From a virus: a stretch of 64,000 bases of DNA. The notes beneath the pieces were generated by a model. The model made no database searches. It worked only from the letters and a program-made list of their open reading frames with translations, and was not told the DNA's origin. The DNA is taken from positions 1 through 64,000 of the IMG/VR virus record IMGVR_UViG_3300045988_158927. One strand, given 5' to 3'. This document shows, one piece after another, positions 1-64,000 of the stretch. The position numbers and the translations under genes are program-made. Position 1 is the first letter of the stretch. Each line of letters opens with the position of its first letter.

Positions 1-1
1 A

Positions 2-262
2 CGTATTCAGGCGTTGGAAACGAAGACGGACAAGGATACCGTCTATGACGATTCCGACCTGAAGCGCCGCGTTACCGCGCTGGAAGGCCGTCCCGCTGGA
101 CAACGCTATGACGATACCGCGCTTGCTGGTCGCGTTACTGCGCTTGAAAACAAGACCGACAAAGACACGGTGTACGACGATACCGCGCTGAAAGGGCGTG
201 TCTCTGCACTGGAAACCACGTCTACGGACCTGACCGGCCGCGTGCGTGAGCTGGAAAGTAAG
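2..262 (+). repeat. coding tandem repeat block 1 (18-aa fibre unit, degenerate at DNA level)
   Basis: Successive units DKDTVYDDSDLKRRVTALE / YDDTALAGRVTALENKTDKDTVYDDTALKGRVSALE are read directly from the translation. Confidence 0.8.
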
Positions 263-2677
263 GCGCCTGTCGCGTCTGGCGAGGCGTTTACCGGCGATAT
301 GAAAGGCCGTGCCATCACGCATCTTGCTGCCCCCAGCGAGGACACGGACGGCGCGAACAAGGCATATGTCGATCAGCAGCGCGATGCAGCCGTAGAGACC
401 GCCAAGAGCTACACCGACGGGGTGAAATCCGCGCTTGAGCCGACCATTGCGGAAGCGAAGAAGGCCGGCACGGATGCCATGGAACGCGCCGACGCCGCCC
501 ATACGCAACTGTCCGGTATCTCTGCCAAAGTGACGGCGCTTGAGGGCAAACCGTCCGAAGCCTTCACCGGCGACATGAAAGGCGGCAAGATTTCAAACCT
601 TGCTGACCCGACCGCCGAGAAAGATGCAGCAACGATGAAGTACGTTGATGCCGAGGTGAAAAAGGTCGGCGTGGCGGCTGCGACGGTTTCGAGCAAGCAT
701 GCCAAAGACCTGAAAGACGAGCTGGCACCGCAAATCACGGAAGCCAAGCAAGCGGCTTCTGGGGCGTCCACTAAAGTGGACGGGATCGTTTCTCGTGTTT
801 CCACGCTTGAGACTGATGTTGCTGGCTTGAAAGCCGGTGGCGGTGGCGCTGGCGGTGGTGGTGGGGCTGCGCCGTTCACCGGCAACATGGAAAACCGCAA
901 GATCATCAATCTGGCGGCGCCTGAAACTGAATTCGACGCGACGAATAAAGGCTATGTCGATGGCATTCGGTCTGAGCTGATTGCATCGGTTGCTGACGCG
1001 AAGAAAGCCGGTACGGATGCGCGCACGGAGGCCGACAAGGCCAACACGGCCATTACGGATATCCAATCGACGGTTTCCACGCTGACGGGCAAGGTATCCA
1101 CGCTGGAAGGCAAGCAGATTCCGGAAGCTTTCACCGGCGACCTGAAGAATGCGAAGCTGACGAACGTTGCGCTTCCCGAGAACGCCACCGATGGCGCGAC
1201 TAAGGGTTACGTTGACACTGAAGTGGCGAAGGTTGACGCGAAAATCTCGCAGGCCACCACCAAATCCGGAGAGACTGAAGGGAAGGTCTCCGTCCTCGAA
1301 GGCAAAGTGTCCGATTCCGCCCAGAAGATCGAAGCTGCCGAAGGCAAGATCAGGACTGCAGAGGACCGGCTGGATACTGTGGAAGGCAAGGTCAACGGCC
1401 TTGAAACGAAGGTTTCCGGGTTGGATACTGCCGTTAAAGAGCTGAAGGCCAGCGGCTACGATGACACCGAGATCAAGCGCCGCGTTACCGCGCTGGAAAC
1501 CAAGGAAGACAAGGATACGGTCTACGATGACAGTGGCATCAAGGCCCGTCTTACCACGCTGGAAGCAAAACCCGGCTACGATGATTCGGAGGTTAAGCGC
1601 CGCCTGACCGATGCTGAAACTGCCATCGGCGCTAAAGCGGATAGCACTGCACTGGCATCCACAAACAGCGATGTTACTGCGCTGACGGTCCGCGTTACGA
1701 ATCTGGAAGCCAAGCCGGATAAAGACACGGTATACGATGATTCGGACCTGAAACGTCGTGTGTCTGTTCTGGAGGCGAACGGCGGTGGTGGTGGCGGTGG
1801 CGCCTACAACGATTCGGAACTGCGCAACCGTATCAATGCCCTCGAAAAGAAAGAGGACCGGGATACCGTCTATAACGACGCAGAATTGCGTGGCCGCGTG
1901 CAGGCGCTGGAATCCAAAGAGGACAAGGATACCGTTTACAACGATACCGAACTTAAAGGCCGCGTCGCAGCGGTTGAAAGTGCGGTGGCGACGAAAGCGG
2001 AAGCCTCGGCCCTTCAGACTGAAGCCGAAAAGATTACGGCCCTTACCACGCGGGTTAAAGCGGTCGAAGATCGCCCAGCCGGCGGTGGTGCAGCGCCTGA
2101 TCTTTCGGGGTACATGCAGAAATCTGAATTTGAGCGTTATTTCAGAGATAGCACTACCTCGACGCTTGAGCCTGTCTACGCGAAGAAATCGGACATTAGC
2201 ACTTTCATCAACTCAAGCGCGCTTGATCAAGCAATGCTTGGGATTCCCCGCATGATTGGTTACGTTCGTTACACGAACGTGCAGGCCGGCGCGTGGGAAA
2301 ACGGTGCATCGCTTGTGCCGATTGGAACCTACCAAAGGACGGACGTAGGGTCTCTGGACTTCTCGTGGCCCGCTCTTGATCCAAAGGATAACCTTCTGGT
2401 CATTCTGCCGCGTCAGGGTGCATATCTGTTCCAGATCATCCCTGTCAGCAAGTCGGATACGCTGGTTTATCTGCACGATGGGCAGGGTTCCTTTGATGGA
2501 ATGGTGGGTCCGATCTCTTCGGCTAACGCGGTTGCGATGGGTACCGGGATACAATTTATCGGCGCGGTCAATGGACCGAACAAACTGGCCCGTATCCCCT
2601 TGGCAACCCCGGGTAATACCCGTAAACCCATTGGGGATTTGGTCATCATGATTACATTCCTTGGGGAGCGTAGATAA
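2..2677 (+). CDS. tail fibre protein, N-terminus lies left of the window
   Basis: The frame stays open to nt 2 (RIQALETK... continues the repeat); the track start at 14 is a TTG artefact. It has 18-aa units Y(D/N)D(S/T)xL(K/R)xRVxALExKxDKDTV, four fibre motifs FTGxMxxxKIxNLxxPxxxxDAxNKxYVD, Gly runs and a non-repetitive C-terminal ~190 aa. Confidence 0.85.
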   Translation, partial: RIQALETKTDKDTVYDDSDLKRRVTALEGRPAGQRYDDTALAGRVTALENKTDKDTVYDDTALKGRVSALETTSTDLTGRVRELESKAPVASGEAFTGDMKGRAITHLAAPSEDTDGANKAYVDQQRDAAVETAKSYTDGVKSALEPTIAEAKKAGTDAMERADAAHTQLSGISAKVTALEGKPSEAFTGDMKGGKISNLADPTAEKDAATMKYVDAEVKKVGVAAATVSSKHAKDLKDELAPQITEAKQAASGASTKVDGIVSRVSTLETDVAGLKAGGGGAGGGGGAAPFTGNMENRKIINLAAPETEFDATNKGYVDGIRSELIASVADAKKAGTDARTEADKANTAITDIQSTVSTLTGKVSTLEGKQIPEAFTGDLKNAKLTNVALPENATDGATKGYVDTEVAKVDAKISQATTKSGETEGKVSVLEGKVSDSAQKIEAAEGKIRTAEDRLDTVEGKVNGLETKVSGLDTAVKELKASGYDDTEIKRRVTALETKEDKDTVYDDSGIKARLTTLEAKPGYDDSEVKRRLTDAETAIGAKADSTALASTNSDVTALTVRVTNLEAKPDKDTVYDDSDLKRRVSVLEANGGGGGGGAYNDSELRNRINALEKKEDRDTVYNDAELRGRVQALESKEDKDTVYNDTELKGRVAAVESAVATKAEASALQTEAEKITALTTRVKAVEDRPAGGGAAPDLSGYMQKSEFERYFRDSTTSTLEPVYAKKSDISTFINSSALDQAMLGIPRMIGYVRYTNVQAGAWENGASLVPIGTYQRTDVGSLDFSWPALDPKDNLLVILPRQGAYLFQIIPVSKSDTLVYLHDGQGSFDGMVGPISSANAVAMGTGIQFIGAVNGPNKLARIPLATPGNTRKPIGDLVIMITFLGERR
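281..1240 (+). repeat. four ~95-aa coding modules, each opening with (E)AFTGDMKG...NLA.P....DA.NK.YVD
   Basis: Module starts lie at nt 281, 557, 875 and 1124 (EAFTGDMKGRAI, EAFTGDMKGGKI, FTGNMENRKI, EAFTGDLKNAKL). Each is followed by a helical AKKAGTDA-type segment. Confidence 0.8.
1457..1981 (+). repeat. coding tandem repeat block 2 (about nine copies of the 18-aa fibre unit)
   Basis: YDDTEIKRRVTALETKEDKDTV, YDDSGIKARLTTLEAKPG, YDDSEVKRRL..., YDDSDLKRRVSVLEANG, YNDSELRNRINALEKKEDRDTV, YNDAELRGRVQALESKEDKDTV, YNDTELKGRVAAVES. Confidence 0.8.
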
Positions 2678-2680
2678 AGA

Positions 2681-5600
2681 GTGGCAACGATAACAGCGTC
2701 AGAAATTCGGAAGCGCATGGCTTCCGAAACTGATATCCAATTGGATATCTACGACACTGTTTCCATCGAAGACGATCAACTGGTCATCCCGAATACCGTT
2801 AACAGCATTCGGGGTGGCCATTTCGTATTTTGGGGAAACAGGGCAAGAGCAGGCATGCTTGTGCTTAACCGGCGGGTTGAGCATGAGCTGCTGATTGAAA
2901 ACACGCAGATTACGCTTCACGCGAACGAGCAATCCAATTGCGAAGCGGCTTTGTACATTACGGGTAGCAATAATGTTTCCGTAAAACATTGCCGATTTTA
3001 TGTTAGCCTCGATGCGCATGCTCACTGCCTGAGTATTAAGGCTGCCGTGCCGGGTGTTGATTGTTCTGGTATCAAGGTCATCGGGAATACGTTCCAATTC
3101 CAGAGACACGAAGAATCGATCAAGAGTGGCAAAAACGCCATTTTTGTTCTCGGCCATCTTCCGGGGAATCAGAAAGAAAGCTGGACCAAGTACGGTCGGC
3201 TGCTGACGCCGGATGCGTGGGTCAGAGACATTGAGATCAGCGGAAACATTATCTCTTCCGGTTACTACGGCATCGGGCTTAGTGGCGTCCGTGATTTTGA
3301 AGTGCATGGAAACACGATGTCATACAACATGCGTGGCATGTCCGTTCAGGATGGATGCACTGTTGGGAACGTTCGCGGAAACAAGGTCAACCAAAACGAA
3401 TCGGCAGGATTCCACAATGCTTACGGATCGCATGACATTCGGTATTCGTGGAATGAGGTGAACTCACCTTCTGCTGCGCATGGAGAGGCTTTCTTCCAAG
3501 CTTATGTAGGATGCCGTGACATTACATTCGAGTTTAACGAATCGTTTAGTGCTTTCGGTTCCGACGAAACTGGGCCTAAGTATGTCTATTACGCCGGCAT
3601 CGACGTGGACAACATCCAGTTTTGGAACAATCGACACAATGGCAAGGCTTCCCGCGCCATCGCGTGCATTGACAATCAATGGTCCAACAAGATCACGGAC
3701 CCGCATCATCGTTCATTCAACGCCAAGGATGTCGATAACGACTTCGGTAAAGGCACGCAACCTAACCGGGTTGCCATGCTGCTGAACAAGATCGAGAACG
3801 CCGGCGATAGCGTCATTTACGCATACACTGCCGACCGGAACCTGCCGTTCTTTGGCGTGACGGATTGGGGCAACGAAGGCGAAGGGGTTTTGCGCATCAA
3901 GACGCCTAACGACGTTGCCAATGGCGTTCTGCCCGTTCCTATCGTTTACAGGAATGGGAATGTGGTGCCTCATAGCGAACTGTATGCGACGCCCGGTGGT
4001 GGTCAAACTCAACCGCTGCAACCGCCTGCCAGCCCGACCGATGATGACGTGTTCAAGGCCATCTTGGCAGAGGGCCTCACTGTCAGCAGCAACCGGAATA
4101 AGGTCGAAGTGCCTGAGCCGCCCGTTTTCCCGCTGCGCACTGCCATTCACGCGCCGACCTATAACACGCCTATTGCCCGCGTAACCGACAACGTTGTGGC
4201 ATGGTCCAAGGGCCAGCGTCGCGTGCGTTCGGACTATTCGCGTCGTCAAGCATGGAACTGTGATAACACCATGTTCATCATGACGACGAGCGATGGTTAC
4301 TGGCAGACCTATGACAACAAAACGCTCAAGCTGATTGCAACGATGCCAGCGCAAATGGGCGGCGATGCAGAACCCGTCTGGCATCCGAACAAACCGGACG
4401 TTCTCTTCCATGTGCCGCAAAACGGCGTCGGCATGAAGCTGATCGAGCGTAATGCCCGCACCGGGCAGGAAATCAAGACGACGGAAATCGGCCCGCTGCT
4501 GACGGCTATTTGGCCCGAAGCATTCAACTGCTGGAGCAAGTCTGAGGGCGCGCCGTCGCTGGATTGCCGTTACTGGTGCTGGATCGTCCAGAAAAAGGGC
4601 TTCATCCCGCTGGGCGCCGTGGTCTATGACCGCGTGGAGCACAAGATCATCGGGAAGATCGACATTCCTGAGAACCATATGCCGGACCATTCTTCCATGT
4701 CCCCGTCGGGCAAGTACGCGACTATCTCTTGGGCGTATCAACCCGGATGGGATACCCGCGCATACACGCGGAACATGAAGGATGTTCACCCGGCCAGCAA
4801 GAGCGGCCTGCCCTATATCATCATCAACACGGCATCGGAACATAGCGACCTTGGCCAGCTTGAAGACGGTACGGACGTGTACGTCTCCGGGGATTACACC
4901 GGCAATTCCCGCCTGTTCATGGTCAATCTTGAGACCGGACAAGAGACAAACTTCATGAGTTTGTACGGCCAGAGTACGGCCACCGCATATCACGTTAGTT
5001 GCCGAAACTCCCGCGTGCCCGGATGGTGTGTCGTTTCGTTCTATAACGATTATCTGGACAATCACGATAACGAGCAGCGCAACAAACCGGCCATGCAATG
5101 GTTCCACCGCAAGATTTTTGCCATGGAACTGAAGCAGAATGGCAAGATGATCCCACTTGCTTGGGCTGATTCCGTTCGGCGCACGTTCTGGGGCGATGAT
5201 GCTTACTGGACTGAGCCGCAAGCGACTGTCAACCGCGAGATGACGCGGATCATGTTCCAATCGACGATGAACGTCGTGGACTGGAAAGCGACGGAAACCT
5301 ACATGCTGGCGATGCCTGAAGGTCTCTTTGGCAGAATCGTTCCGGGTGTGACCGCCGAGGAGCCGCATGTCGTTACCCCGCCGACGCCGAACCCGCAGCC
5401 GCCTACACCGCAACCGCAACCTCAACCGCAGCCGCCTGTTGTTGCGCGTGAGTGGAAGGGCTTCGATAAGACCGAGATGGCGAACGTCTGGGGGCCGGGG
5501 CGCTTTGTCATCGAATCCCTTCGGAACCTTACGGTGGGATATCGCACCGGCGCTCACAACTATGCGATGACGTGCCGATTCAAGGCCGAATCGTCTGCCG

Positions 5601-7672
5601 CGCTTGCGCGTATTTGGTACTACGTTCCGTATGGTGATGCAAGCGGATATCACGGCGGGACTGCTGGCATTCTCCGTGCAACCATCTATGACGATGACGG
5701 CAACGGCAACCCGAATCGTGCCGGGGCGCAATACGGATACATCACGCGAGACCTTCGCTCACTCGACCATAGCCGCGATGCCATGTATGAGGACGTTGTG
5801 CGCGATGCCCGCCCGCTGACCGCTGGCAAGATTTATCACGTCACGTTCAGGAACGACGATGCGACGGTAGGAAACTTCTACTCGATCAACTGTGTGCAGG
5901 TTGGTGCTAACGCACGTTTCTCGCCTACGCGCTGGGTTCCGCCTCGGGAATGGGGTACCAAATGGTCTTCCAATAGTGGCGCCACGTGGATCGATTCCAC
6001 GAACCCGGCATCCACTAACGGTGCCGAGATGGTCACAGTCCCGATGATGCGGCTTACTGATACGGCCGGAAAGGAATACGGCTACATGGTGCTGGAATCT
6101 GGGGCTCCTAACTCTCGGGCGATCATCCTTGGTCAATCGAACGCCGGCAGCCAGACGCGGAACATCCGTGAGGCCATGTATATCAGCAAGAAAATGACCC
6201 TCAAGGGCATGTCGCTGGTGGCTGAGAACATCAACGGGAATGACCAACTGACGATTTCCATCAAGCGGCTTATCGGTGACGGTCTGTCGAATGAGGAAAA
6301 CGGCACGCTGTGGACGCATACGCTCACGGCGAACGCGCGCCCGGCATCGCAGCGCATTAGCGGCATCCGGGCGAACTTCGCGGTCATCGAATGGTACGAC
6401 ATTCCGTTTACTTCGGATATCGTTCTGGCGGCCGGGCAATGGATCGCGGTTGACTTCACGGCTCCGCGTGGATCGTGGCGCTTTGCGGGTCAAACTAACG
6501 GCCGGCGACGCGGCACGGAAGGCGGTGGGCGCGGTCTGGAAATGCCGGTGTCCTATATCGATGGCGAGGCGCGGTACACGAACAATTCGGGCAACTGGAT
6601 TCCGCTGAACTATCACGCGCACCAATCGCCTAACGGCAACCGGAACGACGTGAACTGGCGTGGTGTGACGCTGCACTACATTGAGGATGCGAATGCTCAA
6701 GAGACGCCGGCACCGATTCCGAAGCCGCCTGCACCGCCTCCGACACCGCCCGCACCGAATCCGCCCCCGGCACAACCGCCTGCACCGCCGACGCCGACGC
6801 CATCCGGCTACATGTCTGACCGCGAGAAAGAGCGCGTTATCAGGCTTGCAACCGGATACAACGATGCAGCGCCGACTGGCTGGGTGAGAAACGGCACGAA
6901 CGGAGGTGATGGCCAATTCAAATCAGCGGCAATCGTGCAGGGTAATCAGATTACTTGGGAACCTTCTGATGGCTGGTGGAATAACGGCGGCGGTCAACCT
7001 ATCAGAGATCACGGACTTCTTAACGAGAAGAAGTGGACTCCGTTTGATACGTTCCAAAACTGGACGGTCGGCATGGAAGATAGTGGCAACACTGCCAAGC
7101 ACGGTCAGATGTTCATGGACCTGCGCAACATGTGTACGTTCTTCCTGTATGAGGGCAGTAACGATTGGTGGCTGTTCCACAAATCAGACACTGTTGGTTG
7201 GGCCGATAAATTTAACTGGTCGATGGGCGGTGGCGACGGAAGCCAGATTCCTAGACAGGTTGTCGACGGACATAGCCGCGTGCTGATTCCTGTCGGCAAT
7301 ACTGATGCGACTGGTATTTATCACGGTGGTGCCGGCGACATTGACATGAAGCGGGCCTATGCACGCGGGAAGATTCGCGCTGTTCTGGTCACGGCCGAGG
7401 CCCGTATCTCGCCAAACTCGCCTGCTGGTGCGCGTGCATGCTTCCAGATGGGCGGCGACTGGAAGTGGTACAACGATAGCAAGATCCTTGCGTGGTATCC
7501 GGGCTTTGGTTTGTCTGCGACAACCCGACTTAGCCGAGATTGGCAACGGTTCTACCATTGCTCGCTCCGCCTTGACGATGGCTCGCTCAAGCCGGACGTT
7601 TCCCGCGCAAGCCGCGCTATCACGGTTGGCGAATTCCGCAGAACGCGAATCCCGCTGCCTGATATGACCTGA
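2681..7672 (+). CDS. giant multi-domain tail fibre/tailspike, probable glycan depolymerase
   Basis: 1663-aa ORF with a GTG start 4 nt after the previous stop. The N-terminal third shows parallel beta-helix style repeats (IKVIGNTFQF, IEISGNIISSGYYGIGLSG, FEVHGNTMSYN, VRGNKVNQNESAGFHN). The middle region has propeller-like strands. Two Pro-rich linkers lie at nt ~5375-5437 and ~6704-6803. Confidence 0.75.
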   Translation: MATITASEIRKRMASETDIQLDIYDTVSIEDDQLVIPNTVNSIRGGHFVFWGNRARAGMLVLNRRVEHELLIENTQITLHANEQSNCEAALYITGSNNVSVKHCRFYVSLDAHAHCLSIKAAVPGVDCSGIKVIGNTFQFQRHEESIKSGKNAIFVLGHLPGNQKESWTKYGRLLTPDAWVRDIEISGNIISSGYYGIGLSGVRDFEVHGNTMSYNMRGMSVQDGCTVGNVRGNKVNQNESAGFHNAYGSHDIRYSWNEVNSPSAAHGEAFFQAYVGCRDITFEFNESFSAFGSDETGPKYVYYAGIDVDNIQFWNNRHNGKASRAIACIDNQWSNKITDPHHRSFNAKDVDNDFGKGTQPNRVAMLLNKIENAGDSVIYAYTADRNLPFFGVTDWGNEGEGVLRIKTPNDVANGVLPVPIVYRNGNVVPHSELYATPGGGQTQPLQPPASPTDDDVFKAILAEGLTVSSNRNKVEVPEPPVFPLRTAIHAPTYNTPIARVTDNVVAWSKGQRRVRSDYSRRQAWNCDNTMFIMTTSDGYWQTYDNKTLKLIATMPAQMGGDAEPVWHPNKPDVLFHVPQNGVGMKLIERNARTGQEIKTTEIGPLLTAIWPEAFNCWSKSEGAPSLDCRYWCWIVQKKGFIPLGAVVYDRVEHKIIGKIDIPENHMPDHSSMSPSGKYATISWAYQPGWDTRAYTRNMKDVHPASKSGLPYIIINTASEHSDLGQLEDGTDVYVSGDYTGNSRLFMVNLETGQETNFMSLYGQSTATAYHVSCRNSRVPGWCVVSFYNDYLDNHDNEQRNKPAMQWFHRKIFAMELKQNGKMIPLAWADSVRRTFWGDDAYWTEPQATVNREMTRIMFQSTMNVVDWKATETYMLAMPEGLFGRIVPGVTAEEPHVVTPPTPNPQPPTPQPQPQPQPPVVAREWKGFDKTEMANVWGPGRFVIESLRNLTVGYRTGAHNYAMTCRFKAESSAALARIWYYVPYGDASGYHGGTAGILRATIYDDDGNGNPNRAGAQYGYITRDLRSLDHSRDAMYEDVVRDARPLTAGKIYHVTFRNDDATVGNFYSINCVQVGANARFSPTRWVPPREWGTKWSSNSGATWIDSTNPASTNGAEMVTVPMMRLTDTAGKEYGYMVLESGAPNSRAIILGQSNAGSQTRNIREAMYISKKMTLKGMSLVAENINGNDQLTISIKRLIGDGLSNEENGTLWTHTLTANARPASQRISGIRANFAVIEWYDIPFTSDIVLAAGQWIAVDFTAPRGSWRFAGQTNGRRRGTEGGGRGLEMPVSYIDGEARYTNNSGNWIPLNYHAHQSPNGNRNDVNWRGVTLHYIEDANAQETPAPIPKPPAPPPTPPAPNPPPAQPPAPPTPTPSGYMSDREKERVIRLATGYNDAAPTGWVRNGTNGGDGQFKSAAIVQGNQITWEPSDGWWNNGGGQPIRDHGLLNEKKWTPFDTFQNWTVGMEDSGNTAKHGQMFMDLRNMCTFFLYEGSNDWWLFHKSDTVGWADKFNWSMGGGDGSQIPRQVVDGHSRVLIPVGNTDATGIYHGGAGDIDMKRAYARGKIRAVLVTAEARISPNSPAGARACFQMGGDWKWYNDSKILAWYPGFGLSATTRLSRDWQRFYHCSLRLDDGSLKPDVSRASRAITVGEFRRTRIPLPDMT

Positions 7673-7722
7673 GATAATGCACACGCCCCGGGGAAATCCG
7701 GGGCATCCATGGAGAAAACGAA

Positions 7723-8559
7723 ATGAAGCAATTGCAACCTATTCTTAACTCGGCCTGCCTTCTGGGCAGCACCGAGCCGCTGAATGATCGCCTGAAGATC
7801 ATTCAAGACAATTTCAACGAACTGAATGCACGTGCCGGCGGTGGTGGCGGTGGCAGCGGTTTCGTTACTTCGGTCAACGGGCAAACCGGAGACGTGAACC
7901 TGAGCTTTGATAATCGCACGTTCCTGAATCCGACGCTCAATGGCACGGTGACGGCTAACGGTTCTCGCGTCGTTACTGAATCGGCGCTCACGACTGAAAA
8001 GCAGGCCATCACGCAAAGCATTGAGGCACTTAAGGCAGTGGCCACCACGACCACGCCCGGGATGATGTCAGCGGCCGACAAGGTGAAGCTGGACGGTCTT
8101 TCGACCGGCGGTGGTCACTCTGAAGCGGAACCCGCCAAGCCCGAGGCTATCGTTTCGTCCCAGATGTACGGCGCGCTGAATATCGTTGTGGACGGTGGTA
8201 GCGGCGCCTCGATGGATGGCGATGCCGAGCATACGCATGCCACCAAGCGCGTGCAGTTTGCCGCCCAGATGACGATTACCGTTCCGCAAAGTGGCTGGTA
8301 TCGCATCGAGGTCGATGCGTTCGCCAAGAACGACGGGACTACCTTCACCAAGGGGGTGTACCTCAACAATGGCGTGACCAAATTCCCGGCGGTGGTGGGG
8401 GTTTCGACCGTGCGCCAGACCAAGATGAGCGGCAAGAGCGGCTTTCTGTCGTTCCTCGCCAAGTGTGAGGCTGGCACGGCCTACCGCATCAGCCTGAATA
8501 GCACGGAAGCGTTCAGCGCCCAGAACGTGAAACTCACGGTTTCATACGAAGGGGAATGA
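7723..8559 (+). CDS. tail fibre protein
   Basis: RBS GGAGAAAACGAAATG. Fibre hallmarks are present: Gly run, SVNGQTGDVNL, and TPGMMSAADKVKLDGL. Confidence 0.75.
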   Translation: MKQLQPILNSACLLGSTEPLNDRLKIIQDNFNELNARAGGGGGGSGFVTSVNGQTGDVNLSFDNRTFLNPTLNGTVTANGSRVVTESALTTEKQAITQSIEALKAVATTTTPGMMSAADKVKLDGLSTGGGHSEAEPAKPEAIVSSQMYGALNIVVDGGSGASMDGDAEHTHATKRVQFAAQMTITVPQSGWYRIEVDAFAKNDGTTFTKGVYLNNGVTKFPAVVGVSTVRQTKMSGKSGFLSFLAKCEAGTAYRISLNSTEAFSAQNVKLTVSYEGE

Positions 8560-8596
8560 CGTATCATGACGGCCATAGCCGGAATGAGGAAACACT

Positions 8597-9457
8597 ATGG
8601 CCGTCACTCTCAAAACGATTGAAGAAATTCCATCGAATGATCCCTACGCGACGCCTGAACTTTGGAACGCGACCTATCGGGACATCAACTACAATTTCTC
8701 GCAGCTAACCCGGGAAATCAATCAGGGTTTTGTGACAAAAACCGCTGATATCTACGCGAATTCAACCGCGGCGGCGAAGAACGATTACATTCACGCTCAA
8801 GGCTTCTTCTCGATTGTTCACCCCGCAAACTATGACCGAAGCCAGCGCGTCCCTACTACCAAATGGGTTGGCGACCGTGTGGACGAAGCGCGGTCCGGGA
8901 TGCTCTCGCGTATCTCGAATGACATGCAGGCCGTCGTGTCGCCCGTCACTTTTGCCAAGACGATGTTCGCCGGACAGTCTCACTGGGGGACGGACATTGA
9001 TTCGATCCTGCGCAATCTGAAGCTGGAAGGATCGGAGTTTGGACCTACATCGGTGCCAAACTTCTCGATGCTTCGCAGACTGGGATGCGTCCACAACATC
9101 GGGCACGCAAACGGTGGGCTTTCGTTCATTTGCTTCCCGCTGATGAACTTTTTCATCATGATCTTTGGTACCGCATCATTCCCGCGAGGCGGCGGCCATG
9201 CAATCAACGTCCCGCTGCCGATCCACGTGGATGAGCCGTTCGGTGTGATGCCGACACCGGCCGTGTCGAAAAACTTCGGCGCCGTCGCTGGAAGCTTCGC
9301 TAACAACGAGAACATTACGCTGGACTTCCCCGGCGCGGCGGATGAGATCAGGAAGAACGGAACCTATTGCAAGGTTGTGGCTTTCGGCTTCACTTCGTCC
9401 GCAAGCCTGCGCGCTGTCTCGAATAAATACGCGGCATCGAATGCCAAGGATAACTGA
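8597..9457 (+). CDS. tail fibre-associated / receptor-binding protein candidate
   Basis: RBS GAGGAAAC. The N-terminus (DPYATPELWNATYRDINYNFSQL) resembles the N-termini of the next two genes. It sits in the fibre cluster. Confidence 0.55.
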   Translation: MAVTLKTIEEIPSNDPYATPELWNATYRDINYNFSQLTREINQGFVTKTADIYANSTAAAKNDYIHAQGFFSIVHPANYDRSQRVPTTKWVGDRVDEARSGMLSRISNDMQAVVSPVTFAKTMFAGQSHWGTDIDSILRNLKLEGSEFGPTSVPNFSMLRRLGCVHNIGHANGGLSFICFPLMNFFIMIFGTASFPRGGGHAINVPLPIHVDEPFGVMPTPAVSKNFGAVAGSFANNENITLDFPGAADEIRKNGTYCKVVAFGFTSSASLRAVSNKYAASNAKDN

Positions 9458-9459
9458 CC

Positions 9460-10254
9460 ATGGCGATTTTCAACATTCCACACCCTTCGATCTCAAAGCT
9501 TCCGACTACGGAGGTGGATGCCGAGCCGGAACTCTGGAATAAGGGATACCGTCAGATTGACGAGAACATGGACGCCATCAAGCGCCAGCTAGATCTACTG
9601 GACAAGGAATTGCGCGATGCCCGGGGAGCTGACGCTAACGCGGCTGCACGTATTGCGCGCATTCAATCCGAATTTAACGCTCTTAAAACGCGCATCGGAA
9701 GCACTGTCGTTAACTCGATCAACGGCAAGACTGGGAACGTCTACATTACGGCCGGTGACGTGCCGGAATTGCTCACGAACGGCAATCCGTACATGACAGG
9801 CATTCCGCATCTTGTGGGTGTTCAGGATTGGGCCAACGAAGCCGAGACCGAGGTAGACAACAATTCAAATCAGTTTGCCCTAGTCTCGCAAGGTTTCATC
9901 AAGCGCATGATGCGCAAGATTTCCGAACGATTCGTGCAGACGTACTCGGTTGGCGGTCAGCGGTTCATCGTCATGGGGATTCCCGGTGCCCGATTCATCA
10001 TCGGCGTAGGGAAAGCCACGTTCAGCGACCATAACGGGCATGCGTCTTGGGAGATAGGCCCGGGCCTGAACGATATGTACAACAAGTATGACCCTGAATG
10101 GTTCGCCGCGTACATGACGCCGCAGGTGGGTAGTGAAGCTAAATTCCTTGGCGGCGAGGCCATCGGGCGCAACTTCCGCATGCGATGGATTGACGCCCCG
10201 ATCCGTGGTGACAAGATTGCATCTTGGATGGTCATAGGAATTTGCCGGCGATGA
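9460..10254 (+). CDS. tail fibre protein
   Basis: RBS AAGGA. N-terminus AEPELWNKGYRQIDENMDAI, a coiled-coil stretch, and the fibre motif SINGKTGNVYITAGDV. Confidence 0.65.
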   Translation: MAIFNIPHPSISKLPTTEVDAEPELWNKGYRQIDENMDAIKRQLDLLDKELRDARGADANAAARIARIQSEFNALKTRIGSTVVNSINGKTGNVYITAGDVPELLTNGNPYMTGIPHLVGVQDWANEAETEVDNNSNQFALVSQGFIKRMMRKISERFVQTYSVGGQRFIVMGIPGARFIIGVGKATFSDHNGHASWEIGPGLNDMYNKYDPEWFAAYMTPQVGSEAKFLGGEAIGRNFRMRWIDAPIRGDKIASWMVIGICRR

Positions 10255-11315
10255 TTAACGCATCAATACCTACCCCCATTGAGAAGATCGCGTCCGGGAT
10301 GGATTTCACCGGGTACGAATTCAACCGGCGGCTGGAATCAGTCGATATCAATTTCAAGCTGAAATCAGCCGAGATCGAGCGCGCCATTGATGACCTGAAG
10401 GGCATTTCTCCGGTCACGAATCTTCTGTTTGACCTTCAGCAACTGAACCAAAAAACAAACCCTATCGTTAACTCGATTCATATCGGCGTCCCTGTTGCTG
10501 GGCACGCAAACGAAGCGCCGATTGCTTGGCAGAATTTCAACTTCCGAAACCCTGCTGGCGGGGATATCAAGCCGTGGGCCAATGGTGTCGGCCCGTCCGG
10601 GTATGCGACGATCAGTAGCGAGTGGCTTGCGACGATGCTTGTCGGGGCAAGCAAGCAATACGATGGCGACGGATCGAACCTGCCCGAATGGAACAAGAAC
10701 TACGGGTCAACCTATCGTCATCATCCGCTCTTCTACCGTCTGCCAACCCGCCAAGGGACGGTGAACGGTATCGGGTCCAGCGGTTTTGCCGGCTCTCCGC
10801 TTGCGCAGGCACATGGCGAAGACGGCTATCTTGCGACGCGGTGGTGGGCCAGACAGGCGGTCCGGGCCTTCCGTGACGCGATGGGCAGCATCCTCGGGGT
10901 TGTCTTCAATCAGCGCGTAGGCGGTAACGCGCCCTTCCAATACGTTATCCCGCTGGGGCGCGAATGGTGTGCGGTGGTTGGACGTGCCAGCACTGCGCCG
11001 CGCTTTGGTTCATTCAGTGGCGGCACAAATACCCGTCTCGTTTCGATTTGCGGCAGCCAATTGAACATGAATAACTACCCGTTCGCCGGCGAGGTCTATA
11101 CGTTCGTTACTGGATCGTATGGTGACGGGCATAACTACGGTGGTGAGGTTGCCGGTGCGCCTGAATTTGGTGGCAGGCCGGCTCTACGCATCAGGGTTGC
11201 CCCAGAAGGGGCTAACTCGGGGGATTATCGGGTGTTTGATGTGTTCTATCTGCTGATTGGTCAGCGTGACAATTCGAGCAACAAGCCGAGCGCACTAAAC
11301 GTGCTGTTCCGATAA
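10251..11315 (+). CDS. tail fibre-associated / receptor-binding protein candidate
   Basis: The ATG overlaps the previous stop (ATGA); the track start at 10224 is TTG. N-terminus FTGYEFNRRLESVDINFKL is related to its neighbours. It is the last gene before a bidirectional terminator. Confidence 0.55.
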   Translation: MINASIPTPIEKIASGMDFTGYEFNRRLESVDINFKLKSAEIERAIDDLKGISPVTNLLFDLQQLNQKTNPIVNSIHIGVPVAGHANEAPIAWQNFNFRNPAGGDIKPWANGVGPSGYATISSEWLATMLVGASKQYDGDGSNLPEWNKNYGSTYRHHPLFYRLPTRQGTVNGIGSSGFAGSPLAQAHGEDGYLATRWWARQAVRAFRDAMGSILGVVFNQRVGGNAPFQYVIPLGREWCAVVGRASTAPRFGSFSGGTNTRLVSICGSQLNMNNYPFAGEVYTFVTGSYGDGHNYGGEVAGAPEFGGRPALRIRVAPEGANSGDYRVFDVFYLLIGQRDNSSNKPSALNVLFR

Positions 11316-11324
11316 GAGAAAAAG

Positions 11325-11346
11325 AAAGGGGGCTTTCGCCCCCTTT
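11325..11346. terminator. bidirectional rho-independent terminator between convergent genes
   Basis: AAAGGGGGC-tttc-GCCCCCTTT: a 9-bp GC-rich stem flanked by A/T runs on both strands. Confidence 0.8.
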
Positions 11347-11348
11347 GT

Positions 11349-11762
11349 TCATTTGCGCGCTGCCTGTCTTGCGGCCTGTTCGGTGGCCTCGATCCGGCTG
11401 ATCATCTTCACTTGGAAAGTGTCGCGCTTGAATTCGCCCACTGCATCTTCCTTGGGGGCGGCGCTGTCCAGAGTAGGCTTTTCCGGCTTGTCAGGCGATT
11501 CTTTTTTGTCGCCCTTGTCCTCACCTTCCGCCTTCTCTTCGGCGGCCTCGGCGGCCTTTTCTTGCGGCGATTCGGCGGGTTCCTTGTCCTCGGATTCGCC
11601 CTTGTTCATTTCCCGTTCGGTGTCCTCGGCTTTCTCTTCCTCGGAACGCTTGTCAGGCGGGGGAACTTCCCGGGCATCATCGAGGCTGCCATCGGTTTCC
11701 CATTCATCAATTTCCGCCTGAAGGCTGGCGATCAGTTCTTTGATTTTGTCGATTGTTTCCAT
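11349..11762 (-). CDS. highly acidic, low-complexity protein
   Basis: 137 aa, E/D/K/P-rich (SEEEKAEDTEREMNKGESEDKEPAESPQEKAAEAAEEKAEGEDKGDKK). It lies immediately downstream of ssb. Confidence 0.6.
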   Translation of the reverse strand: METIDKIKELIASLQAEIDEWETDGSLDDAREVPPPDKRSEEEKAEDTEREMNKGESEDKEPAESPQEKAAEAAEEKAEGEDKGDKKESPDKPEKPTLDSAAPKEDAVGEFKRDTFQVKMISRIEATEQAARQAARK

Positions 11763-11795
11763 AAAAAAAAGTCCGCTGTTGTTAGCAACGGGCTC
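11763..11795 (-). terminator. possible terminator after ssb (weak, bulged stem + U8)
   Basis: The minus strand reads CCCGUUGcuaaCAACaGCGG followed by UUUUUUUU. The stem is imperfect. Confidence 0.35.
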
Positions 11796-11806
11796 TATTC
11801 TATCGT

Positions 11807-12181
11807 TTAGAACGGGATGTCATCATCATCGTCGAATTTTGGCGTCTTTTTGGGTTTAGGCGGCGCTGATACCCGCTCTTCGCCCTCGCCTTTCTTGCCA
11901 TCGCCAACCGGGAACATCACGCGCTCCGCGATGATGTTTGTATAGGTGGGCGAATCTTCGTCCTTTTTGAAATATTCAATCCGGCCTTGAATGTTGATGC
12001 CCTTGCCTCGACTGAAATGCTTCTGCACAAACTCGCCGGTTTTGCCGAACGCGGTAACCTTGTGCCACTGGGTTTTCTCATCCCCGTTAAAGTATTCGGT
12101 GGTTGCCACTGAGAAGCGCACACCAGCGGAAAACTCTTCAGGGTCTTTGCCAAGACGGCCGTTAAGAATGACGATATTCAT
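11807..12181 (-). CDS. ssb: single-stranded DNA-binding protein
   Basis: OB-fold pattern NIVILNGRLGKDPE...TQWHKVTAFGK...GINIQGRIEY and the canonical acidic tip DDDDDIPF. RBS AGGAAA. Confidence 0.92.
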   Translation of the reverse strand: MNIVILNGRLGKDPEEFSAGVRFSVATTEYFNGDEKTQWHKVTAFGKTGEFVQKHFSRGKGINIQGRIEYFKKDEDSPTYTNIIAERVMFPVGDGKKGEGEERVSAPPKPKKTPKFDDDDDIPF

Positions 12182-12196
12182 GGATGGATTTCCTTT

Positions 12197-12856
12197 TTAA
12201 GAACGCACTGCGACGGATTTTTCTTCAATTTCAGAGCAGCCGACTAACGGATGGCCCGCCTTCCACGCTGCCCGGACGACTGCCATATTAACCGTGATGG
12301 CGTTCTCCGGGGTGTACCCGTCGATGATGGCCTGAAGGAAAGCCTTCATATCCGTAATGGCCACGTCTTTCCGGGTCTTGATGGAAATCTTATCGTCGCC
12401 GATCTTGGGGGCTTCCGCGACGGCCAGTGTCTTGGCCTGGGATTCCATGATCATGGCTTGGACCTGATCTTCCAGAGATTCGGAGGCCTTGAGCTTCTCG
12501 GCTTCGGCGGCGAGCCGGGCCTTTTCTTCCTCTACTTTCTTGGCTGACTCGGCTTGAGCAATGGCGCGCTCTTTCTCTTTCTTCGTCTGGTAGACAAGGA
12601 TGCGGGATTTCAGCAAGTCTTCCGCGTCTTTCAGGTATTGCAGCGGCGGCTTAAACAGGGCGTTGACCTGCTTAATGGCGTCGTTCTGAGGCTTCGTGAT
12701 GGCCACGCGCTTTGCCTCGATTTCCTTATATTTGGTCTTGATGGCCTTGAGGTCTTCGTTGGCCGCGTCAAACGACAGATCGTCGATGATTTCGTAAGCT
12801 TCGGAACGCGCTTTAAACATGAGCGCGGCTTTTTCGATGGGGGCAATATCAATCAT
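12197..12856 (-). CDS. coiled-coil protein, possibly recombination-associated (DUF1351-like, tentative)
   Basis: 219 aa, K/E-rich central helix. The start overlaps the upstream nuclease stop (ATGATTGA). It lies between the nuclease and ssb. Confidence 0.45.
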   Translation of the reverse strand: MIDIAPIEKAALMFKARSEAYEIIDDLSFDAANEDLKAIKTKYKEIEAKRVAITKPQNDAIKQVNALFKPPLQYLKDAEDLLKSRILVYQTKKEKERAIAQAESAKKVEEEKARLAAEAEKLKASESLEDQVQAMIMESQAKTLAVAEAPKIGDDKISIKTRKDVAITDMKAFLQAIIDGYTPENAITVNMAVVRAAWKAGHPLVGCSEIEEKSVAVRS

Positions 12857-13526
12857 GGAATGGGGTTCCTTTGAGGTTGTGTTTCAGGCAAAAATTGCGA
12901 AGCTGAAGGCATGACAGGAATGTGGTCCAGCCTTCGGCTATGTCGTGGGTTTGTAGCATGTACGTCGGTGGTTCATCGGATTTGGGGAGTTTGAGGGACA
13001 GAATTCCGTCAATGCCGTACTCGGCAATGAGGGGTGTTTTCGCATACGCCGCGAGCTGGGCAGATACGGCGGGATTCAGTTTGAACGTTGTCTTAAGGTC
13101 CAGAACGTAAGTCTTGCCGTCGATCTTGCACACACGGTCAACCGTGCCCGCGTACATGAGGGCAGGGTGAAACGTGCGGCACTCGATGGCCAGCCATTCT
13201 GGCGAGTGTTCAAACAGGAACCCCTTGTATGCCTCGATGGCGTTCCGGAACTCATCAGGAAGCGATGCCTCATCCAATTCTGCCCGGTCATATAGTTCCG
13301 TCGCATAGTGGACGGCCGTGCCGTATGCAGCGGCCTTTTCCAGAATGGGACGCGGAACCTTGTCCAGACCGGACAGGGGCTTGAGAATCGTTGTCACTGA
13401 TGGAACGGGAATGCCGTTCAGGCGGTACGTGTGGGAAGGTTCGTCAAATTCGAGTTTGTGGGTCATGTCGCAATTATGGGCGACCTTCGGCCAAAGGTCA
13501 AGCTTTAGAATGGTCTCCGTACCCAT
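12849..13526 (-). CDS. PD-(D/E)XK (RecB/Cas4-like) exonuclease
   Basis: Motifs GTAVHYATE, GTVDRV...YVLDLKT (D..hhDhK) and QLAAYA (QxxxY). The start was chosen at MGTETIL (13526), because the upstream part of the 427-aa track ORF overlaps a better plus-strand gene. Confidence 0.7.
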   Translation of the reverse strand: MGTETILKLDLWPKVAHNCDMTHKLEFDEPSHTYRLNGIPVPSVTTILKPLSGLDKVPRPILEKAAAYGTAVHYATELYDRAELDEASLPDEFRNAIEAYKGFLFEHSPEWLAIECRTFHPALMYAGTVDRVCKIDGKTYVLDLKTTFKLNPAVSAQLAAYAKTPLIAEYGIDGILSLKLPKSDEPPTYMLQTHDIAEGWTTFLSCLQLRNFCLKHNLKGTPFHD

Positions 13527-13562
13527 TGGGGTACATTCTTTTTGCAAAAAGGAACAATTCGT

Positions 13563-14045
13563 ATGACTGTATCTACTGGCGCATACATGAAGACGCTTTA
13601 CCAGAGCGTCGCGGCCATGGGCGAGAAATCCATCAACTCGGACATGGCTTTTGAGATCGACGGGCATGAAAACATGTGGCTGCTGTGCAAACAAGCCCCG
13701 TGGCCCGAGCTGTCCTCGGCGGGCGAGATCGAGATTCCGACTCCCACTGGCGGATCGGCATTCCAACCCCAGCAACTGAAGGTTGCCCTTCAGGGTCAGG
13801 TGACGTTTCTTGAGACGGTGGCTGGGGACGTTGACCGGATGCTTGACGCCATCACGGCACAAGGTGGGAAATTCAATGCCAAGATTTACGAGGGCACCCC
13901 TCAGAAATGGACTAGCCGTAAGCATCTTAAAGATTGCTTCCTCGTGCTGGATGCTACGGACCGAGACTGGGAAAACCGCGCTCAAGTAATGACCATTAGT
14001 GGCACGCTGTTCTACCACTACTTCGGCCAAACCGACCGCATTTAA
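13563..14045 (+). CDS. tail tube / tube-initiator-like structural protein (tentative)
   Basis: RBS AAGGAAC then ATG at 13563 (track start 13542 is TTG). It is the first gene of a tube-hub-spike style module. Confidence 0.45.
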   Translation: MTVSTGAYMKTLYQSVAAMGEKSINSDMAFEIDGHENMWLLCKQAPWPELSSAGEIEIPTPTGGSAFQPQQLKVALQGQVTFLETVAGDVDRMLDAITAQGGKFNAKIYEGTPQKWTSRKHLKDCFLVLDATDRDWENRAQVMTISGTLFYHYFGQTDRI

Positions 14046-14055
14046 GGGGTAGGGG

Positions 14056-14511
14056 ATGCGTATCAGTGACCTTGTTACGCGATGGGCCAGAAACTTCCGG
14101 CCCGTCGGGAACCTTCTGGAAGAGCCGATCATCTTGGGTTGCGCAATCCGTGCGGCAGAAACATACGCATCCCATGCGCCCCTTAAATCGCAAAACTTCC
14201 AAGCGTCGGATCAGTTTCTGAACGAATCGACGGATATCACGCCTTCGGAATGGGGGCTGATTGAGCCGCTCTTCCTTCTCTATATCGAGAAAGAAGAATC
14301 GGTCTATATCGACGCGATGAAACAGTTTGGCGGTGACATTGAGCGCCGTACAAACAGCGAGATTTCCCAAGATATCGAGCGGTATCTCGACGGGCTTCCG
14401 CGCAAGAGCTTCATGCAAGGCCCGATCTCACTGCAAATTCCGGAACCTTACGGCATTGATCGTCATGGGTTCCTTTGCCCGATGCAAATTCAGGTGATTC
14501 CGCGCCCATGA
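14056..14511 (+). CDS. hypothetical structural-module protein
   Basis: G-rich RBS. Translationally coupled to the next gene (ATGA). Confidence 0.5.
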   Translation: MRISDLVTRWARNFRPVGNLLEEPIILGCAIRAAETYASHAPLKSQNFQASDQFLNESTDITPSEWGLIEPLFLLYIEKEESVYIDAMKQFGGDIERRTNSEISQDIERYLDGLPRKSFMQGPISLQIPEPYGIDRHGFLCPMQIQVIPRP

Positions 14512-15362
14512 TCACGATTGAGAACGGAAGAACTCTGCAAAATACTGTCGTTGTGTCTCTGGTTATTCGCAGCGACAGTAGCCCCATTCCGATCACCATG
14601 GAGGCAGACATTCGCGCCTTGGATGGCGTGGAAAAGTGGATGGAAGAAGGGCGCACGGTATCGGTCGGTAAGTACGAATTCGAGATTGTGAAAAGCCGCC
14701 TAGCGTCCGGACTGGTCCAGCAGGGGGACAAGGACACGGGCGGCTTTGCAATCACCTGCCTGATGAAGGGCACAAAGAGCATCGCCCTTCCGATGGTCCG
14801 GAATGTCTTCAAAGAGAAGCCCACGATTCAAGACTGCTATCGGCTTTCTGGTTCGCAAGCTAACGTCTTTGGTAATGTCATGGGGCAGCGTTTTGCATTG
14901 CTTCGCGGCGACCTGCCGACACCGATGATCAACCGGGTATTGCAGGAATCCGGGGCAATCGTTCGCTGGAAGAAGGGCAAGATTCAGGCGCTAACCTATC
15001 CGGAAATCGTCGCCCAAAAGCCGATCCGGTTTCTGCCAGACATTCAGGGGGCAGATGATGAAATGACGTTCGTTGCGCGAAACGAAATGCCGCAATACGT
15101 GTCCATTGATGAGAATCGGAACGTTGTGCAGGTTGCGCGTAGTGTGCCATCCCCGGTCTATTTCATCCCGCACCACGATGCACGTAGCGTGCGCCTGATG
15201 CAGCAGACGATCATCCAGCGACGGGTAGCAAAGATCATGCTGGACATGAACATAGACGCCGGGGATATCGTGGACGTGAACGGGGAGAAGTTGATCGTCG
15301 TTACGGCCGCGCACGTGCCGATTGATGGATACACGAAACTTTGGTTAGGGAGCGTTGAATGA
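14508..15362 (+). CDS. baseplate hub protein (P2 gpD / Mu gp44-like)
   Basis: ATGA-coupled start. The C-terminus DAGDIVDVNGEKLIVVTAAHVPIDGYTKLWLG resembles the conserved end of late-control-D/hub proteins. It directly precedes a spike gene. Confidence 0.55.
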   Translation: MITIENGRTLQNTVVVSLVIRSDSSPIPITMEADIRALDGVEKWMEEGRTVSVGKYEFEIVKSRLASGLVQQGDKDTGGFAITCLMKGTKSIALPMVRNVFKEKPTIQDCYRLSGSQANVFGNVMGQRFALLRGDLPTPMINRVLQESGAIVRWKKGKIQALTYPEIVAQKPIRFLPDIQGADDEMTFVARNEMPQYVSIDENRNVVQVARSVPSPVYFIPHHDARSVRLMQQTIIQRRVAKIMLDMNIDAGDIVDVNGEKLIVVTAAHVPIDGYTKLWLGSVE

Positions 15363-15979
15363 GCGGATTTTTCCCGGGCGTGGTGGCGAGCTATGACAAA
15401 GTCAAGCGGTTAGTTACCGTAACGATTCCGGGGCTTGCTGACACGCCAGTGCCGGCCGAGCTGATGTATTCGCTTGGCGACAGGGCCACCCCGATTGCCT
15501 CGGGGCTGGCCACTGAAATCGAGATCGTCCCCGGGGATCATGTCTGGCTGCAATTCATCGGCGGAGATTCCCGCTATCCGCTTGTGGTGGGGTTCCGAAA
15601 TCCGCAAATAGGAAACAGTGTCGATTGGCGGGCGTGGCACCACAAAAACATCATGCTCAAGGCTGATGAAGAGATCGTCATCGACACGCCGGGTACGGTG
15701 AGGATTACGGGCAGCGAAGCCGTTAGGGTCATTACGAAGGTTGCGCACGTCACAGCTAGCGAGAGTGCCACGATCAAAAGCCAAAGCGTGATGATCGATG
15801 CCCCGGCGACGACGTGCAATGGTGCGTTGTCGGTCTCCGGGGCGTTAACAGTTAACGGTGGCGCGGCGATCTCTGGCGGAAGTGGCGCGGTTGTCTCTGG
15901 CACGATGAACGTCGTTGGCGCTATTGCCGTTCAAGGCACGATCAAGGCGTCCGGTTCCATCCGCGAGAATTCGCCTTAA
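15359..15979 (+). CDS. baseplate central spike (gpV / gp45 / VgrG-OB like)
   Basis: N-terminal OB-fold pattern FFPGVVASYDKVKRLVTVTIPGL...GDHVWLQFIGGDSRYPLVVG, then beta-helical repeats (VRITGSEAVRVITKVAHVTASESATIKSQSVMIDAP...). Confidence 0.75.
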   Translation: MSGFFPGVVASYDKVKRLVTVTIPGLADTPVPAELMYSLGDRATPIASGLATEIEIVPGDHVWLQFIGGDSRYPLVVGFRNPQIGNSVDWRAWHHKNIMLKADEEIVIDTPGTVRITGSEAVRVITKVAHVTASESATIKSQSVMIDAPATTCNGALSVSGALTVNGGAAISGGSGAVVSGTMNVVGAIAVQGTIKASGSIRENSP

Positions 15980-16257
15980 AGGGACGCCGCGTAGTTCTCA
16001 AAACTGGCCGTCAGTGTGGCGGCCTTTCTCGGGCTTCGGTCGGCCTTTCGATTGCGGTACGTTTCTTTGGCGGCCATCACTTCATCCCGCGGCCAATACT
16101 GGGAGCCGTTCTTTAGCAGCGGCGTTTTCAGTACACCCTGTTTAACAAGTTTCGAGAGATTCCCGCGTGTGCAGCCGAGCATTTCCGCGACAAGGGATGC
16201 CGGAACAATGTTTACAGTGTGAACCATTGCCGCTGTTTCATCTTGATTGGTTTCCAT
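15976..16257 (-). CDS. small HTH DNA-binding protein (MerR/excisionase-like)
   Basis: ASLVAEMLGCTRGNLSKLVKQGVL helix-turn-helix. The stop overlaps the convergent spike-gene stop (TTAA). The start is uncertain (16257 or 16227). Confidence 0.55.
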   Translation of the reverse strand: METNQDETAAMVHTVNIVPASLVAEMLGCTRGNLSKLVKQGVLKTPLLKNGSQYWPRDEVMAAKETYRNRKADRSPRKAATLTASFENYAASL

Positions 16258-16805
16258 TCCTTGACGATGATTTGTCGAATGGGGTGATTGTCGATCTCAT
16301 CGCCGGCTTGCTTTCGCTTGGACGCATTCTCGCCGCGCACGATGCCGTACCGCTTGATGCGCGTCTTGATGACGCTAATGGAAAGCCCGGTCTCTTCGGA
16401 AATCTCAACGAGCGTCCGGCCTTCTTCGTTGATCAGGCGTTCCAGCATGTTCCGTTCTTTGGCCTCGGCGGCAGCGCGTTCCGGTGAGATGTTGCGCTTT
16501 CTCTCTCGCGGCTTTTGTTCGATTCCGAGCTTTCGCAGGTATTTGTTGACCTGCCCCCGGGTCACGCCGAGGAATGTGGCGATTTCATCCGTACTCATCC
16601 CCTGCTGGGTGTAGCAATGATCAACGTATTTGAGCTTCTGGATACCTTCCAGTTTGCGCTTTGTTCCCCCGGGATTACGCATCGCCTTGTAGTAGGTATC
16701 ACGATTGACTCCGGTACCCTCAAGCGCCTGATTCAGGGACATTCCAGCATCGCGGCGTTTGTTAATGGTATCGATGATCTCTTGTGCAAAATCAGTAGAT
16801 TCCAT
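16212..16805 (-). CDS. DNA-binding protein with three tandem HTH modules
   Basis: MSLNQALEGTGVNRDTYYKAM, MSTDEIATFLGVTRGQVNKYLRKLG, RTLVEISEETGLSISVIKTRIKRYG. Confidence 0.6.
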   Translation of the reverse strand: MESTDFAQEIIDTINKRRDAGMSLNQALEGTGVNRDTYYKAMRNPGGTKRKLEGIQKLKYVDHCYTQQGMSTDEIATFLGVTRGQVNKYLRKLGIEQKPRERKRNISPERAAAEAKERNMLERLINEEGRTLVEISEETGLSISVIKTRIKRYGIVRGENASKRKQAGDEIDNHPIRQIIVKEWKPIKMKQRQWFTL

Positions 16806-17256
16806 GCTTTGCCATCCGTTCCATGCGGTTGATTCGCTCTTCCAGAGCGGAGATCAATTGTTCCTTGTGCTGGAAGACAGGACTTTGGTGCTGCGACGCC
16901 AGCAGCGTGCCGCTTTTGATGCGTGAAATAATGGCGTTATCGTAGACACCGACCTTTTGAGCCGTTCGCCTGATCGACCATCCCTTGCCCATGAGGTCAA
17001 CGATCATATCTAGCTGATCTTGCGTCATCCGCTTACCAGACGGTCGCGCCTGACGTTTTGTCCCTGTCTCTTCTTCGGCGCGGTTCAGAGATACGTAAAC
17101 CGTGGCCTCACTCATCCCGAACTCTTCAGCCAATTGCTTGATGGACAGGCCGTCGTTATGACGGTCGAGAACCCGGCGAACGAACGCCGAACGGACGCCC
17201 GTAACCTTCTCGCAGATGTTGTTGGATTTGACGTTGGAATCGATGGTGATATTCAT
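16792..17256 (-). CDS. DNA-binding protein with two HTH modules
   Basis: LSIKQLAEEFGMSEATVYVSLNRA and WSIRRTAQKVGVYDNAIISRIKSG. Confidence 0.6.
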   Translation of the reverse strand: MNITIDSNVKSNNICEKVTGVRSAFVRRVLDRHNDGLSIKQLAEEFGMSEATVYVSLNRAEEETGTKRQARPSGKRMTQDQLDMIVDLMGKGWSIRRTAQKVGVYDNAIISRIKSGTLLASQHQSPVFQHKEQLISALEERINRMERMAKHGIY

Positions 17257-17549
17257 TGGTTGTTGTCCATGATGTACTGAAGGAACCCGGCAAAGACGAG
17301 GGATTTGTTGTCGATGTGCAGGGATTGATGAACCGGGGAACTGACGAGCAACCCCCAGAGTTTGCCGTAGCGGATGATCTTTACACCGGGCTTGCTAGAT
17401 GCCACGATGGTTGGATGTTCGGTGAAAACTTCACTCATGAGCCGTCCGAACGCTTGCGATGCTTTGTGTTCGTTCGGAAACTTGCGCTCTTCCTGAATGC
17501 TCTTGCCGTCGAAGATTCGGACAGTTGAATGATGACGCTGGATGTTCAT
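17253..17549 (-). CDS. hypothetical protein
   Basis: 98-aa ORF, RBS GGAAAG, stop/start coupled to the downstream gene. Confidence 0.5.
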   Translation of the reverse strand: MNIQRHHSTVRIFDGKSIQEERKFPNEHKASQAFGRLMSEVFTEHPTIVASSKPGVKIIRYGKLWGLLVSSPVHQSLHIDNKSLVFAGFLQYIMDNNQ

Positions 17550-17597
17550 GTTCTTTCCGTGGGATTGTGGCCCGCCTTCCGACGGGCCGATGGTTGA

Positions 17598-17858
17598 TTA
17601 TTTGGCGTCTTTCATGACGACAAAGTACGTATTGCCTTTGTCCTCGTAGAATCCGCAGTTATTCGCACCATCGATGCATTCGAGATCGCCGGCGAAGCTG
17701 TCCATGATCTCCCGGTCAATCGTCACACGGCCGACACCGATAGCGTGGCCATAGTCGATATGCCGGATTTCTTCTTTGACGATTTGCGCATCCTTGATGC
17801 TGTAGTGATTTTTCATCAGCATCATAGTCAGGCGTACGGTGCGTTGTTGCTTGTTCAT
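17598..17858 (-). CDS. hypothetical protein
   Basis: 86-aa ORF with RBS GGAG, downstream of a sigma70-like promoter. Confidence 0.55.
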   Translation of the reverse strand: MNKQQRTVRLTMMLMKNHYSIKDAQIVKEEIRHIDYGHAIGVGRVTIDREIMDSFAGDLECIDGANNCGFYEDKGNTYFVVMKDAK

Positions 17859-17906
17859 GGTTCTACTCCGTTGGAAGTGTGTAGCGCGTAGTGCGCTGTC
17901 TGTTGA

Positions 17907-17935
17907 TGGAGATGATTACACCACACCTATTTTTA
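17907..17935 (-). promoter_or_regulatory. sigma70-like promoter (leftward)
   Basis: The minus strand reads TTGCAT (17935-17930), a 17-nt spacer, then TGTAAT (17912-17907). It lies ~50 nt upstream of the 17858 start. Confidence 0.55.
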
Positions 17936-17971
17936 GAATGCAACCCCCGCCGACGGACGGTTGTTGTATTG

Positions 17972-18247
17972 CTACACGCCCTCTCCGTTCAGGCGCTTGT
18001 CTACCAGAGCAGCGTAGCCGGCGATGTCGTGCCAGCTATCCGCATAGCGCGGGTCTCCGTTGAGGATACGGGCAATCTTGTGCTGGATCATGTCGAGCGC
18101 CTCGGCCATGTCCGGGTCCAGATTGTTCCAGTTATGGGATTGCCGCATCAGGCCCTTCAGTGTCTGCGAGATGCTGGCCTGCCCGGCGAATGAGCCATAG
18201 CGTGCGCCGCGAGCGTTCAGAGTGCTTGAAACGTCGGTCATTGTCAT
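17972..18247 (-). CDS. conserved phage protein (DUF6378-like, tentative)
   Basis: Pattern RGARYGSF...NL...DMIQHKIARIL.GD....DSWHDIAGYA. RBS GGAG. Confidence 0.45.
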   Translation of the reverse strand: MTMTDVSSTLNARGARYGSFAGQASISQTLKGLMRQSHNWNNLDPDMAEALDMIQHKIARILNGDPRYADSWHDIAGYAALVDKRLNGEGV

Positions 18248-18293
18248 TTCTCCATATATTCACGCCATGAATACATAGCGTAAGTGATTGAAT

Positions 18294-18620
18294 TCAATCG
18301 GGTTTTATTACAAACTCGATATCGTGGATTGCGGCAGGGATGGCCTTGTCAGCCAAGATCGCCGCGTCCATGCCGTGCCACACCTCCCTATTGGCAGCGT
18401 AGACGAGCATGTAGATCGGGGCGAGGTCGCGTGCGCGTAACGGGTACTCGCGCATGAGGAAGGCGGCCATCTTGGCAGATTTTTCGGACCCATTGACACG
18501 GAATTCATCCATGAATTCGCGCCCATCGTCGAGGCGCCAGCGGTACCGGAAGGAACCGTCTGGCGCTTCTTCAATGTTGGCGGCCCGCCCCCTGCAAAGC
18601 AGGTATTGCGCCTTGTCCAT
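18294..18620 (-). CDS. hypothetical protein
   Basis: 108-aa ORF starting 3 nt after the upstream stop. The overlapping 157-aa ORF in another frame is judged spurious. Confidence 0.5.
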   Translation of the reverse strand: MDKAQYLLCRGRAANIEEAPDGSFRYRWRLDDGREFMDEFRVNGSEKSAKMAAFLMREYPLRARDLAPIYMLVYAANREVWHGMDAAILADKAIPAAIHDIEFVIKPD

Positions 18621-18623
18621 GGG

Positions 18624-19553
18624 TCAATCCAGACGGTAGTAACGGTAGACAACCGACGGGGGAACCCACGTTGACGGATCAAGATTGAGCATCGCGCACG
18701 TCTCTTCCCATTTGACCTTAGCCGTTTCGTCGTGGGCGTCAGCCGTATAGAACTCCGGAAAGTCTTTATAGAACGCGACAAGGTGCGGGTCTTTCTCGGA
18801 GAGCTTCATCTTCGCCGGCCGGCCGCGCTTGCGCTTGAATTCTTCTTTCATTTCCTCGCCTTCTTCCTGCCAATGGGCGGGCATACCGTCCATTTGCAAC
18901 TCTTCGACAGACTTCCGATTCGGGGCGGTTCCGGGGCGTGCCAGCGACCATCCGCGACGCGAGTAATAGAGCGTCATGATCCCAGAGACATGCCTTGGCA
19001 ACCCGAACGGGTTGTTTTTGAGGTCAACGTGAACCCGGATGACGTTCTTAGTATCGACAAGCTTGGCAATGGCGTTGTCACGCAGCCAATAGACAAGCTT
19101 GATCAATTCCTCCGTACTCATCTTGTTAACGACACGGAAGCTACCCAACTCCGGGTCATGTTTCTTGCGCGGGGCCTTGTATTCCTGCACTTCGGTGGCG
19201 GTTTCGGTGGTGGTGGTTTCCATTTTCTTTGGTCTACCTCGACGGTTTGGGGTTTGAGTGAGACGCCGGTAAATCTCTGATGCCGGCCCTGTTTTGATCG
19301 TTACTTCTCCGTTTGCACCGTTATAGATCATGGCCATCCCTCGCCCGTCCGGTGTCGTGATGATCTCGACAGCAAGATGGTTTTTATGATCCAAAAATCG
19401 ATCACGCATCGCGCCGGACGATTGCTTGCCCATGACCTCAAATGCCTTGCAGAACGCTTGGTATGGCAGTGAATCCATGGACGAGAACGTAATGGATGTG
19501 ACAGGCGAGGATGACATGGACCGGGTCCCTATAGACGGCAAACGGGTGAGCAT
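18624..19553 (-). CDS. basic protein with two AT-hook motifs
   Basis: PNRRGRPKKM and KRKRGRPAKM (GRP cores flanked by K/R). It is the first gene of the leftward arm next to the iteron module. The start codon is uncertain (19565 GTG, 19553, 19478 or 19430). Confidence 0.5.
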   Translation of the reverse strand: MLTRLPSIGTRSMSSSPVTSITFSSMDSLPYQAFCKAFEVMGKQSSGAMRDRFLDHKNHLAVEIITTPDGRGMAMIYNGANGEVTIKTGPASEIYRRLTQTPNRRGRPKKMETTTTETATEVQEYKAPRKKHDPELGSFRVVNKMSTEELIKLVYWLRDNAIAKLVDTKNVIRVHVDLKNNPFGLPRHVSGIMTLYYSRRGWSLARPGTAPNRKSVEELQMDGMPAHWQEEGEEMKEEFKRKRGRPAKMKLSEKDPHLVAFYKDFPEFYTADAHDETAKVKWEETCAMLNLDPSTWVPPSVVYRYYRLD

Positions 19554-19688
19554 AGTACCGCGCACTACCCCACAGTGTCAAGCCGTAGCGTTTCGTATTG
19601 TTGCGAATGTCGCAAAGTTACCAAAAGATTCACGCCGATAGATAGCGCCGACAGAACGCGCCATGACCGCTTCGAAAATACACACTTC

Positions 19689-20077
19689 AAAATTGGCGGT
19701 AATTTTTCTTACCCCCCTTCCTCCGAGTAGTTAGACCCCTAAGCAATCACGTCGAAAAAATTGGCGGTAAATTTTCAGACATGAGTTCAACATGAGTTGA
19801 ACATTTAACGAACATTTATTCAACATGGTTTCAACGTTGCGTATCGTTTTAGAAAGAACAAGGAAATTGGCGGTAATTTTTCTCTCAACGTACATCAACG
19901 TGATAAACGAGAATTGTTCTCGTGTGTCTCACAAGATTTAAATAATTCTCCAAAAATTACCGCCAATTTTTCTCTCACGTTTCGCAATCTTAAAATTCGA
20001 TTAAGGCCCGAAACGGGGGTTCTTGTCATTTTTCCACACATTGAAATCTTGAGTGAAAAATTACCGCCAATTTTTTC
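19689..20077. repeat. iteron set: GAAAATTGGCGGTAATTTTTC x3 forward, x2 inverted
   Basis: Forward copies at 19689-19708, 19757-19776 and 19863-19882. Inverted copies (GAAAAATTACCGCCAATTTTTC) at 19952-19972 and 20055-20077. Confidence 0.9.
19781..19835 (+). repeat. five tandem 11-bp units, consensus ATGAGTTCAAC
   Basis: ATGAGTTCAAC ATGAGTTGAAC ATTTAACGAAC ATTTATTCAAC ATGGTTTCAAC, with one unit per helical turn. Confidence 0.85.
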
Positions 20078-20638
20078 AACGTGCAATTTCAATTGTTAAA
20101 TCGAGGATTCATGCGGGTTTCCGGGCGGTGCGGCATAGTTTTTGACATTGTTAAATCTCATTAAACGAATTTCTATTTTTTTTCTTCGTGAGGACCAGAT
20201 ATAAAAAAAGGTTTTTTCAAGATACCCCTATATATAGGGGTAGGTGGAAACACATGAAATTGCCGGGAGCCTCGGTCGGTGGTTCGGGTTGTCCGCCGGC
20301 TCACCCCGGGGGGGGGAGGGGGGTGGAAATATTGCCCGCATCCTGCCGACTACGAGCGGTCGAGACCCGGGGTATCTGGTGCGGGGAATTCGGGCGGAAT
20401 TATTTGGGATGCATCCGGGAATTCGGCTCGAATTATTCGGGGTGAGAGCTGCCAGAGATCAGGCGCTCTCATTGGTAGAGAGGACGGGGCTACCAAACGG
20501 ACCTGACGGTCCGGCTCTACTGTCTCGGCTCTCTATAGATAGGCGGTCAGTGCCGGTTGCTGGGAAGCGTCAGCGATCTTGACTAGCCGGCCGGTCTCGT
20601 GGGACCATAGATACATCCACTTCACTTTGGAAGAATCC

Positions 20639-23191
20639 ATGAGCTACGAGAACATCATCAAGGTACTGAACCCTAACGCCCCGGTCTGGGCCGTCACGTC
20701 GGCTACTCGCACGACGACGATGAATCCGAAACAACCCTATGTCATCGACAGGGACGGCAAGCCGTCTTTGGTACGGCCTGGGGACTGGGCGTCGCGACTG
20801 TATGACCTGCTGGACTGGATCGAGACCAAGCCTGCATCACGTCAGAAGAATCTGCGCATCGGCGCGTTCCTGACCAGAGAGGACGGTATCTGCATCCTTG
20901 ACGTGAAACTTGATGCCGACGGCAACCTGCCAGAGGACGTGGCCAAGATGCTGGCCGATGAGCCGACATACGCTGAATACACGACAGACCGCAAGGCCGT
21001 GCATATCTGGGGCTATGAGGCTGTGAAAGGGCTGGATGTGGTCGATCATCCGTCCATCAATTACTACACGTCCGGTTTCGTCGTTGTCACGGGCGACGGG
21101 TACGTTATGGACGGTATCGACTATTCGACGTTCCCGATTGGCATGGGGTCTCTGTCGATGGTCGCAAATTTCCTCGGCGCCAACCCGACGGAACAAGATC
21201 GAATTAACTACGCGCTGCTGGACGCGCCGCAGGATTCGAGCGACGAGGATGTAATCAAGCGGCTGCCAGACTGGACGAACGACATTGCCCTGTTCAATGC
21301 TGATGAAATCGCAGTGTTCTATGGGTCTGTCGGCGCTGCCCGCGCTCACGTCATCCGCGACATTCTGTCGATCAGCGGGAACGTTGCGCAAACCGTGCGT
21401 GTGGCGATGGCCAGATTCCCCCACGTTTTCGATGACCGTGCCAAAACTCTGTTGACGGTCCAGAACATCGGAAACTGCATGACAATCGAGAGCCGGCACT
21501 ACTATGACGAGGTGATGCGGCAGCAGAGCGAGGTATACGAGCCATACGGTGAGCTATTCGTGCCGTCATGGGTTCTTGAGGAAGGGGGTAAGGTGGATGC
21601 CTTGCCGGAAGAAAAAACGCCGCCAGAGCCCGCTATTCAAGCCGCAGAGGCATCGCCTAAAACCGTTGACGCTCTTCCAGCCGTCCCAGACAGTGAAGCC
21701 GAGCAGGAAGAGCTGTTTACCGGGGCTGCGCGGCTTTCCGGCGTGGACCTGTACGCCGACATTGCAGATACCCCCTTCGGACGGGCCATTACGGAAATGT
21801 CCCAGCGGATAACGGCCGACGGCGCGCCTATCCGTCTCTCGTATCTGATCGGCGCCATGCTGGGCGTGGCCTCGGGCCTGCTTGGGCGGCGCTACACGTC
21901 CGGGAAATTGTTCCAGCATCGGCAAGTGGGCAGTCTTTACGTCTCGATTGTCGGCGCGCCGGGCGTGGGGAAATCGTCTTCTTTCTCTCCATACATGCGG
22001 CTTGTCGGTCGCGAGCTGGACAAAGAGATCAAGGGGCAAGTCATCCCGTTTATCAATACGTTCCCTACCACAATGACGCAGTTTTACCCCTTTGCGATTG
22101 CCGCGCCGTCATCGTGCATCTACGTGGAAGACCAGAGCAAATTTTTCACAATGGCCAAGCTTTCCGATAACTACACTACGGAAACATTCCACGACATCAT
22201 GCGGTTTAGATTCGATGCAGCATCGGATAACGTGATGTGTTATAACCCGGTACGAGGCGGGAAGATCATGCAATTCCCGCGCTATTACACGTTCTCGGTT
22301 GTTGCCGATACGCAGATCGGGCCGTTTGTTCAATTCGTCTGCAATCGGGAGGTGTCGAGCAGCGGTCTGCTGTCTCGTATCTTGCCCATCATCGAGCAGC
22401 GCGGGCCGTCGGATAGCGTGTCGGATGATTACGTGGAGCCCGGTACGGTCGAGCGGCATATCTACCATCTTGCCCATGCTTACCTTGCGTCCAATCGCCC
22501 GTCGGAAGCGGAAGATGATGGATTCGAGCCGCCACGCTTCATCGAGCTTCAGTGTGAGCCCGAGGCGCTGGAATTGTTTCGGCATGGATTGAGTGTGTAT
22601 GAAAAAGTGCCGAGCTATAACAGTTTCGATAGTGACGCTCGCACTCGTATCGCCGCCCATAGCGCCAAGATCGCCCATATCGTCGCCGCCTATAATGCAG
22701 TGACCGAAGACGACAAGCCGCTTGTCACGTACCGGCTGATGCGCTGGGCAATGTCGTTTGTTCATGAGATGTTCATGCGCGCTGTCCCGATGTTCAATCT
22801 GGCCATCAACGGGGATGAGACCGCCATCATGAAGCGCGTGCTTTCGATGCTGGAAACGTATCGGAAGGACGGAACGATCAACGGCAAGCACTTCCAGAAC
22901 CGGCTAGGGATGAGGGTGCTTGATGCGTCGCAATGGCAGTTTTCAAACGAGATCATCCAGAAGATTTTTTCATCACTGGGGACCGTCGCAATCGGTCGAC
23001 AGACGTTAACTACGGCCTCGGTGCGAAACCTGTTGTCCCAAGGGAGGGGCGGAAATGGTATGCTTGTCGAATCAAAGCGGCAGGTGGATAGTGTGACGGG
23101 CATCATGTCTTCATGCTGGACCCTGAACCGCGACCTTATCCTGTTCCCGGAATTCCATATGCCCACGCTCTTCGAGGTCATCAACAAATGA
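20639..23191 (+). CDS. replication protein: primase-polymerase-like N-terminus fused to P-loop (DUF3987/D5-type) helicase-like domain
   Basis: RBS GGAAGAAT then ATG at 20639 (track start is TTG). N-terminal strands ICILDVKLD, KAVHIWGY and YYTSGFVVVTGDG. Walker A is VGAPGVGKSS. It sits next to the iteron module. Confidence 0.55.
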   Translation: MSYENIIKVLNPNAPVWAVTSATRTTTMNPKQPYVIDRDGKPSLVRPGDWASRLYDLLDWIETKPASRQKNLRIGAFLTREDGICILDVKLDADGNLPEDVAKMLADEPTYAEYTTDRKAVHIWGYEAVKGLDVVDHPSINYYTSGFVVVTGDGYVMDGIDYSTFPIGMGSLSMVANFLGANPTEQDRINYALLDAPQDSSDEDVIKRLPDWTNDIALFNADEIAVFYGSVGAARAHVIRDILSISGNVAQTVRVAMARFPHVFDDRAKTLLTVQNIGNCMTIESRHYYDEVMRQQSEVYEPYGELFVPSWVLEEGGKVDALPEEKTPPEPAIQAAEASPKTVDALPAVPDSEAEQEELFTGAARLSGVDLYADIADTPFGRAITEMSQRITADGAPIRLSYLIGAMLGVASGLLGRRYTSGKLFQHRQVGSLYVSIVGAPGVGKSSSFSPYMRLVGRELDKEIKGQVIPFINTFPTTMTQFYPFAIAAPSSCIYVEDQSKFFTMAKLSDNYTTETFHDIMRFRFDAASDNVMCYNPVRGGKIMQFPRYYTFSVVADTQIGPFVQFVCNREVSSSGLLSRILPIIEQRGPSDSVSDDYVEPGTVERHIYHLAHAYLASNRPSEAEDDGFEPPRFIELQCEPEALELFRHGLSVYEKVPSYNSFDSDARTRIAAHSAKIAHIVAAYNAVTEDDKPLVTYRLMRWAMSFVHEMFMRAVPMFNLAINGDETAIMKRVLSMLETYRKDGTINGKHFQNRLGMRVLDASQWQFSNEIIQKIFSSLGTVAIGRQTLTTASVRNLLSQGRGGNGMLVESKRQVDSVTGIMSSCWTLNRDLILFPEFHMPTLFEVINK

Positions 23192-25422
23192 CCGTTTCCC
23201 TCCGCTGGTATCAGCAAAACGCGGTTGATGCCGTCCTCAATACGGACCTCAAAAACCCGGTACTCGGCTTGCCGACGGGCTGCCACGCAGCAGGACATCC
23301 TATCCTCATGTTTGACGGCTCTATCAAGCGCGTTGAAGATGTGCGCGTAGGTGACGTTCTCATGGGGAATGATGGGACGCCGCGCAATGTTCTGATGTTG
23401 CGTGGTGGCCGGTCTCGTATGGTTCGTATCGAGGGCGACGGCTTGTCGTTCGTCGTGAACGAAGAGCATAAGCTTCCGGCCGTGTTTCGTGGGCGAGATT
23501 CCGTCTTCAAGGCAAAGAAACTGATCGGGCATCCGTTCCAGTTTTTTCGTAGCGTATCCGGCTCGATTGTTCGCATTGAGGGACGTGCTACGAGTGCACC
23601 CAAAGATTTCTTCTTCGGTTTCACTGTAGACGGCAATAACCGTTACCTCGATGGGAGTGGCGTCCATCATCGAAACAGTGGGAAAAGCCATACCGCTGCT
23701 GCCATCATCCGGAACATGCTCGATTCTGGCCGGATCAACCGGGCCGTCATCGCTACGCATACCGGCGTTCTGGTGGACCAAAACCATCAGGACTACGTGA
23801 CCCACTGGAAGAAGAGCGAGAGTGTTGGCGTCGTGTCGGCGTCCGTGTCCAGTAAGAAGGACTGGGCCGCTGACGTTGTGTTCGGTTCCGTCGGCACACT
23901 CATGCGCAACCCGGGGAAACTCGGGCCGCGTGACGTGCTGCTGATCGATGAATGCCATAGGGTGTCCTCGGACCCGAAAAGCGGTTACGCCACGCTGATC
24001 AATGCACTGCGCTACCATCGCCCGGAAATGCCCGTCATCGGCATGACCGCAACCTACTGGCGACTGGGCGAGGGGCTGCTATGGGAGGTCGAGAATCCGA
24101 TCTTCGACGGCATCGCCTACGATCTCTGCACTGGCCCGGATTTCACGCGCCTTGTCGATGAGGGATACCTCGCGCCGCTTGTCACGCAGGAAACGTCATC
24201 GCATGTTGACCTTTCCGGCGTTCGCACGCAGGCCGGGGATTTCAACCAAGCAGACCTGTCGGAAGCGGTTGAGCGTTCCGTGGCCGATGCCGTGCCCGAA
24301 TTCTTGGAACTGGCCAAGGACCGCAAACACGGTATGGTGTTTGTCGCCGGGACGGAAAATTGCGAGCGCGTATGCGAGGCCATCAACGAGAACGGAGAGA
24401 AAGCGATCTATGTTCACTCGAAGCTTTCGACCACCGAGAATCAGCGGCGCATCGCAGACTTCAAGGCCGGGGCGTACCGTTGGATTGTGTCCGATGCCTC
24501 ACTGACGACAGGCTTTAACTGCCCGGACGTTGACGTAATCGTGCTGCTGAAACCCACGAAATCATCGGCATCACACGTTCAGATGCTGGGCCGTGGCACG
24601 CGACCTTTCCCGGGCAAGATCAATTGCCTTGTGCTGGACTTTGCCGGGAACATCGGCCGCAATGGGCCAATCAACATGCCCGTCATCCCCAAAGGCGCGA
24701 AGGCCAGAGAGCGCGAGATCAAAGCGAACCTGCCGAAGGTAAAGACGTGCCCATCGTGCGGCCTCGATAACGACATTGATGCGGACGTGTGTGCGAACGT
24801 TGCGTGTGGCTTCCGCTTCCCGCCCGTCGATGAAAAAGAACTGCTGGTAGCTGCCAAGGCATCGAACTTGAAAGCCATGGTTGTCCAGCGCCACCGCTAC
24901 ATCAATCCTTCCAAACTTTGGTTATGGCACGGCCGCACGCATGATGCCGGCGTGCTGATGAACAAAACCGGAATGCGCTTCCTGAAGATCGGGTTGGCCG
25001 GGAAATTTGGCTACACGCTGAATGCCAAGGCCGTGAACGATTTGGGCTATCCGTCGATTGATGAGGCAGTGACCCGCATCACGGAAGAAGGGTTCAATGT
25101 CGGCGCCGTTGCTTGGGATACTGACGTGGAAAAGTACCCGAAGAAGGCCCGGAATGCCGGCGAGGTGAACCCGCGTGACCTGTATTGGTTCCCGCTGATC
25201 AACGGGGAATGCCGTACCGCCTTCATCGCGTCCGTGTGCAGTGAGAAACCGATCAGTATCGACCTGATCAAGCGTGGCGCCGAAATTGTCGGGGTGAAGC
25301 ACGTGCATCATTCCTATATCCAAGAGCAGGCCCGCCTAGTGCGCGTTGCTATGCAAAAGCGTCATATCCCGGTAACATCCGATTCCGTCGCCAAGTACAT
25401 CGATTCCATCAACCAAGACTGA
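23188..25422 (+). CDS. SF2 (DEAH-type) DNA helicase, interrupted by a mini-intein
   Basis: ATGA-coupled start. Motif I is split (GLPTG | intein | SGKSHTAA). Motif II is LLIDECH, motif III GMTAT, motif VI QMLGRGTR. A C-terminal Zn-ribbon reads CPSCG...CANVAC. Confidence 0.85.
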   Translation: MTVSLRWYQQNAVDAVLNTDLKNPVLGLPTGCHAAGHPILMFDGSIKRVEDVRVGDVLMGNDGTPRNVLMLRGGRSRMVRIEGDGLSFVVNEEHKLPAVFRGRDSVFKAKKLIGHPFQFFRSVSGSIVRIEGRATSAPKDFFFGFTVDGNNRYLDGSGVHHRNSGKSHTAAAIIRNMLDSGRINRAVIATHTGVLVDQNHQDYVTHWKKSESVGVVSASVSSKKDWAADVVFGSVGTLMRNPGKLGPRDVLLIDECHRVSSDPKSGYATLINALRYHRPEMPVIGMTATYWRLGEGLLWEVENPIFDGIAYDLCTGPDFTRLVDEGYLAPLVTQETSSHVDLSGVRTQAGDFNQADLSEAVERSVADAVPEFLELAKDRKHGMVFVAGTENCERVCEAINENGEKAIYVHSKLSTTENQRRIADFKAGAYRWIVSDASLTTGFNCPDVDVIVLLKPTKSSASHVQMLGRGTRPFPGKINCLVLDFAGNIGRNGPINMPVIPKGAKAREREIKANLPKVKTCPSCGLDNDIDADVCANVACGFRFPPVDEKELLVAAKASNLKAMVVQRHRYINPSKLWLWHGRTHDAGVLMNKTGMRFLKIGLAGKFGYTLNAKAVNDLGYPSIDEAVTRITEEGFNVGAVAWDTDVEKYPKKARNAGEVNPRDLYWFPLINGECRTAFIASVCSEKPISIDLIKRGAEIVGVKHVHHSYIQEQARLVRVAMQKRHIPVTSDSVAKYIDSINQD
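23281..23676 (+). mobile_element. 132-aa mini-intein (Hint domain only) in the helicase P-loop
   Basis: It starts with Cys (CHAAGHPILMFDG, block A). The block B-like segment is VVNEEHKLPAV. The block F/G-like segment is FFFGFTVDGNNRYLDGSGVHHRN, followed by the +1 Ser of SGKS. Removal restores PTGSGKS. Confidence 0.8.
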
Positions 25423-25426
25423 TTCC

Positions 25427-26407
25427 ATGGAAGACCGTTCCCTAGACCCCCAGCGCATCCTTTCCGCTCTCTCATTCATCCCGGCTGACCTTCCGCGTGA
25501 CGAATGGGTAAGGATCGGCATGGCCCTTCACTCGGCAGGCATGCCGTTCGATGCGTTCGACAATTGGTCGGCAAGCGGTGGCACGTACAACAAGCGCGGC
25601 ACGCTTTCGGTCTGGCGTTCGTTCAAGCGCGGGTCGATCAGCATCAGCAGTTTGTATCGCATGGCGATGGACAACGGCTGGCGCGGCGACACGGATACGG
25701 AGATCAAGCCACCGCCTAAGCGCGAGCTGCCGCCTGAGCCGAAACGGCGCACGATTGACGTGCATAAACTGGCGGGCACGTTAGTTCCGGCCACCGCGAA
25801 TCACCCCTACGCGCTGGCCAAGGGCGCGGAACCCCGGTTCATGTCCGGCCTGTTTGAAGTGCCGTCCGGTCACTCGATGCGGATCATGGGTGAGCGCATC
25901 GGGGGATTCCTCGCGGTCCCAGCGTATGAGGGCGAGACGCTGAAAACGTTCCAGATGATCGCGCCCCCGGACCGCGCCCGCGAGATGAAAGCCAAGGGCA
26001 AACCGTCGAAACTCAACCTGCCCGGTGGGTTCGGAAGCGCCTACCTGATGCTGGGGCATCCTGAGCCGGAGATCATCTATCTGGCCGAGGGCATCGGGCA
26101 GGTATGGGCTATCCTGTCGTGTTTCGCAGCGGTTGCCCATATTGCCGCGCCTCGTGTCGCGGCTATTGTCACGTTCGGTTGTGGGCGCACAGAAACAGTC
26201 CTACGCGAGGCGATGATGCGCCACCTTGACGCAATTTTCCGCATCGTTCCGGACCGTGGGCAAGAGGAAAAGATGCGCCAGATTGCCGCAAACTATTGTA
26301 ATGTCAGCGTTTTTTCTCTTCCCGAGAGCAAGCCGGCGAACTATGACGCGAACGACTACGCGCAAGAACATGGGATGTTTGCGTTGCTGGATTGCATCAT
26401 GCCTTGA
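25427..26407 (+). CDS. primase-associated protein (PriCT-2-like N-terminus, Toprim-like C-terminus)
   Basis: LSFIPADLPRDEWVRIGMALHSAG...WSASGGTYN...WRSF (PriCT-2 pattern). Later IIYLAEGIGQVWAI and NYDANDYAQEHG. Confidence 0.55.
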   Translation: MEDRSLDPQRILSALSFIPADLPRDEWVRIGMALHSAGMPFDAFDNWSASGGTYNKRGTLSVWRSFKRGSISISSLYRMAMDNGWRGDTDTEIKPPPKRELPPEPKRRTIDVHKLAGTLVPATANHPYALAKGAEPRFMSGLFEVPSGHSMRIMGERIGGFLAVPAYEGETLKTFQMIAPPDRAREMKAKGKPSKLNLPGGFGSAYLMLGHPEPEIIYLAEGIGQVWAILSCFAAVAHIAAPRVAAIVTFGCGRTETVLREAMMRHLDAIFRIVPDRGQEEKMRQIAANYCNVSVFSLPESKPANYDANDYAQEHGMFALLDCIMP

Positions 26408-26434
26408 TCAAAAACACACGTTCAAAAATTTTTC

Positions 26435-26463
26435 TTGCATCTTCGGAACGTTGTCTGTATAGT
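26435..26463 (+). promoter_or_regulatory. sigma70-like promoter
   Basis: TTGCAT (26435-26440), 17-nt spacer, TATAGT (26458-26463). Confidence 0.65.
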
Positions 26464-26511
26464 TCTATCCATCGACACGGCGGACACGCCACCTTCCAAC
26501 GAGGAAACATC

Positions 26512-27150
26512 ATGCAAGCCACTTCCCCCCGCATCATCGTCGTTTCGTCCCTGAATGCCCGGAACGCCCGTAACATCCAATCCGTTCTGTTTGCCGAGAA
26601 TGAGGCCGCCGAAGAGCACGCCATGCAGATTTCCGGCCTCAAATCCCCGGCCATCGTTGAGCGCCTCGCCATCGTTAAAGGTCTGACCGAGAAGATCGAG
26701 GAGATCGCCCCGGAACAAAGCGCCCACACTTTCATGCTGACCATTCTGAAAGTGCGCGAGATCAACGAGAATGAAGCCTTCTCGATGATGAAAACGTGGG
26801 CATGGAACCAAGAGTGTTACGTCGAAGCGATTCACCTTGCTTACGACTTCGCCAAAGCGTCGCATCTTGAGAACGCGGAATCAATCTGGTCTGAGTATCT
26901 GGATCGGTCGGTTGACATGCGCGAATTCCATGTAGCGCCGGTTACATACTCGATTGATCGATTCGGGAATTATGGCGTTCAGCATGAATCGTTCGTGTCG
27001 TGGCTGAATTCCATTCCGGGCGTGACGGCGCGTCTCGGCGACAAAGACGAGATTGTCGGCAACCGTAAGTCGGAGTGCCCAGTGAGTGACGATGATTATA
27101 TCGGCGAACTCTGGTATTCCTACGCTGATTGGGATATTGAGGCAGAGTAA
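26512..27150 (+). CDS. hypothetical protein
   Basis: RBS GAGGAAAC then ATG at 26512, downstream of the promoter. The track ORF start at 26392 lies upstream of the promoter. Confidence 0.6.
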   Translation: MQATSPRIIVVSSLNARNARNIQSVLFAENEAAEEHAMQISGLKSPAIVERLAIVKGLTEKIEEIAPEQSAHTFMLTILKVREINENEAFSMMKTWAWNQECYVEAIHLAYDFAKASHLENAESIWSEYLDRSVDMREFHVAPVTYSIDRFGNYGVQHESFVSWLNSIPGVTARLGDKDEIVGNRKSECPVSDDDYIGELWYSYADWDIEAE

Positions 27151-27204
27151 TCGACCGTCCGGCGGCTGAAAGTCGCCGGGCATGTTGCTTCATCACAAAA
27201 AGCG

Positions 27205-27233
27205 TTGACACTGACCGGCCGAAGCTTTAAAGT
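27205..27233 (+). promoter_or_regulatory. sigma70-like promoter
   Basis: TTGACA (27205-27210), 17-nt spacer, TAAAGT (27228-27233). Confidence 0.55.
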
Positions 27234-27267
27234 TTCCCCATCGATTCACCAAACATCCCACGACATC

Positions 27268-27795
27268 ATGAAACGCACAATCCTCGTTCTCTCGATCCTG
27301 TCCACCCTTGCCGCTTGTGGCGGTGGCAGCGCCCCGGCCGGCCAACCCGTCAACCCGCTTGCCGTAGAATTCTCCGGCGAGATCATCGAACAAAAACAAA
27401 CGGACGTTGCCAAGATCGAATCCACCGAACGACTGGATATCGACGGCCTTGTGAGCGCCTACATGACGATGGCCCGTTTTGTCAGCGAGCCGGCAGACCG
27501 TGCGATGACGGACGGTGAGGCACGCGCTTTGGCCGGTCTGGAAATGTGGTATCTGGCGTCCAATACCGTTGTGTTTCGCACTGGCCCGGACGGAAAATCG
27601 ACGCATGAAAGCCCGGCCGCCATCCGTGCGCAAATGGCGGCCATGAAACGGTCATTTGGTCCTCGGGACTATGCCGGCCGGATCATGGCTGAGGTCAAGC
27701 GCGGCATGATCACTCGCCCGGATTCTTGGCGCGAAGCAGTGCAGGATTACTACAAAAACTTTGACCGTATGGACGCTGAAGAAAAAAACTCTTGA
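27268..27795 (+). CDS. lipoprotein (moron-like)
   Basis: MKRTILVLSILSTLAAC GGGS: signal peptide plus lipobox LAAC. The track start at 27205 is the TTG of the -35 box. Confidence 0.75.
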   Translation: MKRTILVLSILSTLAACGGGSAPAGQPVNPLAVEFSGEIIEQKQTDVAKIESTERLDIDGLVSAYMTMARFVSEPADRAMTDGEARALAGLEMWYLASNTVVFRTGPDGKSTHESPAAIRAQMAAMKRSFGPRDYAGRIMAEVKRGMITRPDSWREAVQDYYKNFDRMDAEEKNS

Positions 27796-27859
27796 CAGTT
27801 TCCGCACGTTTATTCATGCTTCCATACGCTGATTCACACAACCCACGATAGGAACAACC

Positions 27860-28513
27860 ATGAAACATACGATTCTGGCCGTTTCCCTTGCTGCAATCCT
27901 CGCCGCGTGCGGTGGCGGGTCCGATTCCACTGTCTCGACCGTGAACGCCCCTGACCGGACGGAAGCCCCGAAGCTGGAATCCCAGCGTGTCGAGGCGCCG
28001 AAGGTAGAAGCGCCTAGCAAAGAGGATGAGCCGCGCCGCGCCCGTGATGAAGCCCCGGTCAAGGCGCAAGAGGTTGAGCCGCAAATGATCGTCGGTCATA
28101 TCCGCACGACACCGGATGAGAAATTTGAATCGTCGTGGTTCTCGATGCAGGACGCCCCGACGGCACGGCAAATCAGTGACGCCTACTTCACGGTTTTCCG
28201 CTGGCTGGCCACTGACCGCGAGGAACCGAACGATGCCGAGCAGGATGCGGTCGGACACTTGATGTACTGGTATATGACCCGTAAGGCCGTGCTGGAATCG
28301 GAAATCCGACACACTTACGCATCGTGTGCCATTCTGAAGCAGATCGAGGACGAAACGTTCCAAACGATGCTGAGTAGTTCGCCGCGCCAGTTTGCAACCT
28401 ACATGCGTAACGCGGCCGAAACATCGCGGGACATCATCAGCAACCCGCAAAACCATGAAGACGAAGTGTCTTCTTACGTTAACTACTGCGTCGCTTGCGC
28501 CAAGAAGCAGTAA
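27860..28513 (+). CDS. lipoprotein, paralogue of the preceding gene
   Basis: MKHTILAVSLAAILAAC GGGS. It shares LAACGGGS and an L.(M/Y)WY segment with the 27268 product. RBS AGGAAC. A TTGACA lies at 27792, but the -10 is weak. Confidence 0.75.
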   Translation: MKHTILAVSLAAILAACGGGSDSTVSTVNAPDRTEAPKLESQRVEAPKVEAPSKEDEPRRARDEAPVKAQEVEPQMIVGHIRTTPDEKFESSWFSMQDAPTARQISDAYFTVFRWLATDREEPNDAEQDAVGHLMYWYMTRKAVLESEIRHTYASCAILKQIEDETFQTMLSSSPRQFATYMRNAAETSRDIISNPQNHEDEVSSYVNYCVACAKKQ

Positions 28514-28544
28514 CCATCAACCCCCATCACAAGGAACCATCATC

Positions 28545-29342
28545 ATGAAAAAGACCATCATCGCCATTTCCCTGTTCGCCGCTGCCAGCCTCGCCCATGC
28601 AACCAACACGCCCGGCGCCGATTGTGTCGGCGTGAATGCCTGCAAAACCAACAGCGACAATGTGACCATGCAGCCGCACGCAACCGGCGGTAACGCTAAC
28701 GCTTCTGGCGGCAGCCAATGGCAGCAACAGCAGCAAAACCAAAACGCCAGCGCAACCGGCGGCAATGTCGGCGGCGTTAATGTCGCCCCGCAAACGTCCC
28801 TGTCCACTGGCGGCTACGTCTACAACAATCGGTCTCTGTCCATTCGTCCGGTGCAGGCCATCGCCCCGGCCGTCGCTGCCCCGTCGGCTTTCGTGTCCCG
28901 AATGGTTGACGCAACGTGCGGTCCTCGGCAGGTGGTGGTCGCGGAAGACGTGCAAGGTCGGATTATTGGCGTGTTCAAGGACACGCAGCAGGTTATCGGC
29001 GAGGATCATTACCTGAAGCCTGCCGAGCTTGCCTATCGCCGCGTCGAGGTCATGCCGGGGCTGATTCAACTGATCGGCCACCGCGTCCACGAAACTACGT
29101 CTGTCGTTACAACGTCTACCAGTGGCGCGCTTGCCTTCGGGGCGAATGGGTCCAATTTTGGCGGCGGCAGCATCGGGGCGGCATCCGGTGGCGCGCTGCA
29201 ACGTATGGTTACGACGATTCGCCTGCAAGAGTGTGTCGCGTATGAGCTGACGCCCGCGCCGCAACCCGTCGCAAAGCCGAAGCCTGCCCCGGTGAAGCGT
29301 AAAGCCGTGCGTCGCAAGCCGGTCGCTGACAAGAACTGCTGA
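28545..29342 (+). CDS. secreted protein with Q/N/G-rich region and basic Pro-rich tail
   Basis: Signal peptide MKKTIIAISLFAAASLAHA/TN, QWQQQQQNQNASATGG, and C-terminus PAPQPVAKPKPAPVKRKAVRRKP. RBS AAGGAAC. Confidence 0.7.
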   Translation: MKKTIIAISLFAAASLAHATNTPGADCVGVNACKTNSDNVTMQPHATGGNANASGGSQWQQQQQNQNASATGGNVGGVNVAPQTSLSTGGYVYNNRSLSIRPVQAIAPAVAAPSAFVSRMVDATCGPRQVVVAEDVQGRIIGVFKDTQQVIGEDHYLKPAELAYRRVEVMPGLIQLIGHRVHETTSVVTTSTSGALAFGANGSNFGGGSIGAASGGALQRMVTTIRLQECVAYELTPAPQPVAKPKPAPVKRKAVRRKPVADKNC

Positions 29343-29385
29343 TCAGACTTGAGAGATCGCCCGGGGTAACTCGGGCGGTTTGAGC

Positions 29386-29664
29386 ATGAACAAACAGCAG
29401 GAATTGCCGCGTCAGTTTAGAGTGGCAGATTACCAAAGCCGTGACGTTCGCTTTTTCTGCATAGAATTGGCGGGTAGCAAAATCCGCGATGATTGGAAGT
29501 TTTATGGTTTCGTTCATCGCGGAACCTTCAGAAGCTGCATGGATTATTTGCGTAGAGAGCAAAGGCAGTCTGGCGGCATCATTGAAGCAGGACGCAATAG
29601 CGCAAAACTCACGGCGCCGGGCTGGCAGGTTTGCCTAACCAAGAGTGCATCAAGGGGTGATTGA
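29386..29664 (+). CDS. hypothetical protein (tandem paralogue A)
   Basis: NKQQELPRQFRV...GGIIEAGRNSAKLT matches DKQQEVFKQYRL...GGIIEHERGGITKLT of the next gene. Confidence 0.55.
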   Translation: MNKQQELPRQFRVADYQSRDVRFFCIELAGSKIRDDWKFYGFVHRGTFRSCMDYLRREQRQSGGIIEAGRNSAKLTAPGWQVCLTKSASRGD

Positions 29665-29916
29665 ATGAATGGCATCGACAAACAGCAGGAAGTGTTCAAA
29701 CAGTATCGTTTGACGCTTTACCGTGCATATGGGGTTGACCTTTACCGTGTCGAGCCTGAAGACGGTGAAGTCATCGAAGGTTACACGCTGGCCAAGATAA
29801 TCTGCCGTGGCGATTACGGGGAATGTTTCTATCAACTGGCGCACGTTAAGGCCCGACACGGAGGAATCATTGAGCATGAGAGAGGCGGCATCACAAAATT
29901 AACGATTGTTTGTTGA
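29665..29916 (+). CDS. hypothetical protein (tandem paralogue B)
   Basis: It starts directly after the previous stop (TGAATG) and shares end motifs with the 29386 product. Confidence 0.55.
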   Translation: MNGIDKQQEVFKQYRLTLYRAYGVDLYRVEPEDGEVIEGYTLAKIICRGDYGECFYQLAHVKARHGGIIEHERGGITKLTIVC

Positions 29917-30149
29917 AACTACCGCGTCAATCATCGCTTGGTTATTGACGGCTACTGAAGAATGACGGAAGATTGATGCAAGGGCGCTTGATCAGCGTGA
30001 ACGCCATAGAATGATGCGGATGAAAAAGGCCGCATAGAACGTGGCAATAGATCGGTTTACTGGCGAAACCATCGAGCGTACTACGGTCCCCCACCCGTAG
30101 ATTTACAGACGCAGAAAAAGGCCAGACCATTCCTACAATCCCACATCCA

Positions 30150-30617
30150 ATGAACAACGAAAAAGCGACCGTCAGCCGCATTACGGCCATCATGAAAACG
30201 CTTGAGGACATGAAACTTTCGGCGTGCGCTGAAGGTCAATGCCGCATCGGAAACCGTCGGTACTTTTCCGACGGAGTTACCCGGTTTGTCGCTACGCGAA
30301 TGGCAAAACAGCCGGAAACGTACCCGTTCACGTCTAGCAGGCGAGACAGTGAAGAAAGCAGGTTCCTGCTTCTGCCGTTCACGTCTCTAGCATCGCTGGA
30401 AAAAGTGATGCACGAACTTCGGGAATTCATCCTGCAATTTGGCACGGATGTTGTCGTGTTCAAGGACGCGCTGAATGAGCGATGCTATCCGGTGCTGATC
30501 TTGCGCGATTCTGGTATTCGGTCGGATACGTGGAAGATCGTCTACGGCATCGGGAACGTTAAATCTCGCATCCATCGCACGATCATGATGATCGAACTGG
30601 GGGCGGCCTGCAAATGA
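30150..30617 (+). CDS. hypothetical protein
   Basis: 155-aa ORF with no clear RBS. It is followed by coupled genes. Confidence 0.5.
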   Translation: MNNEKATVSRITAIMKTLEDMKLSACAEGQCRIGNRRYFSDGVTRFVATRMAKQPETYPFTSSRRDSEESRFLLLPFTSLASLEKVMHELREFILQFGTDVVVFKDALNERCYPVLILRDSGIRSDTWKIVYGIGNVKSRIHRTIMMIELGAACK

Positions 30618-30760
30618 CGGAAAAGCAATTCGCCCGGGTCATGGTCGGAATGGTTGTCGGTTTTGTGGCGGCTTTCGCGCTGCTGATCGGAGTCTCTTCC
30701 ACGTTCCACGCTGACAAGCCAATCAAGCAACCCGGAAATGTGGTCTACGTAACGGAGTAA
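30614..30760 (+). CDS. small single-pass membrane protein (48 aa, below the track cutoff)
   Basis: ATGA overlap with the previous stop. MTEKQFARVMVGMVVGFVAAFALLIGVSSTFHADKPIKQPGNVVYVTE. The next gene's RBS lies in its last codons. Confidence 0.6.
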   Translation: MTEKQFARVMVGMVVGFVAAFALLIGVSSTFHADKPIKQPGNVVYVTE

Positions 30761-30763
30761 ACA

Positions 30764-31081
30764 ATGTCATTCAAATTCACACAAAGCGGCGTTGAATTCG
30801 ATGGCGGCAAGCTGACGTTGGCGTACCTGCCGGAGTTTCAGACGATCATGGATGAACTGGTATTCATCATCAATGACCCGTCCATCAATGGCGTGCCCGT
30901 CGATCTCTCGCAGCGCCTGAACGGTATCGAATCCAAGCATGGCGAAGATATCGACGTTGTTGGAACTAGCGGCGATTACTTCACGTTTCGTCGCGCTGGC
31001 GATTCGGTGGCGGTCTGGTATACGTATCTGGACGAGGAAGACAACCCGCAACCCCCGATCTATATGGCGCGCATTGTCTGA
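30764..31081 (+). CDS. hypothetical protein
   Basis: RBS ACGGAG, 105 aa. Confidence 0.55.
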   Translation: MSFKFTQSGVEFDGGKLTLAYLPEFQTIMDELVFIINDPSINGVPVDLSQRLNGIESKHGEDIDVVGTSGDYFTFRRAGDSVAVWYTYLDEEDNPQPPIYMARIV

Positions 31082-31428
31082 TGGCTGAAATCAAGGTAGA
31101 CCCGTTTCATGTGCTGGCTGACAGAGAAGGATTCTTCCTGCCGAGAAAGAACGGCATCGCTTTCTTCATCGACGGCAAATACCGATACCGTTCGTACTCC
31201 GATGAGTTTCGGGGATGGCTGGATGAGCAAGACGGAGACGTGCGTAACGTCTTTGGAAACGAGCACTACGCGGAGGTGCATTCAATCGAAACGTTCATGT
31301 TCGCAATCGGGCAATGCGTCTTTCTCCCGGCTTTGGTAGACGGTGATTTCTCGATCCTTTGTCGCCTTCCGGATCAGCAACTAATCGATGTTCTCAAGCA
31401 ACCCACGAAAGAGGAAAACCATGGATAA
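31081..31428 (+). CDS. hypothetical protein
   Basis: TGATG coupling, 115 aa. Confidence 0.55.
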   Translation: MAEIKVDPFHVLADREGFFLPRKNGIAFFIDGKYRYRSYSDEFRGWLDEQDGDVRNVFGNEHYAEVHSIETFMFAIGQCVFLPALVDGDFSILCRLPDQQLIDVLKQPTKEENHG

Positions 31429-32089
31429 CAAAATGATCATTGATGCAGCGTTCAAATTCATCAAGAAACTTCCTTGGGGCGCATATCTTGTATGCGACCG
31501 AATTTTGGAAGCGGTTGATGAAATGAACTGGAAGCTTGCATCTGTTCCTGCATACATGGAAGAGCGTGCATCTATCGATTACCTGACTGTTTTCGGGTAT
31601 ATCGAGGCGCGCAATGGCGGCAAAGAAATTGGCCTGTCCCATATATTCTGGCAAGACGTAGAGGAATCCATGTTTATCTGCCAGAGTGACGTATTCGACA
31701 TGCCGAAACCTGCCACCGACGGCGCGGCTTGCTTCGACATTCAATCGGCAACTGAGGCGGTGATTCCTGCTGGCGGCACGGCTATTCTGGATACCGGACT
31801 GCGATTCCATATCCCCGTCGGTCATGCACTCATGGTCTACTCGCGTAGCGGGCACGGCTTCAAACATGACGTTAGCCTGTCCAATGGCACCGGCGTTATC
31901 GACAGTGATTATCGTGGCGAAATGAAGGTCAAGCTTCGCAACGATGGCGCGGAGCCGTTTACCGTCAAGCATGGCGACCGGATTGCGCAAGCCATGCTGA
32001 TTAAATTGCCTAACCTGCATATGATTTCCGGAACTGTCGAAAATGACACGGCACGCGGATCAGGTGGTTTTGGTTCTACTGGAGTTTGA
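31421..32089 (+). CDS. dut: dUTP diphosphatase with ~80-aa N-terminal extension
   Basis: Motifs AACFDI, YSRSG, GVIDSDYRGEMKV, GDRIAQ and RGSGGFGSTG. RBS AGGAAAACC then ATG at 31421. Confidence 0.88.
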   Translation: MDNKMIIDAAFKFIKKLPWGAYLVCDRILEAVDEMNWKLASVPAYMEERASIDYLTVFGYIEARNGGKEIGLSHIFWQDVEESMFICQSDVFDMPKPATDGAACFDIQSATEAVIPAGGTAILDTGLRFHIPVGHALMVYSRSGHGFKHDVSLSNGTGVIDSDYRGEMKVKLRNDGAEPFTVKHGDRIAQAMLIKLPNLHMISGTVENDTARGSGGFGSTGV

Positions 32090-32090
32090 T

Positions 32091-32582
32091 ATGCGAATCT
32101 TGGTTACGGGAAATCCCGGCGTGGGTAAAACTTCTGTCATGTATGACGTACTCGACGCGCTTTATGAGAAAAGCGATTGGATGTGCGTAATCCGTTATAT
32201 GGACACTTTTCTATCCGAAGGTGAAGAATCAGGGGTGATTAGTCACGTTAGTGCTGAAAGTACGTTGAAAGATGAGTTCAACGCAGTCAATGATGGATTC
32301 GCGTATAGTCGTGATTTGATCTATGCAGGTCTTAAATCAGATTCGGACTATATCTGCGAGTACCCGTTTGGCGAGAACCCGGCGCCTGAACATGCCGTGT
32401 TCTTTGATGTGATTCTCAAAGTATCAGCTAAAGATAACTGTGGAATGTCAAATGTGGAAGTTTTGAAAGACAGGCGTGGCACAAAACGTGGACAAAAATT
32501 TTATTTTGAATTCATAGACGGTGAACCGGAAGACAGGATCAAGTTACAATTTCGTCCCGTAAGGTTTGACCTTGGCGCTTAA
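32091..32582 (+). CDS. P-loop NTPase (possibly nucleotide kinase)
   Basis: MRILVTGNPGVGKTS Walker A at the extreme N-terminus. It lies between dut and the thyX block. Confidence 0.5.
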   Translation: MRILVTGNPGVGKTSVMYDVLDALYEKSDWMCVIRYMDTFLSEGEESGVISHVSAESTLKDEFNAVNDGFAYSRDLIYAGLKSDSDYICEYPFGENPAPEHAVFFDVILKVSAKDNCGMSNVEVLKDRRGTKRGQKFYFEFIDGEPEDRIKLQFRPVRFDLGA

Positions 32583-32613
32583 TGGAAAATGCTCTAGTCG
32601 TTTGCACCAATGG

Positions 32614-32642
32614 TTGACACCGAAAAATTTTTGAGGATAATA
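32614..32642 (+). promoter_or_regulatory. sigma70-like promoter
   Basis: TTGACA (32614-32619), 16-nt spacer, GATAAT (32636-32641). Confidence 0.55.
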
Positions 32643-32696
32643 ATGGGTGCGTGCAGGGTTTCTTGTACGTCTCATTGATTGCCTCCAAAGCACTTT

Positions 32697-32723
32697 AATC
32701 CCGGGGCAACCCGGGATTTTTTT
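32697..32723 (+). terminator. rho-independent terminator
   Basis: AATCCCGG-ggcaac-CCGGGATT followed by a T run. It lies only ~55 nt downstream of the promoter above. Confidence 0.7.
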
Positions 32724-32733
32724 CCTTTACCCT

Positions 32734-32961
32734 ATGCGTTACTTCGCTCTCTCCACTGAAGAAACCCGTCTGGCAACGTTTCGTTGCGTGAATGAATTCC
32801 TGACGAAACAGGACAGGGACGCCTTCATGGCGCTAAGTAAAGACGCCAAAGCAATCACTGAAACGGAAGCCGTCGCCATGACAGGCGGCGCTAATTTCTT
32901 TGAATTCAGGCGCGAAAACATCCAATACATGCGCGCTACCATTTCACACAAGGCAAAATGA
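32734..32961 (+). CDS. hypothetical protein
   Basis: 75 aa from the ATG at 32734. The track ORF start at 32647 runs through the terminator hairpin. No clear RBS. Confidence 0.45.
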   Translation: MRYFALSTEETRLATFRCVNEFLTKQDRDAFMALSKDAKAITETEAVAMTGGANFFEFRRENIQYMRATISHKAK

Positions 32962-33533
32962 ATCGACAAATCATCACTACCCAAATTGACGCCATGACGT
33001 GCCGCCTGTTTGCGCGTGACACGTATGTAGTCGTTCCCACTGTATCCCGCGAATTCCGTAACCGCATCGAGCGACGCGATATCTTCGCGTCATTCCGTAA
33101 GGTAGATACCCCGGTGGGTTCCGTGGTTCTGATCAATGATCAAGACCAAACAGTAACGCCTGTCGCAAGCGAATACTCAATGAGTACGGGTACCCGCGTA
33201 TGGGACGGCTACGAAGAGACCGAGAGCGTGACCTACGATGAGCTGGCCGAGGTCATCAACAATCAGGCGGATATCATCGATATCGATCTAGCGGACTGTT
33301 ACCTGACCGTCGCAACCGATCTAGATGGCGAGACCTACTATATCGAGATGATTGCAGGCGCTAAAAAGTCGCTGATCAAGGTTAAAGGCGGTTCCGTCGC
33401 CCTTGCTTTGGCAGAAGACTTCCTGCGCGGCGTTGCATCCATCGAGGAAGCCGCAAAACATATCGAGAAGCTGATCGATTTCATCGACGTTGACCCTGAA
33501 GACTTTACCGAAGAGGCTGAATACAATGTTTGA
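32958..33533 (+). CDS. hypothetical acidic protein
   Basis: ATGA coupling, 191 aa. Confidence 0.55.
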   Translation: MNRQIITTQIDAMTCRLFARDTYVVVPTVSREFRNRIERRDIFASFRKVDTPVGSVVLINDQDQTVTPVASEYSMSTGTRVWDGYEETESVTYDELAEVINNQADIIDIDLADCYLTVATDLDGETYYIEMIAGAKKSLIKVKGGSVALALAEDFLRGVASIEEAAKHIEKLIDFIDVDPEDFTEEAEYNV

Positions 33534-33771
33534 GTTTCGCCAGTTTTCCAATGAGGCCAGCGAGCTTGCCAACCTGCAAGCGCATTCCCTGCTGGCCGAG
33601 AGCGTTGCCACGGGCGGCTTTTTCGTGCGCGAGCTTGAGACTACGGACGGCACGCTTTGTGTCCACTACCACGGCCCTGATGGCGATTGTCTGGCCCGGT
33701 TTGGCAACAATGCCGCCGAGAACCGTGCGTTCTATAACGAGCGCGTGACGCGCCTTCAGGCCATTGCATGA
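33526..33771 (+). CDS. hypothetical protein
   Basis: RBS GAGG then ATG at 33526, overlapping the previous stop. Confidence 0.5.
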   Translation: MFEFRQFSNEASELANLQAHSLLAESVATGGFFVRELETTDGTLCVHYHGPDGDCLARFGNNAAENRAFYNERVTRLQAIA

Positions 33772-34163
33772 ACCTGCTACGGAAACTGTCGCTCTCGTTC
33801 ACGCTGGCTACCACGATGACGCCCCGTCATTTTGTGCTGGCGTGGAATGGCCGTTATGTGGCTGGCGTCGAATTCAAGGATGAGCGCGAGGCCGGGCGAC
33901 AGTATCGGAAGTACGCCGACGAACGAACGCACAATAGCCCGCTAATATGGGCTATCAGCATGGCAGGCGGAAGCATCCTGATCTCTTGGCATCACGCAGA
34001 CGTGTATGACATCGAGATCACGAAGCCCGAAAGCCACTGTCTGAAATCTTGCCCGCGCATTGAGCTGGAAGCGTCTGTCATCAATGCGCTAAAGCAGATT
34101 GGATGCGCGAATCTTCCCGGCGCCGTTTTCGATTTTAAGCAGGCTATGAAAAAGCATGCGTAA
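33768..34163 (+). CDS. hypothetical protein
   Basis: ATGA coupling, 131 aa. Confidence 0.5.
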   Translation: MNLLRKLSLSFTLATTMTPRHFVLAWNGRYVAGVEFKDEREAGRQYRKYADERTHNSPLIWAISMAGGSILISWHHADVYDIEITKPESHCLKSCPRIELEASVINALKQIGCANLPGAVFDFKQAMKKHA

Positions 34164-34533
34164 AGTCTTCGCAAAAGGCCGGATGCGTCACGTAACCGGT
34201 CAGATGAACAAGACCGAGGCGGCCTATCACGCCCATCTACAGGCCCAAGGGCATGCGTGGATCGAGTTTGAGGCAATCACCCTCAAGCTTGCCGACGGAT
34301 GCCGCTACACCCCGGATTTTGCGGTGATGCAGCAGGATGGCGTGATAGAACTGCATGAGGTCAAAGGGTCCAAAGCGATCTTTCAGGATGACGCCAAGGT
34401 CAAGATCAAGTTAGCAGCCAAACTTTTTCCCTTCGTCTTCAAACTCGCTTTTCCCATTCCCATTAAACACGGTGGCGGCTGGACCGTCGAAGAGGTGAAC
34501 GATTCCCATGGAACTGAAACAAGCAACCCCTAA
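34156..34533 (+). CDS. DUF1064-like PD-(D/E)XK nuclease
   Basis: NKTEAAYHAHLQ...YTPDFAV...IELHEVKG...KIKLAAKLFP matches the DUF1064 layout (D...E.K core). Confidence 0.55.
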   Translation: MRKVFAKGRMRHVTGQMNKTEAAYHAHLQAQGHAWIEFEAITLKLADGCRYTPDFAVMQQDGVIELHEVKGSKAIFQDDAKVKIKLAAKLFPFVFKLAFPIPIKHGGGWTVEEVNDSHGTETSNP

Positions 34534-35290
34534 AGCGCGCATCGTCGCGTGGACTCACTACGATCAATCCGGCGTTGATGAAGCCCTTGCCGATTGCGGC
34601 ATCTATGAATGGGCGCCGTCCGGGCCTGATGACGCTTGCAACCTGATCGAGCTGGCCGGCAAAAGCTGCTATATGTCGTTCGATCTCGCGGCCAACAAGA
34701 ACCTGACGATGGTTAACGGCCGAAGCAATCACGATTACATTCAGCAGGGAATCATTGCGAACGGTCACACTAGCTGCCTTGAGCATGCAACCGTGTCCGT
34801 GATGTTCACGAACGTTTCCCGCATCGTTACGCATGAGCTTGTGCGTCATCGGGCCGGTACCGCGTTTTCCCAGACTTCCGGGCGGTATGTCCGAAACGAG
34901 ATTGACACGTTCTATGTCCCGGACGCCATCGAGGCCAACCCGAAAGCCAAAGCCGCCTATCTGAAGGCCGTTGAGGGAATGAATGAAGCCCTCCGGGCCA
35001 TGGAAGAGGCCACCGGCGTCGATTCCCTGCCGTTCGCTGAGAAGAAAGCCCTTACGTCAGCGTTCCGTCGCGTCGTCGGCAATGGCCAGCCTAACAACCT
35101 GCTGATGACGGCCAACCATCGGACGTGGCGTCACGTCATCGAGCTGCGAACGAGTGTCCATGCAGAAGAAGAGGTCCGGAAGGTTGTCCGTGACCTTGCC
35201 ATCCAACTGAAGCACCGATTCCCGACGATCTACGATGACATGAGCATCAACGATGCCGGGGAGTGTGTGTTTAAGCATTCCAAAGTGTAA
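34508..35290 (+). CDS. thyX: flavin-dependent thymidylate synthase
   Basis: ThyX signature THELVRHRAGTAFSQTSGRY. RBS GAGGTGA. Confidence 0.88.
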   Translation: MELKQATPKARIVAWTHYDQSGVDEALADCGIYEWAPSGPDDACNLIELAGKSCYMSFDLAANKNLTMVNGRSNHDYIQQGIIANGHTSCLEHATVSVMFTNVSRIVTHELVRHRAGTAFSQTSGRYVRNEIDTFYVPDAIEANPKAKAAYLKAVEGMNEALRAMEEATGVDSLPFAEKKALTSAFRRVVGNGQPNNLLMTANHRTWRHVIELRTSVHAEEEVRKVVRDLAIQLKHRFPTIYDDMSINDAGECVFKHSKV

Positions 35291-35309
35291 AGTGATGTAA
35301 CTTTGCAAC

Positions 35310-35335
35310 AAGGCGGCTTGACGGCCGCCTTTTTT
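35310..35335 (+). terminator. rho-independent terminator
   Basis: AAGGCGGC-ttgacg-GCCGCCTT followed by TTTT. Confidence 0.8.
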
Positions 35336-35378
35336 GCGTTCATACTTTCCGCACACTTTCCCACACAAGGACAACGAA

Positions 35379-36080
35379 ATGTCTGCACACTTCACATTCC
35401 TGAATCGTGACAAAGCCGCCGAGCTGCTGACCTTCGGCATGTTTGCTGAGGCCGCCGATATGCTGCTGCCGGGGGCGTCCGGCATGATCACTCTGTCCAA
35501 AGATATCGATGAGCTGGAGCGGAGAATTGAATTCGCGCTGCTGCACGATAACCTGACGTATGACGAAGAGTATGTTATTTCTAAATTCATGACGTGCCCG
35601 ACGGTCTACAAGCCCGAGAACTGGACCGATAAATTCATTGTCGTGGTTTCGTATTGCGACCTTGACAAGGCCGACCGAGATCACGTTCCCCTGAAAGTGA
35701 ATGATGACGTGCAGCCTCGCGGCATGTTCGCCTATTCAAACGCTGGTGATGCCAACCGGCTGGCGCTGATGTATTCCAGTTCTGCCATGATGTGCTGTTC
35801 TGATGATATTCTCTTGGATAACGTCGAATTCATCGCCCCGGAGAACTGGCAGGATGTTCTCACGTCTACGAAGGCATTCCAAATCGTGACCGGCGTTCTG
35901 TTGCCGGATCAGCGCGCCGAGCTTGACGAGACTTTCGCTACGTTGAGTCTGCATGCGTTTTTCAATTCTCCGGAAACCTATCGTCTTATCGTGGCATCCC
36001 CATATTACCGGGACGCCAAGGAATGCTATCTGCACTCCCTGAGCAACCGTGTCTCTAAAATCAAGGCAAATCGCAAATGA
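35379..36080 (+). CDS. hypothetical protein
   Basis: RBS AAGGAC then ATG at 35379, 233 aa. Confidence 0.55.
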   Translation: MSAHFTFLNRDKAAELLTFGMFAEAADMLLPGASGMITLSKDIDELERRIEFALLHDNLTYDEEYVISKFMTCPTVYKPENWTDKFIVVVSYCDLDKADRDHVPLKVNDDVQPRGMFAYSNAGDANRLALMYSSSAMMCCSDDILLDNVEFIAPENWQDVLTSTKAFQIVTGVLLPDQRAELDETFATLSLHAFFNSPETYRLIVASPYYRDAKECYLHSLSNRVSKIKANRK

Positions 36081-36301
36081 AAACTACACTCAAAGGGCAG
36101 GTTGTCGAGTATGGCGGCCAAAAATACACGTTCCACACGATCAACGATGCCCATCGTCATTTCATGTCGTGGTGTGAACGGACGGCCGGTTCTCCGGTGA
36201 AGCGTCCCTATGTCCTCGGGGATTCCTTCACCGTCATCACGTATGCAAAGCATATGATCCGTTTCTCTGATCCGGTCACGGCCGAGCTGGTGGAAGAGTG
36301 A
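36077..36301 (+). CDS. hypothetical protein
   Basis: ATGA coupling, 74 aa. Confidence 0.5.
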   Translation: MKTTLKGQVVEYGGQKYTFHTINDAHRHFMSWCERTAGSPVKRPYVLGDSFTVITYAKHMIRFSDPVTAELVEE

Positions 36302-36627
36302 TGAACCTGAATCGTTACGGGTATGTGTGGCGATTCGAGAACGAAAGCGGCGTTGTGCTGGAGCTGCCGCTTTCGGAATGCGATGAAGTGCGCCGGAACC
36401 TTCGGAAATTCGGCGCGCAATGCACGGCTTTCTATCTCTGGAAGAGAATGGGTGAGCCTGTGCCGCGTGAAATTCCGGACTGCGAGAACTGTAAATCATA
36501 TTGGATTCAGGGGCTTACGTTCAAGCCGAATACGTGCGCCACTGACGATATTTTGTGTGATATCGTTAACGCAATTGATTCGGCTTCCTTTGGCACGGAG
36601 TTTGCAAAGCATGATCAGCGAATTTGA
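36301..36627 (+). CDS. hypothetical Cys-containing protein
   Basis: TGATG coupling, 108 aa. Confidence 0.5.
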   Translation: MNLNRYGYVWRFENESGVVLELPLSECDEVRRNLRKFGAQCTAFYLWKRMGEPVPREIPDCENCKSYWIQGLTFKPNTCATDDILCDIVNAIDSASFGTEFAKHDQRI

Positions 36628-36787
36628 CATTATGTACATTGCCGCAAAGCAAGGTAATTACCCGTTAGTGGACATCGAAGCAGCGCGCTATGCCGAGCGA
36701 AGGAAGCGATGCGAGCTGAAAAAATGCCTTATCGGGATGACACTTTGGCTTGTCGCTCTCTTCGCTCTGTGTTTGGCATGTAATTAA
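36611..36787 (+). CDS. small C-terminally anchored membrane protein (holin/antiholin candidate)
   Basis: 58 aa ending KKCLIGMTLWLVALFALCLACN. It lies upstream of the spanin genes. Confidence 0.4.
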   Translation: MISEFDIMYIAAKQGNYPLVDIEAARYAERRKRCELKKCLIGMTLWLVALFALCLACN

Positions 36788-36846
36788 ATTCATTCCACTG
36801 TTACACTTTTATATTGCGTCATGGTGGCGCATGTTGAGGTGTGGCG

Positions 36847-37257
36847 ATGGAAAATGAAGTGATGGCGGCTGCAAGTTCGATTATGGAAGAGGTGAGCGCG
36901 TTGCCATCAGGCATGAAACTCACCGGCGTGAGCGCGCTTGTGGTAGTGGCGTTCTATATCGGCAAGATGTTTCGTGCAAGCGCGAACGCTTTTACCGAAA
37001 ACGCCGAGGCTTACCGTGAAACGATTCACAATCTGCGCGAGGATAACCGCCTGATTCGTGAATCCAATCGTGGCGAGCGTGAGGAATCCAAGGCTGAACT
37101 GGCAGGCATGAAAGACATGATTACGAAACTCTCGGATCAGATTTCCAGTCTGCAAGATGAAAACCGGGAACTTCGGCGCCAAGTCAAGGACTTGGCTAAA
37201 GAAAATGCCGGTTTGCATGATCAGATTCGGATTCTGAGCGACAAACTCGGGGCTTGA
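36847..37257 (+). CDS. single-pass membrane protein with coiled-coil (lysis-cassette member, holin-like or regulator)
   Basis: RBS GAGG then ATG at 36847. TM segment VSALVVVAFYIGKMF, then heptad-rich LQDENRELRRQVKDLAKENAGL. Confidence 0.45.
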   Translation: MENEVMAAASSIMEEVSALPSGMKLTGVSALVVVAFYIGKMFRASANAFTENAEAYRETIHNLREDNRLIRESNRGEREESKAELAGMKDMITKLSDQISSLQDENRELRRQVKDLAKENAGLHDQIRILSDKLGA

Positions 37258-37259
37258 TC

Positions 37260-37664
37260 ATGTGGCAGCTACTGATGAATCGTTACCTGTCCGGCTTTGC
37301 GCTTGTCGTTGCGGCAGTCTCTTCGGCGTATCTTTTCGGGGTCTATCGTGGCGCCGAAAGTGCGCGCTTGGATTGCGAGCGGCGAGAACAAAAACGGCTG
37401 ATCGATGAATCGGCGGCTGCCCATGACCGGGCCATGGAAGAAGCAGCGCGTGTCATGGCGCTGCAAGCCAAAATCACGGAACAAGAACGTAACTATGTCA
37501 CTGAATCGGCGCGTATTCGGAAAGAGGCGGCAGCGGCACGCGAAACTCTACGTCAGTACGTGGAAACTCGTGGCTTTGATGGCCGCTGTTCTCTTGATGC
37601 TGATGGGCTGCGCATCTGGAATGGTCAAGGAAGCCCCGAAACCGCCAAAGCCCCAAATCAGTGA
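37260..37664 (+). CDS. i-spanin (Rz-like)
   Basis: N-terminal TM GFALVVAAVSSAYLFGV, a coiled-coil periplasmic domain, and C-terminal CSLDADGLRIWN. The o-spanin gene is overlapped in the +1 frame. Confidence 0.75.
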   Translation: MWQLLMNRYLSGFALVVAAVSSAYLFGVYRGAESARLDCERREQKRLIDESAAAHDRAMEEAARVMALQAKITEQERNYVTESARIRKEAAAARETLRQYVETRGFDGRCSLDADGLRIWNGQGSPETAKAPNQ

Positions 37665-37818
37665 AGCCCTTTTGCAGGATTGCCCGGAGCCGATTGCCCT
37701 TGAGCGCGGCGACATGGATGCAATGATTGGGAACCATATCGACAATATGGCAGCGTTTTCAGAGTGCCGTAGATTGCACCGATCATTGACCGATGCCGTG
37801 CGTCTGATGTTAGAATAG
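37579..37818 (+). CDS. o-spanin (Rz1-like lipoprotein), overlapped architecture
   Basis: MAAVLLMLMGC lipobox, then Pro-rich KEAPKPPKPQ...CPEP. It starts inside the i-spanin gene and extends 154 nt beyond it. Confidence 0.7.
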   Translation: MAAVLLMLMGCASGMVKEAPKPPKPQISEALLQDCPEPIALERGDMDAMIGNHIDNMAAFSECRRLHRSLTDAVRLMLE

Positions 37819-37864
37819 TTCCGCTATCTCATGATAGTTTCCTTTCTGTCTCTCCTGAGACTTA

Positions 37865-37893
37865 GGAGGGGTAACTCAACCCCTCCCTTTTTT
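37865..37893 (+). terminator. rho-independent terminator
   Basis: GGAGGGG-taactcaa-CCCCTCC followed by TTTTTT. Confidence 0.8.
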
Positions 37894-37906
37894 CCAACCA
37901 AACCAA

Positions 37907-38200
37907 ATGATCATCGCCTACAGAACGTTCAGAATCGCAAACTTGGACGTATTCCCTTCGCAAAGCGCGGCCATCGTCTCGTATGCAAAGCGCGTCACCC
38001 CGCATCTTGCCGGGGCGCGTATCTGGCACCGACAGACGACGAAATTCGGGACGGCCTCGCTCTACCAGAAAGCGGACGGGGAATGGCTTTGCATCATCTT
38101 CGATCATGCTGCCGATGAAGAAATGGCTTCCGTTCACCGGCAATATGTAAACGCGGCTAAAATGCACCGGAACAACCTGATGAGCATATGCGCCCGTTGA
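37907..38200 (+). CDS. hypothetical protein
   Basis: 97-aa ORF after the terminator. The alternative ORF 37831-38118 crosses the terminator. Confidence 0.45.
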   Translation: MIIAYRTFRIANLDVFPSQSAAIVSYAKRVTPHLAGARIWHRQTTKFGTASLYQKADGEWLCIIFDHAADEEMASVHRQYVNAAKMHRNNLMSICAR

Positions 38201-38235
38201 TTTCTTTCATCCGTAAAACTCTCTTTGGAGATCAA

Positions 38236-39069
38236 ATGAAACCCACCGTCATCGTTCAAAACCCCACGTTCGGGCTTGTGGCGCACGGCTACAAGACTGC
38301 TGGCTATGATGTTCTCGGCTACCTGCCGGGCAAGCATACGCACGTCACGGCCGTGAAGGCTAACTGCAACCTGAAGGACGTTTCCGGCGAGAAGGCGCGT
38401 CCCAACCTTGTGCATATCACGATTGATTGGAGCAGCCCGACCGTTGAGGAACTGGCCGCCGAGATTGACCGTGCGCTGTCGTTCAAGCCGAAACTGATCG
38501 TCATTGACGCCCGTTACGATCTCGTTCTGCCGTACCTGAAAGGGATGTTTGTTGCCAAAGCGGCGCTTAACGAGCGCGATAAGGTCGGCGTGAACGCTTC
38601 CCGTCATCGCGTGCTGACCTTCATTGGCAAGCGCCTGAATGACGTGCAGCAAGCCACCAAGAACGTGCAGCAGCGCACACGCGCCAGCCTTGAAACGGTC
38701 AAGGACGTGATGCAGCCGGGGTACCGCTGGAAGAACATTGCGTCCATGAAGAGCGCACGCAACCGCAAGCACGTTGCTGAGGCTGCAAACCGCCTCGGAG
38801 CTGGCGTCGTGTCCATGAATGGGCGCCTCACCAAAGCGCGTGGGGCTAATGCAGTCTATCCGGAACTGTCGCCTAACCGTTCTCACCTGTTCTTTGACGG
38901 CATCAAGTACCGTATCGTTGAGATCGAGGACTACCGGAACGCGCTGGACGTGCCCGAATGGTTCGCCCTCGGATCATTCAAGAAGGATTCGATGCGCGGC
39001 CTTGCGCGTGGCACCGATCATAAGCTTGCAAAGCATATCGGCTTCAAGATCAAGGGCCTTGTTAAGTGA
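38236..39069 (+). CDS. degenerate DNA C5-methyltransferase-like protein (catalytic motifs lost)
   Basis: RBS GGAG. Layout resembles Dcm: motif I-like NPTFGLVAHGYKTAGYDVL, PC position reads IDWSSP, ENV position reads PKLIVIDARYDL, motif IX/X-like RIVEIEDYRNALDVPEWF ... ARGTDHKLAKHIG. Confidence 0.45.
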   Translation: MKPTVIVQNPTFGLVAHGYKTAGYDVLGYLPGKHTHVTAVKANCNLKDVSGEKARPNLVHITIDWSSPTVEELAAEIDRALSFKPKLIVIDARYDLVLPYLKGMFVAKAALNERDKVGVNASRHRVLTFIGKRLNDVQQATKNVQQRTRASLETVKDVMQPGYRWKNIASMKSARNRKHVAEAANRLGAGVVSMNGRLTKARGANAVYPELSPNRSHLFFDGIKYRIVEIEDYRNALDVPEWFALGSFKKDSMRGLARGTDHKLAKHIGFKIKGLVK

Positions 39070-39290
39070 GGTTCCGCTACATTTCCCCGGGATTGATTCG
39101 CGTCACTCTCGGGGAACATTCGGCCAATCTCGTCCACGATGAGGAAATAGCCAAGCTGTCCGGCAGGGAAGAGAGCGTAAAGGCCGTGCGCGCCCATTTG
39201 GTTGTCACGTGCCCGAACATTGTCGATTCCCTGCTAATCATTCTCGATGCAATGAGCGAGGATAACCCTGTCATGGAGTTTTCAGCGTGA
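39066..39290 (+). CDS. hypothetical protein
   Basis: GTG start overlapping the previous stop (GTGA), 74 aa. Confidence 0.45.
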   Translation: MRFRYISPGLIRVTLGEHSANLVHDEEIAKLSGREESVKAVRAHLVVTCPNIVDSLLIILDAMSEDNPVMEFSA

Positions 39291-39721
39291 TTAACGCTAA
39301 TCTGCAATCGTTCAAGGATTTGGTCCAGAAATGCGCATCTAAGGAAGATTCGCAAGCCTGCGACATGTTCCGTTCTGCCGTCGGCGTGGATTGCGCCGAC
39401 GATGAGATCGGCCCGGCGCTCAAGGCCGACGATATCGGCTTTGTCGTGGACGCGGTGGCCGAGCATCAGCCCATCGTGGAAGGTGAGAACATCCATACGC
39501 CGAAAGGGACCGTCCGTGTGGATGAGTTTTTGGCTATCCTTGACGCTCTGATGCTGAGTGAGGCCGATGCCGAGGAAAAGGCCGTCATTGAGACCGGCCT
39601 GACGTTCTCGCCGGAGGACTGGGAGGCTATGCGCGTGGCCGTCTGGCGGCATCTTGGCCCGGTTGCAACCGCTGCCGCTGAAGCATTGTGGCGCGCTGAC
39701 GAAGCGTGGAGTGAAGAGTGA
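39287..39721 (+). CDS. hypothetical acidic protein
   Basis: GTGA-coupled start, 144 aa, followed by a terminator. Confidence 0.5.
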   Translation: MINANLQSFKDLVQKCASKEDSQACDMFRSAVGVDCADDEIGPALKADDIGFVVDAVAEHQPIVEGENIHTPKGTVRVDEFLAILDALMLSEADAEEKAVIETGLTFSPEDWEAMRVAVWRHLGPVATAAAEALWRADEAWSEE

Positions 39722-39733
39722 CGTAAAAAACAC

Positions 39734-39761
39734 AAGGGGGTTGCAAGCCCCCTTCTTTTTT
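39734..39761 (+). terminator. rho-independent terminator
   Basis: AAGGGGG-ttgcaag-CCCCCTT followed by CTTTTTT. Confidence 0.8.
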
Positions 39762-39812
39762 GGCATACTGTCTTCCATCGCAACACGGCATCCGCCGACA
39801 CTTCCCACGATC

Positions 39813-39968
39813 ATGAAACAAGCTACCTTCTTCCAAGGTTCACAAGAACCCATCGCCAAGAAAAACAAGGATTTGCGCGAGTATCTGCGCGTCAATCGTG
39901 AGCGCCATAAGCGCAAGCTTGAGCGCGCTTTCATGAAAGCCACGCTTGCCGAATATGCGTCGGCGTAA
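39813..39968 (+). CDS. small basic protein (51 aa)
   Basis: MKQATFFQGSQEPIAKKNKDLREYLRVNRERHKRKLERAF... No RBS, so weakly supported. Confidence 0.35.
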   Translation: MKQATFFQGSQEPIAKKNKDLREYLRVNRERHKRKLERAFMKATLAEYASA

Positions 39969-40058
39969 GTCTTGGTTCCGCATCTTCCTTGTGGCCCGCA
40001 TCACTCTCTTCCGTAGCGGGCCACTGAAAACCTTCCTTTCCCTCGTATGGAGGCTCAA

Positions 40059-40247
40059 ATGAGCAGCGAGAAAGTAACCCACGAAATCAAAGAATACGCG
40101 GATATCTGCCGGGGTATTGTGGTCAGCATTTATAACCGCAATATCGCTACCGGAGATTACGATGAAAAAAAGGCGCAAAACATGGAGCATGCACTTTCGC
40201 AATATTGGCTTTCTCTTGAGATCATGAAGCTTGAAAAAGAACTATGA
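40059..40247 (+). CDS. hypothetical protein
   Basis: RBS GGAGG 6 nt before the ATG at 40059. Confidence 0.5.
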   Translation: MSSEKVTHEIKEYADICRGIVVSIYNRNIATGDYDEKKAQNMEHALSQYWLSLEIMKLEKEL

Positions 40248-40603
40248 TGTACGTTGAGTTTTTGACACAAGAAACGGCAAAGAAAATCCGCGAGATGACA
40301 GTTTCTTTTGACGCCTACACTCTTCTGCATCCGATGAGATATGGCGACTATTGTGCCGTCTATCGTTCCTATTTGCGCGAAGTGCTGGCGCTGATTCGGA
40401 AGAACATCAAGGCATACGTTAACGGCGAAGCTGTCGAAACCTTTTATGCACAAATCATCGTCGATTCTGAAACCGTTTCAAAAATGCAAGACCGTGCCGA
40501 ATACTTCATCAGGGTGAAGCTATTCAAGCCTGTCGAGTATCTGGGCGAGATCGCTGCCGCTTTGGCGCATGAACTGGGCGAGAAACAAGAGGAAACCAAA
40601 TGA
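40244..40603 (+). CDS. hypothetical protein
   Basis: ATGA coupling, 119 aa. Confidence 0.5.
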   Translation: MMYVEFLTQETAKKIREMTVSFDAYTLLHPMRYGDYCAVYRSYLREVLALIRKNIKAYVNGEAVETFYAQIIVDSETVSKMQDRAEYFIRVKLFKPVEYLGEIAAALAHELGEKQEETK

Positions 40604-40818
40604 GATACGAAAACATCAGCAACCCGCAACAAAAGATGCTTGCCGCGCTTGGCGACATTGCTGCACGCAAGAAGCAAATCCGCGATGCAGTGGCCATCAT
40701 TGACAACCTTGTGCAGCACGAATGGCATGTTGAGGGCGCGGAGCTGCTGAAACTCTTCTCGGCCTCGGCCGCCCTTGTGACCATCGTTGAGATTCTGGAC
40801 GAGGCATTGCCGGAGTGA
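40600..40818 (+). CDS. small helical protein, distant member of tandem family
   Basis: ATGA coupling, 72 aa, with the same two-helix-block layout as the following genes. Confidence 0.5.
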   Translation: MRYENISNPQQKMLAALGDIAARKKQIRDAVAIIDNLVQHEWHVEGAELLKLFSASAALVTIVEILDEALPE

Positions 40819-40822
40819 CGGA

Positions 40823-41062
40823 ATGAAGATCGAAGAGTACGAAGCCGTCATGAATGGCATTTTTGTCCATGATACGGATGCAGCAAAAGAGATTGTCCAG
40901 TTTGCAAGCAATGTGCTAGAGGCGCTTCTCGATAATGACGAAGCGGAAGCGTATCGAATCGACGTTACAAGAGCAGCAAATATGCTTTACATGCTGAATT
41001 CAGAGATAAAGAACGGTCATCTTGACCTTGTTAAGGCGGCCGACGGAGTGAAACCGGAGTAA
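40823..41062 (+). CDS. small helical protein, tandem family member
   Basis: RBS GGAG. MKIEEYEAVMNGIFVHDTDAAKEIVQFASNVLEALL...AANMLYMLNSEIKNG. Confidence 0.6.
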   Translation: MKIEEYEAVMNGIFVHDTDAAKEIVQFASNVLEALLDNDEAEAYRIDVTRAANMLYMLNSEIKNGHLDLVKAADGVKPE

Positions 41063-41067
41063 GCGAC

Positions 41068-41292
41068 ATGAAAGACAACGAATACGATGCTCTTTGCGAT
41101 GGAATCGTGAGGGGAAGGTGTGACGCCGCAAACAAAGTGCTTCAGTTTGTGGAGGACTTGCTGACTGTCATTCTCTAAGATGGATCGGCCGGTAAGCACG
41201 AAGTCAACGTGGATCAAGCGGCAAACTTGCTCTTTCTCTTGAATCAAGAAATCAAGATCGAGAGTCTCTGGTTTGAATCGGCAGCAGACTGA
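41068..41292 (+). pseudogene. tandem family member interrupted by an in-frame TAA (41176-41178)
   Basis: MKDNEYDALCDGIVRGRCDAANKVLQFVEDLLTVIL * DGSAGKHEVNVDQAANLLFLLNQEIKIESL... Both halves align with the 40823 paralogue across the stop. Confidence 0.6.
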
Positions 41293-41323
41293 ATTAAATC
41301 GGCGTAAGAGAAGAGAGGAAAGC

Positions 41324-41755
41324 ATGGGCATCAATTTTGAATCGATCAAGATCGAAACCGATTTTACGAAGGAACTGCAAGAGCTTGAGAAGGTATATGC
41401 CGAAAAAGAGACAATTGAGCTTGCCAAAAAGAAAGCGGCTTGCTTTGACGCTTTGATTGTCTATCTGGACGATTTGCGGCGCATCCGAGAGCAATACACG
41501 GCATTCCGCATGTATTACTTCGATGATTACCCGGAAGGCGATGATGAGCCGCGAGTGAACAAGGATGAAATCATCTTGGATTCCATGATCAGGATCATGG
41601 ACGCATCTAAGAGCGCGTTGCATAACCAAATTCTGGGGCGCGGGTATCGCAAGAATAACCCCAAATTTGAAGAGGAAATGAAGCGCATTCATAAAGCGAT
41701 TGAAGCTAGATTTGGAGGTGAAAATTTTCGGCCTCAAAAAGATGAGCGATTTTGA
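41324..41755 (+). CDS. hypothetical coiled-coil protein
   Basis: RBS AGAGGAAAGC then ATG at 41324. The segment KKKAACFDALIVYLDDL resembles RKAAAFDEIAGEIVGL in the 42459 product. Confidence 0.55.
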   Translation: MGINFESIKIETDFTKELQELEKVYAEKETIELAKKKAACFDALIVYLDDLRRIREQYTAFRMYYFDDYPEGDDEPRVNKDEIILDSMIRIMDASKSALHNQILGRGYRKNNPKFEEEMKRIHKAIEARFGGENFRPQKDERF

Positions 41756-41990
41756 CGCGGTTTTGGCCGGCGTGAAGAACGGAGACCGTGATTCAATGCA
41801 GAAGGCCATCGCTCACGTCATTGATATTTTGGCGGAATTTCTGCCGAAAGATCGGGACTTTCTGATAGAAGGAGAAGGAGCGGTTTTCGAGACGGTTTAC
41901 CTCATGGCTGAGCTGAAAGAATTGCTCAAAGGAAACCGGATTCAAATCGTTTCCGAAGGTGGCGCGGGGAAGGATAATGAACCAAAGTGA
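41742..41990 (+). CDS. small helical protein, tandem family member
   Basis: MSDFDAVLAGVKNGDRDSMQKAIAHVIDILAEFL...VYLMAELKELLKGNRIQIV. Confidence 0.55.
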   Translation: MSDFDAVLAGVKNGDRDSMQKAIAHVIDILAEFLPKDRDFLIEGEGAVFETVYLMAELKELLKGNRIQIVSEGGAGKDNEPK

Positions 41991-42201
41991 ATTTGAGGCG
42001 CTCTTCGACGGAATGTTGTCCGGTGACACTGAGTGCATCAAAGAGATCATACAGAACGGCGCGAACATGTTGCTCGCACTCACTCAATGCATGTCCCCTG
42101 ATCTTGTCCGCCAAGAACAACGAGACGTTGCGAGTCTGATGCTTGAGCTTTCGTCTTTGATCGAGATGGGCGGACTTCAAATCGTCGATGGCGAGAAATA
42201 A
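41977..42201 (+). CDS. small helical protein, tandem family member
   Basis: RBS GGGGAAGGA. MNQSEFEALFDGMLSGDTECIKEIIQNGANMLLAL...ASLMLELSSLIEMGGLQIV. Confidence 0.6.
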   Translation: MNQSEFEALFDGMLSGDTECIKEIIQNGANMLLALTQCMSPDLVRQEQRDVASLMLELSSLIEMGGLQIVDGEK

Positions 42202-42203
42202 TC

Positions 42204-42455
42204 ATGGATGAATACGAAAGAATTGCAAGAAAAATCGATGCTTGGGACGAAAGCGCGGTTAAGGAAACTCTTCAGTTTGTGTATAAGACTTTGCAAAGCG
42301 TTCAAACCGAGATGCTCGATCTAGGCAAGTATAGTGATGATGTAGAAACAGCGAGCTGTCTTTCAATGATCTTGCTTGATGCTTTGGATTTTGGAAGTAT
42401 CTTGGTCTCTTCCAAGCGCAAGCAACCCAAAAGCAAGAATCTCAAAACGGAGTGA
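42204..42455 (+). CDS. small helical protein, tandem family member
   Basis: MDEYERIARKIDAWDESAVKETLQFVYKTLQSV... Confidence 0.55.
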   Translation: MDEYERIARKIDAWDESAVKETLQFVYKTLQSVQTEMLDLGKYSDDVETASCLSMILLDALDFGSILVSSKRKQPKSKNLKTE

Positions 42456-42458
42456 ACA

Positions 42459-43073
42459 ATGAAAATTGAAGAATACACTGCGCTTACAGAATCCATCGAT
42501 AAAGGTGAGGTAAGGGCGGTCTATAACGCGCTCAAATTCTCTGCCGGTGTCTTGGAAAACATTGGCAAGCAATTGCCGCCAGATGTCCGCCGAGAAGAGG
42601 TAGAGCAGGCTCTTTACCTTACATGGAGATTGTGTGACGTGGTTATGTTCCATACCATGCCTGCGAGCTACTGGCGCGGTCCGGAAAAGCAGGAACAACG
42701 TCCGCCAGTAGCAGACGATGACGATTTCATCACGCGGTCGAGTTATGAAGATCACTGGCAGAACAAGGGCCGGCAATTCTTTGAGGATTTAGCAAAGAAC
42801 ATCCGCGAACGTGAAGCCGGCGACAAAGTGAAGGGGGTAGAAGAAGACACCCAGAAGGCCAAGCAAGAGCGAGCCATTCTTGAGCGGAAGGCGGCCGCGT
42901 TCGATGAGATCGCCGGGGAAATTGTCGGCCTTTACCGTGCAGTTAATACGGTACGTGCATGCGTGGATGGCGACTGCGACCAGTATAAAGTTCATCTTGC
43001 GATGATTGACGCTATGTTTTCGCTTGGCGTCGTTGCGCAAATCATCGTAAAAACCAAAGAGGACGCGGCATGA
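42459..43073 (+). CDS. tandem family N-terminal module fused to a ~140-aa extension
   Basis: RBS GGAG. MKIEEYTALTESIDKGEVRAVYNALKFSAGVLENI..., then a coiled-coil extension. Confidence 0.6.
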   Translation: MKIEEYTALTESIDKGEVRAVYNALKFSAGVLENIGKQLPPDVRREEVEQALYLTWRLCDVVMFHTMPASYWRGPEKQEQRPPVADDDDFITRSSYEDHWQNKGRQFFEDLAKNIREREAGDKVKGVEEDTQKAKQERAILERKAAAFDEIAGEIVGLYRAVNTVRACVDGDCDQYKVHLAMIDAMFSLGVVAQIIVKTKEDAA

Positions 43074-43312
43074 TGGTAAAGATTCCTTACGACACTGAAG
43101 AATTGGCTTATGGAATTGCCACCGACGACAAGAATTCCATGAAAGTAGCAATAAACATTGTTACTAGTGTGTTATTCCATGCCTCGAATAACAGTAGCTT
43201 GAGCGAAGAGGACAAAGATTCAATCAAAAAGGCATTCCGGATTGCTTCTGTGTTTCAGTGGTGGATAGATAACGAAATGGTTCAGGTTCAAATGAAATGG
43301 GAGGATCAATAA
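43070..43312 (+). CDS. small helical protein, tandem family member
   Basis: ATGATG coupling. ...EELAYGIATDDKNSMKVAINIVTSVL... Confidence 0.5.
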   Translation: MMVKIPYDTEELAYGIATDDKNSMKVAINIVTSVLFHASNNSSLSEEDKDSIKKAFRIASVFQWWIDNEMVQVQMKWEDQ

Positions 43313-43467
43313 TGCTCAACAAAGACGAACTTGAAAAGCTCTACTCGCAACTGATCGAGGTCCGGCGTCATGGCGACATTGCGAAACTGAATGCAGCCAT
43401 TCAGCTAGTGGCCATGGCCCTTGGCGAATCAATTTCTACGAGCGACGAATGGGCGAGCGAGAGTTAA
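43312..43467 (+). CDS. 51-aa N-terminal-half-only family member (below the track cutoff)
   Basis: TAATG coupling. MLNKDELEKLYSQLIEVRRHGDIAKLNAAIQLVAMALGES... It ends 19 nt inside the next ORF. Confidence 0.45.
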   Translation: MLNKDELEKLYSQLIEVRRHGDIAKLNAAIQLVAMALGESISTSDEWASES

Positions 43468-43760
43468 TCACGCAGCACGCTATCTACGTCATCGCCCGGG
43501 CCGTGAACATCATGCAATCACGGCCACGCGATGAATGGAAAAGCGCCATGGCGGCAGATATCAGCGATAACGAAGGGCTGCCGTTCCAGCCCGTCACGTT
43601 CACGGAAGGGATGGCCGATGCGATGATCTCTTGGCTTCGGTCAGCCGACACCAAATGGTTTGACCTTCTTTCTGAAACAACAAAATTCCTGAAGCAATCC
43701 TATGCAAACACGTCCCCATCAGTATCTGGAAGCAACCCCGGAGATTCTGGCGGCGCTTGA
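43449..43760 (+). CDS. hypothetical protein
   Basis: 103-aa ORF overlapping the previous small ORF by 19 nt in another frame. Confidence 0.45.
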   Translation: MGERELITQHAIYVIARAVNIMQSRPRDEWKSAMAADISDNEGLPFQPVTFTEGMADAMISWLRSADTKWFDLLSETTKFLKQSYANTSPSVSGSNPGDSGGA

Positions 43761-44190
43761 TGAATCAGCCCGCGTCTATCGTGGCGTCCCCCCGGCATTC
43801 GCCCTTTGGATTGAGCGCCTCGACGATGACGCGATGATGGATGCCGTCGATTGCGTCTATGTCACGCGGGCATGTGCGCGTGAGCTGGCCGTCGATCCGC
43901 TGAACGTCGCGTCCGTCATGAATCAATCAGACCGCTACGGCGCGCTGGATCAGTGGATCAACCGGCAGGGGATGGCGCTAGTGGCCATGGCTGCGCTGGC
44001 AGACGGGCATGAGTACGCGCTACGATGGGTCCATCCGGACGATGTGGCTGGGGTGAAACGCCAGATTGACAAACTCAAGGGCAACCCGTACCATACATAC
44101 ACTTTCCAAGACGCCATAGAGGCAACATCCCACCATGAAACGTATTCTTCCCCTGATCCTGATCCTGCCCGCGCTGGCCTCGGCCGGTGA
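43702..44190 (+). CDS. hypothetical protein
   Basis: 162-aa ORF. It overlaps both neighbours by more than 50 nt, so the start is uncertain. Confidence 0.4.
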   Translation: MQTRPHQYLEATPEILAALDESARVYRGVPPAFALWIERLDDDAMMDAVDCVYVTRACARELAVDPLNVASVMNQSDRYGALDQWINRQGMALVAMAALADGHEYALRWVHPDDVAGVKRQIDKLKGNPYHTYTFQDAIEATSHHETYSSPDPDPARAGLGR

Positions 44191-44380
44191 ATACGAGAAA
44201 CTGACCGCCAGCGAGCAACAAGAGGCCGCACTGATGTGCCGTCTCTATCAGCCGGACACGGCTGATATGTCAGACTGCCTCGAATCCCGCGCATCGATGC
44301 TGTTGCTTGTGCGCGAGGTTGCCGAGGCATACGAGCAATGCCTGAAGTCCGGCTACGCAGACTGCGAGCGCCGTATCTGA
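44135..44380 (+). CDS. small secreted Cys-containing protein
   Basis: Signal peptide MKRILPLILILPALASA/GE. The mature part has four Cys. Confidence 0.55.
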   Translation: MKRILPLILILPALASAGEYEKLTASEQQEAALMCRLYQPDTADMSDCLESRASMLLLVREVAEAYEQCLKSGYADCERRI

Positions 44381-44405
44381 TCAATCCCACGAACAAGGAA
44401 CAATC

Positions 44406-45125
44406 ATGCTCTCCTTCAAACCCAAATTCAACTATTTCATTCAGGACATTATCATTTCTGACGTGACGCTTGAAAAAATCCGCGTCGGCAGCATCAAAGT
44501 GCCCGGACTGAACCATAAGCAGTTTATGGGCATGTCTCTCTCTTCCATTGGAAACACGGTTGCAGATCATTACGGAGAATTGATGAAAACCTATAGTCAA
44601 GACGAGCCGTCGTGGATGTCCGTTATCTACGATACGGACGCCATTCCCTACGTTTCGATGGATAACGCATGGCGTGCAGCCGGATGGCATGATTACGTAT
44701 TGACCGCTGGGGAGATCGCGTCAGATTCGCGGATCGGGCAAGCCGAGATGATCGGAAAAACCAATCTCGGGAAAACGAATGTCTACCTCGTAACCGAGTT
44801 TTCCAGCATCGATGCCCCGATGGTGGCCCGCGCAATCAATCACGCTTGCAACGTCATCCCCGGCTTTGAGCCGATTGCGCAGGGATATCGTGTGTCAATG
44901 GCAAGCACGCTTGTCGATGCACTGGAAACTCTGAACGAACGTCACTATGTCGGTGTCGCGCTACGAGACCCAAGCGACGAAGACCGGCGGATGATGAAGG
45001 CGGCGCGTGTGCGATTTTTCGATACCACAGACATACACGGTGAATCCGTCGTCATCATTGGATACAACACAATCCCGAATCCGTTCATTAAGCACGATCT
45101 TCAGGCCGTGGCGAAATACTTCTGA
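44406..45125 (+). CDS. hypothetical protein
   Basis: RBS AAGGAAC, 239 aa. Confidence 0.6.
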   Translation: MLSFKPKFNYFIQDIIISDVTLEKIRVGSIKVPGLNHKQFMGMSLSSIGNTVADHYGELMKTYSQDEPSWMSVIYDTDAIPYVSMDNAWRAAGWHDYVLTAGEIASDSRIGQAEMIGKTNLGKTNVYLVTEFSSIDAPMVARAINHACNVIPGFEPIAQGYRVSMASTLVDALETLNERHYVGVALRDPSDEDRRMMKAARVRFFDTTDIHGESVVIIGYNTIPNPFIKHDLQAVAKYF

Positions 45126-45135
45126 GGAAACAACA

Positions 45136-45306
45136 ATGAACATCCTTCTCTTCTTCGCATTCTGGGCCGTCTGCACTGTGTGGGTTGTCGGATTCTGCAC
45201 GGAAAAATTGGTCAACCTGCCGAAGGACTGGGCGACGATCACGGCTTCGGCTCTTCTCGCACTCTGCTTGGCTTTCTGCCTGTTTGTCATCGCGGAGATT
45301 TTCTGA
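45136..45306 (+). CDS. small two-TM membrane protein (56 aa)
   Basis: RBS GAGGAAAC. MNILLFFAFWAVCTVWVVGFC...ASALLALCLAFCLFVIAEIF. Confidence 0.6.
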   Translation: MNILLFFAFWAVCTVWVVGFCTEKLVNLPKDWATITASALLALCLAFCLFVIAEIF

Positions 45307-45307
45307 T

Positions 45308-45490
45308 ATGGACTTGATCATCTTCCTGTTCGTTGGCGTCACGGTCTTCTTTTTCGCCAATGTCAACGTGACGCTGCAACCCGGTGAAAGCCCGAGGGAT
45401 GCCGTGCGGTACGAGATCGCGGGGAAAGTCATTGTTGCCGTCATCGCGGCGTTCGCAGCGGTCGGCTTCTTCTCGATCATCAATCTGTAA
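45308..45490 (+). CDS. small two-TM membrane protein (60 aa)
   Basis: MDLIIFLFVGVTVFFFANV...KVIVAVIAAFAAVGFFSIINL. It starts 2 nt after the previous stop. Confidence 0.55.
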   Translation: MDLIIFLFVGVTVFFFANVNVTLQPGESPRDAVRYEIAGKVIVAVIAAFAAVGFFSIINL

Positions 45491-45498
45491 TCGGCCAA

Positions 45499-45523
45499 GG
45501 GCGCGCAATTGCGCGCCTGTTTT
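45499..45523 (+). terminator. GC-palindrome hairpin, possible terminator
   Basis: GGCGCGC-aatt-GCGCGCC followed by TGTTTT. The U-tract is short. Confidence 0.4.
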
Positions 45524-45535
45524 GGAGGAATCGTG

Positions 45536-45733
45536 ATGATTTACATCTACGCGGCTTGCGTTCTGTCATTGATCGGCGCGTTTACGGCGCGGCAGGTTAA
45601 GCGTGCCTTGAGCTATGAGAAAGGCGCATCGTGGCAGTATTACCTTCTTTGCCTTGTGAAAGACGCGGCTGAAGTGGCGCTGTTCTCGTTCGCTATCGTT
45701 GAGCTGCTGGACTACGTAAAAGTAGCGGCATGA
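45536..45733 (+). CDS. small membrane protein (65 aa)
   Basis: RBS GGAGG then ATG at 45536. MIYIYAACVLSLIGAF...AEVALFSFAIVELL. Confidence 0.55.
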   Translation: MIYIYAACVLSLIGAFTARQVKRALSYEKGASWQYYLLCLVKDAAEVALFSFAIVELLDYVKVAA

Positions 45734-45746
45734 TGGATGGTCAGCG

Positions 45747-45974
45747 ATGAAAACAAGCGATCTTCGTGAATTTTGGGATGCCTTTGGTCCGGTAATCATA
45801 GTTTTCGGGCCAACTCTTGTCTTTTATTTGTTTTTGGCATGGGTAGCAGTAACAAAGACGCCTAATGAAACTCATGTTTCAAAATCACACAATGCCACAG
45901 ATCGCCATGTGACGTCATGTGCGACGATACGGGTAAATGTCGAGAATGGGCGAATTGTTGAGGGGCGGCAATGA
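45747..45974 (+). CDS. small membrane protein (75 aa)
   Basis: TM FGPVIIVFGPTLVFYLFLAWVAV. Confidence 0.5.
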   Translation: MKTSDLREFWDAFGPVIIVFGPTLVFYLFLAWVAVTKTPNETHVSKSHNATDRHVTSCATIRVNVENGRIVEGRQ

Positions 45975-46204
45975 ATATGCCGCCACGTTGGAAGATAGAA
46001 GATGCAATACTGAATTGCGTGTCCTATGCGTTCGTTGTTGCATTTTTCTCTCTTCCGATCATCGTGTTACTTTTCGTAAGTGACGCACCAAAACCGCCCG
46101 AATGTCTGGTCCAAACAACCGAACGCGGAAACCGCTTGCATATCGTGCTGGATTGCCCTATGATTCCTTCATCCGCTCTCGAAGCACCCACCGATGAGAA
46201 GTGA
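45971..46204 (+). CDS. small membrane protein (77 aa)
   Basis: ATGA coupling. TM VSYAFVVAFFSLPIIVLLFV. Confidence 0.5.
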   Translation: MNMPPRWKIEDAILNCVSYAFVVAFFSLPIIVLLFVSDAPKPPECLVQTTERGNRLHIVLDCPMIPSSALEAPTDEK

Positions 46205-46276
46205 CACGGCTTTTGCGGCCTTCGCTCTGGCCGCCACACTCATCTTTCAATCCCTCATCCTTTGCGAGTTACTCAA

Positions 46277-46369
46277 ATGATCATCAGCGAAATTCCCACG
46301 ATTGGCGAGATCGTCCTCGGCCTTGTCGGCATCTTTGTCCTTTTCTTTTGGTTTGGGGAGGAATTGTGA
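46277..46369 (+). CDS. 30-aa membrane peptide (below the track cutoff)
   Basis: MIISEIPTIGEIVLGLVGIFVLFFWFGEEL. Its TGA overlaps the next ATG (TGATG), and the next gene's RBS GGGGAGG lies in its last codons. Confidence 0.45.
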   Translation: MIISEIPTIGEIVLGLVGIFVLFFWFGEEL

Positions 46370-46986
46370 TGCTGGCTGATTCGATGAGATGGGCCGTTTC
46401 TAACGAAGAATCCCCTTATTTGGAGGGGAAAGGGCTTGGCGGCATTCTTCGGTTTAATGCCGATTCTGAACTTTCGTTTCTTGACATTGATTTGCGTGGC
46501 GTCAATCTGTCTTTTAGGCAAGAGGAAGATATTTTCCGCCTGATAGACCGTGCGCGCAATGTCTTCGTGATTACGTCGAATCAGATATACAGATTCAACG
46601 GGTTAAAGCGAATCGATTTTCTGCACAGATGCTCAAGCACGAAGAAAGGCACAAGAGTTACGCAAGTTTGGTTTGATGGAGATTGCATCGATGAAATCTG
46701 GAAGCGCGTCGTCCGGATCATGGATGCAAACAGTACGGCAGTCCGGGATATTGTGGACGTAATGGGGTATACGCAAGGAATCAACGTCTATACCACGCAC
46801 ATCAAATCGCAAGCGGATGTTACAAACATCCGTGTCCCTGACGGCGAGCGAGTGTACCTGCACGATGTCCAGATCAAGGAAGACGGCACCGCAAGCGGGT
46901 CCATTGTCCATGCCGACAAGGATTTTTATATTCCATCATCAACCGTAGAGATGTTCAAAGCAATCGGGGAAATCAATGCAAAATAA
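46369..46986 (+). CDS. hypothetical protein
   Basis: RBS GGGGAGG then ATG at 46369. The upstream part of the track ORF (from 46201) has no coding look. Confidence 0.55.
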   Translation: MLADSMRWAVSNEESPYLEGKGLGGILRFNADSELSFLDIDLRGVNLSFRQEEDIFRLIDRARNVFVITSNQIYRFNGLKRIDFLHRCSSTKKGTRVTQVWFDGDCIDEIWKRVVRIMDANSTAVRDIVDVMGYTQGINVYTTHIKSQADVTNIRVPDGERVYLHDVQIKEDGTASGSIVHADKDFYIPSSTVEMFKAIGEINAK

Positions 46987-47701
46987 ACCACAATACATGG
47001 ACCGATACTTCATCAGTCCTTTTGCAATCCGTTTCAATTTCCAACCGCCTGAAGGCTTCCTGACCGATAAGGACGTTTTCAATTCCTACGGCCTCGAAGT
47101 CTTGGGGGGATACTGGAAGGCTGGTGCCGATCCTGATGTGGGTGCTTTCAAAAATCGCGTGTATGAGCGCATTGCCTATAACGAACGGCTGACCATGGAC
47201 ATCGGCGTCAATGCACCGATTGTGGCAGCCGTTATGACCGTCAGCAGTAATCGCACAGTGCCTCAATGGATGAAGCGAGGTATTGTTTTCTTCAACGATA
47301 TCGACGATTTGCCGAAGGCATGGCAGAAGAACGTTGCCAGCACGACAGGCTGCGATGCTGGCGGAATCGCATGGAAGGGCGGCAAGCTTGGTGAGCTGCT
47401 GAATGATGCGAATGATTTGCTTCGTTCGGATGAATTCTACGGAATCGAAGATATCACCATGAGCCCCGAGGATGTCAAAGCGACCGGGATTAAGGCAAAA
47501 TTCGGCTGGCTGAGTGACGCCAAAGAGGCCAAGAAGGCAATGTCTCTACGCAAGGGATGGTCAATGCGCCTCAAGGTTGCTGCCAGCGACGGCCATTTTG
47601 GCGGCGAGTTTCTGAAGGCAAAAGGCGTCCAGATCACGGACAATAACGAGGCGCTGATTCAAGCGTTTGCATCCCAATATGGAGAATTCGATGAGCAATG
47701 A
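46976..47701 (+). CDS. hypothetical protein upstream of bet
   Basis: RBS GGGGAA, 241 aa, overlaps the bet start. Confidence 0.55.
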   Translation: MQNKPQYMDRYFISPFAIRFNFQPPEGFLTDKDVFNSYGLEVLGGYWKAGADPDVGAFKNRVYERIAYNERLTMDIGVNAPIVAAVMTVSSNRTVPQWMKRGIVFFNDIDDLPKAWQKNVASTTGCDAGGIAWKGGKLGELLNDANDLLRSDEFYGIEDITMSPEDVKATGIKAKFGWLSDAKEAKKAMSLRKGWSMRLKVAASDGHFGGEFLKAKGVQITDNNEALIQAFASQYGEFDEQ

Positions 47702-48716
47702 ACTTGCGGTCCAGCAGTCCGAATATGCTGTTCTGAACATGCCGCAAAGCACGGCAATCGCCACACTGAAGGCGTCGCTCTACCCCGGCGCCAGTGACGA
47801 AAGCGTTATCAACGTGCTGGAATACTGCCGCGCCGCGAAGCTGGACCCGATGCAGCGGCCTGTCCATATCGTGCCCATGTGGGACGCCAAGACAGGAAAA
47901 ACCCGGGACACAATCATGCCCGGGGTGAACTTCCACCTAACAGCAGCCGAGCGTAACGGCTGCGCGGGCATCGGTGAGCCGGAGTATGGTCCGGATGTTA
48001 CGGAGGTTCTGGGCGAAGAGAGGATTACCTATCCTGCATGGTGCAAGGTCAAAGTTTTGCGTCTGATCGATGGCGGCCGCATCGCTGAGTTTGTCGGATA
48101 TGAGCGGTTCACTGAATGCGTCAGCACTAATAAAAAGGGCACGCCTAACGCCATGTGGAAGAAGCGCCCTTATGGGATGCTGGCCAAATGCGCTATGTCG
48201 CAAGCCCTTCGCAAGGGGTTTCCGTCTGTCGCTGGCGCGTACACGGCCGAGGAAATGGTGGGCAAGACGATTGGTGAAGACGACTATGACGGCTTCGTGG
48301 TCGATGAATCGGAAGCTGCCAAGCCTTCTCCTACGGCCGGAATCAAGACGAAATCCGAGGCTGCCGCCGAGAAAAAACGCGCCACGAAGGCTAAGGAAAT
48401 CGTCGAGGCCGCACGTACCGGCGAGGCCGTGTCTGATGTCATCGAGGACGTGGAGTTTGTCGAAGCCGTTGCGGAGGCTTCAGCCGAAGCGGCGCCACCA
48501 CCTGAACCCGCGAAGACCGAGAAGAAGCGGGAATACCTTCCCCAAGCAGTCCGGCCGTTCGGGGAGTCGCTCTACAACCAGCACGTCAAGCCGATTCTGG
48601 GCAAATGGACAGACCGCACGCTTCTCGATCACTTCGGTCTGAACTATGAAAAGATCATGGATATCCCGCTGGAAGAAGCCCGCAACATCATGCGATTCCT
48701 GTGCGATGAACAATGA
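47691..48716 (+). CDS. bet: single-strand annealing protein, lambda Bet / RecT superfamily
   Basis: RBS GGAGAA. SDESVINVLEYCRAAKLDPMQRPVHIVP and MWKKRPYGMLAKCAMSQALRKGFP parallel the lambda Beta segments SDAQFIALL..YGLNPWTKEIYAFP and PWQSHPKRMLRHKAMIQCARLAFG. Confidence 0.8.
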   Translation: MSNELAVQQSEYAVLNMPQSTAIATLKASLYPGASDESVINVLEYCRAAKLDPMQRPVHIVPMWDAKTGKTRDTIMPGVNFHLTAAERNGCAGIGEPEYGPDVTEVLGEERITYPAWCKVKVLRLIDGGRIAEFVGYERFTECVSTNKKGTPNAMWKKRPYGMLAKCAMSQALRKGFPSVAGAYTAEEMVGKTIGEDDYDGFVVDESEAAKPSPTAGIKTKSEAAAEKKRATKAKEIVEAARTGEAVSDVIEDVEFVEAVAEASAEAAPPPEPAKTEKKREYLPQAVRPFGESLYNQHVKPILGKWTDRTLLDHFGLNYEKIMDIPLEEARNIMRFLCDEQ

Positions 48717-48737
48717 GCATCAGCATGCGCTAACTCA

Positions 48738-48799
48738 TTGACATAATAGGCGGAAACCATTACATTGATACGGTCTCATATCATTTGTTAATGGTTTCC
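48738..48799 (+). promoter_or_regulatory. sigma70-like promoter with overlapping 11-bp inverted-repeat operator
   Basis: TTGACA (48738-43), 17 nt, TACATT (48761-66). Inverted repeat GGAAACCATTA (48752-62) ... TAATGGTTTCC (48789-99), ending 2 nt before the XRE start codon. Confidence 0.65.
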
Positions 48800-48801
48800 G
48801 T

Positions 48802-49377
48802 ATGGACCTTGTTTCAATCGGCAAGCGGTTTTCTGAAGCGCGCAAGATGTGCGACCTCACTACAACCGCTGCCGCCAAACTGATCGGCGCAAAGAATTCT
48901 GTCCACCTGATGCGGATCGAAGCCGGGGAGATTGCGCCTTCTCTTGAGTACGTCATTCTTTGCTCACGCGCCTATAGCGTGACAACCGATTTCCTTCTCT
49001 GTCAATCGTCCGACTTCGAGTTTGACCAGAATTTCCGCGAAGACCGGGACGTTAGCGCCTGTCTGTTTGAGTACTGGGAGAGAACCAGAAAGCGCGACCT
49101 TTGCGCCATTCGGTCCGTGAGCGACCAAATCCACAAGATCAAGGAGAGCACCGAGGAACTGGCATCGGTGGTCGATAGCATTGCGCTTGCATTCCAGCAA
49201 TTCGCGTCCGATAACCCCGAGTTTGAAGACATGCGCAACGGCGCGAAACTTCAAGCCCGTATCTATGGCGGCCGTGAAAAGGTCTCGAATGTGCGCCTAA
49301 AAATCCGACGGTTTGAGTACGCCGGCGAGAAGGCCACCGAGTATCTCAATGACGAATTGGGCCGCAATTCGCCTTGA
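48802..49377 (+). CDS. XRE-family HTH transcriptional regulator
   Basis: IGKRFSEARKMCDLTTTAAAKLIGAKNSVHLMRIEAGEIAPSLEYVILCSRAYSVTTDFLL (HTH_3 pattern), plus a ~120-aa C-terminal domain. Confidence 0.8.
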   Translation: MDLVSIGKRFSEARKMCDLTTTAAAKLIGAKNSVHLMRIEAGEIAPSLEYVILCSRAYSVTTDFLLCQSSDFEFDQNFREDRDVSACLFEYWERTRKRDLCAIRSVSDQIHKIKESTEELASVVDSIALAFQQFASDNPEFEDMRNGAKLQARIYGGREKVSNVRLKIRRFEYAGEKATEYLNDELGRNSP

Positions 49378-50110
49378 ATGGGAACTGTCCCCCAGATATG
49401 GAAGCCGGTGGATTGCAGAGAAATACGGTCTACGCCGCTCTGATGTCCACCGGCATTACGTTTCTGAGGGCTGGAAGAAGTTCAAGGAACGCTTTACGCA
49501 GGCACTACCTGAAGAGGTTATAGATTCGATCATGGCCAAGCGCGACGACGAGGAACCGGACGAGATCAACACTTTTCCCGATGACGTTCTGTCAGTGGGA
49601 GGGAAATACGTGCCCGGCATGCACAAGGTCGCCTATAAGATCGGCCTGTTAGGTGGCACGCTCAAGGATTTGGCCGACGCTTTCGACGTGGCCGAAGGTA
49701 CTGTGGTCCGGTGGTGCAAGGAACATCAGGAATTCGGGGAGGCTGTCAAGCGCGCCCGGATGCTGGCTGATGCAAACGTGGCGCATTCCCTGTTCAAACG
49801 GGCGATGGGCTACCAGATAACAGAAATGAAAGTGGTGAATACGCAGAACGGGCCGGAAGTTTTCCCCATTGAAAAGGACGTGCTACCGGACGTGGCCGCT
49901 ATCAAATTCTGGCTGACAAACAGGCAGCCCCATCTTTGGAAAGATAAGGTTGAGGTAAGGGAGGAAGTAACCTTCAACGCCGCCAACCTTGAGAGGCAGC
50001 TAGAGGGCGTGTACGAGCGCGTTACCGAAGAGATCGAAGAGAAGCAGCGCGCCATTGAAGGACGGGCAGCGCGCCTTGGCTTTGACGTTGAAGATATCGA
50101 GGTGAAGTGA
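49349..50110 (+). CDS. terS: terminase small subunit (probable)
   Basis: HTH-like LKDLADAFDVAEGTVVRWCKEH, then KRAMGY...PDVAAIKFWLTNRQPHLWKDK. It lies immediately upstream of, and coupled to, terL. The start is uncertain. Confidence 0.55.
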   Translation: MTNWAAIRLEWELSPRYGSRWIAEKYGLRRSDVHRHYVSEGWKKFKERFTQALPEEVIDSIMAKRDDEEPDEINTFPDDVLSVGGKYVPGMHKVAYKIGLLGGTLKDLADAFDVAEGTVVRWCKEHQEFGEAVKRARMLADANVAHSLFKRAMGYQITEMKVVNTQNGPEVFPIEKDVLPDVAAIKFWLTNRQPHLWKDKVEVREEVTFNAANLERQLEGVYERVTEEIEEKQRAIEGRAARLGFDVEDIEVK

Positions 50111-51618
50111 TGGCGTTCATCCCGCTGCCAGAAGACCCGCGATGGCTGCCGTTTGTTGAGCGGTACGCCGGAAGCTGCTTCCGTTTTGCGGTCGAAGTGC
50201 TGAAGCTGAAGCCGTCCCTTCAACAGAAGGAATTGATGGATGCCGTCAGTGCCCCGGGTTGTCGTGTCAGCGTGGCGTCGGGGCACGGAACTGGGAAGTC
50301 GTTCAGTCTTTCTATCATCATCCCTTGGCTTCTCTTCACGCACTACAAGGCGTGGGTTCTCGTTACCGCCAACGATATCGACCAGATCAAGGCATCCACA
50401 CTGAAAGAGATTGCGTCACAAATCGGGCGCCTCAAAGAAGGCCCGTATGCGTGGCTGGCAGACAAGATCGAGCTGATGGCGTCCGGGGATTTGCGCGTCA
50501 GAGGGTATGAACAAAACTGGCTGATGGAGCTGAAGACCGCTAACGCCAAGAACGCCAACAAGATGGCCGGCCGTCACGCTAAATTCCTGACCATCATTGC
50601 CGATGAAGGTTCATCCATCCCGGATACCGTCATGATGACTCTGAACGGCGCGCTGACCGAAGCGGCTAACAGGTTCATCATCACTTCCCAGCCCACGAAG
50701 AATAGCGGCTTCTTCTACGATACCTTTAACCGCCTGAGCGAGCGTAACGGGGGGCATTGGCACAACATCACAATGTCATCCATCGATTCCCCGCACGTAT
50801 CGGATGAATCGTTGAAAACGCTATGGGCCATGTACGACGACGATGAGCGGCGCGTGCGCATTCTAGGGTTGTTCCCGCAGGATTCGGCCCGTTTCTTTGT
50901 TGGCAGAAAGGCCGTCGAGAACGCATACAAGCGCGGCAGGATCATCAACGCGAACGAGCACTACGGATACTTCATTTGCTGCGACATTGCATCCGGTGAG
51001 GGCTTGCGAGACAAGAGCGCGGTGTCGGTGTGTAGGGTGTATGGATACGGGGATGAGCGCCGTGTAGAGGTGGTGGACATTCCATTGTTCACGAACAACA
51101 TTCGGTCCAATCAGTTTGCCCATTACATTATCGAGGCGGCAGCGCCCTACCCTAACGTTACGTTCGTGGTGGACAGTGGCGGCCTCGGTATCAACGTCTG
51201 CCAAGACCTAGAGGACGCGGGGAAAATGGTCCAGCGCGTGAACTGGGGCAATCCGTGTTTCCGGAACGTGAACAAGGATCGGTACCTGAATTTGCGCGCT
51301 CAAGCCACGCATCAACTTGCCCGAGCAATCAAGGAAGGGCGATTTAGTGTGCTGACAAACGATCATCGGGCGGTGGGCCTTGATCAGGTATCGCGTATCC
51401 CGAAGACGTTCACCGATAAGGGGCGCTTGAGGGTTCCCCCAAAGCACGGCCCGGAATGGGAAGGGATGGGATCGCCTGACCTTGCCGATACGTGGGCATT
51501 CGCGTTCCTTGAGACTTCCACGTACACGGCCAGCGGCGAAAGTGTGAGCGACAAGACGATGATTTCAGCCGCCGAGGCAGCAACCGAAGAGGCCGCTAAT
51601 CTGTTCTCTGACCTTTAG
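50110..51618 (+). CDS. terL: terminase large subunit
   Basis: Walker A ASGHGTGKS, Walker B LTIIADEGS, C-terminal nuclease-like CCDIASGEG...VVDSGGLG. TGATG coupling to terS. Confidence 0.8.
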   Translation: MAFIPLPEDPRWLPFVERYAGSCFRFAVEVLKLKPSLQQKELMDAVSAPGCRVSVASGHGTGKSFSLSIIIPWLLFTHYKAWVLVTANDIDQIKASTLKEIASQIGRLKEGPYAWLADKIELMASGDLRVRGYEQNWLMELKTANAKNANKMAGRHAKFLTIIADEGSSIPDTVMMTLNGALTEAANRFIITSQPTKNSGFFYDTFNRLSERNGGHWHNITMSSIDSPHVSDESLKTLWAMYDDDERRVRILGLFPQDSARFFVGRKAVENAYKRGRIINANEHYGYFICCDIASGEGLRDKSAVSVCRVYGYGDERRVEVVDIPLFTNNIRSNQFAHYIIEAAAPYPNVTFVVDSGGLGINVCQDLEDAGKMVQRVNWGNPCFRNVNKDRYLNLRAQATHQLARAIKEGRFSVLTNDHRAVGLDQVSRIPKTFTDKGRLRVPPKHGPEWEGMGSPDLADTWAFAFLETSTYTASGESVSDKTMISAAEAATEEAANLFSDL

Positions 51619-51638
51619 AATGACGGGGTGTACACACA

Positions 51639-52130
51639 ATGGGGCACCCCATGAAGAACGTTCTATTCAAGTTTGAAACGCTGTCGGAGAATGATCCGGC
51701 GGCCAAGAAAATCAAAAGCGCCTTTCTGAAGCTCGGCTGCAACGTCGTGGAAATGGCAGTGGGCAAGCCTAAGCGTAGTGCTGGCGTGAGTTACAAGGAA
51801 TTCGACTTCACTTTTGCCGATTCCCAGCGCGTGACGGCCCGTATCAAGCCCACCGGAGACGTGTATCAAGTGCTGCTGAATGGCAGCGTTTTGCCGCTGA
51901 AGAATCAGGATGAGCACCAAAAGGCCATCGAGGAAATTGCGTCGAAGCTGGACGGTGGGCGCGCTGCATTCCAGAAGAAGCTGGCACGTACCAAAGTAAC
52001 TATCCCTGCTGGCATCCGTAACACGGTCAAGGAAACGGAGAAATCCCTGACCGAGAAGCGCGACGCTCTGAAAGAGGTTATTGCCGATCTCGATAAGAAG
52101 ATCGAGGAAGCCACCGAGGCGCTGAAATGA
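51639..52130 (+). CDS. hypothetical protein sharing a module with the next gene product
   Basis: VGKPKRSAGVSYKEFDFTFADSQRVTARI resembles VSKPFKKNGTAQVAVVYELADGQTIGIYF in the 776-aa protein. C-terminal coiled coil. The start could be 51639 or 51651. Confidence 0.5.
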   Translation: MGHPMKNVLFKFETLSENDPAAKKIKSAFLKLGCNVVEMAVGKPKRSAGVSYKEFDFTFADSQRVTARIKPTGDVYQVLLNGSVLPLKNQDEHQKAIEEIASKLDGGRAAFQKKLARTKVTIPAGIRNTVKETEKSLTEKRDALKEVIADLDKKIEEATEALK

Positions 52131-54457
52131 TTCACGGCCTAAAGATGCTGACCGAGGCGCAACGCAAGGCGCGCAACGGCAAGGTCCAGCGCACTACGTT
52201 CGGCCCGCTCTCGTTATGCGTGGAAATCCCGGCAGGCTGGAGGAAAGGGGCGTCGTTCCTGACGGCTCACTACGGCTACATTTCCGGCACGAAAGCCCCG
52301 GATGGCGCGGCTATCGATATGTTCCTGTCGCCGCAAGCAAGCGTGACGGCTGACGTGTTTGTCATCGACCATATGAAGGGCGGCAAATTCGACGAACCTA
52401 AAGTGTTCCTCGGGTTCACTTCCAAAGTGGATGCCGAGGAAACCTATCGGAATGTATACGCGCAACGTGCGCCAGCAACCAAAATGACGATGACGCAGTT
52501 TCAACAATGGATGAAGGAAGGGGGCGCAATGCAACCGACGATCAAGGAAGAACCTAAGCTTCAAAAAGTCTACTGGGACAGTAACGGAGACCCGGATGTC
52601 CCGATGACGGAAATTCTCTACCAAATCCGCAAGACCGACCCTACTAGCCTTGCGCTTGAGCCGCTGACGCTTGACGACATCTACGGCGACGCTGACGAAA
52701 TCGTGGAGCTTGATGCTCTGGTAGTGCCCATGATGCGCCTTGAGCGCGTGGCCGGCATCATGCAAAACCAGATGAAGCGGTACGGGTCCGAGGCGCTTAA
52801 CTTCCAAGTGAGCAAGCCATTCAAGAAGAACGGCACGGCTCAAGTGGCGGTTGTCTATGAGCTTGCCGACGGCCAGACGATCGGCATCTACTTCCACAAT
52901 CCGGACGTGACACCGGCCAAGATCGCGCCGCAAGATGAGCTGATTTCTTGGAAATGGATGCTCAACAAGAAGGACATTACGATCCTTGTGGCGCCGGAAA
53001 AAGGGCAGGATTTGGACCCGCGTGAAGTGATGCGCCGCGTGGCCAAGATCGCCATCAAAAATCGTCCGACGTTCGAGCGGAACAACGCTGCCCGCGTCGA
53101 GCGTGTGGCGCGTGTGGAGGCGCTTAAGGCTGAAATTGTCGTTCTTGAAAAGGAAGTGGACGACAAGACGCATGAGCTGGAAATTCTCCGCATGAAACTC
53201 GAAGAGAAGCGGAACATGCCGGCACCTGAACCTGAGCCCGCGCCTGAAGTGATGCCTGAACCTGAAGTTGCGAGCGGCTCGAATGATGCGCCTATTCAAG
53301 AAGTCAAGAAAGGTAGGATGAGTAAGTATGATCCGGCGGTGGCAGCAGCCCTAGAGGAAAAGATTGCTAACCTTAATAGATTTTCTGATGTCAGAGACCT
53401 TCAGACTGCTATCCGTGACGCTGAACTTTCGCGCAATGATAAAAAGCGAATCAAGGAGATGTTGGAGCAGCGTGTAAGCGATATGAACCATGAGCGGTAT
53501 CTGAAAAAACAGGAAATGCTTAAAGAATTTGGCGAGCAATTGAAAGCCGCTGAATTTGAAGAGGAATTGTCTTTGGTTGAGGCGTTCATTCACAAAATCC
53601 CGGGTATTGATGAAGAGCATATGTCGCATCTTTATACGAGTATTAGTGACAAGCGCAGAGAACTTCAAATAAAGAAGAAAGCGGAAGAACGCAAAGCCGC
53701 CGAACAAGCCAAGCAAGCCGAGCCCACGCCCGAAGATCCGAAGGAAGAAACCCGGGAAGAGCGCGTGACCCGTCTGCATGACGCGGTTATGGTCCTGATC
53801 AATTCGGCCACGTCCATCGAAGACATTCGGAAGCTGAAGAAATCCGCGACGTTCAATGAATTCCGCTATGTCACCGAGGACACTTCAAGGGCAGCCGATT
53901 TCAATCAGCAGCGCGAGAGCATCCGCACGGCTCTCTACACCAAGAGCGCGGAACTGAACATGCCGCTCTACAACGAGATCATGCGCGAGATTCAGGCGGC
54001 TACTAGTGAGGCTGGTGTTTTGACGGCGCTTGAGAAGGTCGAAATGGTCCGGAACGACTTCCCGCCAGCCCAGCGTAACGAGATCACGCAGGCCGCCGAG
54101 GCACGCATTGAGGCACTGAATGCCGTTCCTGAGCCGCAAGCTACGCCGCTGCCTGAAGTGCAGTCGCCTATGCCAGAGGAACCCGCGCCAGAACCCGTCC
54201 ATGAGCCGGCGCCAGAACCCGTCGCGGAACAACCAGCCGAGGCAGTGAATGCTACGCCGCTGAATGCCCTGGTTAACCCGCAAGAAGCCGCCGACCGGGC
54301 CTATCTCGAAACGTTCGACCCGGCCACCGCTGACGATGCGCGCTTGGAAGAGATTGCTGCCCGCTACACGTCCGGCGAGATGTTGGAACTGCTGGAAAAG
54401 GCTTTGGCCAAATACGAGGAATACATGGTGGCTGCTGCCGAGGAATCGATGAAGTGA
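52127..54457 (+). CDS. 776-aa multi-domain protein: pyrophosphatase-fold-like N-terminus, central module, long acidic helical C-terminus
   Basis: ATGA coupling. LCVEIPAG...AHYGYISGTKAPDGAAIDMFL...DEPKVFLGF echoes family I PPase VIEIPA...NYGYI...DGDPVDVLV, but the loop is shortened and one Asp is lost. E/K/P-rich tail. Confidence 0.5.
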   Translation: MIHGLKMLTEAQRKARNGKVQRTTFGPLSLCVEIPAGWRKGASFLTAHYGYISGTKAPDGAAIDMFLSPQASVTADVFVIDHMKGGKFDEPKVFLGFTSKVDAEETYRNVYAQRAPATKMTMTQFQQWMKEGGAMQPTIKEEPKLQKVYWDSNGDPDVPMTEILYQIRKTDPTSLALEPLTLDDIYGDADEIVELDALVVPMMRLERVAGIMQNQMKRYGSEALNFQVSKPFKKNGTAQVAVVYELADGQTIGIYFHNPDVTPAKIAPQDELISWKWMLNKKDITILVAPEKGQDLDPREVMRRVAKIAIKNRPTFERNNAARVERVARVEALKAEIVVLEKEVDDKTHELEILRMKLEEKRNMPAPEPEPAPEVMPEPEVASGSNDAPIQEVKKGRMSKYDPAVAAALEEKIANLNRFSDVRDLQTAIRDAELSRNDKKRIKEMLEQRVSDMNHERYLKKQEMLKEFGEQLKAAEFEEELSLVEAFIHKIPGIDEEHMSHLYTSISDKRRELQIKKKAEERKAAEQAKQAEPTPEDPKEETREERVTRLHDAVMVLINSATSIEDIRKLKKSATFNEFRYVTEDTSRAADFNQQRESIRTALYTKSAELNMPLYNEIMREIQAATSEAGVLTALEKVEMVRNDFPPAQRNEITQAAEARIEALNAVPEPQATPLPEVQSPMPEEPAPEPVHEPAPEPVAEQPAEAVNATPLNALVNPQEAADRAYLETFDPATADDARLEEIAARYTSGEMLELLEKALAKYEEYMVAAAEESMK

Positions 54458-54480
54458 TAGGGTGATGGCCTAAAATCAGA

Positions 54481-54512
54481 ACGGTCGGAAGAGATTCCGG
54501 CCGTTTTTTTTT
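54481..54512 (+). terminator. rho-independent terminator
   Basis: ACGGTCGGAA-gaga-TTCCGGCCGT followed by T9. Confidence 0.8.
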
Positions 54513-54533
54513 GCGCAAAAAAAGGAACATCCA

Positions 54534-57500
54534 ATGACAGTTATTGAGAAGCTGAAGCTGATCAAAAACCTGAAAGCTGCACAAGCCCTTCCCCGCGACA
54601 CGATCCCTCAACGCCTCGCACGAATCAAGGCCATCAAGGCCGCGCTTGATGCGCTCAAAGGGGCAAAGGCTGAGGAACGTACCGCCGAGAAGGAATCCGT
54701 AGAAGCAGCGTTCAAGTTTGATGCAGAACGCAAGACCGCCGAACGCAAGAAGGCCAATGATGCGGCCTATGCGCTGCTGCAAAGCCTCGATGAGGGCAAG
54801 ACACTCACCGAAGAAGAAAAGGCCGTGCTGGCAGCGTATAGCGGTTGCGGCGGCGGTCTGATCAACCCGCTTACCGGAAAGACGGGCAGCGCGACGGAAT
54901 ACTACACGCCGAAGCCTATCGTCTCGGGCATGTGGGACATGCTGGGCGAATCGTTCGGGTTCAAAGGCGGTAAAGTGCTGGACCCGAGTAGCGGTACCGG
55001 CATTTTTGGGGCGACGGCGCCAAAGGGTGTCGTTATGCAAAGCGTGGAAATCAGCGAGGTTTCCGGCAAGATCAACAAGGCGCTTAACTCGAAAACCGGC
55101 AATAACGTTGCCATCGAGCCGTTCGAGGGCTTCGCAGCGCGCACGCCTGACGGCACGTTCGATGCTCTGGTAACTAACGTTCCGTTCGGTGATTCCGGTA
55201 TCCGGACTGCCAAAGGAATGGACCAGAAATATCAGGATCAAAGCCTGCAAGGCTACTTCCTGCTGCGCGGCCTCGATAAGCTGAAGCCGGGCGGCCTGAT
55301 GGCCGTGATTCTGCCGGGTAGTGTCGTTGCCAATCGTGGGGCACGTGAAACCAAAGTGCGGACCATGATCAGCCTGAAGGCCGAATTTTGCGGCGCCATC
55401 CGCTTGCCTAACAGTGTCTTTGAGACAACCGGCGCTGACGTGATTACGGACGTTGCCGTATTCAAGAAACACGGGACTGACGCGGCTGAAAAGATTGATG
55501 CTCTTTTCCGTGCGGGAAAATCCGATGAACTGCGAGAAATGGGCGTTCTCTATGAGGAATTCATCGACGGCAATTGGTTCAAGGGCGAAGGACGCAAGTA
55601 CCTGCACGGCGAGGAAGTGACCGTTAACGGGCGCTGGGGCGAGACGCAGAAAGTCGTTTCAACCAAAAGCGTTACGGAAATCGGCCCCCTGCTGCGAGAG
55701 CTTCGCTTCAAATCGCGCATCAACTGGGATGCTCTGGGGGCGGCTGATGTAAGCCTTGCCTATGACGTGGGCGACGAGATTACGGCACCAGATGGCACAC
55801 TGATGCGCTGGGACGGTGAAACGTTCGTGGAGGTCCAGCGCGCCGAAGCGAAGGTCAACCCGTTTGCCAAGGTCATCGAGGCAATGGACCTGACCGCGCT
55901 TCAGTTCTACTACGCAGACTTCAGTGACGATGAGGTGGCCGGCGCGCTGCAATACGTTGCAGACAATAACGTATCCGTCAAACCATGGGTCAATACGCTG
56001 AACCTTGGCAAGCGCATTGATGTTCTCGTTTGCGCGGCCGTCGAAGCGTTCGATGAGAAAGCCCCGACCGATAACCTTGGTGAAGAGCATCCGCGCCTGA
56101 CCGAGGACGTGCAAGCTTCCATCAAGGCAGCACGCAACGTCACGCCGAAAGAGAGCGCGAAAGGCGTCTACAACCGATTCAAGGCGTTTACCGATAGTGG
56201 CGTTCTGTCGCCCGTTTGGTTCGGGCAGGTGGCCGAGCTGAAGACTATCGAGAGCAATGCAGCCAAATTCGAGGTCGCAAAAGGCAGTCAGAAATGGGTC
56301 GGCATCAATGAGATGCGCAAAGCCGGCATTGACGTTGACGGTGAAGAATTCGTCCACAACGGCGACAAGGTTGCGCTGATGGATGAGGTCTGCACTGGCA
56401 AGGCCGCTGAAGTTATCGAGGCACTGAAGAACGCTGACGTACCGCCTGAGCGCAAAGCCCGTCAGATCGCGCTTGCGATGGAACGTATCGAGAAAATCGA
56501 CGTTTCCAAGATGATCTTTACGCTTACGACGAAGTACGTGTCAGCGGATGCTAAGGCGGAATTCCTGACCCTGTACGTGAGCAAATCGAACTATTCAGGC
56601 TTCCAAGCGCATGATGACATTGTTGTGCTGCCGGCGTCTGAGGTAAAGTATGTAGCGTTCGGGAACGTTGACAAACTGTTCGTGCGCGCACTTGTCGGCT
56701 ACGTGAACGATGGTCGCGTGTCGTTCGGGAACCTGAAGATTGACGGCGTTTCTGATGATGAGCAAAAGCAGGCGAAGCGCGACCTTCTCGACGACTATCG
56801 TAAGTACCTGAACAAGCTTGATACGCAATTCAACCTGTGGGTTCACTCGAATCGTGCGCTGAAAACCGCGCTGGATATCCGCCTGAATTCGGCTGAGAAC
56901 GCCTTCTTCAAAACGCAAGCCAGCGACGGCCCGCTGACGATTCCCGGCCTGTCCGGTGATATCCAACTGCACGGCTATCAGCGCGCTTTCGTGCGCAAGA
57001 TCGCAGCGCGATTCAATGGCATCAACTCGTTCGATGTGGGCCTCGGCAAGAGTTTCACGGCACTGGCCAGCGTGCAGTATGCGCAAGCCATCGGCGCGAA
57101 GAAAAAGACCGTTTTCGTCGTGCCAAAGTCCGTCATCACAAACTGGGTGAAGGAAGCCAACCGCCTGTTTTCCGCTGACGTTGCCAATGACATTCTGGTA
57201 GTCGGTGCCGTCGAGAAGAAAGGAAAGCTTGACGTTGATTCCAAGCGATTCGACGCAGATTTGCAGCGCATCGCGGATAACGTTCACTCGAAGATTTTCA
57301 TGACGGCCGAAGCATTCCAGCGTATCCGCATCCGGGAAGAGGATGTTAAGGAATATCTGGACGCCATGCGCCTGAACGACCGCGATGCTTACGGGGACAA
57401 AATTTCTGACGCTGATAGCAATCGTGTAGAAAGCCGTCTGTATGCCATCGAGAAGATTCTCACGGAAGACGGCAAGAGCGAAGGCGCGCCGTTTTGGCAT

Positions 57501-60500
57501 ACGCTGGGCATTGATTCTGTCGTGTTCGATGAGATGCACGTGAACAAGAATGCCGTGATTGCCATCGGTGTGCGCGGCGCCAAATTCCTGTCGCTGCCGC
57601 CTGCATCCAAGAAATCCGTGGACGTGATGTGCAAGACTTGGCTGATCCGTCGTGACCATGGTTCCGGTGTGCTGGGCCTGACCGCTACGCCTATCACTAA
57701 CTCGCCGCTGGAAATCTACGGGATGATGTCCATCGTGGAAGGCATGGACGCAGTGAATGATGCGTGCGGCGTCGCTGGACCGGGCGATTTCATCAAGGAA
57801 TCTGTCATCGTCGAAAACCGTGCAGAACTCGGCGTGGACGGCGAAGAGCGGATGATGGATGTTTTCGTCGGCTTGAAAAACACGCAGATTCTGGCGCGTC
57901 TCGTTCGTGGCGTGTGCGATATCAAGACGGCCGCCGACGCCGGGAACATTGTCCAGCCTGACAGTGAAGAGGTGGTGCAAGGCGTGCCGCTGGATAACGA
58001 CACGGACCGGCAATTGCGTCGGATGATCCTTGCCTACCAGATCATGCAGGGGGCGGTTGACGCAGGCCCGGAAATCCCCGAGCGCGTGGCAGAGGTTTAT
58101 GGGTCCAAAGTCAAGACGCTGATGTCCCCGCTCAACCTTCTGTCGAATATGTCGAAACTGATGGTTGATGAGGACGCGGCCAAGAAACGCACGGTCTATA
58201 TCGGTGGTTCCGAAGAGCTTACGGAGAAATTCAACGGCCTGAAGATCAAGGAGAAACGCGCCTATGGCCCGCGCCTTGATGCAAGCGAGACGGTCAAAGT
58301 GACGGTCAATCCTGAAGACGAGGAAGACGTTGAATTCATCGTCCAGATTGGGGCAGTCTTCGATGGTGGAAAGACGATCATCGATACAACGTCATGGGAG
58401 ACTCAAGACAAATTCGAGGCACTTGCCGCGAAGCTTGACGTACCCTTGGACGTGAAGCCGTCGGAGAAATTCAAGGCCCTTATCGAGAACATGAAGGCCG
58501 AGGCTGCTAACGTGCGCGGCATCAAGAATGGCGAGCGCATCGAGCATGCCAAGCAGATCGTCTTCTGCGACATGCTGGCAACCCATAACAAACTGAAGCG
58601 GTTCATTTGCTCACGTATGGGCATCCCCGCCTCGGAGGTCATCATCGTTACGGGTCAGCGTAACGGTTCGCCTGAAGAAATTCAGGACGTGCAAGACGGG
58701 TTCAATGACGGACGCTATCGCATCATCATTGCCAACGAAAAGGCCGAGGTCGGCATCAACCTGCAAAAAGGCACGCAAGCTATCCATCACCTGACGATTG
58801 GATGGACTCCGGACAGTTTGCAGCAGCGTAACGGACGTGGCGTTCGGCAAGGTAACGAGACCGCGAAAGTGAACGTCTATTACTACGATGCCGAAGGTAC
58901 TTTCGACCAGATGAAGCGGTCAATGGTCAACAAGAAGGCCGACTGGATCGAGAAGGTAATGACGGGCGAAGGCCGCACGGTGGCCGTGAATGCCGGCCTG
59001 ACACGCGAGCAAATGGACGCGCTGATCGATGGTATGGGCGACGCCGAGAGCATTGCCAAAGCGCAAGCCCAAGCGGAAGAGAAAGCCAAGAAGGAAGCGC
59101 GTAACCGTGCCGTCACTCAACAGATGATCATGATTGAGGTTGCGCAAAAGAGCGAGGAAGAGCTGAAAAAGGCGGCCGATATGGCAAGCTGGGCCACGTC
59201 GATGATCAACAAGCTTATTACGCCGATCAATCAGCAACTGGAAGTCTCGCGCAAGCAATTGGCACTGTCTCGCAGTGATAAGACCAAGGAACGGCTTACG
59301 CAGACCATTGCCGAGCTTGAGAAGCGGCAGGGTGAAATCAGGACGCGCTATCGGAACTATTCTGATCCGTCCGTGCGTGAGGAATGGCAAAACGACATTG
59401 AGGCGCTGCAAGATAGCGTCAAGAGCGCCAATGAGCAGGTGGAGAACCTGTCTGGCGATGGCGGCCTGAATGAACGTGAAATCCAGCACGTCAAGGACGG
59501 AGAGTTCTTCAGGGTTGGCGATGAACTTGCTTTCCCGGGTCAGTTTGTCATGACCAAAAACGACGGTATCGGGGTTGTCGTGAAGAACATCAGGAAATCC
59601 CTTTGCCTCGCAACTCTTCGCAAGGATGATAGCCGGCGTTCCGCTGCCTTGGATACCTCCCCGGTCGGCATGGAGCGACTGATCGATGAGGATAAGGTTC
59701 CTCACGACATTCTGAAAGAGTTTGCCAAGATCGATACGTATCAGGCGATGCAGGAAGAGGAAAGAACGTTCGAGACCGTTAAGGCGATCACGCAATACAC
59801 GCAGGTTGTCGCCAAATGGAAGGGCGACCTTGCTAACGTTCTGTGGAAAGAGGGCGTACCCGTTCTGATGATGGGTTCCTACGGTTATCCGCTGTTCGGG
59901 ATTAGCCGTGATGCGCATCGGGATTCCGTCATCAATTACGATCCGTATAGCGTCGCCACGCTCAAAGATGATGGCACATGGACCGAGGTTGACATTGAAA
60001 CGACGGCTGCTGCTGCCGCGCAATATCTGATCTCGATTGATGCTGTTATGAGCGATTTGATGGTGGTACGGAACGAGAAATTCCGGAAGCTTCTGTCCCA
60101 GAACATCGAGAACCATTACCTCAAAGACCCGGCCATCGTTGAGCAGGCAATCGAACTGGCCAAGCAGGAATACTCGTCATACCGTTACGGTAGCTACGAC
60201 ATTCCAAAAGTGGCGCGGATGCTTTCAATCCTTGGCCTTCGACGTGCGGCAAAACTGCACTACAACCTCTATTCGGCAGAGGATTTCCCGGGCGTGGAAT
60301 CGATGCAGGGTCAGATGGAAGTGTTCGTCAAACAGGCCCGCGAAGAGGAGGAGCGCGTTAATCAGGAATGGGAGGAGAAGAAACGGCGAGAGCGCGAAGA
60401 GGCGGAAGCCAAGGCAGCACAAGATGCGGCGAACATGGAGAAATGGGTGTCCGAGGGCTTCCCGGCTGATCAGGAATTCGGCATCACTGGATTCCGCACG

Positions 60501-60674
60501 TTCGGCTTTAAGGATCGGATCAAGCAGGCTGAACAAGAGGCAGGCGGTAAAGCCCGCTGGCACGGTGACAGCAAGCAATGGATCATTCACGGGAAGGCGC
60601 TGGACAAACTGTTCAAGGATGAATCGTTTGCCGATGCCGTCAAGGAAAAAGAGCTGATCATCAAGCCCGTCTGA
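54534..60674 (+). CDS. polyvalent protein: N6-adenine DNA methyltransferase + SNF2/SF2 helicase + ~600-aa C-terminal region (P1 DarB-like)
   Basis: MTase motif X EYYTPKPIV, motif I VLDPSSGTGIFG (nt ~54975), motif IV LVTNVPFG (nt ~55176). Helicase motifs: LHGYQRAF...DVGLGKSF, FDEMH (57528), LTATPITNSP, QQRNGRGVRQG (~58821). Confidence 0.8.
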   Translation: MTVIEKLKLIKNLKAAQALPRDTIPQRLARIKAIKAALDALKGAKAEERTAEKESVEAAFKFDAERKTAERKKANDAAYALLQSLDEGKTLTEEEKAVLAAYSGCGGGLINPLTGKTGSATEYYTPKPIVSGMWDMLGESFGFKGGKVLDPSSGTGIFGATAPKGVVMQSVEISEVSGKINKALNSKTGNNVAIEPFEGFAARTPDGTFDALVTNVPFGDSGIRTAKGMDQKYQDQSLQGYFLLRGLDKLKPGGLMAVILPGSVVANRGARETKVRTMISLKAEFCGAIRLPNSVFETTGADVITDVAVFKKHGTDAAEKIDALFRAGKSDELREMGVLYEEFIDGNWFKGEGRKYLHGEEVTVNGRWGETQKVVSTKSVTEIGPLLRELRFKSRINWDALGAADVSLAYDVGDEITAPDGTLMRWDGETFVEVQRAEAKVNPFAKVIEAMDLTALQFYYADFSDDEVAGALQYVADNNVSVKPWVNTLNLGKRIDVLVCAAVEAFDEKAPTDNLGEEHPRLTEDVQASIKAARNVTPKESAKGVYNRFKAFTDSGVLSPVWFGQVAELKTIESNAAKFEVAKGSQKWVGINEMRKAGIDVDGEEFVHNGDKVALMDEVCTGKAAEVIEALKNADVPPERKARQIALAMERIEKIDVSKMIFTLTTKYVSADAKAEFLTLYVSKSNYSGFQAHDDIVVLPASEVKYVAFGNVDKLFVRALVGYVNDGRVSFGNLKIDGVSDDEQKQAKRDLLDDYRKYLNKLDTQFNLWVHSNRALKTALDIRLNSAENAFFKTQASDGPLTIPGLSGDIQLHGYQRAFVRKIAARFNGINSFDVGLGKSFTALASVQYAQAIGAKKKTVFVVPKSVITNWVKEANRLFSADVANDILVVGAVEKKGKLDVDSKRFDADLQRIADNVHSKIFMTAEAFQRIRIREEDVKEYLDAMRLNDRDAYGDKISDADSNRVESRLYAIEKILTEDGKSEGAPFWHTLGIDSVVFDEMHVNKNAVIAIGVRGAKFLSLPPASKKSVDVMCKTWLIRRDHGSGVLGLTATPITNSPLEIYGMMSIVEGMDAVNDACGVAGPGDFIKESVIVENRAELGVDGEERMMDVFVGLKNTQILARLVRGVCDIKTAADAGNIVQPDSEEVVQGVPLDNDTDRQLRRMILAYQIMQGAVDAGPEIPERVAEVYGSKVKTLMSPLNLLSNMSKLMVDEDAAKKRTVYIGGSEELTEKFNGLKIKEKRAYGPRLDASETVKVTVNPEDEEDVEFIVQIGAVFDGGKTIIDTTSWETQDKFEALAAKLDVPLDVKPSEKFKALIENMKAEAANVRGIKNGERIEHAKQIVFCDMLATHNKLKRFICSRMGIPASEVIIVTGQRNGSPEEIQDVQDGFNDGRYRIIIANEKAEVGINLQKGTQAIHHLTIGWTPDSLQQRNGRGVRQGNETAKVNVYYYDAEGTFDQMKRSMVNKKADWIEKVMTGEGRTVAVNAGLTREQMDALIDGMGDAESIAKAQAQAEEKAKKEARNRAVTQQMIMIEVAQKSEEELKKAADMASWATSMINKLITPINQQLEVSRKQLALSRSDKTKERLTQTIAELEKRQGEIRTRYRNYSDPSVREEWQNDIEALQDSVKSANEQVENLSGDGGLNEREIQHVKDGEFFRVGDELAFPGQFVMTKNDGIGVVVKNIRKSLCLATLRKDDSRRSAALDTSPVGMERLIDEDKVPHDILKEFAKIDTYQAMQEEERTFETVKAITQYTQVVAKWKGDLANVLWKEGVPVLMMGSYGYPLFGISRDAHRDSVINYDPYSVATLKDDGTWTEVDIETTAAAAAQYLISIDAVMSDLMVVRNEKFRKLLSQNIENHYLKDPAIVEQAIELAKQEYSSYRYGSYDIPKVARMLSILGLRRAAKLHYNLYSAEDFPGVESMQGQMEVFVKQAREEEERVNQEWEEKKRREREEAEAKAAQDAANMEKWVSEGFPADQEFGITGFRTFGFKDRIKQAEQEAGGKARWHGDSKQWIIHGKALDKLFKDESFADAVKEKELIIKPV

Positions 60675-60732
60675 TTGACGTAACGAGGGGGCGCCGATAT
60701 GATGAAGCGTCCCCTTTGCGGAGATTGAAACC

Positions 60733-61101
60733 ATGGATATCGAAGAGATCAAAGAGAACTTTGCGTACACCGAAGACGTTGCGAAGGGCTGGCGTGATTA
60801 CTACCAGATGGACGACGCAGACACCGAGCGCGTGGCCAAAGTGATTGCAGGCCGCATCAGCGACAAGAAGACGGATTACCGTAACTACGGCCCTTGGTGG
60901 TGGCCCGTCAAGCGTGCATTGATCGCGCAAGGGCTGGCGGCGGGATACGTGGATGAGGAAGTAGCCGATGCTCTGTCGTTCGGGAATGGACTGGACGACA
61001 TGCTTTGCGGCGACGCCTACAGAACGTCGTTCCTCGGGTCCAGCATCGCGGAGACGAAACAGCACGGCCAATACGTCATCCATGATCCGGACATGGAATA
61101 G
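60733..61101 (+). CDS. hypothetical protein
   Basis: RBS GCGGAG, 122 aa, followed by a terminator. Confidence 0.55.
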   Translation: MDIEEIKENFAYTEDVAKGWRDYYQMDDADTERVAKVIAGRISDKKTDYRNYGPWWWPVKRALIAQGLAAGYVDEEVADALSFGNGLDDMLCGDAYRTSFLGSSIAETKQHGQYVIHDPDME

Positions 61102-61125
61102 TAAGCAGCCGAAGGGTTAGAATCT

Positions 61126-61151
61126 AAGCGCCTGTAGTTTGGGCGCTTTTT
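61126..61151 (+). terminator. rho-independent terminator
   Basis: AAGCGCC-9 nt loop-GGCGCTT followed by TTT. Confidence 0.6.
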
Positions 61152-61174
61152 CATTTGCAAATGAGGAAAAGACA

Positions 61175-61894
61175 ATGGATTTGACTAGCTATCTGCGCCA
61201 AGATCGGCGCGTGAAATTCGATTCGGCCAAAGCAGAAAAGGCCGTCGTGGCCCGGGCTGAGCAAGAGAATGAAGACCTGAACCCTGCCGACAAGAATTCC
61301 ATTCTGGACGCTGCCGCCGACTACGCTACCCGAGATATCGGGCTGGCTGCCGTCAATGCCGTGCGCGAATGGGCAGAGACCGATGATCTCGATGCCGGCG
61401 AAACTGCTGCCGACCGCCTGATTGCTCTGTTCATCGGCATCGCTGACGAAGATAAGGATGGCGAAATCACGCCGGAGGAACAGGACCTGCTGGAGATCGC
61501 GCTGGAAGCGGCCTATGACTATCTGCTGAATCTGGGTGTGCCTGAAGACGATGTTTCGGCACTGCTGAATGACTTTGAGCCGGAAGTAGCAGACCGAGTT
61601 CTGGAGCTTGTTATCTCTTCGCTGCCTGAAGGCGATGCCGCCGACGCTGACGTGGATTCCTACGTGTTCGGTGAAGACGAGGATGAAGGCGCGGCGCTGG
61701 ATGCCGTCTACAAGAAAAAACTGGTGGTGCGTAACGGCAAGAAAGTGCGCATCAACAAGCGCGTGAGCGGTACCGTGCGCCTGTCTGCCAAGCAGAAAGT
61801 GGCCATCAAAAAGGCGCGCCTGAAGTCGCACAATGCGCGTGCTATGCTTAAGCGTGCCAAGAGCATGCGCAAGCGCAAGCAAATGGGTTTGTGA
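61175..61894 (+). CDS. protein with acidic body and strongly basic tail (scaffold/internal-protein-like, speculative)
   Basis: RBS AGGAAAAG then ATG at 61175. D/E-rich for 190 aa, then KKKLVVRNGKKVRINKR...KKARLKSHNARAMLKRAKSMRKRKQ. Confidence 0.5.
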   Translation: MDLTSYLRQDRRVKFDSAKAEKAVVARAEQENEDLNPADKNSILDAAADYATRDIGLAAVNAVREWAETDDLDAGETAADRLIALFIGIADEDKDGEITPEEQDLLEIALEAAYDYLLNLGVPEDDVSALLNDFEPEVADRVLELVISSLPEGDAADADVDSYVFGEDEDEGAALDAVYKKKLVVRNGKKVRINKRVSGTVRLSAKQKVAIKKARLKSHNARAMLKRAKSMRKRKQMGL

Positions 61895-61916
61895 TAGCGT
61901 TCTGACCTAGGACGCC

Positions 61917-61944
61917 GGGGAGGCTTGTGCCTCCCCTTTTTTTT
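61917..61944 (+). terminator. rho-independent terminator
   Basis: GGGGAGGC-ttgt-GCCTCCCC followed by T8. Confidence 0.85.
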
Positions 61945-61952
61945 ACCCGTAC

Positions 61953-61979
61953 CGATTGTTTCGATAATCGAGACAATCG
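61953..61979. promoter_or_regulatory. 27-bp near-perfect palindrome (operator-like)
   Basis: CGATTGTTTCGAT A ATCGAGACAATCG, 12 of 13 positions symmetric. It lies between a terminator and the next RBS. Confidence 0.5.
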
Positions 61980-62011
61980 ATTGTTACGCAAAACGGAACA
62001 ATGAGGAAGAA

Positions 62012-62824
62012 ATGGCAATTACTGTCTCTCACTCGGCCGTCAAAGAAAAGCGCGACGTGCCGAAACGCGAACGCCTCGGCAGCCAATGGGACGGCCTGAA
62101 TACAAACCTGCTGGCGACGTTCTTTGAAGTCGAGAAGGTGGGCAGCGAGTACAAGCGCAAAGAGGGCCTGTATGTAGTTGCGCCGCTCACGGATGCGAGC
62201 TGCGAACTCACCCAAAACTGGACATCGCCCTTTGAGCAATCCGGCGTAGACCAAAGCGCCCCCTACCTGACCGCCATGCTTCAGACTGGCGGGCTTTCGC
62301 AAGTGGTGGACGCGGTGGGATCGGCCCTTGGATTCGAGGGAGACGGCGGGATGGCGAACGAGGCGCTCAAGCAGGCGCAAGGCCGGTCAAGCGTGACGAA
62401 GCTTAACAGCACGCAAATTTTCAGCGGGATGCCACCGGTCAAATTCAGCGTAACGGCCCTTTTCCGGGCGTGGTCGAATGCCCGGGATGAGGTCGAGCGC
62501 CCCATGGAAAAACTCGTGGAATGGTCCCTGCCGAAGGCCATCGTCAACGAAGGAACCCTGATCGAACGGGGGGTTCAAATCCAGAAAGGCAGCGCCGATT
62601 GGTGGTCGGCCATCATGCCCAGCAAGGCCCCTTGTCTGGTAGGAATGACGTACAAGGGGCGCACTTGGATGCCCATGGTCATCGAATCAATCAGCATCCC
62701 GATTGCGTCCAACGTGACGGGTTCCGGGGAGTTTGTAGAGCTGGCAATCCCGATGACGCTGGCCACGCTGACGGCTATTGACGCGAAAGACTGGACGGCT
62801 ACGAGCGTCAATCATGGCCGATAG
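62012..62824 (+). CDS. probable virion structural protein
   Basis: RBS GAGGAAG then ATG at 62012; the track start at 61925 lies inside the terminator. 270 aa, beta-rich. Function unassigned. Confidence 0.5.
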   Translation: MAITVSHSAVKEKRDVPKRERLGSQWDGLNTNLLATFFEVEKVGSEYKRKEGLYVVAPLTDASCELTQNWTSPFEQSGVDQSAPYLTAMLQTGGLSQVVDAVGSALGFEGDGGMANEALKQAQGRSSVTKLNSTQIFSGMPPVKFSVTALFRAWSNARDEVERPMEKLVEWSLPKAIVNEGTLIERGVQIQKGSADWWSAIMPSKAPCLVGMTYKGRTWMPMVIESISIPIASNVTGSGEFVELAIPMTLATLTAIDAKDWTATSVNHGR

Positions 62825-62847
62825 ACTGCACAAAACATAGGCAATTC

Positions 62848-62871
62848 AGCCCGCCGAGTGCGGGCTTTTTT
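62848..62871 (+). terminator. rho-independent terminator
   Basis: AGCCCGC-cgagt-GCGGGCT followed by TTTTT. Confidence 0.85.
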
Positions 62872-62946
62872 GTGCCCGTCGCCGGCATCATCCGCAACGA
62901 TTGGCGACGATTGGCTATGAGTGGGCAATCACGATAAGCAATGTTA

Positions 62947-63315
62947 GAAAATTGGCGGTAATTTTTCCTACCCCCCTCCCCCGGGGTGCATTTAACAGGT
63001 GTAACAATTGGCGGTAAATTTTCAGTCGTGAGTTCAACATGAGTTCAACGTATACTCAATATGAGTTCAACGTTAGTTCATCGTTGCGTAACATGTCCAA
63101 AAGAACAAGAAAATTGGCGGTAAATTTCCGCTCAACGTGGTAAATGAGAACGATTCTCGTGTGTCTCACAAGATTTAAATAATTCTTGAAAAATTACCGC
63201 CAATTTTTCTCTCATGTTTGGGAACGTTCGTTATACGATTAAGCCGAAAAACGGGGGTTTTTCTCATCTTTCGCAACGTTGAACTCTTTCCTGAAAAATT
63301 ACCGCCAATTTTTAC
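62947..63315. repeat. iteron set, copy 2: three forward and two inverted 20-mers
   Basis: Forward at 62947-62967, 63005-63023 and 63109-63129. Inverted at 63188-63209 and 63293-63315. Confidence 0.9.
63028..63082 (+). repeat. five tandem 11-bp units, consensus (A/G)TGAGTTCAAC
   Basis: GTGAGTTCAAC ATGAGTTCAAC GTATACTCAAT ATGAGTTCAAC GTTAGTTCATC. Confidence 0.85.
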
Positions 63316-63842
63316 ATATGTTAAATCGAATTGTTAAACGAGTGTTTATGCGGTTCTTCAGGCGTCGGACACAAAATTTAACGTTGTTAAAAAGTATTTT
63401 CCGAATTTCTATTTTTTTCTGTCGTGAGGGTCAGATATGAAAAAAGGTTTTTTTGAATAGACCCCTATATATATAAGGGGGAGAAATTAGGGAAATTGCC
63501 CCGAGCCCCCCCCCGGAAGCGCGCACGGATGGGGCGTCTCTCACCCCGGGGGGAGGGGGGGGGAATATTGCCGGCGAATTACGGAGGGGGTAGGAAAAAT
63601 TCGGGGAAATTAGAGCAGGAATTTCCGGGCCGTGCGATGGCCTCGGGGAGGTCTGCCAGAGGAACGGGCGATGGGGCGGAAGCCCCTACTCTGGAAGAGA
63701 CCGCCGACGCATCGATGCCGGACCTGCTGGCGCGTGTCTGTCCACGTCATCCGTCTGTAGCTTGTGAGGCACGTTGGGTTGACGGCAGGCCGGGTACTAG
63801 AGAGAATGCAGCCATCCCACACACAAGCCGATGAGGCCAACC

Positions 63843-64000
63843 ATGAACAAGCCGTCCCTTTCCTACCTGCCCGCCTGTATGTCTTTCCGGACCCTTCGCG
63901 CCAAGAGCGACGCCTACCTGATCGGATTCCTTGGGGGCTTCGATGACGTGGACGCCATCCGTGCGGCGCTGGCGAAGTTTCGCGGCGCTTCCTATGTCCA
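63843..64000 (+). CDS. hypothetical protein, C-terminus outside the window
   Basis: RBS GAGG 6 nt before the ATG. MNKPSLSYLPACMSFRTLRAKSDAYLIGFLGGFDDVDAIRAALAKFRGASYV..., open to the window end. Confidence 0.5.
   Translation, partial: MNKPSLSYLPACMSFRTLRAKSDAYLIGFLGGFDDVDAIRAALAKFRGASYV

Follow-up and report, generated by a model that had tools for sequence, protein, structure and literature searches.

Two diverged, non-coding copies of a module of about 0.65 kb lie 43.2 kb apart in the window, the whole 64-kb stretch of DNA that was analysed, and we regard it as an evenly balanced proposition that they are iteron-type origin modules resembling oriL and oriR of phage SPP1, serving as platforms for one phage protein. 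The likely common binder is gp297, whose gene lies beside copy 1 and whose N-terminal domain switches together with the iterons of both modules among related phages. We infer origin function, and with it the binding, melting, initiation or fork arrest that it would involve, as the reading that best fits the repeat and its surroundings. The source of the window is a human oral phage with a circular or circularly permuted genome of ~89.7 kb and P1-like DarA/DarB genes.

Organization of the duplicated module

Pairwise alignment (MAFFT, 19660-20420 versus 62910-63620) showed that the two copies are colinear direct repeats with 82% mean column identity. The first-pass annotation had proposed exactly this, two diverged copies 43.2 kb apart, and had named the sharing of short iterons without colinearity as the result that would speak against it; a colinear alignment was found instead. 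Similarity around copy 2 runs from 62948 to 63575, which fits the interval 62947-63575 first assigned to it, and the module is the sole repeated sequence within the window. The two exact blocks pointed out earlier, one of 33 nt (Table 1) and one of 26 nt (at 19952 and 63189), were both recovered, and no longer one is shared. That the repeat is neither an assembly wrap-around nor a terminal repeat also held: the copies stand 43.2 kb apart in a unit of 89.0-89.7 kb, are 82% identical and have different flanks, and independent assemblies pass through both.

Each module consists of three forward and then two inverted iterons, with an array of five 11-bp units (TRF) among the forward ones, followed by an AT-rich stretch, a palindrome and a G-tract (Table 1). 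This order had been described before and stands, as do the two arrays, with one reservation. The hairpin GAGAAnnnTTCTC between iterons 3 and 4, listed as part of the order, occurs in both copies of the window, yet several relatives have a non-pairing allele in its place, so that it does not count among the conserved parts. The 17-mer AAATTGGCGGTAAWTTT, with up to two mismatches allowed, matched ten times in the window, all within the two modules, against 0.03 matches expected by chance, and CCCCTATATA is likewise confined to the modules within the window. Conserved among the iterons are spacings of 103-106 bp, equivalent to about 10 turns of the helix. The 33-nt block is the best-conserved part of the module across all relatives, the 11-bp array of copy 1 is unchanged between iteron types (see below), and the G-tract of copy 1 in part repeats, in inverted orientation, the C-tract that follows iteron 1.

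Nowhere in the 64 kb is the duplex less stable than in the two AT-rich parts (z 4.1-4.4), which lie immediately to the right of iteron 5; copy 1 is the least stable at 80 bp and copy 2 at 120 bp. Their AT content is 70-80%, versus a window mean of 46%. Inside this candidate unwinding region CGAATTTCTATTTTTTT is exactly conserved, which points to a promoter or a site for a protein and not simply to AT richness; inspection and scans of the AT-rich part for a rightward sigma-70 promoter gave no convincing match.

Table 1. Coordinates of the two modules and their flanking features in the window
Feature	Position	Strand	Basis
gp297, 297 aa, candidate iteron-binding protein	18624-19517	-	covariation with iterons
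Sigma-70-like promoter of gp297 operon, TTGACA-18-TACTAT	19552-19581	-	conserved in relatives
Module copy 1, iteron 1 to end of G-tract/GAAATATTGCC	about 19689-20336	+	alignment with copy 2
Copy 1 iteron 1, AAAATTGGCGGTAATTTTTC	19689-19708	+	17-mer match
Copy 1 iteron 2	19757-19776	+	17-mer match
Copy 1 array, five 11-bp units, ATGAGTTCAAC type	19781-19835	+	TRF
Copy 1 iteron 3	19863-19882	+	17-mer match
Copy 1 invariant 33-nt block, TTCTCGTGTGTCTCACAAGATTTAAATAATTCT	19917-19949	+	exact match to copy 2
Copy 1 iteron 4, inverted	19952-19971	-	17-mer match
Copy 1 iteron 5, inverted; one inverted 11-mer unit before it	20055-20074	-	17-mer match
Copy 1 AT-rich stretch, candidate DNA-unwinding element	20135-20224	.	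duplex stability, z 4.2-4.3
Copy 1 palindrome, CCCCTATATATAGGGG	20225-20240	.	
Copy 1 G-tract, CTCACCCCGGGGGGGGGAGGGGGGTGGAAATATTGCC	20300-20336	+	
Primase-helicase, 850 aa, DUF3987, phrog_3022, first gene right of copy 1	20639-23191	+	
Intrinsic terminator, ends 43-kb rightward gene block before copy 2	62848-62875	+	
Module copy 2, iteron 1 to ...GAAATATTGCC	62948-63575	+	alignment with copy 1
Copy 2 iteron 1	62948-62967	+	17-mer match
Copy 2 iteron 2, one flank mismatch	63004-63023	+	17-mer match
Copy 2 array, five 11-bp units	63028-63082	+	TRF
Copy 2 iteron 3	63110-63129	+	17-mer match
Copy 2 invariant 33-nt block	63154-63186	+	exact match to copy 1
Copy 2 iteron 4, inverted	63188-63207	-	17-mer match
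Copy 2 iteron 5, inverted	63293-63312	-	17-mer match
Copy 2 AT-rich stretch	63370-63461	.	duplex stability, z 4.1-4.4
Copy 2 palindrome, CCCCTATATATATAAGGGGG	63462-63481	.	
Copy 2 G-tract	63540-63575	+	
First gene right of copy 2, runs off window	63843-64000	+	

Several further candidates within or beside the modules were set aside. Relative 169252 lacks the small hairpin that stands between iterons 4 and 5, and the 112-aa ORFs over the two G-tract regions are mutually unrelated and were rejected as genes. Rfam searches for structured RNA, at gathering and at E<=1, returned nothing credible, and a tRNA scan found none; the leader right of copy 2 has too little sequence variation for its RNA structure to be compared. 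As a separate observation, iteron 5 of each copy coincides in part with a weak promoter-like site on the minus strand, which may give rise to an internal transcript.

Genomic context of the two copies

Copy 1 occupies the divergent gap between gp297 and the primase-helicase gene, which is followed by an SF2 helicase with an intein and by a PriCT_2 protein. About 110 bp separate iteron 1 from the promoter of the gp297 operon, which is not part of the repeat. Copy 2 stands between a PmgG-like gene and gene 63843; the strong terminator before it and the different gene after it had both been noted at first reading and were found in place (Table 1). Gene 63843 is the first of over 20 consecutive small genes that match no family, and no replication gene was found beside copy 2.

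In the genome unit of 89.0-89.7 kb the copies are 43.2 kb and ~46.4 kb apart, nearly opposite each other, with copy 2 ~48% of the way round the ~89.7-kb genome from copy 1. The two resulting arcs share no similarity besides the module. All terminase, replication and Dar genes that were recognised fall on arc A; arc B carries gp297 along with the tail-fibre and spike genes. A RecT-like annealing protein, exonucleases and an SSB are also encoded by the phage.

Iteron types and their covariation with gp297

Two iteron types occur among the relatives: type I iterons have the 8-bp core GGCGGTAA, type II iterons the core RRTCATCT. The switch of type involves all five iterons and both copies at once, on a backbone between the iterons that is 73-80% identical. 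Within one type, the cores are 40/40 identical between modules versus 71% for the backbone (Fisher p 3e-6), whereas between types only 9-10/40 are identical versus the 73-80% of the backbone (p 1e-10 to 1e-13). The same type was found in copies 1 and 2 of 19477 and in both arcs of HMP 7000000512. Conservation of both copies in related phages had been suggested as a check, and the architecture is indeed kept, at the same two positions, in every relative in which both positions are visible. This constancy of position, and the GC-rich inverted ends, which are degenerate in relatives, led us to reject a MITE-like transposable element, which would be expected to keep terminal inverted repeats and to vary in its insertion sites. 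Backbone alleles are shuffled between the copy 1 and copy 2 positions.

In the 6.7 kb of flank compared, only the leader and first ~95 codons of gp297 switch with the iterons. Fixed differences between types I and II are confined to window 19196-19650, with 15-44 per 150 nt versus 0-5 elsewhere in that flank. The type-specific N-terminal domain (codons 1 to ~95, window ~19233-19517) is 43-47% identical between types versus 74-97% within a type, and the centre and C-terminus are conserved, the rest of the protein being 84-93% identical both between and within types. Iteron and gp297 types agreed in every genome (seven I/I and 5-6 II/II, none discordant). Because only the gp297 N-terminal domain and leader switch with the iterons, with no discordant genome, gp297 is likely, as judged from this sequence covariation, to bind the iterons of both modules. 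The first-pass annotation had offered two platforms for one protein among its possibilities, and the covariation strongly supports this reading, as both copies do carry the same iteron type, tracking the gp297 N-terminal domain. No covariation with iteron type was seen in the primase, nor on the PmgG side. An apparent signal at primase residues 451-550, based on three versus two genomes, was gone once two more (L103 and L104) were added, and a link of the helicase intein to type was ruled out by its absence from one type I genome.

gp297 has no relative in Pfam, PHROG or PDB and no recognisable HTH, initiator or DNA-binding family. It does contain two RGRP motifs that resemble AT-hooks, with an AT_hook match (E 0.016) that falls short of the Pfam cut-off. 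AF2 gave a model that is poor overall (mean pLDDT 56), for which Foldseek found no match in PDB or BFVD at E<=0.001; a TBP-like resemblance of the N-terminal domain was not significant. Among 1.84 billion representatives the only distant homologue is P0025, encoded in a P4-like island (L099) with integrase and AlpA genes, divergently from a DUF3987 primase-helicase across a 1.25-kb gap. The three-part layout of gp297-type gene, gap and primase-helicase is common to phage copy 1 and the island. The gap of the island holds no comparable iterons, and a similarity to the window leaders was dismissed as not significant (E 0.57).

Proposed function as replication origins

We propose that the variable N-terminal domain of gp297 would read the five 20-bp iterons of each module, and its RGRP motifs may contact the A/T flanks and help binding. 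The invariant 11-bp array and 33-nt block would presumably be bound by conserved factors, either the adjacent primase-helicase or a host protein. Beside these sites would lie an easily melted segment of 80-120 bp, closed by the CCCC(TA)nGGGG palindrome and the G-tract. The primary origin would be copy 1, situated between gp297 and the primase-helicase operon. Copy 2, which follows a terminator in a late intergenic region, could be a second firing origin or a secondary site like SPP1 oriR, at which the same bound protein would stall forks and bring about a switch to recombination-driven concatemer synthesis. Such a switch would need recombination genes, and the RecT-like annealing protein, exonucleases and SSB are present.

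Measured against iteron-type origins in general, both modules have five repeats predicted to be cognate sites of the binder and an adjacent AT-rich element, and copy 1, but not copy 2, lies beside replication genes. The iterons are all on one side of the AT-rich part, unlike those of SaPI/PICI origins. gp297 is not a known Rep, O, RepA or DnaA-type initiator. Host DnaA boxes, which such origins often have, are represented by a single similar site, TTTTCCACA in copy 1, and neither copy 2 nor the relatives conserve it.

The closest parallel is SPP1, in which oriL and oriR, the latter a late intergenic second copy, combine repeats with an AT-rich unwinding element and are bound by one origin-binding protein; gp38 bound at oriR has been proposed as a fork barrier (PMC6316719, PMC3485210). 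Like SPP1, the phage described here has two separated, non-coding, similarly organised copies of repeats with an AT-rich element (one bound protein in SPP1, predicted to be gp297 here), one at the replication genes and the other in a late intergenic segment bracketed by transcription signals, a pairing kept in relatives with both positions visible. Both phages also have the exonuclease, annealing protein and SSB for a theta-to-sigma switch. The differences are nevertheless considerable. SPP1 oriL is inside gene 38 whereas copy 1 is beside the binder gene, and in SPP1 a 44-kb genome has its two origins 12-13 kb apart, versus 43 of 89.7 kb here, nearly opposite. gp297 has no sequence or fold relation to gp38, and in place of the DnaB-type helicase and loader of SPP1, neither of which was found, the phage has a DUF3987 primase-helicase, an SF2 helicase and a PriCT_2 protein. 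The modules here also add inverted iterons, an 11-bp array, a palindrome and G-tracts.

Other replicons share single features with the modules. The lambda origin, a single origin with four direct iterons inside the O gene, has the same order of iterons, AT-rich region and palindrome. In lambda O, the N-terminal domain determines which iterons are read and differs between related phages, and the C-terminal part is conserved for contacts with the helicase machinery; gp297 has the same division into variable and conserved parts, although it is unrelated to O. Satellite phage P4 needs two separated repeat-bearing cis sites, but ori and crr are ~4.5 kb apart and are not full duplicates as the modules here are. 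In PICI origins, iterons surround an AT-rich melting site, and Pri-Rep/ori occurs in allelic variants (PMC6092414). A primase-helicase encoded next to the origin, a candidate one in the present phage, is common to P4 alpha, PICI pri-rep-ori and this phage, but in P4 and PICIs the helicase itself reads the iterons, whereas here this role would fall to a separate protein, gp297, and the primase does not covary.

Alternative explanations

gp297 could instead be a transcription regulator or nucleoid-type organiser, with both modules controlling the two rightward blocks and the gp297 operon remotely, possibly by looping, an explanation we consider possible but unlikely. A long rightward block does follow each module (20639-62824 and 63843 onward), repressors and their operators just as typically show an N-terminal domain that covaries with its sites, and the two types could be immunity groups. 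The ~10-turn phasing of the iterons would suit cooperative binding, and the promoter-like site over iteron 5 in both copies fits as well. However, no iteron covers the sigma-70-like promoters of the three flanking operons, the nearest being ~110 bp away for gp297 and 470-510 bp away for the rightward ones. gp297 has no HTH or repressor family match, and no integrase or lysogeny genes were found in ~85 kb of the phage, so that overlap of operators with these gene-proximal promoters, a known repressor and lysogeny functions, the hallmarks of an immunity region, are all missing from what was found. Regulation would also leave unexplained both the extreme duplex instability followed by a GC clamp and the pairing with a primase-helicase in the P4-like island.

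It is rather improbable that gp297 and copy 1 form the plasmid-type replicon of a P1-like phage-plasmid, with copy 2 as a handcuffing array, which would pair with the origin and so limit copy number, or as a centromere-like site, and the types as incompatibility groups. In P1, the incC origin iterons and incA control iterons are two arrays of the same iteron bound by RepA, and the phage here likewise has two arrays of one iteron, a single predicted binder (gp297) and a P1-like Dar gene set. DarA/DarB and the PmgG-like gene recall P1, each array has five iterons, the arrays of five 11-bp units resemble parC-type centromeres such as that of plasmid R1, and assemblies of the phage always give a free ~89-kb unit that lacks host flanks, a scaffold of 1.47 units among them. 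The P1 arrays, however, flank repA within ~1.5 kb and incA consists of iterons only, whereas the second copy here is a complete module 43 kb away. It keeps the AT-rich part, palindrome and G-tract, more than titration or handcuffing would need. No ParA/ParM/ParB, RepA or addiction genes were among the Pfam/PHROG hits over ~85 of the 89.7 kb, and over the same extent no NTPase with a centromere-binding protein was found adjacent to the modules, as a parS or parC site would have.

There is only a slim chance that the 89.7-kb genome is a dissociable cointegrate and that the single-module contigs from several metagenomes are real molecules, not assembly paths: one circle of ~43 kb with replication, nucleotide metabolism, terminase and Dar genes, and another of ~46 kb with gp297, tail fibres, baseplate and early genes. 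Recombination between the modules would leave each circle with one origin-like module, both to be read by the same protein, so that a tailed phage would have a genome in two parts with a 'common region', as in bipartite geminiviruses. Slimmer still is the chance that the direct repeats let the genome split into these circles (arcs A and B), one module each, and re-form. A 42,274-bp metaSPAdes contig of arc A alone, with PmgG, module and primase in mid-contig and its ends meeting near window 54.3 kb, agrees with such splitting, as do contigs of arc B alone of 45-46 kb (the ends of one overlap by 55 nt, and another has its module in mid-contig), the shuffled backbone alleles, and the RecT-like protein and exonucleases. 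On the other hand, the 55-nt overlap falls exactly in the invariant block, most single-arc contigs end inside a module, as assemblers give at repeats, and no site-specific recombinase is encoded nearby. Records of the Tisza-type catalogue may have been rotated after circularisation. In the window strain a k=119 contig through both copies is unambiguous, since no exact block longer than 33 nt is shared, and the single-module contigs of each arc may have arisen as artefacts where assembly ran across the repeat. If the origin reading holds, the module is also a warning for metagenomic work, as it would break or mis-close assemblies into 42-46-kb 'circular' half-genomes that catalogues may record as complete viruses.

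That the modules are the boundary between two tandem related elements, a junction the first-pass annotation had entertained, or an assembly artefact, is scarcely credible: the spacing of 43.2 kb is phage-sized and the module marks a change of gene block, but the arcs have no other similarity, neither looks like a complete phage because recognised terminase and replication genes (with Dar) are on A and tail-fibre and spike genes (with gp297) on B, and the A-B order recurs in more than 10 independent 88-90-kb assemblies and in a 131-kb scaffold with an 89.0-kb period.

Implications and related sequences

If the origin reading holds, the phage would be a second, independent dual-origin tailed phage after SPP1, with its copies nearly opposite and kept in every relative examined, and the roles of a second origin copy, as extra initiation site or as fork barrier for the theta-to-sigma switch, would become testable in a second system. 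A shared backbone carrying either of two iteron 'alphabets', each with its corresponding N-terminal domain, would amount to a built-in specificity experiment, in which the recognition element would be an 8-bp core and the reader ~90 residues. gp297 would then define a family, new and very narrow, of proteins that bind specific DNA sequences and are linked to DUF3987 primase-helicases.

Searches of the module by blastn against phage and plasmid collections, and of the primase by tblastn against phages, gave no match, and a scan of GTDB genomes for paired iterons returned chance hits only, including an unrelated tandem repeat in a Methylobacter MAG. Judged by the PmgG-like protein, the nearest named phage is Xanthomonas phage Rb1, with 44% identity and a different gene order.

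Two colinear copies of one module

The two modules are colinear direct repeats with 82% mean column identity over ~700 columns (MAFFT), in which substitutions and small indels lie between elements that are kept perfectly. This pairwise alignment bears out the first-pass annotation in its claim of a second copy with the same element order, since more than short iterons is common to both regions. The 17-mer AAATTGGCGGTAAWTTT, with up to two mismatches allowed, matches at 10 places in the 64 kb, where chance predicts 0.03. Every match is inside one of the two modules, each of which carries three forward and then two inverted iterons. Period-11 arrays were detected in the modules (TRF), ATGAGTTCAAC-like units are concentrated there, and CCCCTATATA is found nowhere else in the window. 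The perfect 33-nt and 26-nt blocks described earlier are present, and 33 nt is the longest exact match between the two copies. Copy 2 does follow a terminator and precede a different gene. The hairpin listed in the element order lies between iterons 3 and 4; both copies in the window have it, but in several relatives its place is taken by a non-pairing allele. The module had no match in phage, plasmid and GTDB collections.

Coordinates and contents of the features discussed (window positions unless stated)
Feature	Position	Strand	Content
Copy 1	19689-20336
Copy 2	62948-63575
33-nt exact block	19917 / 63154
26-nt exact block	19952 / 63189
Intrinsic terminator	62848-62875		upstream of copy 2
Gene downstream of copy 2	start 63843
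gp297 gene	18624-19517	-	297 aa; adjoins copy 1
Fixed type I/II differences	19196-19650		leader and first ~95 codons of gp297 gene
Arc A	20639-62824	+ (all genes)	DUF3987 primase-helicase, SF2 helicase with intein, PriCT_2 protein; dUTPase, ThyX; RecT-like annealing protein; small and large terminase; DarA_N/DarA-like, DarB-like and PmgG-like proteins
Arc B			>20 small unknown genes; baseplate, spike, tail-fibre genes; SSB, exonucleases, HTH proteins, gp297 gene
AATT-N7-AATT dyads	20393-20440 / 63598-63625		two after copy 1, one after copy 2; right of G-tract
GC-rich conserved leaders	20340-20600 / 63600-63790		between module and gene-proximal promoter
Intein (Hom_end_hint)	23279-23681		splits SF2 helicase gene
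P1-like antirestriction cluster	51639-60674		DarA_N protein; 776-aa DarA_N/InPase protein; 2046-aa DarB-like methyltransferase-helicase
Tail-fibre repeats	14-2000		3' part of 1512-aa gene; seven diverged 66/78-nt and four 47-nt units
Mosaic/indel hot spots	16844-17206 / 17549-17859		inside 154-aa double-HTH protein and around two small ORFs
P0025 island	L099 8751-12116		P4-like; 771-kb bacterial scaffold

Iteron cores covary with the N-domain of gp297

By their iterons, the relatives are either of type I (AAATT-GGCGGTAA-WTTT), like the window phage, or of type II (AAATT-RRTCATCT-TTTT). The five iterons of a module change together, and the type is the same in both copies of one genome (copies 1 and 2 of IMG 19477; both arcs of HMP sample 7000000512). 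Only the 8-bp cores are switched: between window copy 1 and type II modules, 9-10 of 40 core positions agree against 73-80% identity elsewhere (Fisher p 1e-10 to 1e-13), and with other type I modules all 40 agree, with a backbone only 71% identical (p 3e-6). The 11-bp array, 33-nt block, AT-rich part, palindrome and G-tract do not switch. Backbone alleles between the iterons are mixed irrespective of copy position or iteron type; four of six blocks of window copy 2 are 96-100% identical to copy 1 of another genome, and the backbone of window copy 1 is nearest to type II modules. Such shuffling shows that the copies act as interchangeable and recombine or convert.

A scan of the 6.7 kb left of copy 1, covering four genomes of type I and three of type II, gave fixed differences between types only in the leader and 5' part of the gp297 gene (15-44 per 150 nt, against 0-5 elsewhere). 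For the N-domain of gp297, identity is 43-47% across types and 74-97% among proteins of one type, while the other 209 residues keep 84-93% in either comparison. Across genomes, iteron and gp297 types agree in seven I/I and 5-6 II/II cases, with none discordant, and no segment on the PmgG side covaries with iteron type. This strong covariation backs the earlier proposal of two binding platforms for one regulator or partition protein, and gp297 is the predicted binder of both modules. The primase and the helicase intein had each appeared to be linked to type, and both signals were gone with more genomes.

No Pfam or PHROG family and no sequence relative in the PDB was found for gp297. Its 23 close homologues all belong to its own phage clade, and a profile search of 1.84 billion representatives returned nothing but its own cluster, one fragment and the distant protein P0025 (E 1e-4). 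A sub-threshold AT_hook match lies at KRKRGRPAK, and a second RGRP motif follows the N-domain. Overall confidence in the AF2 model is low (mean pLDDT 56); the N-domain is given a beta-alpha-beta4-alpha topology (pLDDT 62-80). Foldseek's top local hits, to the TBP-like repeats of RnlA, were not significant, and the possible TBP-like likeness of the N-domain is a lead only.

Origin-like features and their alternatives

In both copies, the least stable duplex of the window is the AT-rich stretch to the right of iteron 5 (z 4.1-4.4), and the GC-rich palindrome and the G-tract at 72-80% GC come directly after it. Iteron spacings of 103-106 bp (~10 helical turns) are conserved and other spacings vary. 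Copy 1 occupies the gap that separates gp297 from the divergent primase-helicase operon. P0025 (313 aa) is encoded in an island with the order integrase, P0025, a 1.25-kb non-coding gap with an AT-rich patch, a divergent 117-aa gene, DUF3987 primase-helicase and AlpA. The arrangement of candidate binder, gap and primase-helicase is thus conserved even in very remote relatives, although the gap of the island has no iterons comparable to those of the module. We infer that the modules are origins, the best-fitting reading, to which we give about an even chance.

A regulatory role is unlikely, as none of the gene-proximal sigma-70-like promoters of the three flanking operons falls within the module and their distance to the nearest iteron is 110-510 bp, which argues against a simple operator function. 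A role in plasmid control is distinctly improbable, with no Par or RepA family seen in ~85 of 89.7 kb; no integrase was seen there either.

Lambda ori and its O protein combine iterons, an AT-rich region and a palindrome with specificity set by an N-terminal domain. This system, like P4 ori/crr and its alpha protein and P1 incC/incA handcuffing, has individual features in common with the present modules and differs otherwise. PICI origins have iterons around an AT-rich site and allelic Pri-Rep variants (PMC6092414). For modules acting as origins, the closest known system is SPP1, whose two origins, both bound by gp38, are alike in organisation, with direct repeats as well as an AT-rich unwinding element; oriL lies at the replication genes and oriR in a late intergenic segment flanked by transcription signals (PMC6316719, PMC3485210). 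There, the proposal is that forks stall at gp38 bound to oriR and that this turns replication to recombination-dependent concatemer synthesis, a mode that employs an exonuclease together with an annealing protein, SSB and a resolvase (PMC6316719, PMC3485210). The logic is the same in the present phage, which also has matching recombination genes, but its candidate binder and its helicase are unrelated to those of SPP1, its module is richer and its two copies face each other almost across the genome. The present case is a new version of a known theme, with two iteron-type modules that resemble origins, an orphan specificity protein and two recognition codes that have been swapped in nature.

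Genome structure and half-genome contigs

A contig of 89,692 bp from a human oral metagenome (ERR589669, PRJEB6997) matches the window at 100% identity; another assembly of that sample gave 89,700 bp, and more than 10 further assemblies have contigs of 88-90 kb. Since, in addition, one gene recurs 89,037 bp apart in a 131-kb scaffold, the phage genome is circular or circularly permuted. The copies are 43.2 kb apart one way and ~46.4 kb the other, nearly opposite, and with their 82% identity the repeat is correctly described as no assembly wrap-around.

Many assemblies have contigs that hold only arc A, between the copies (41-43 kb), or only arc B, the rest of the genome (45-46 kb). Most of these contigs terminate inside the module; one Logan contig stops precisely at the 33-nt block, and one 'circular' B-only contig has a 55-nt terminal overlap exactly in the invariant block, all of which fits repeat-induced breaks. 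The CCCC(TA)nGGGG palindrome or the G-tract is the exact starting point of several arc-A contigs (L081, L101, L102), which suggests that breaks in coverage or assembly come from these sequences as well as from the repeat. Half-genomes of this kind may be entered in virus catalogues as complete and circular.

One B-only contig and one A-only metaSPAdes contig run through a single module in their interior. The A-only contig L104 (ERZ772764 NODE-220, 42,274 bp) reads PmgG-module-primase, with ends that meet near 54.3 kb, and the B-only contigs L073 (IMGVR 3300045988_164202) and L010/L016 (3300045988_169252) read gene 63843-module-gp297. These could be ambiguous graph paths in strains with near-identical copies, or real reciprocal recombination products. 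They favour a recombination function for the modules, but most single-arc contigs end in the module as repeat-induced breaks would, and such a function is very improbable indeed. Because the copies of the window strain share no exact block above 33 nt, the k=119 contig that spans both is unambiguous, and therefore the cointegrate, with both modules on one molecule, is real in this strain; a split genome has low probability. A junction with a related neighbouring element, also raised earlier, is essentially excluded, as no further long repeat joins the two regions in a whole-window self-comparison.

Other features of the genome

The antirestriction cluster directly follows the terminase genes. 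No major capsid, portal, sheath or tape-measure gene was recognised by PHROGs/Pfam in ~85 of 89.7 kb (window, L083, L091, L100), and the head genes of the clade are either unrecognisable by sequence or within the remaining ~4 kb. Diverged repeat units occupy the tail-fibre gene. The hot spots of mosaic replacement and indels among relatives show no correlation with iteron type. The helicase intein is present in the window and IMG 11936 and absent from 19477, HMP56 and NODE_11 (helicase of 612 aa).

The AATT-N7-AATT dyads, e.g. GGGAATTCGGGCGGAATTATTTGGG, are identical in type I and type II genomes and are for this reason probably sites of a different, conserved factor. The copy 2-type leader has a CCAGAG...CTCTGG stem enclosing a GGGGC-GGAA-GCCCC hairpin, whose loop differs among relatives (GGAA, GTGA, GTAA), a variation too small to judge RNA structure. 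GGGGAKGTCTGCCARRGGAACGG, similar to the leader motif, occurs twice in the L099 gap.
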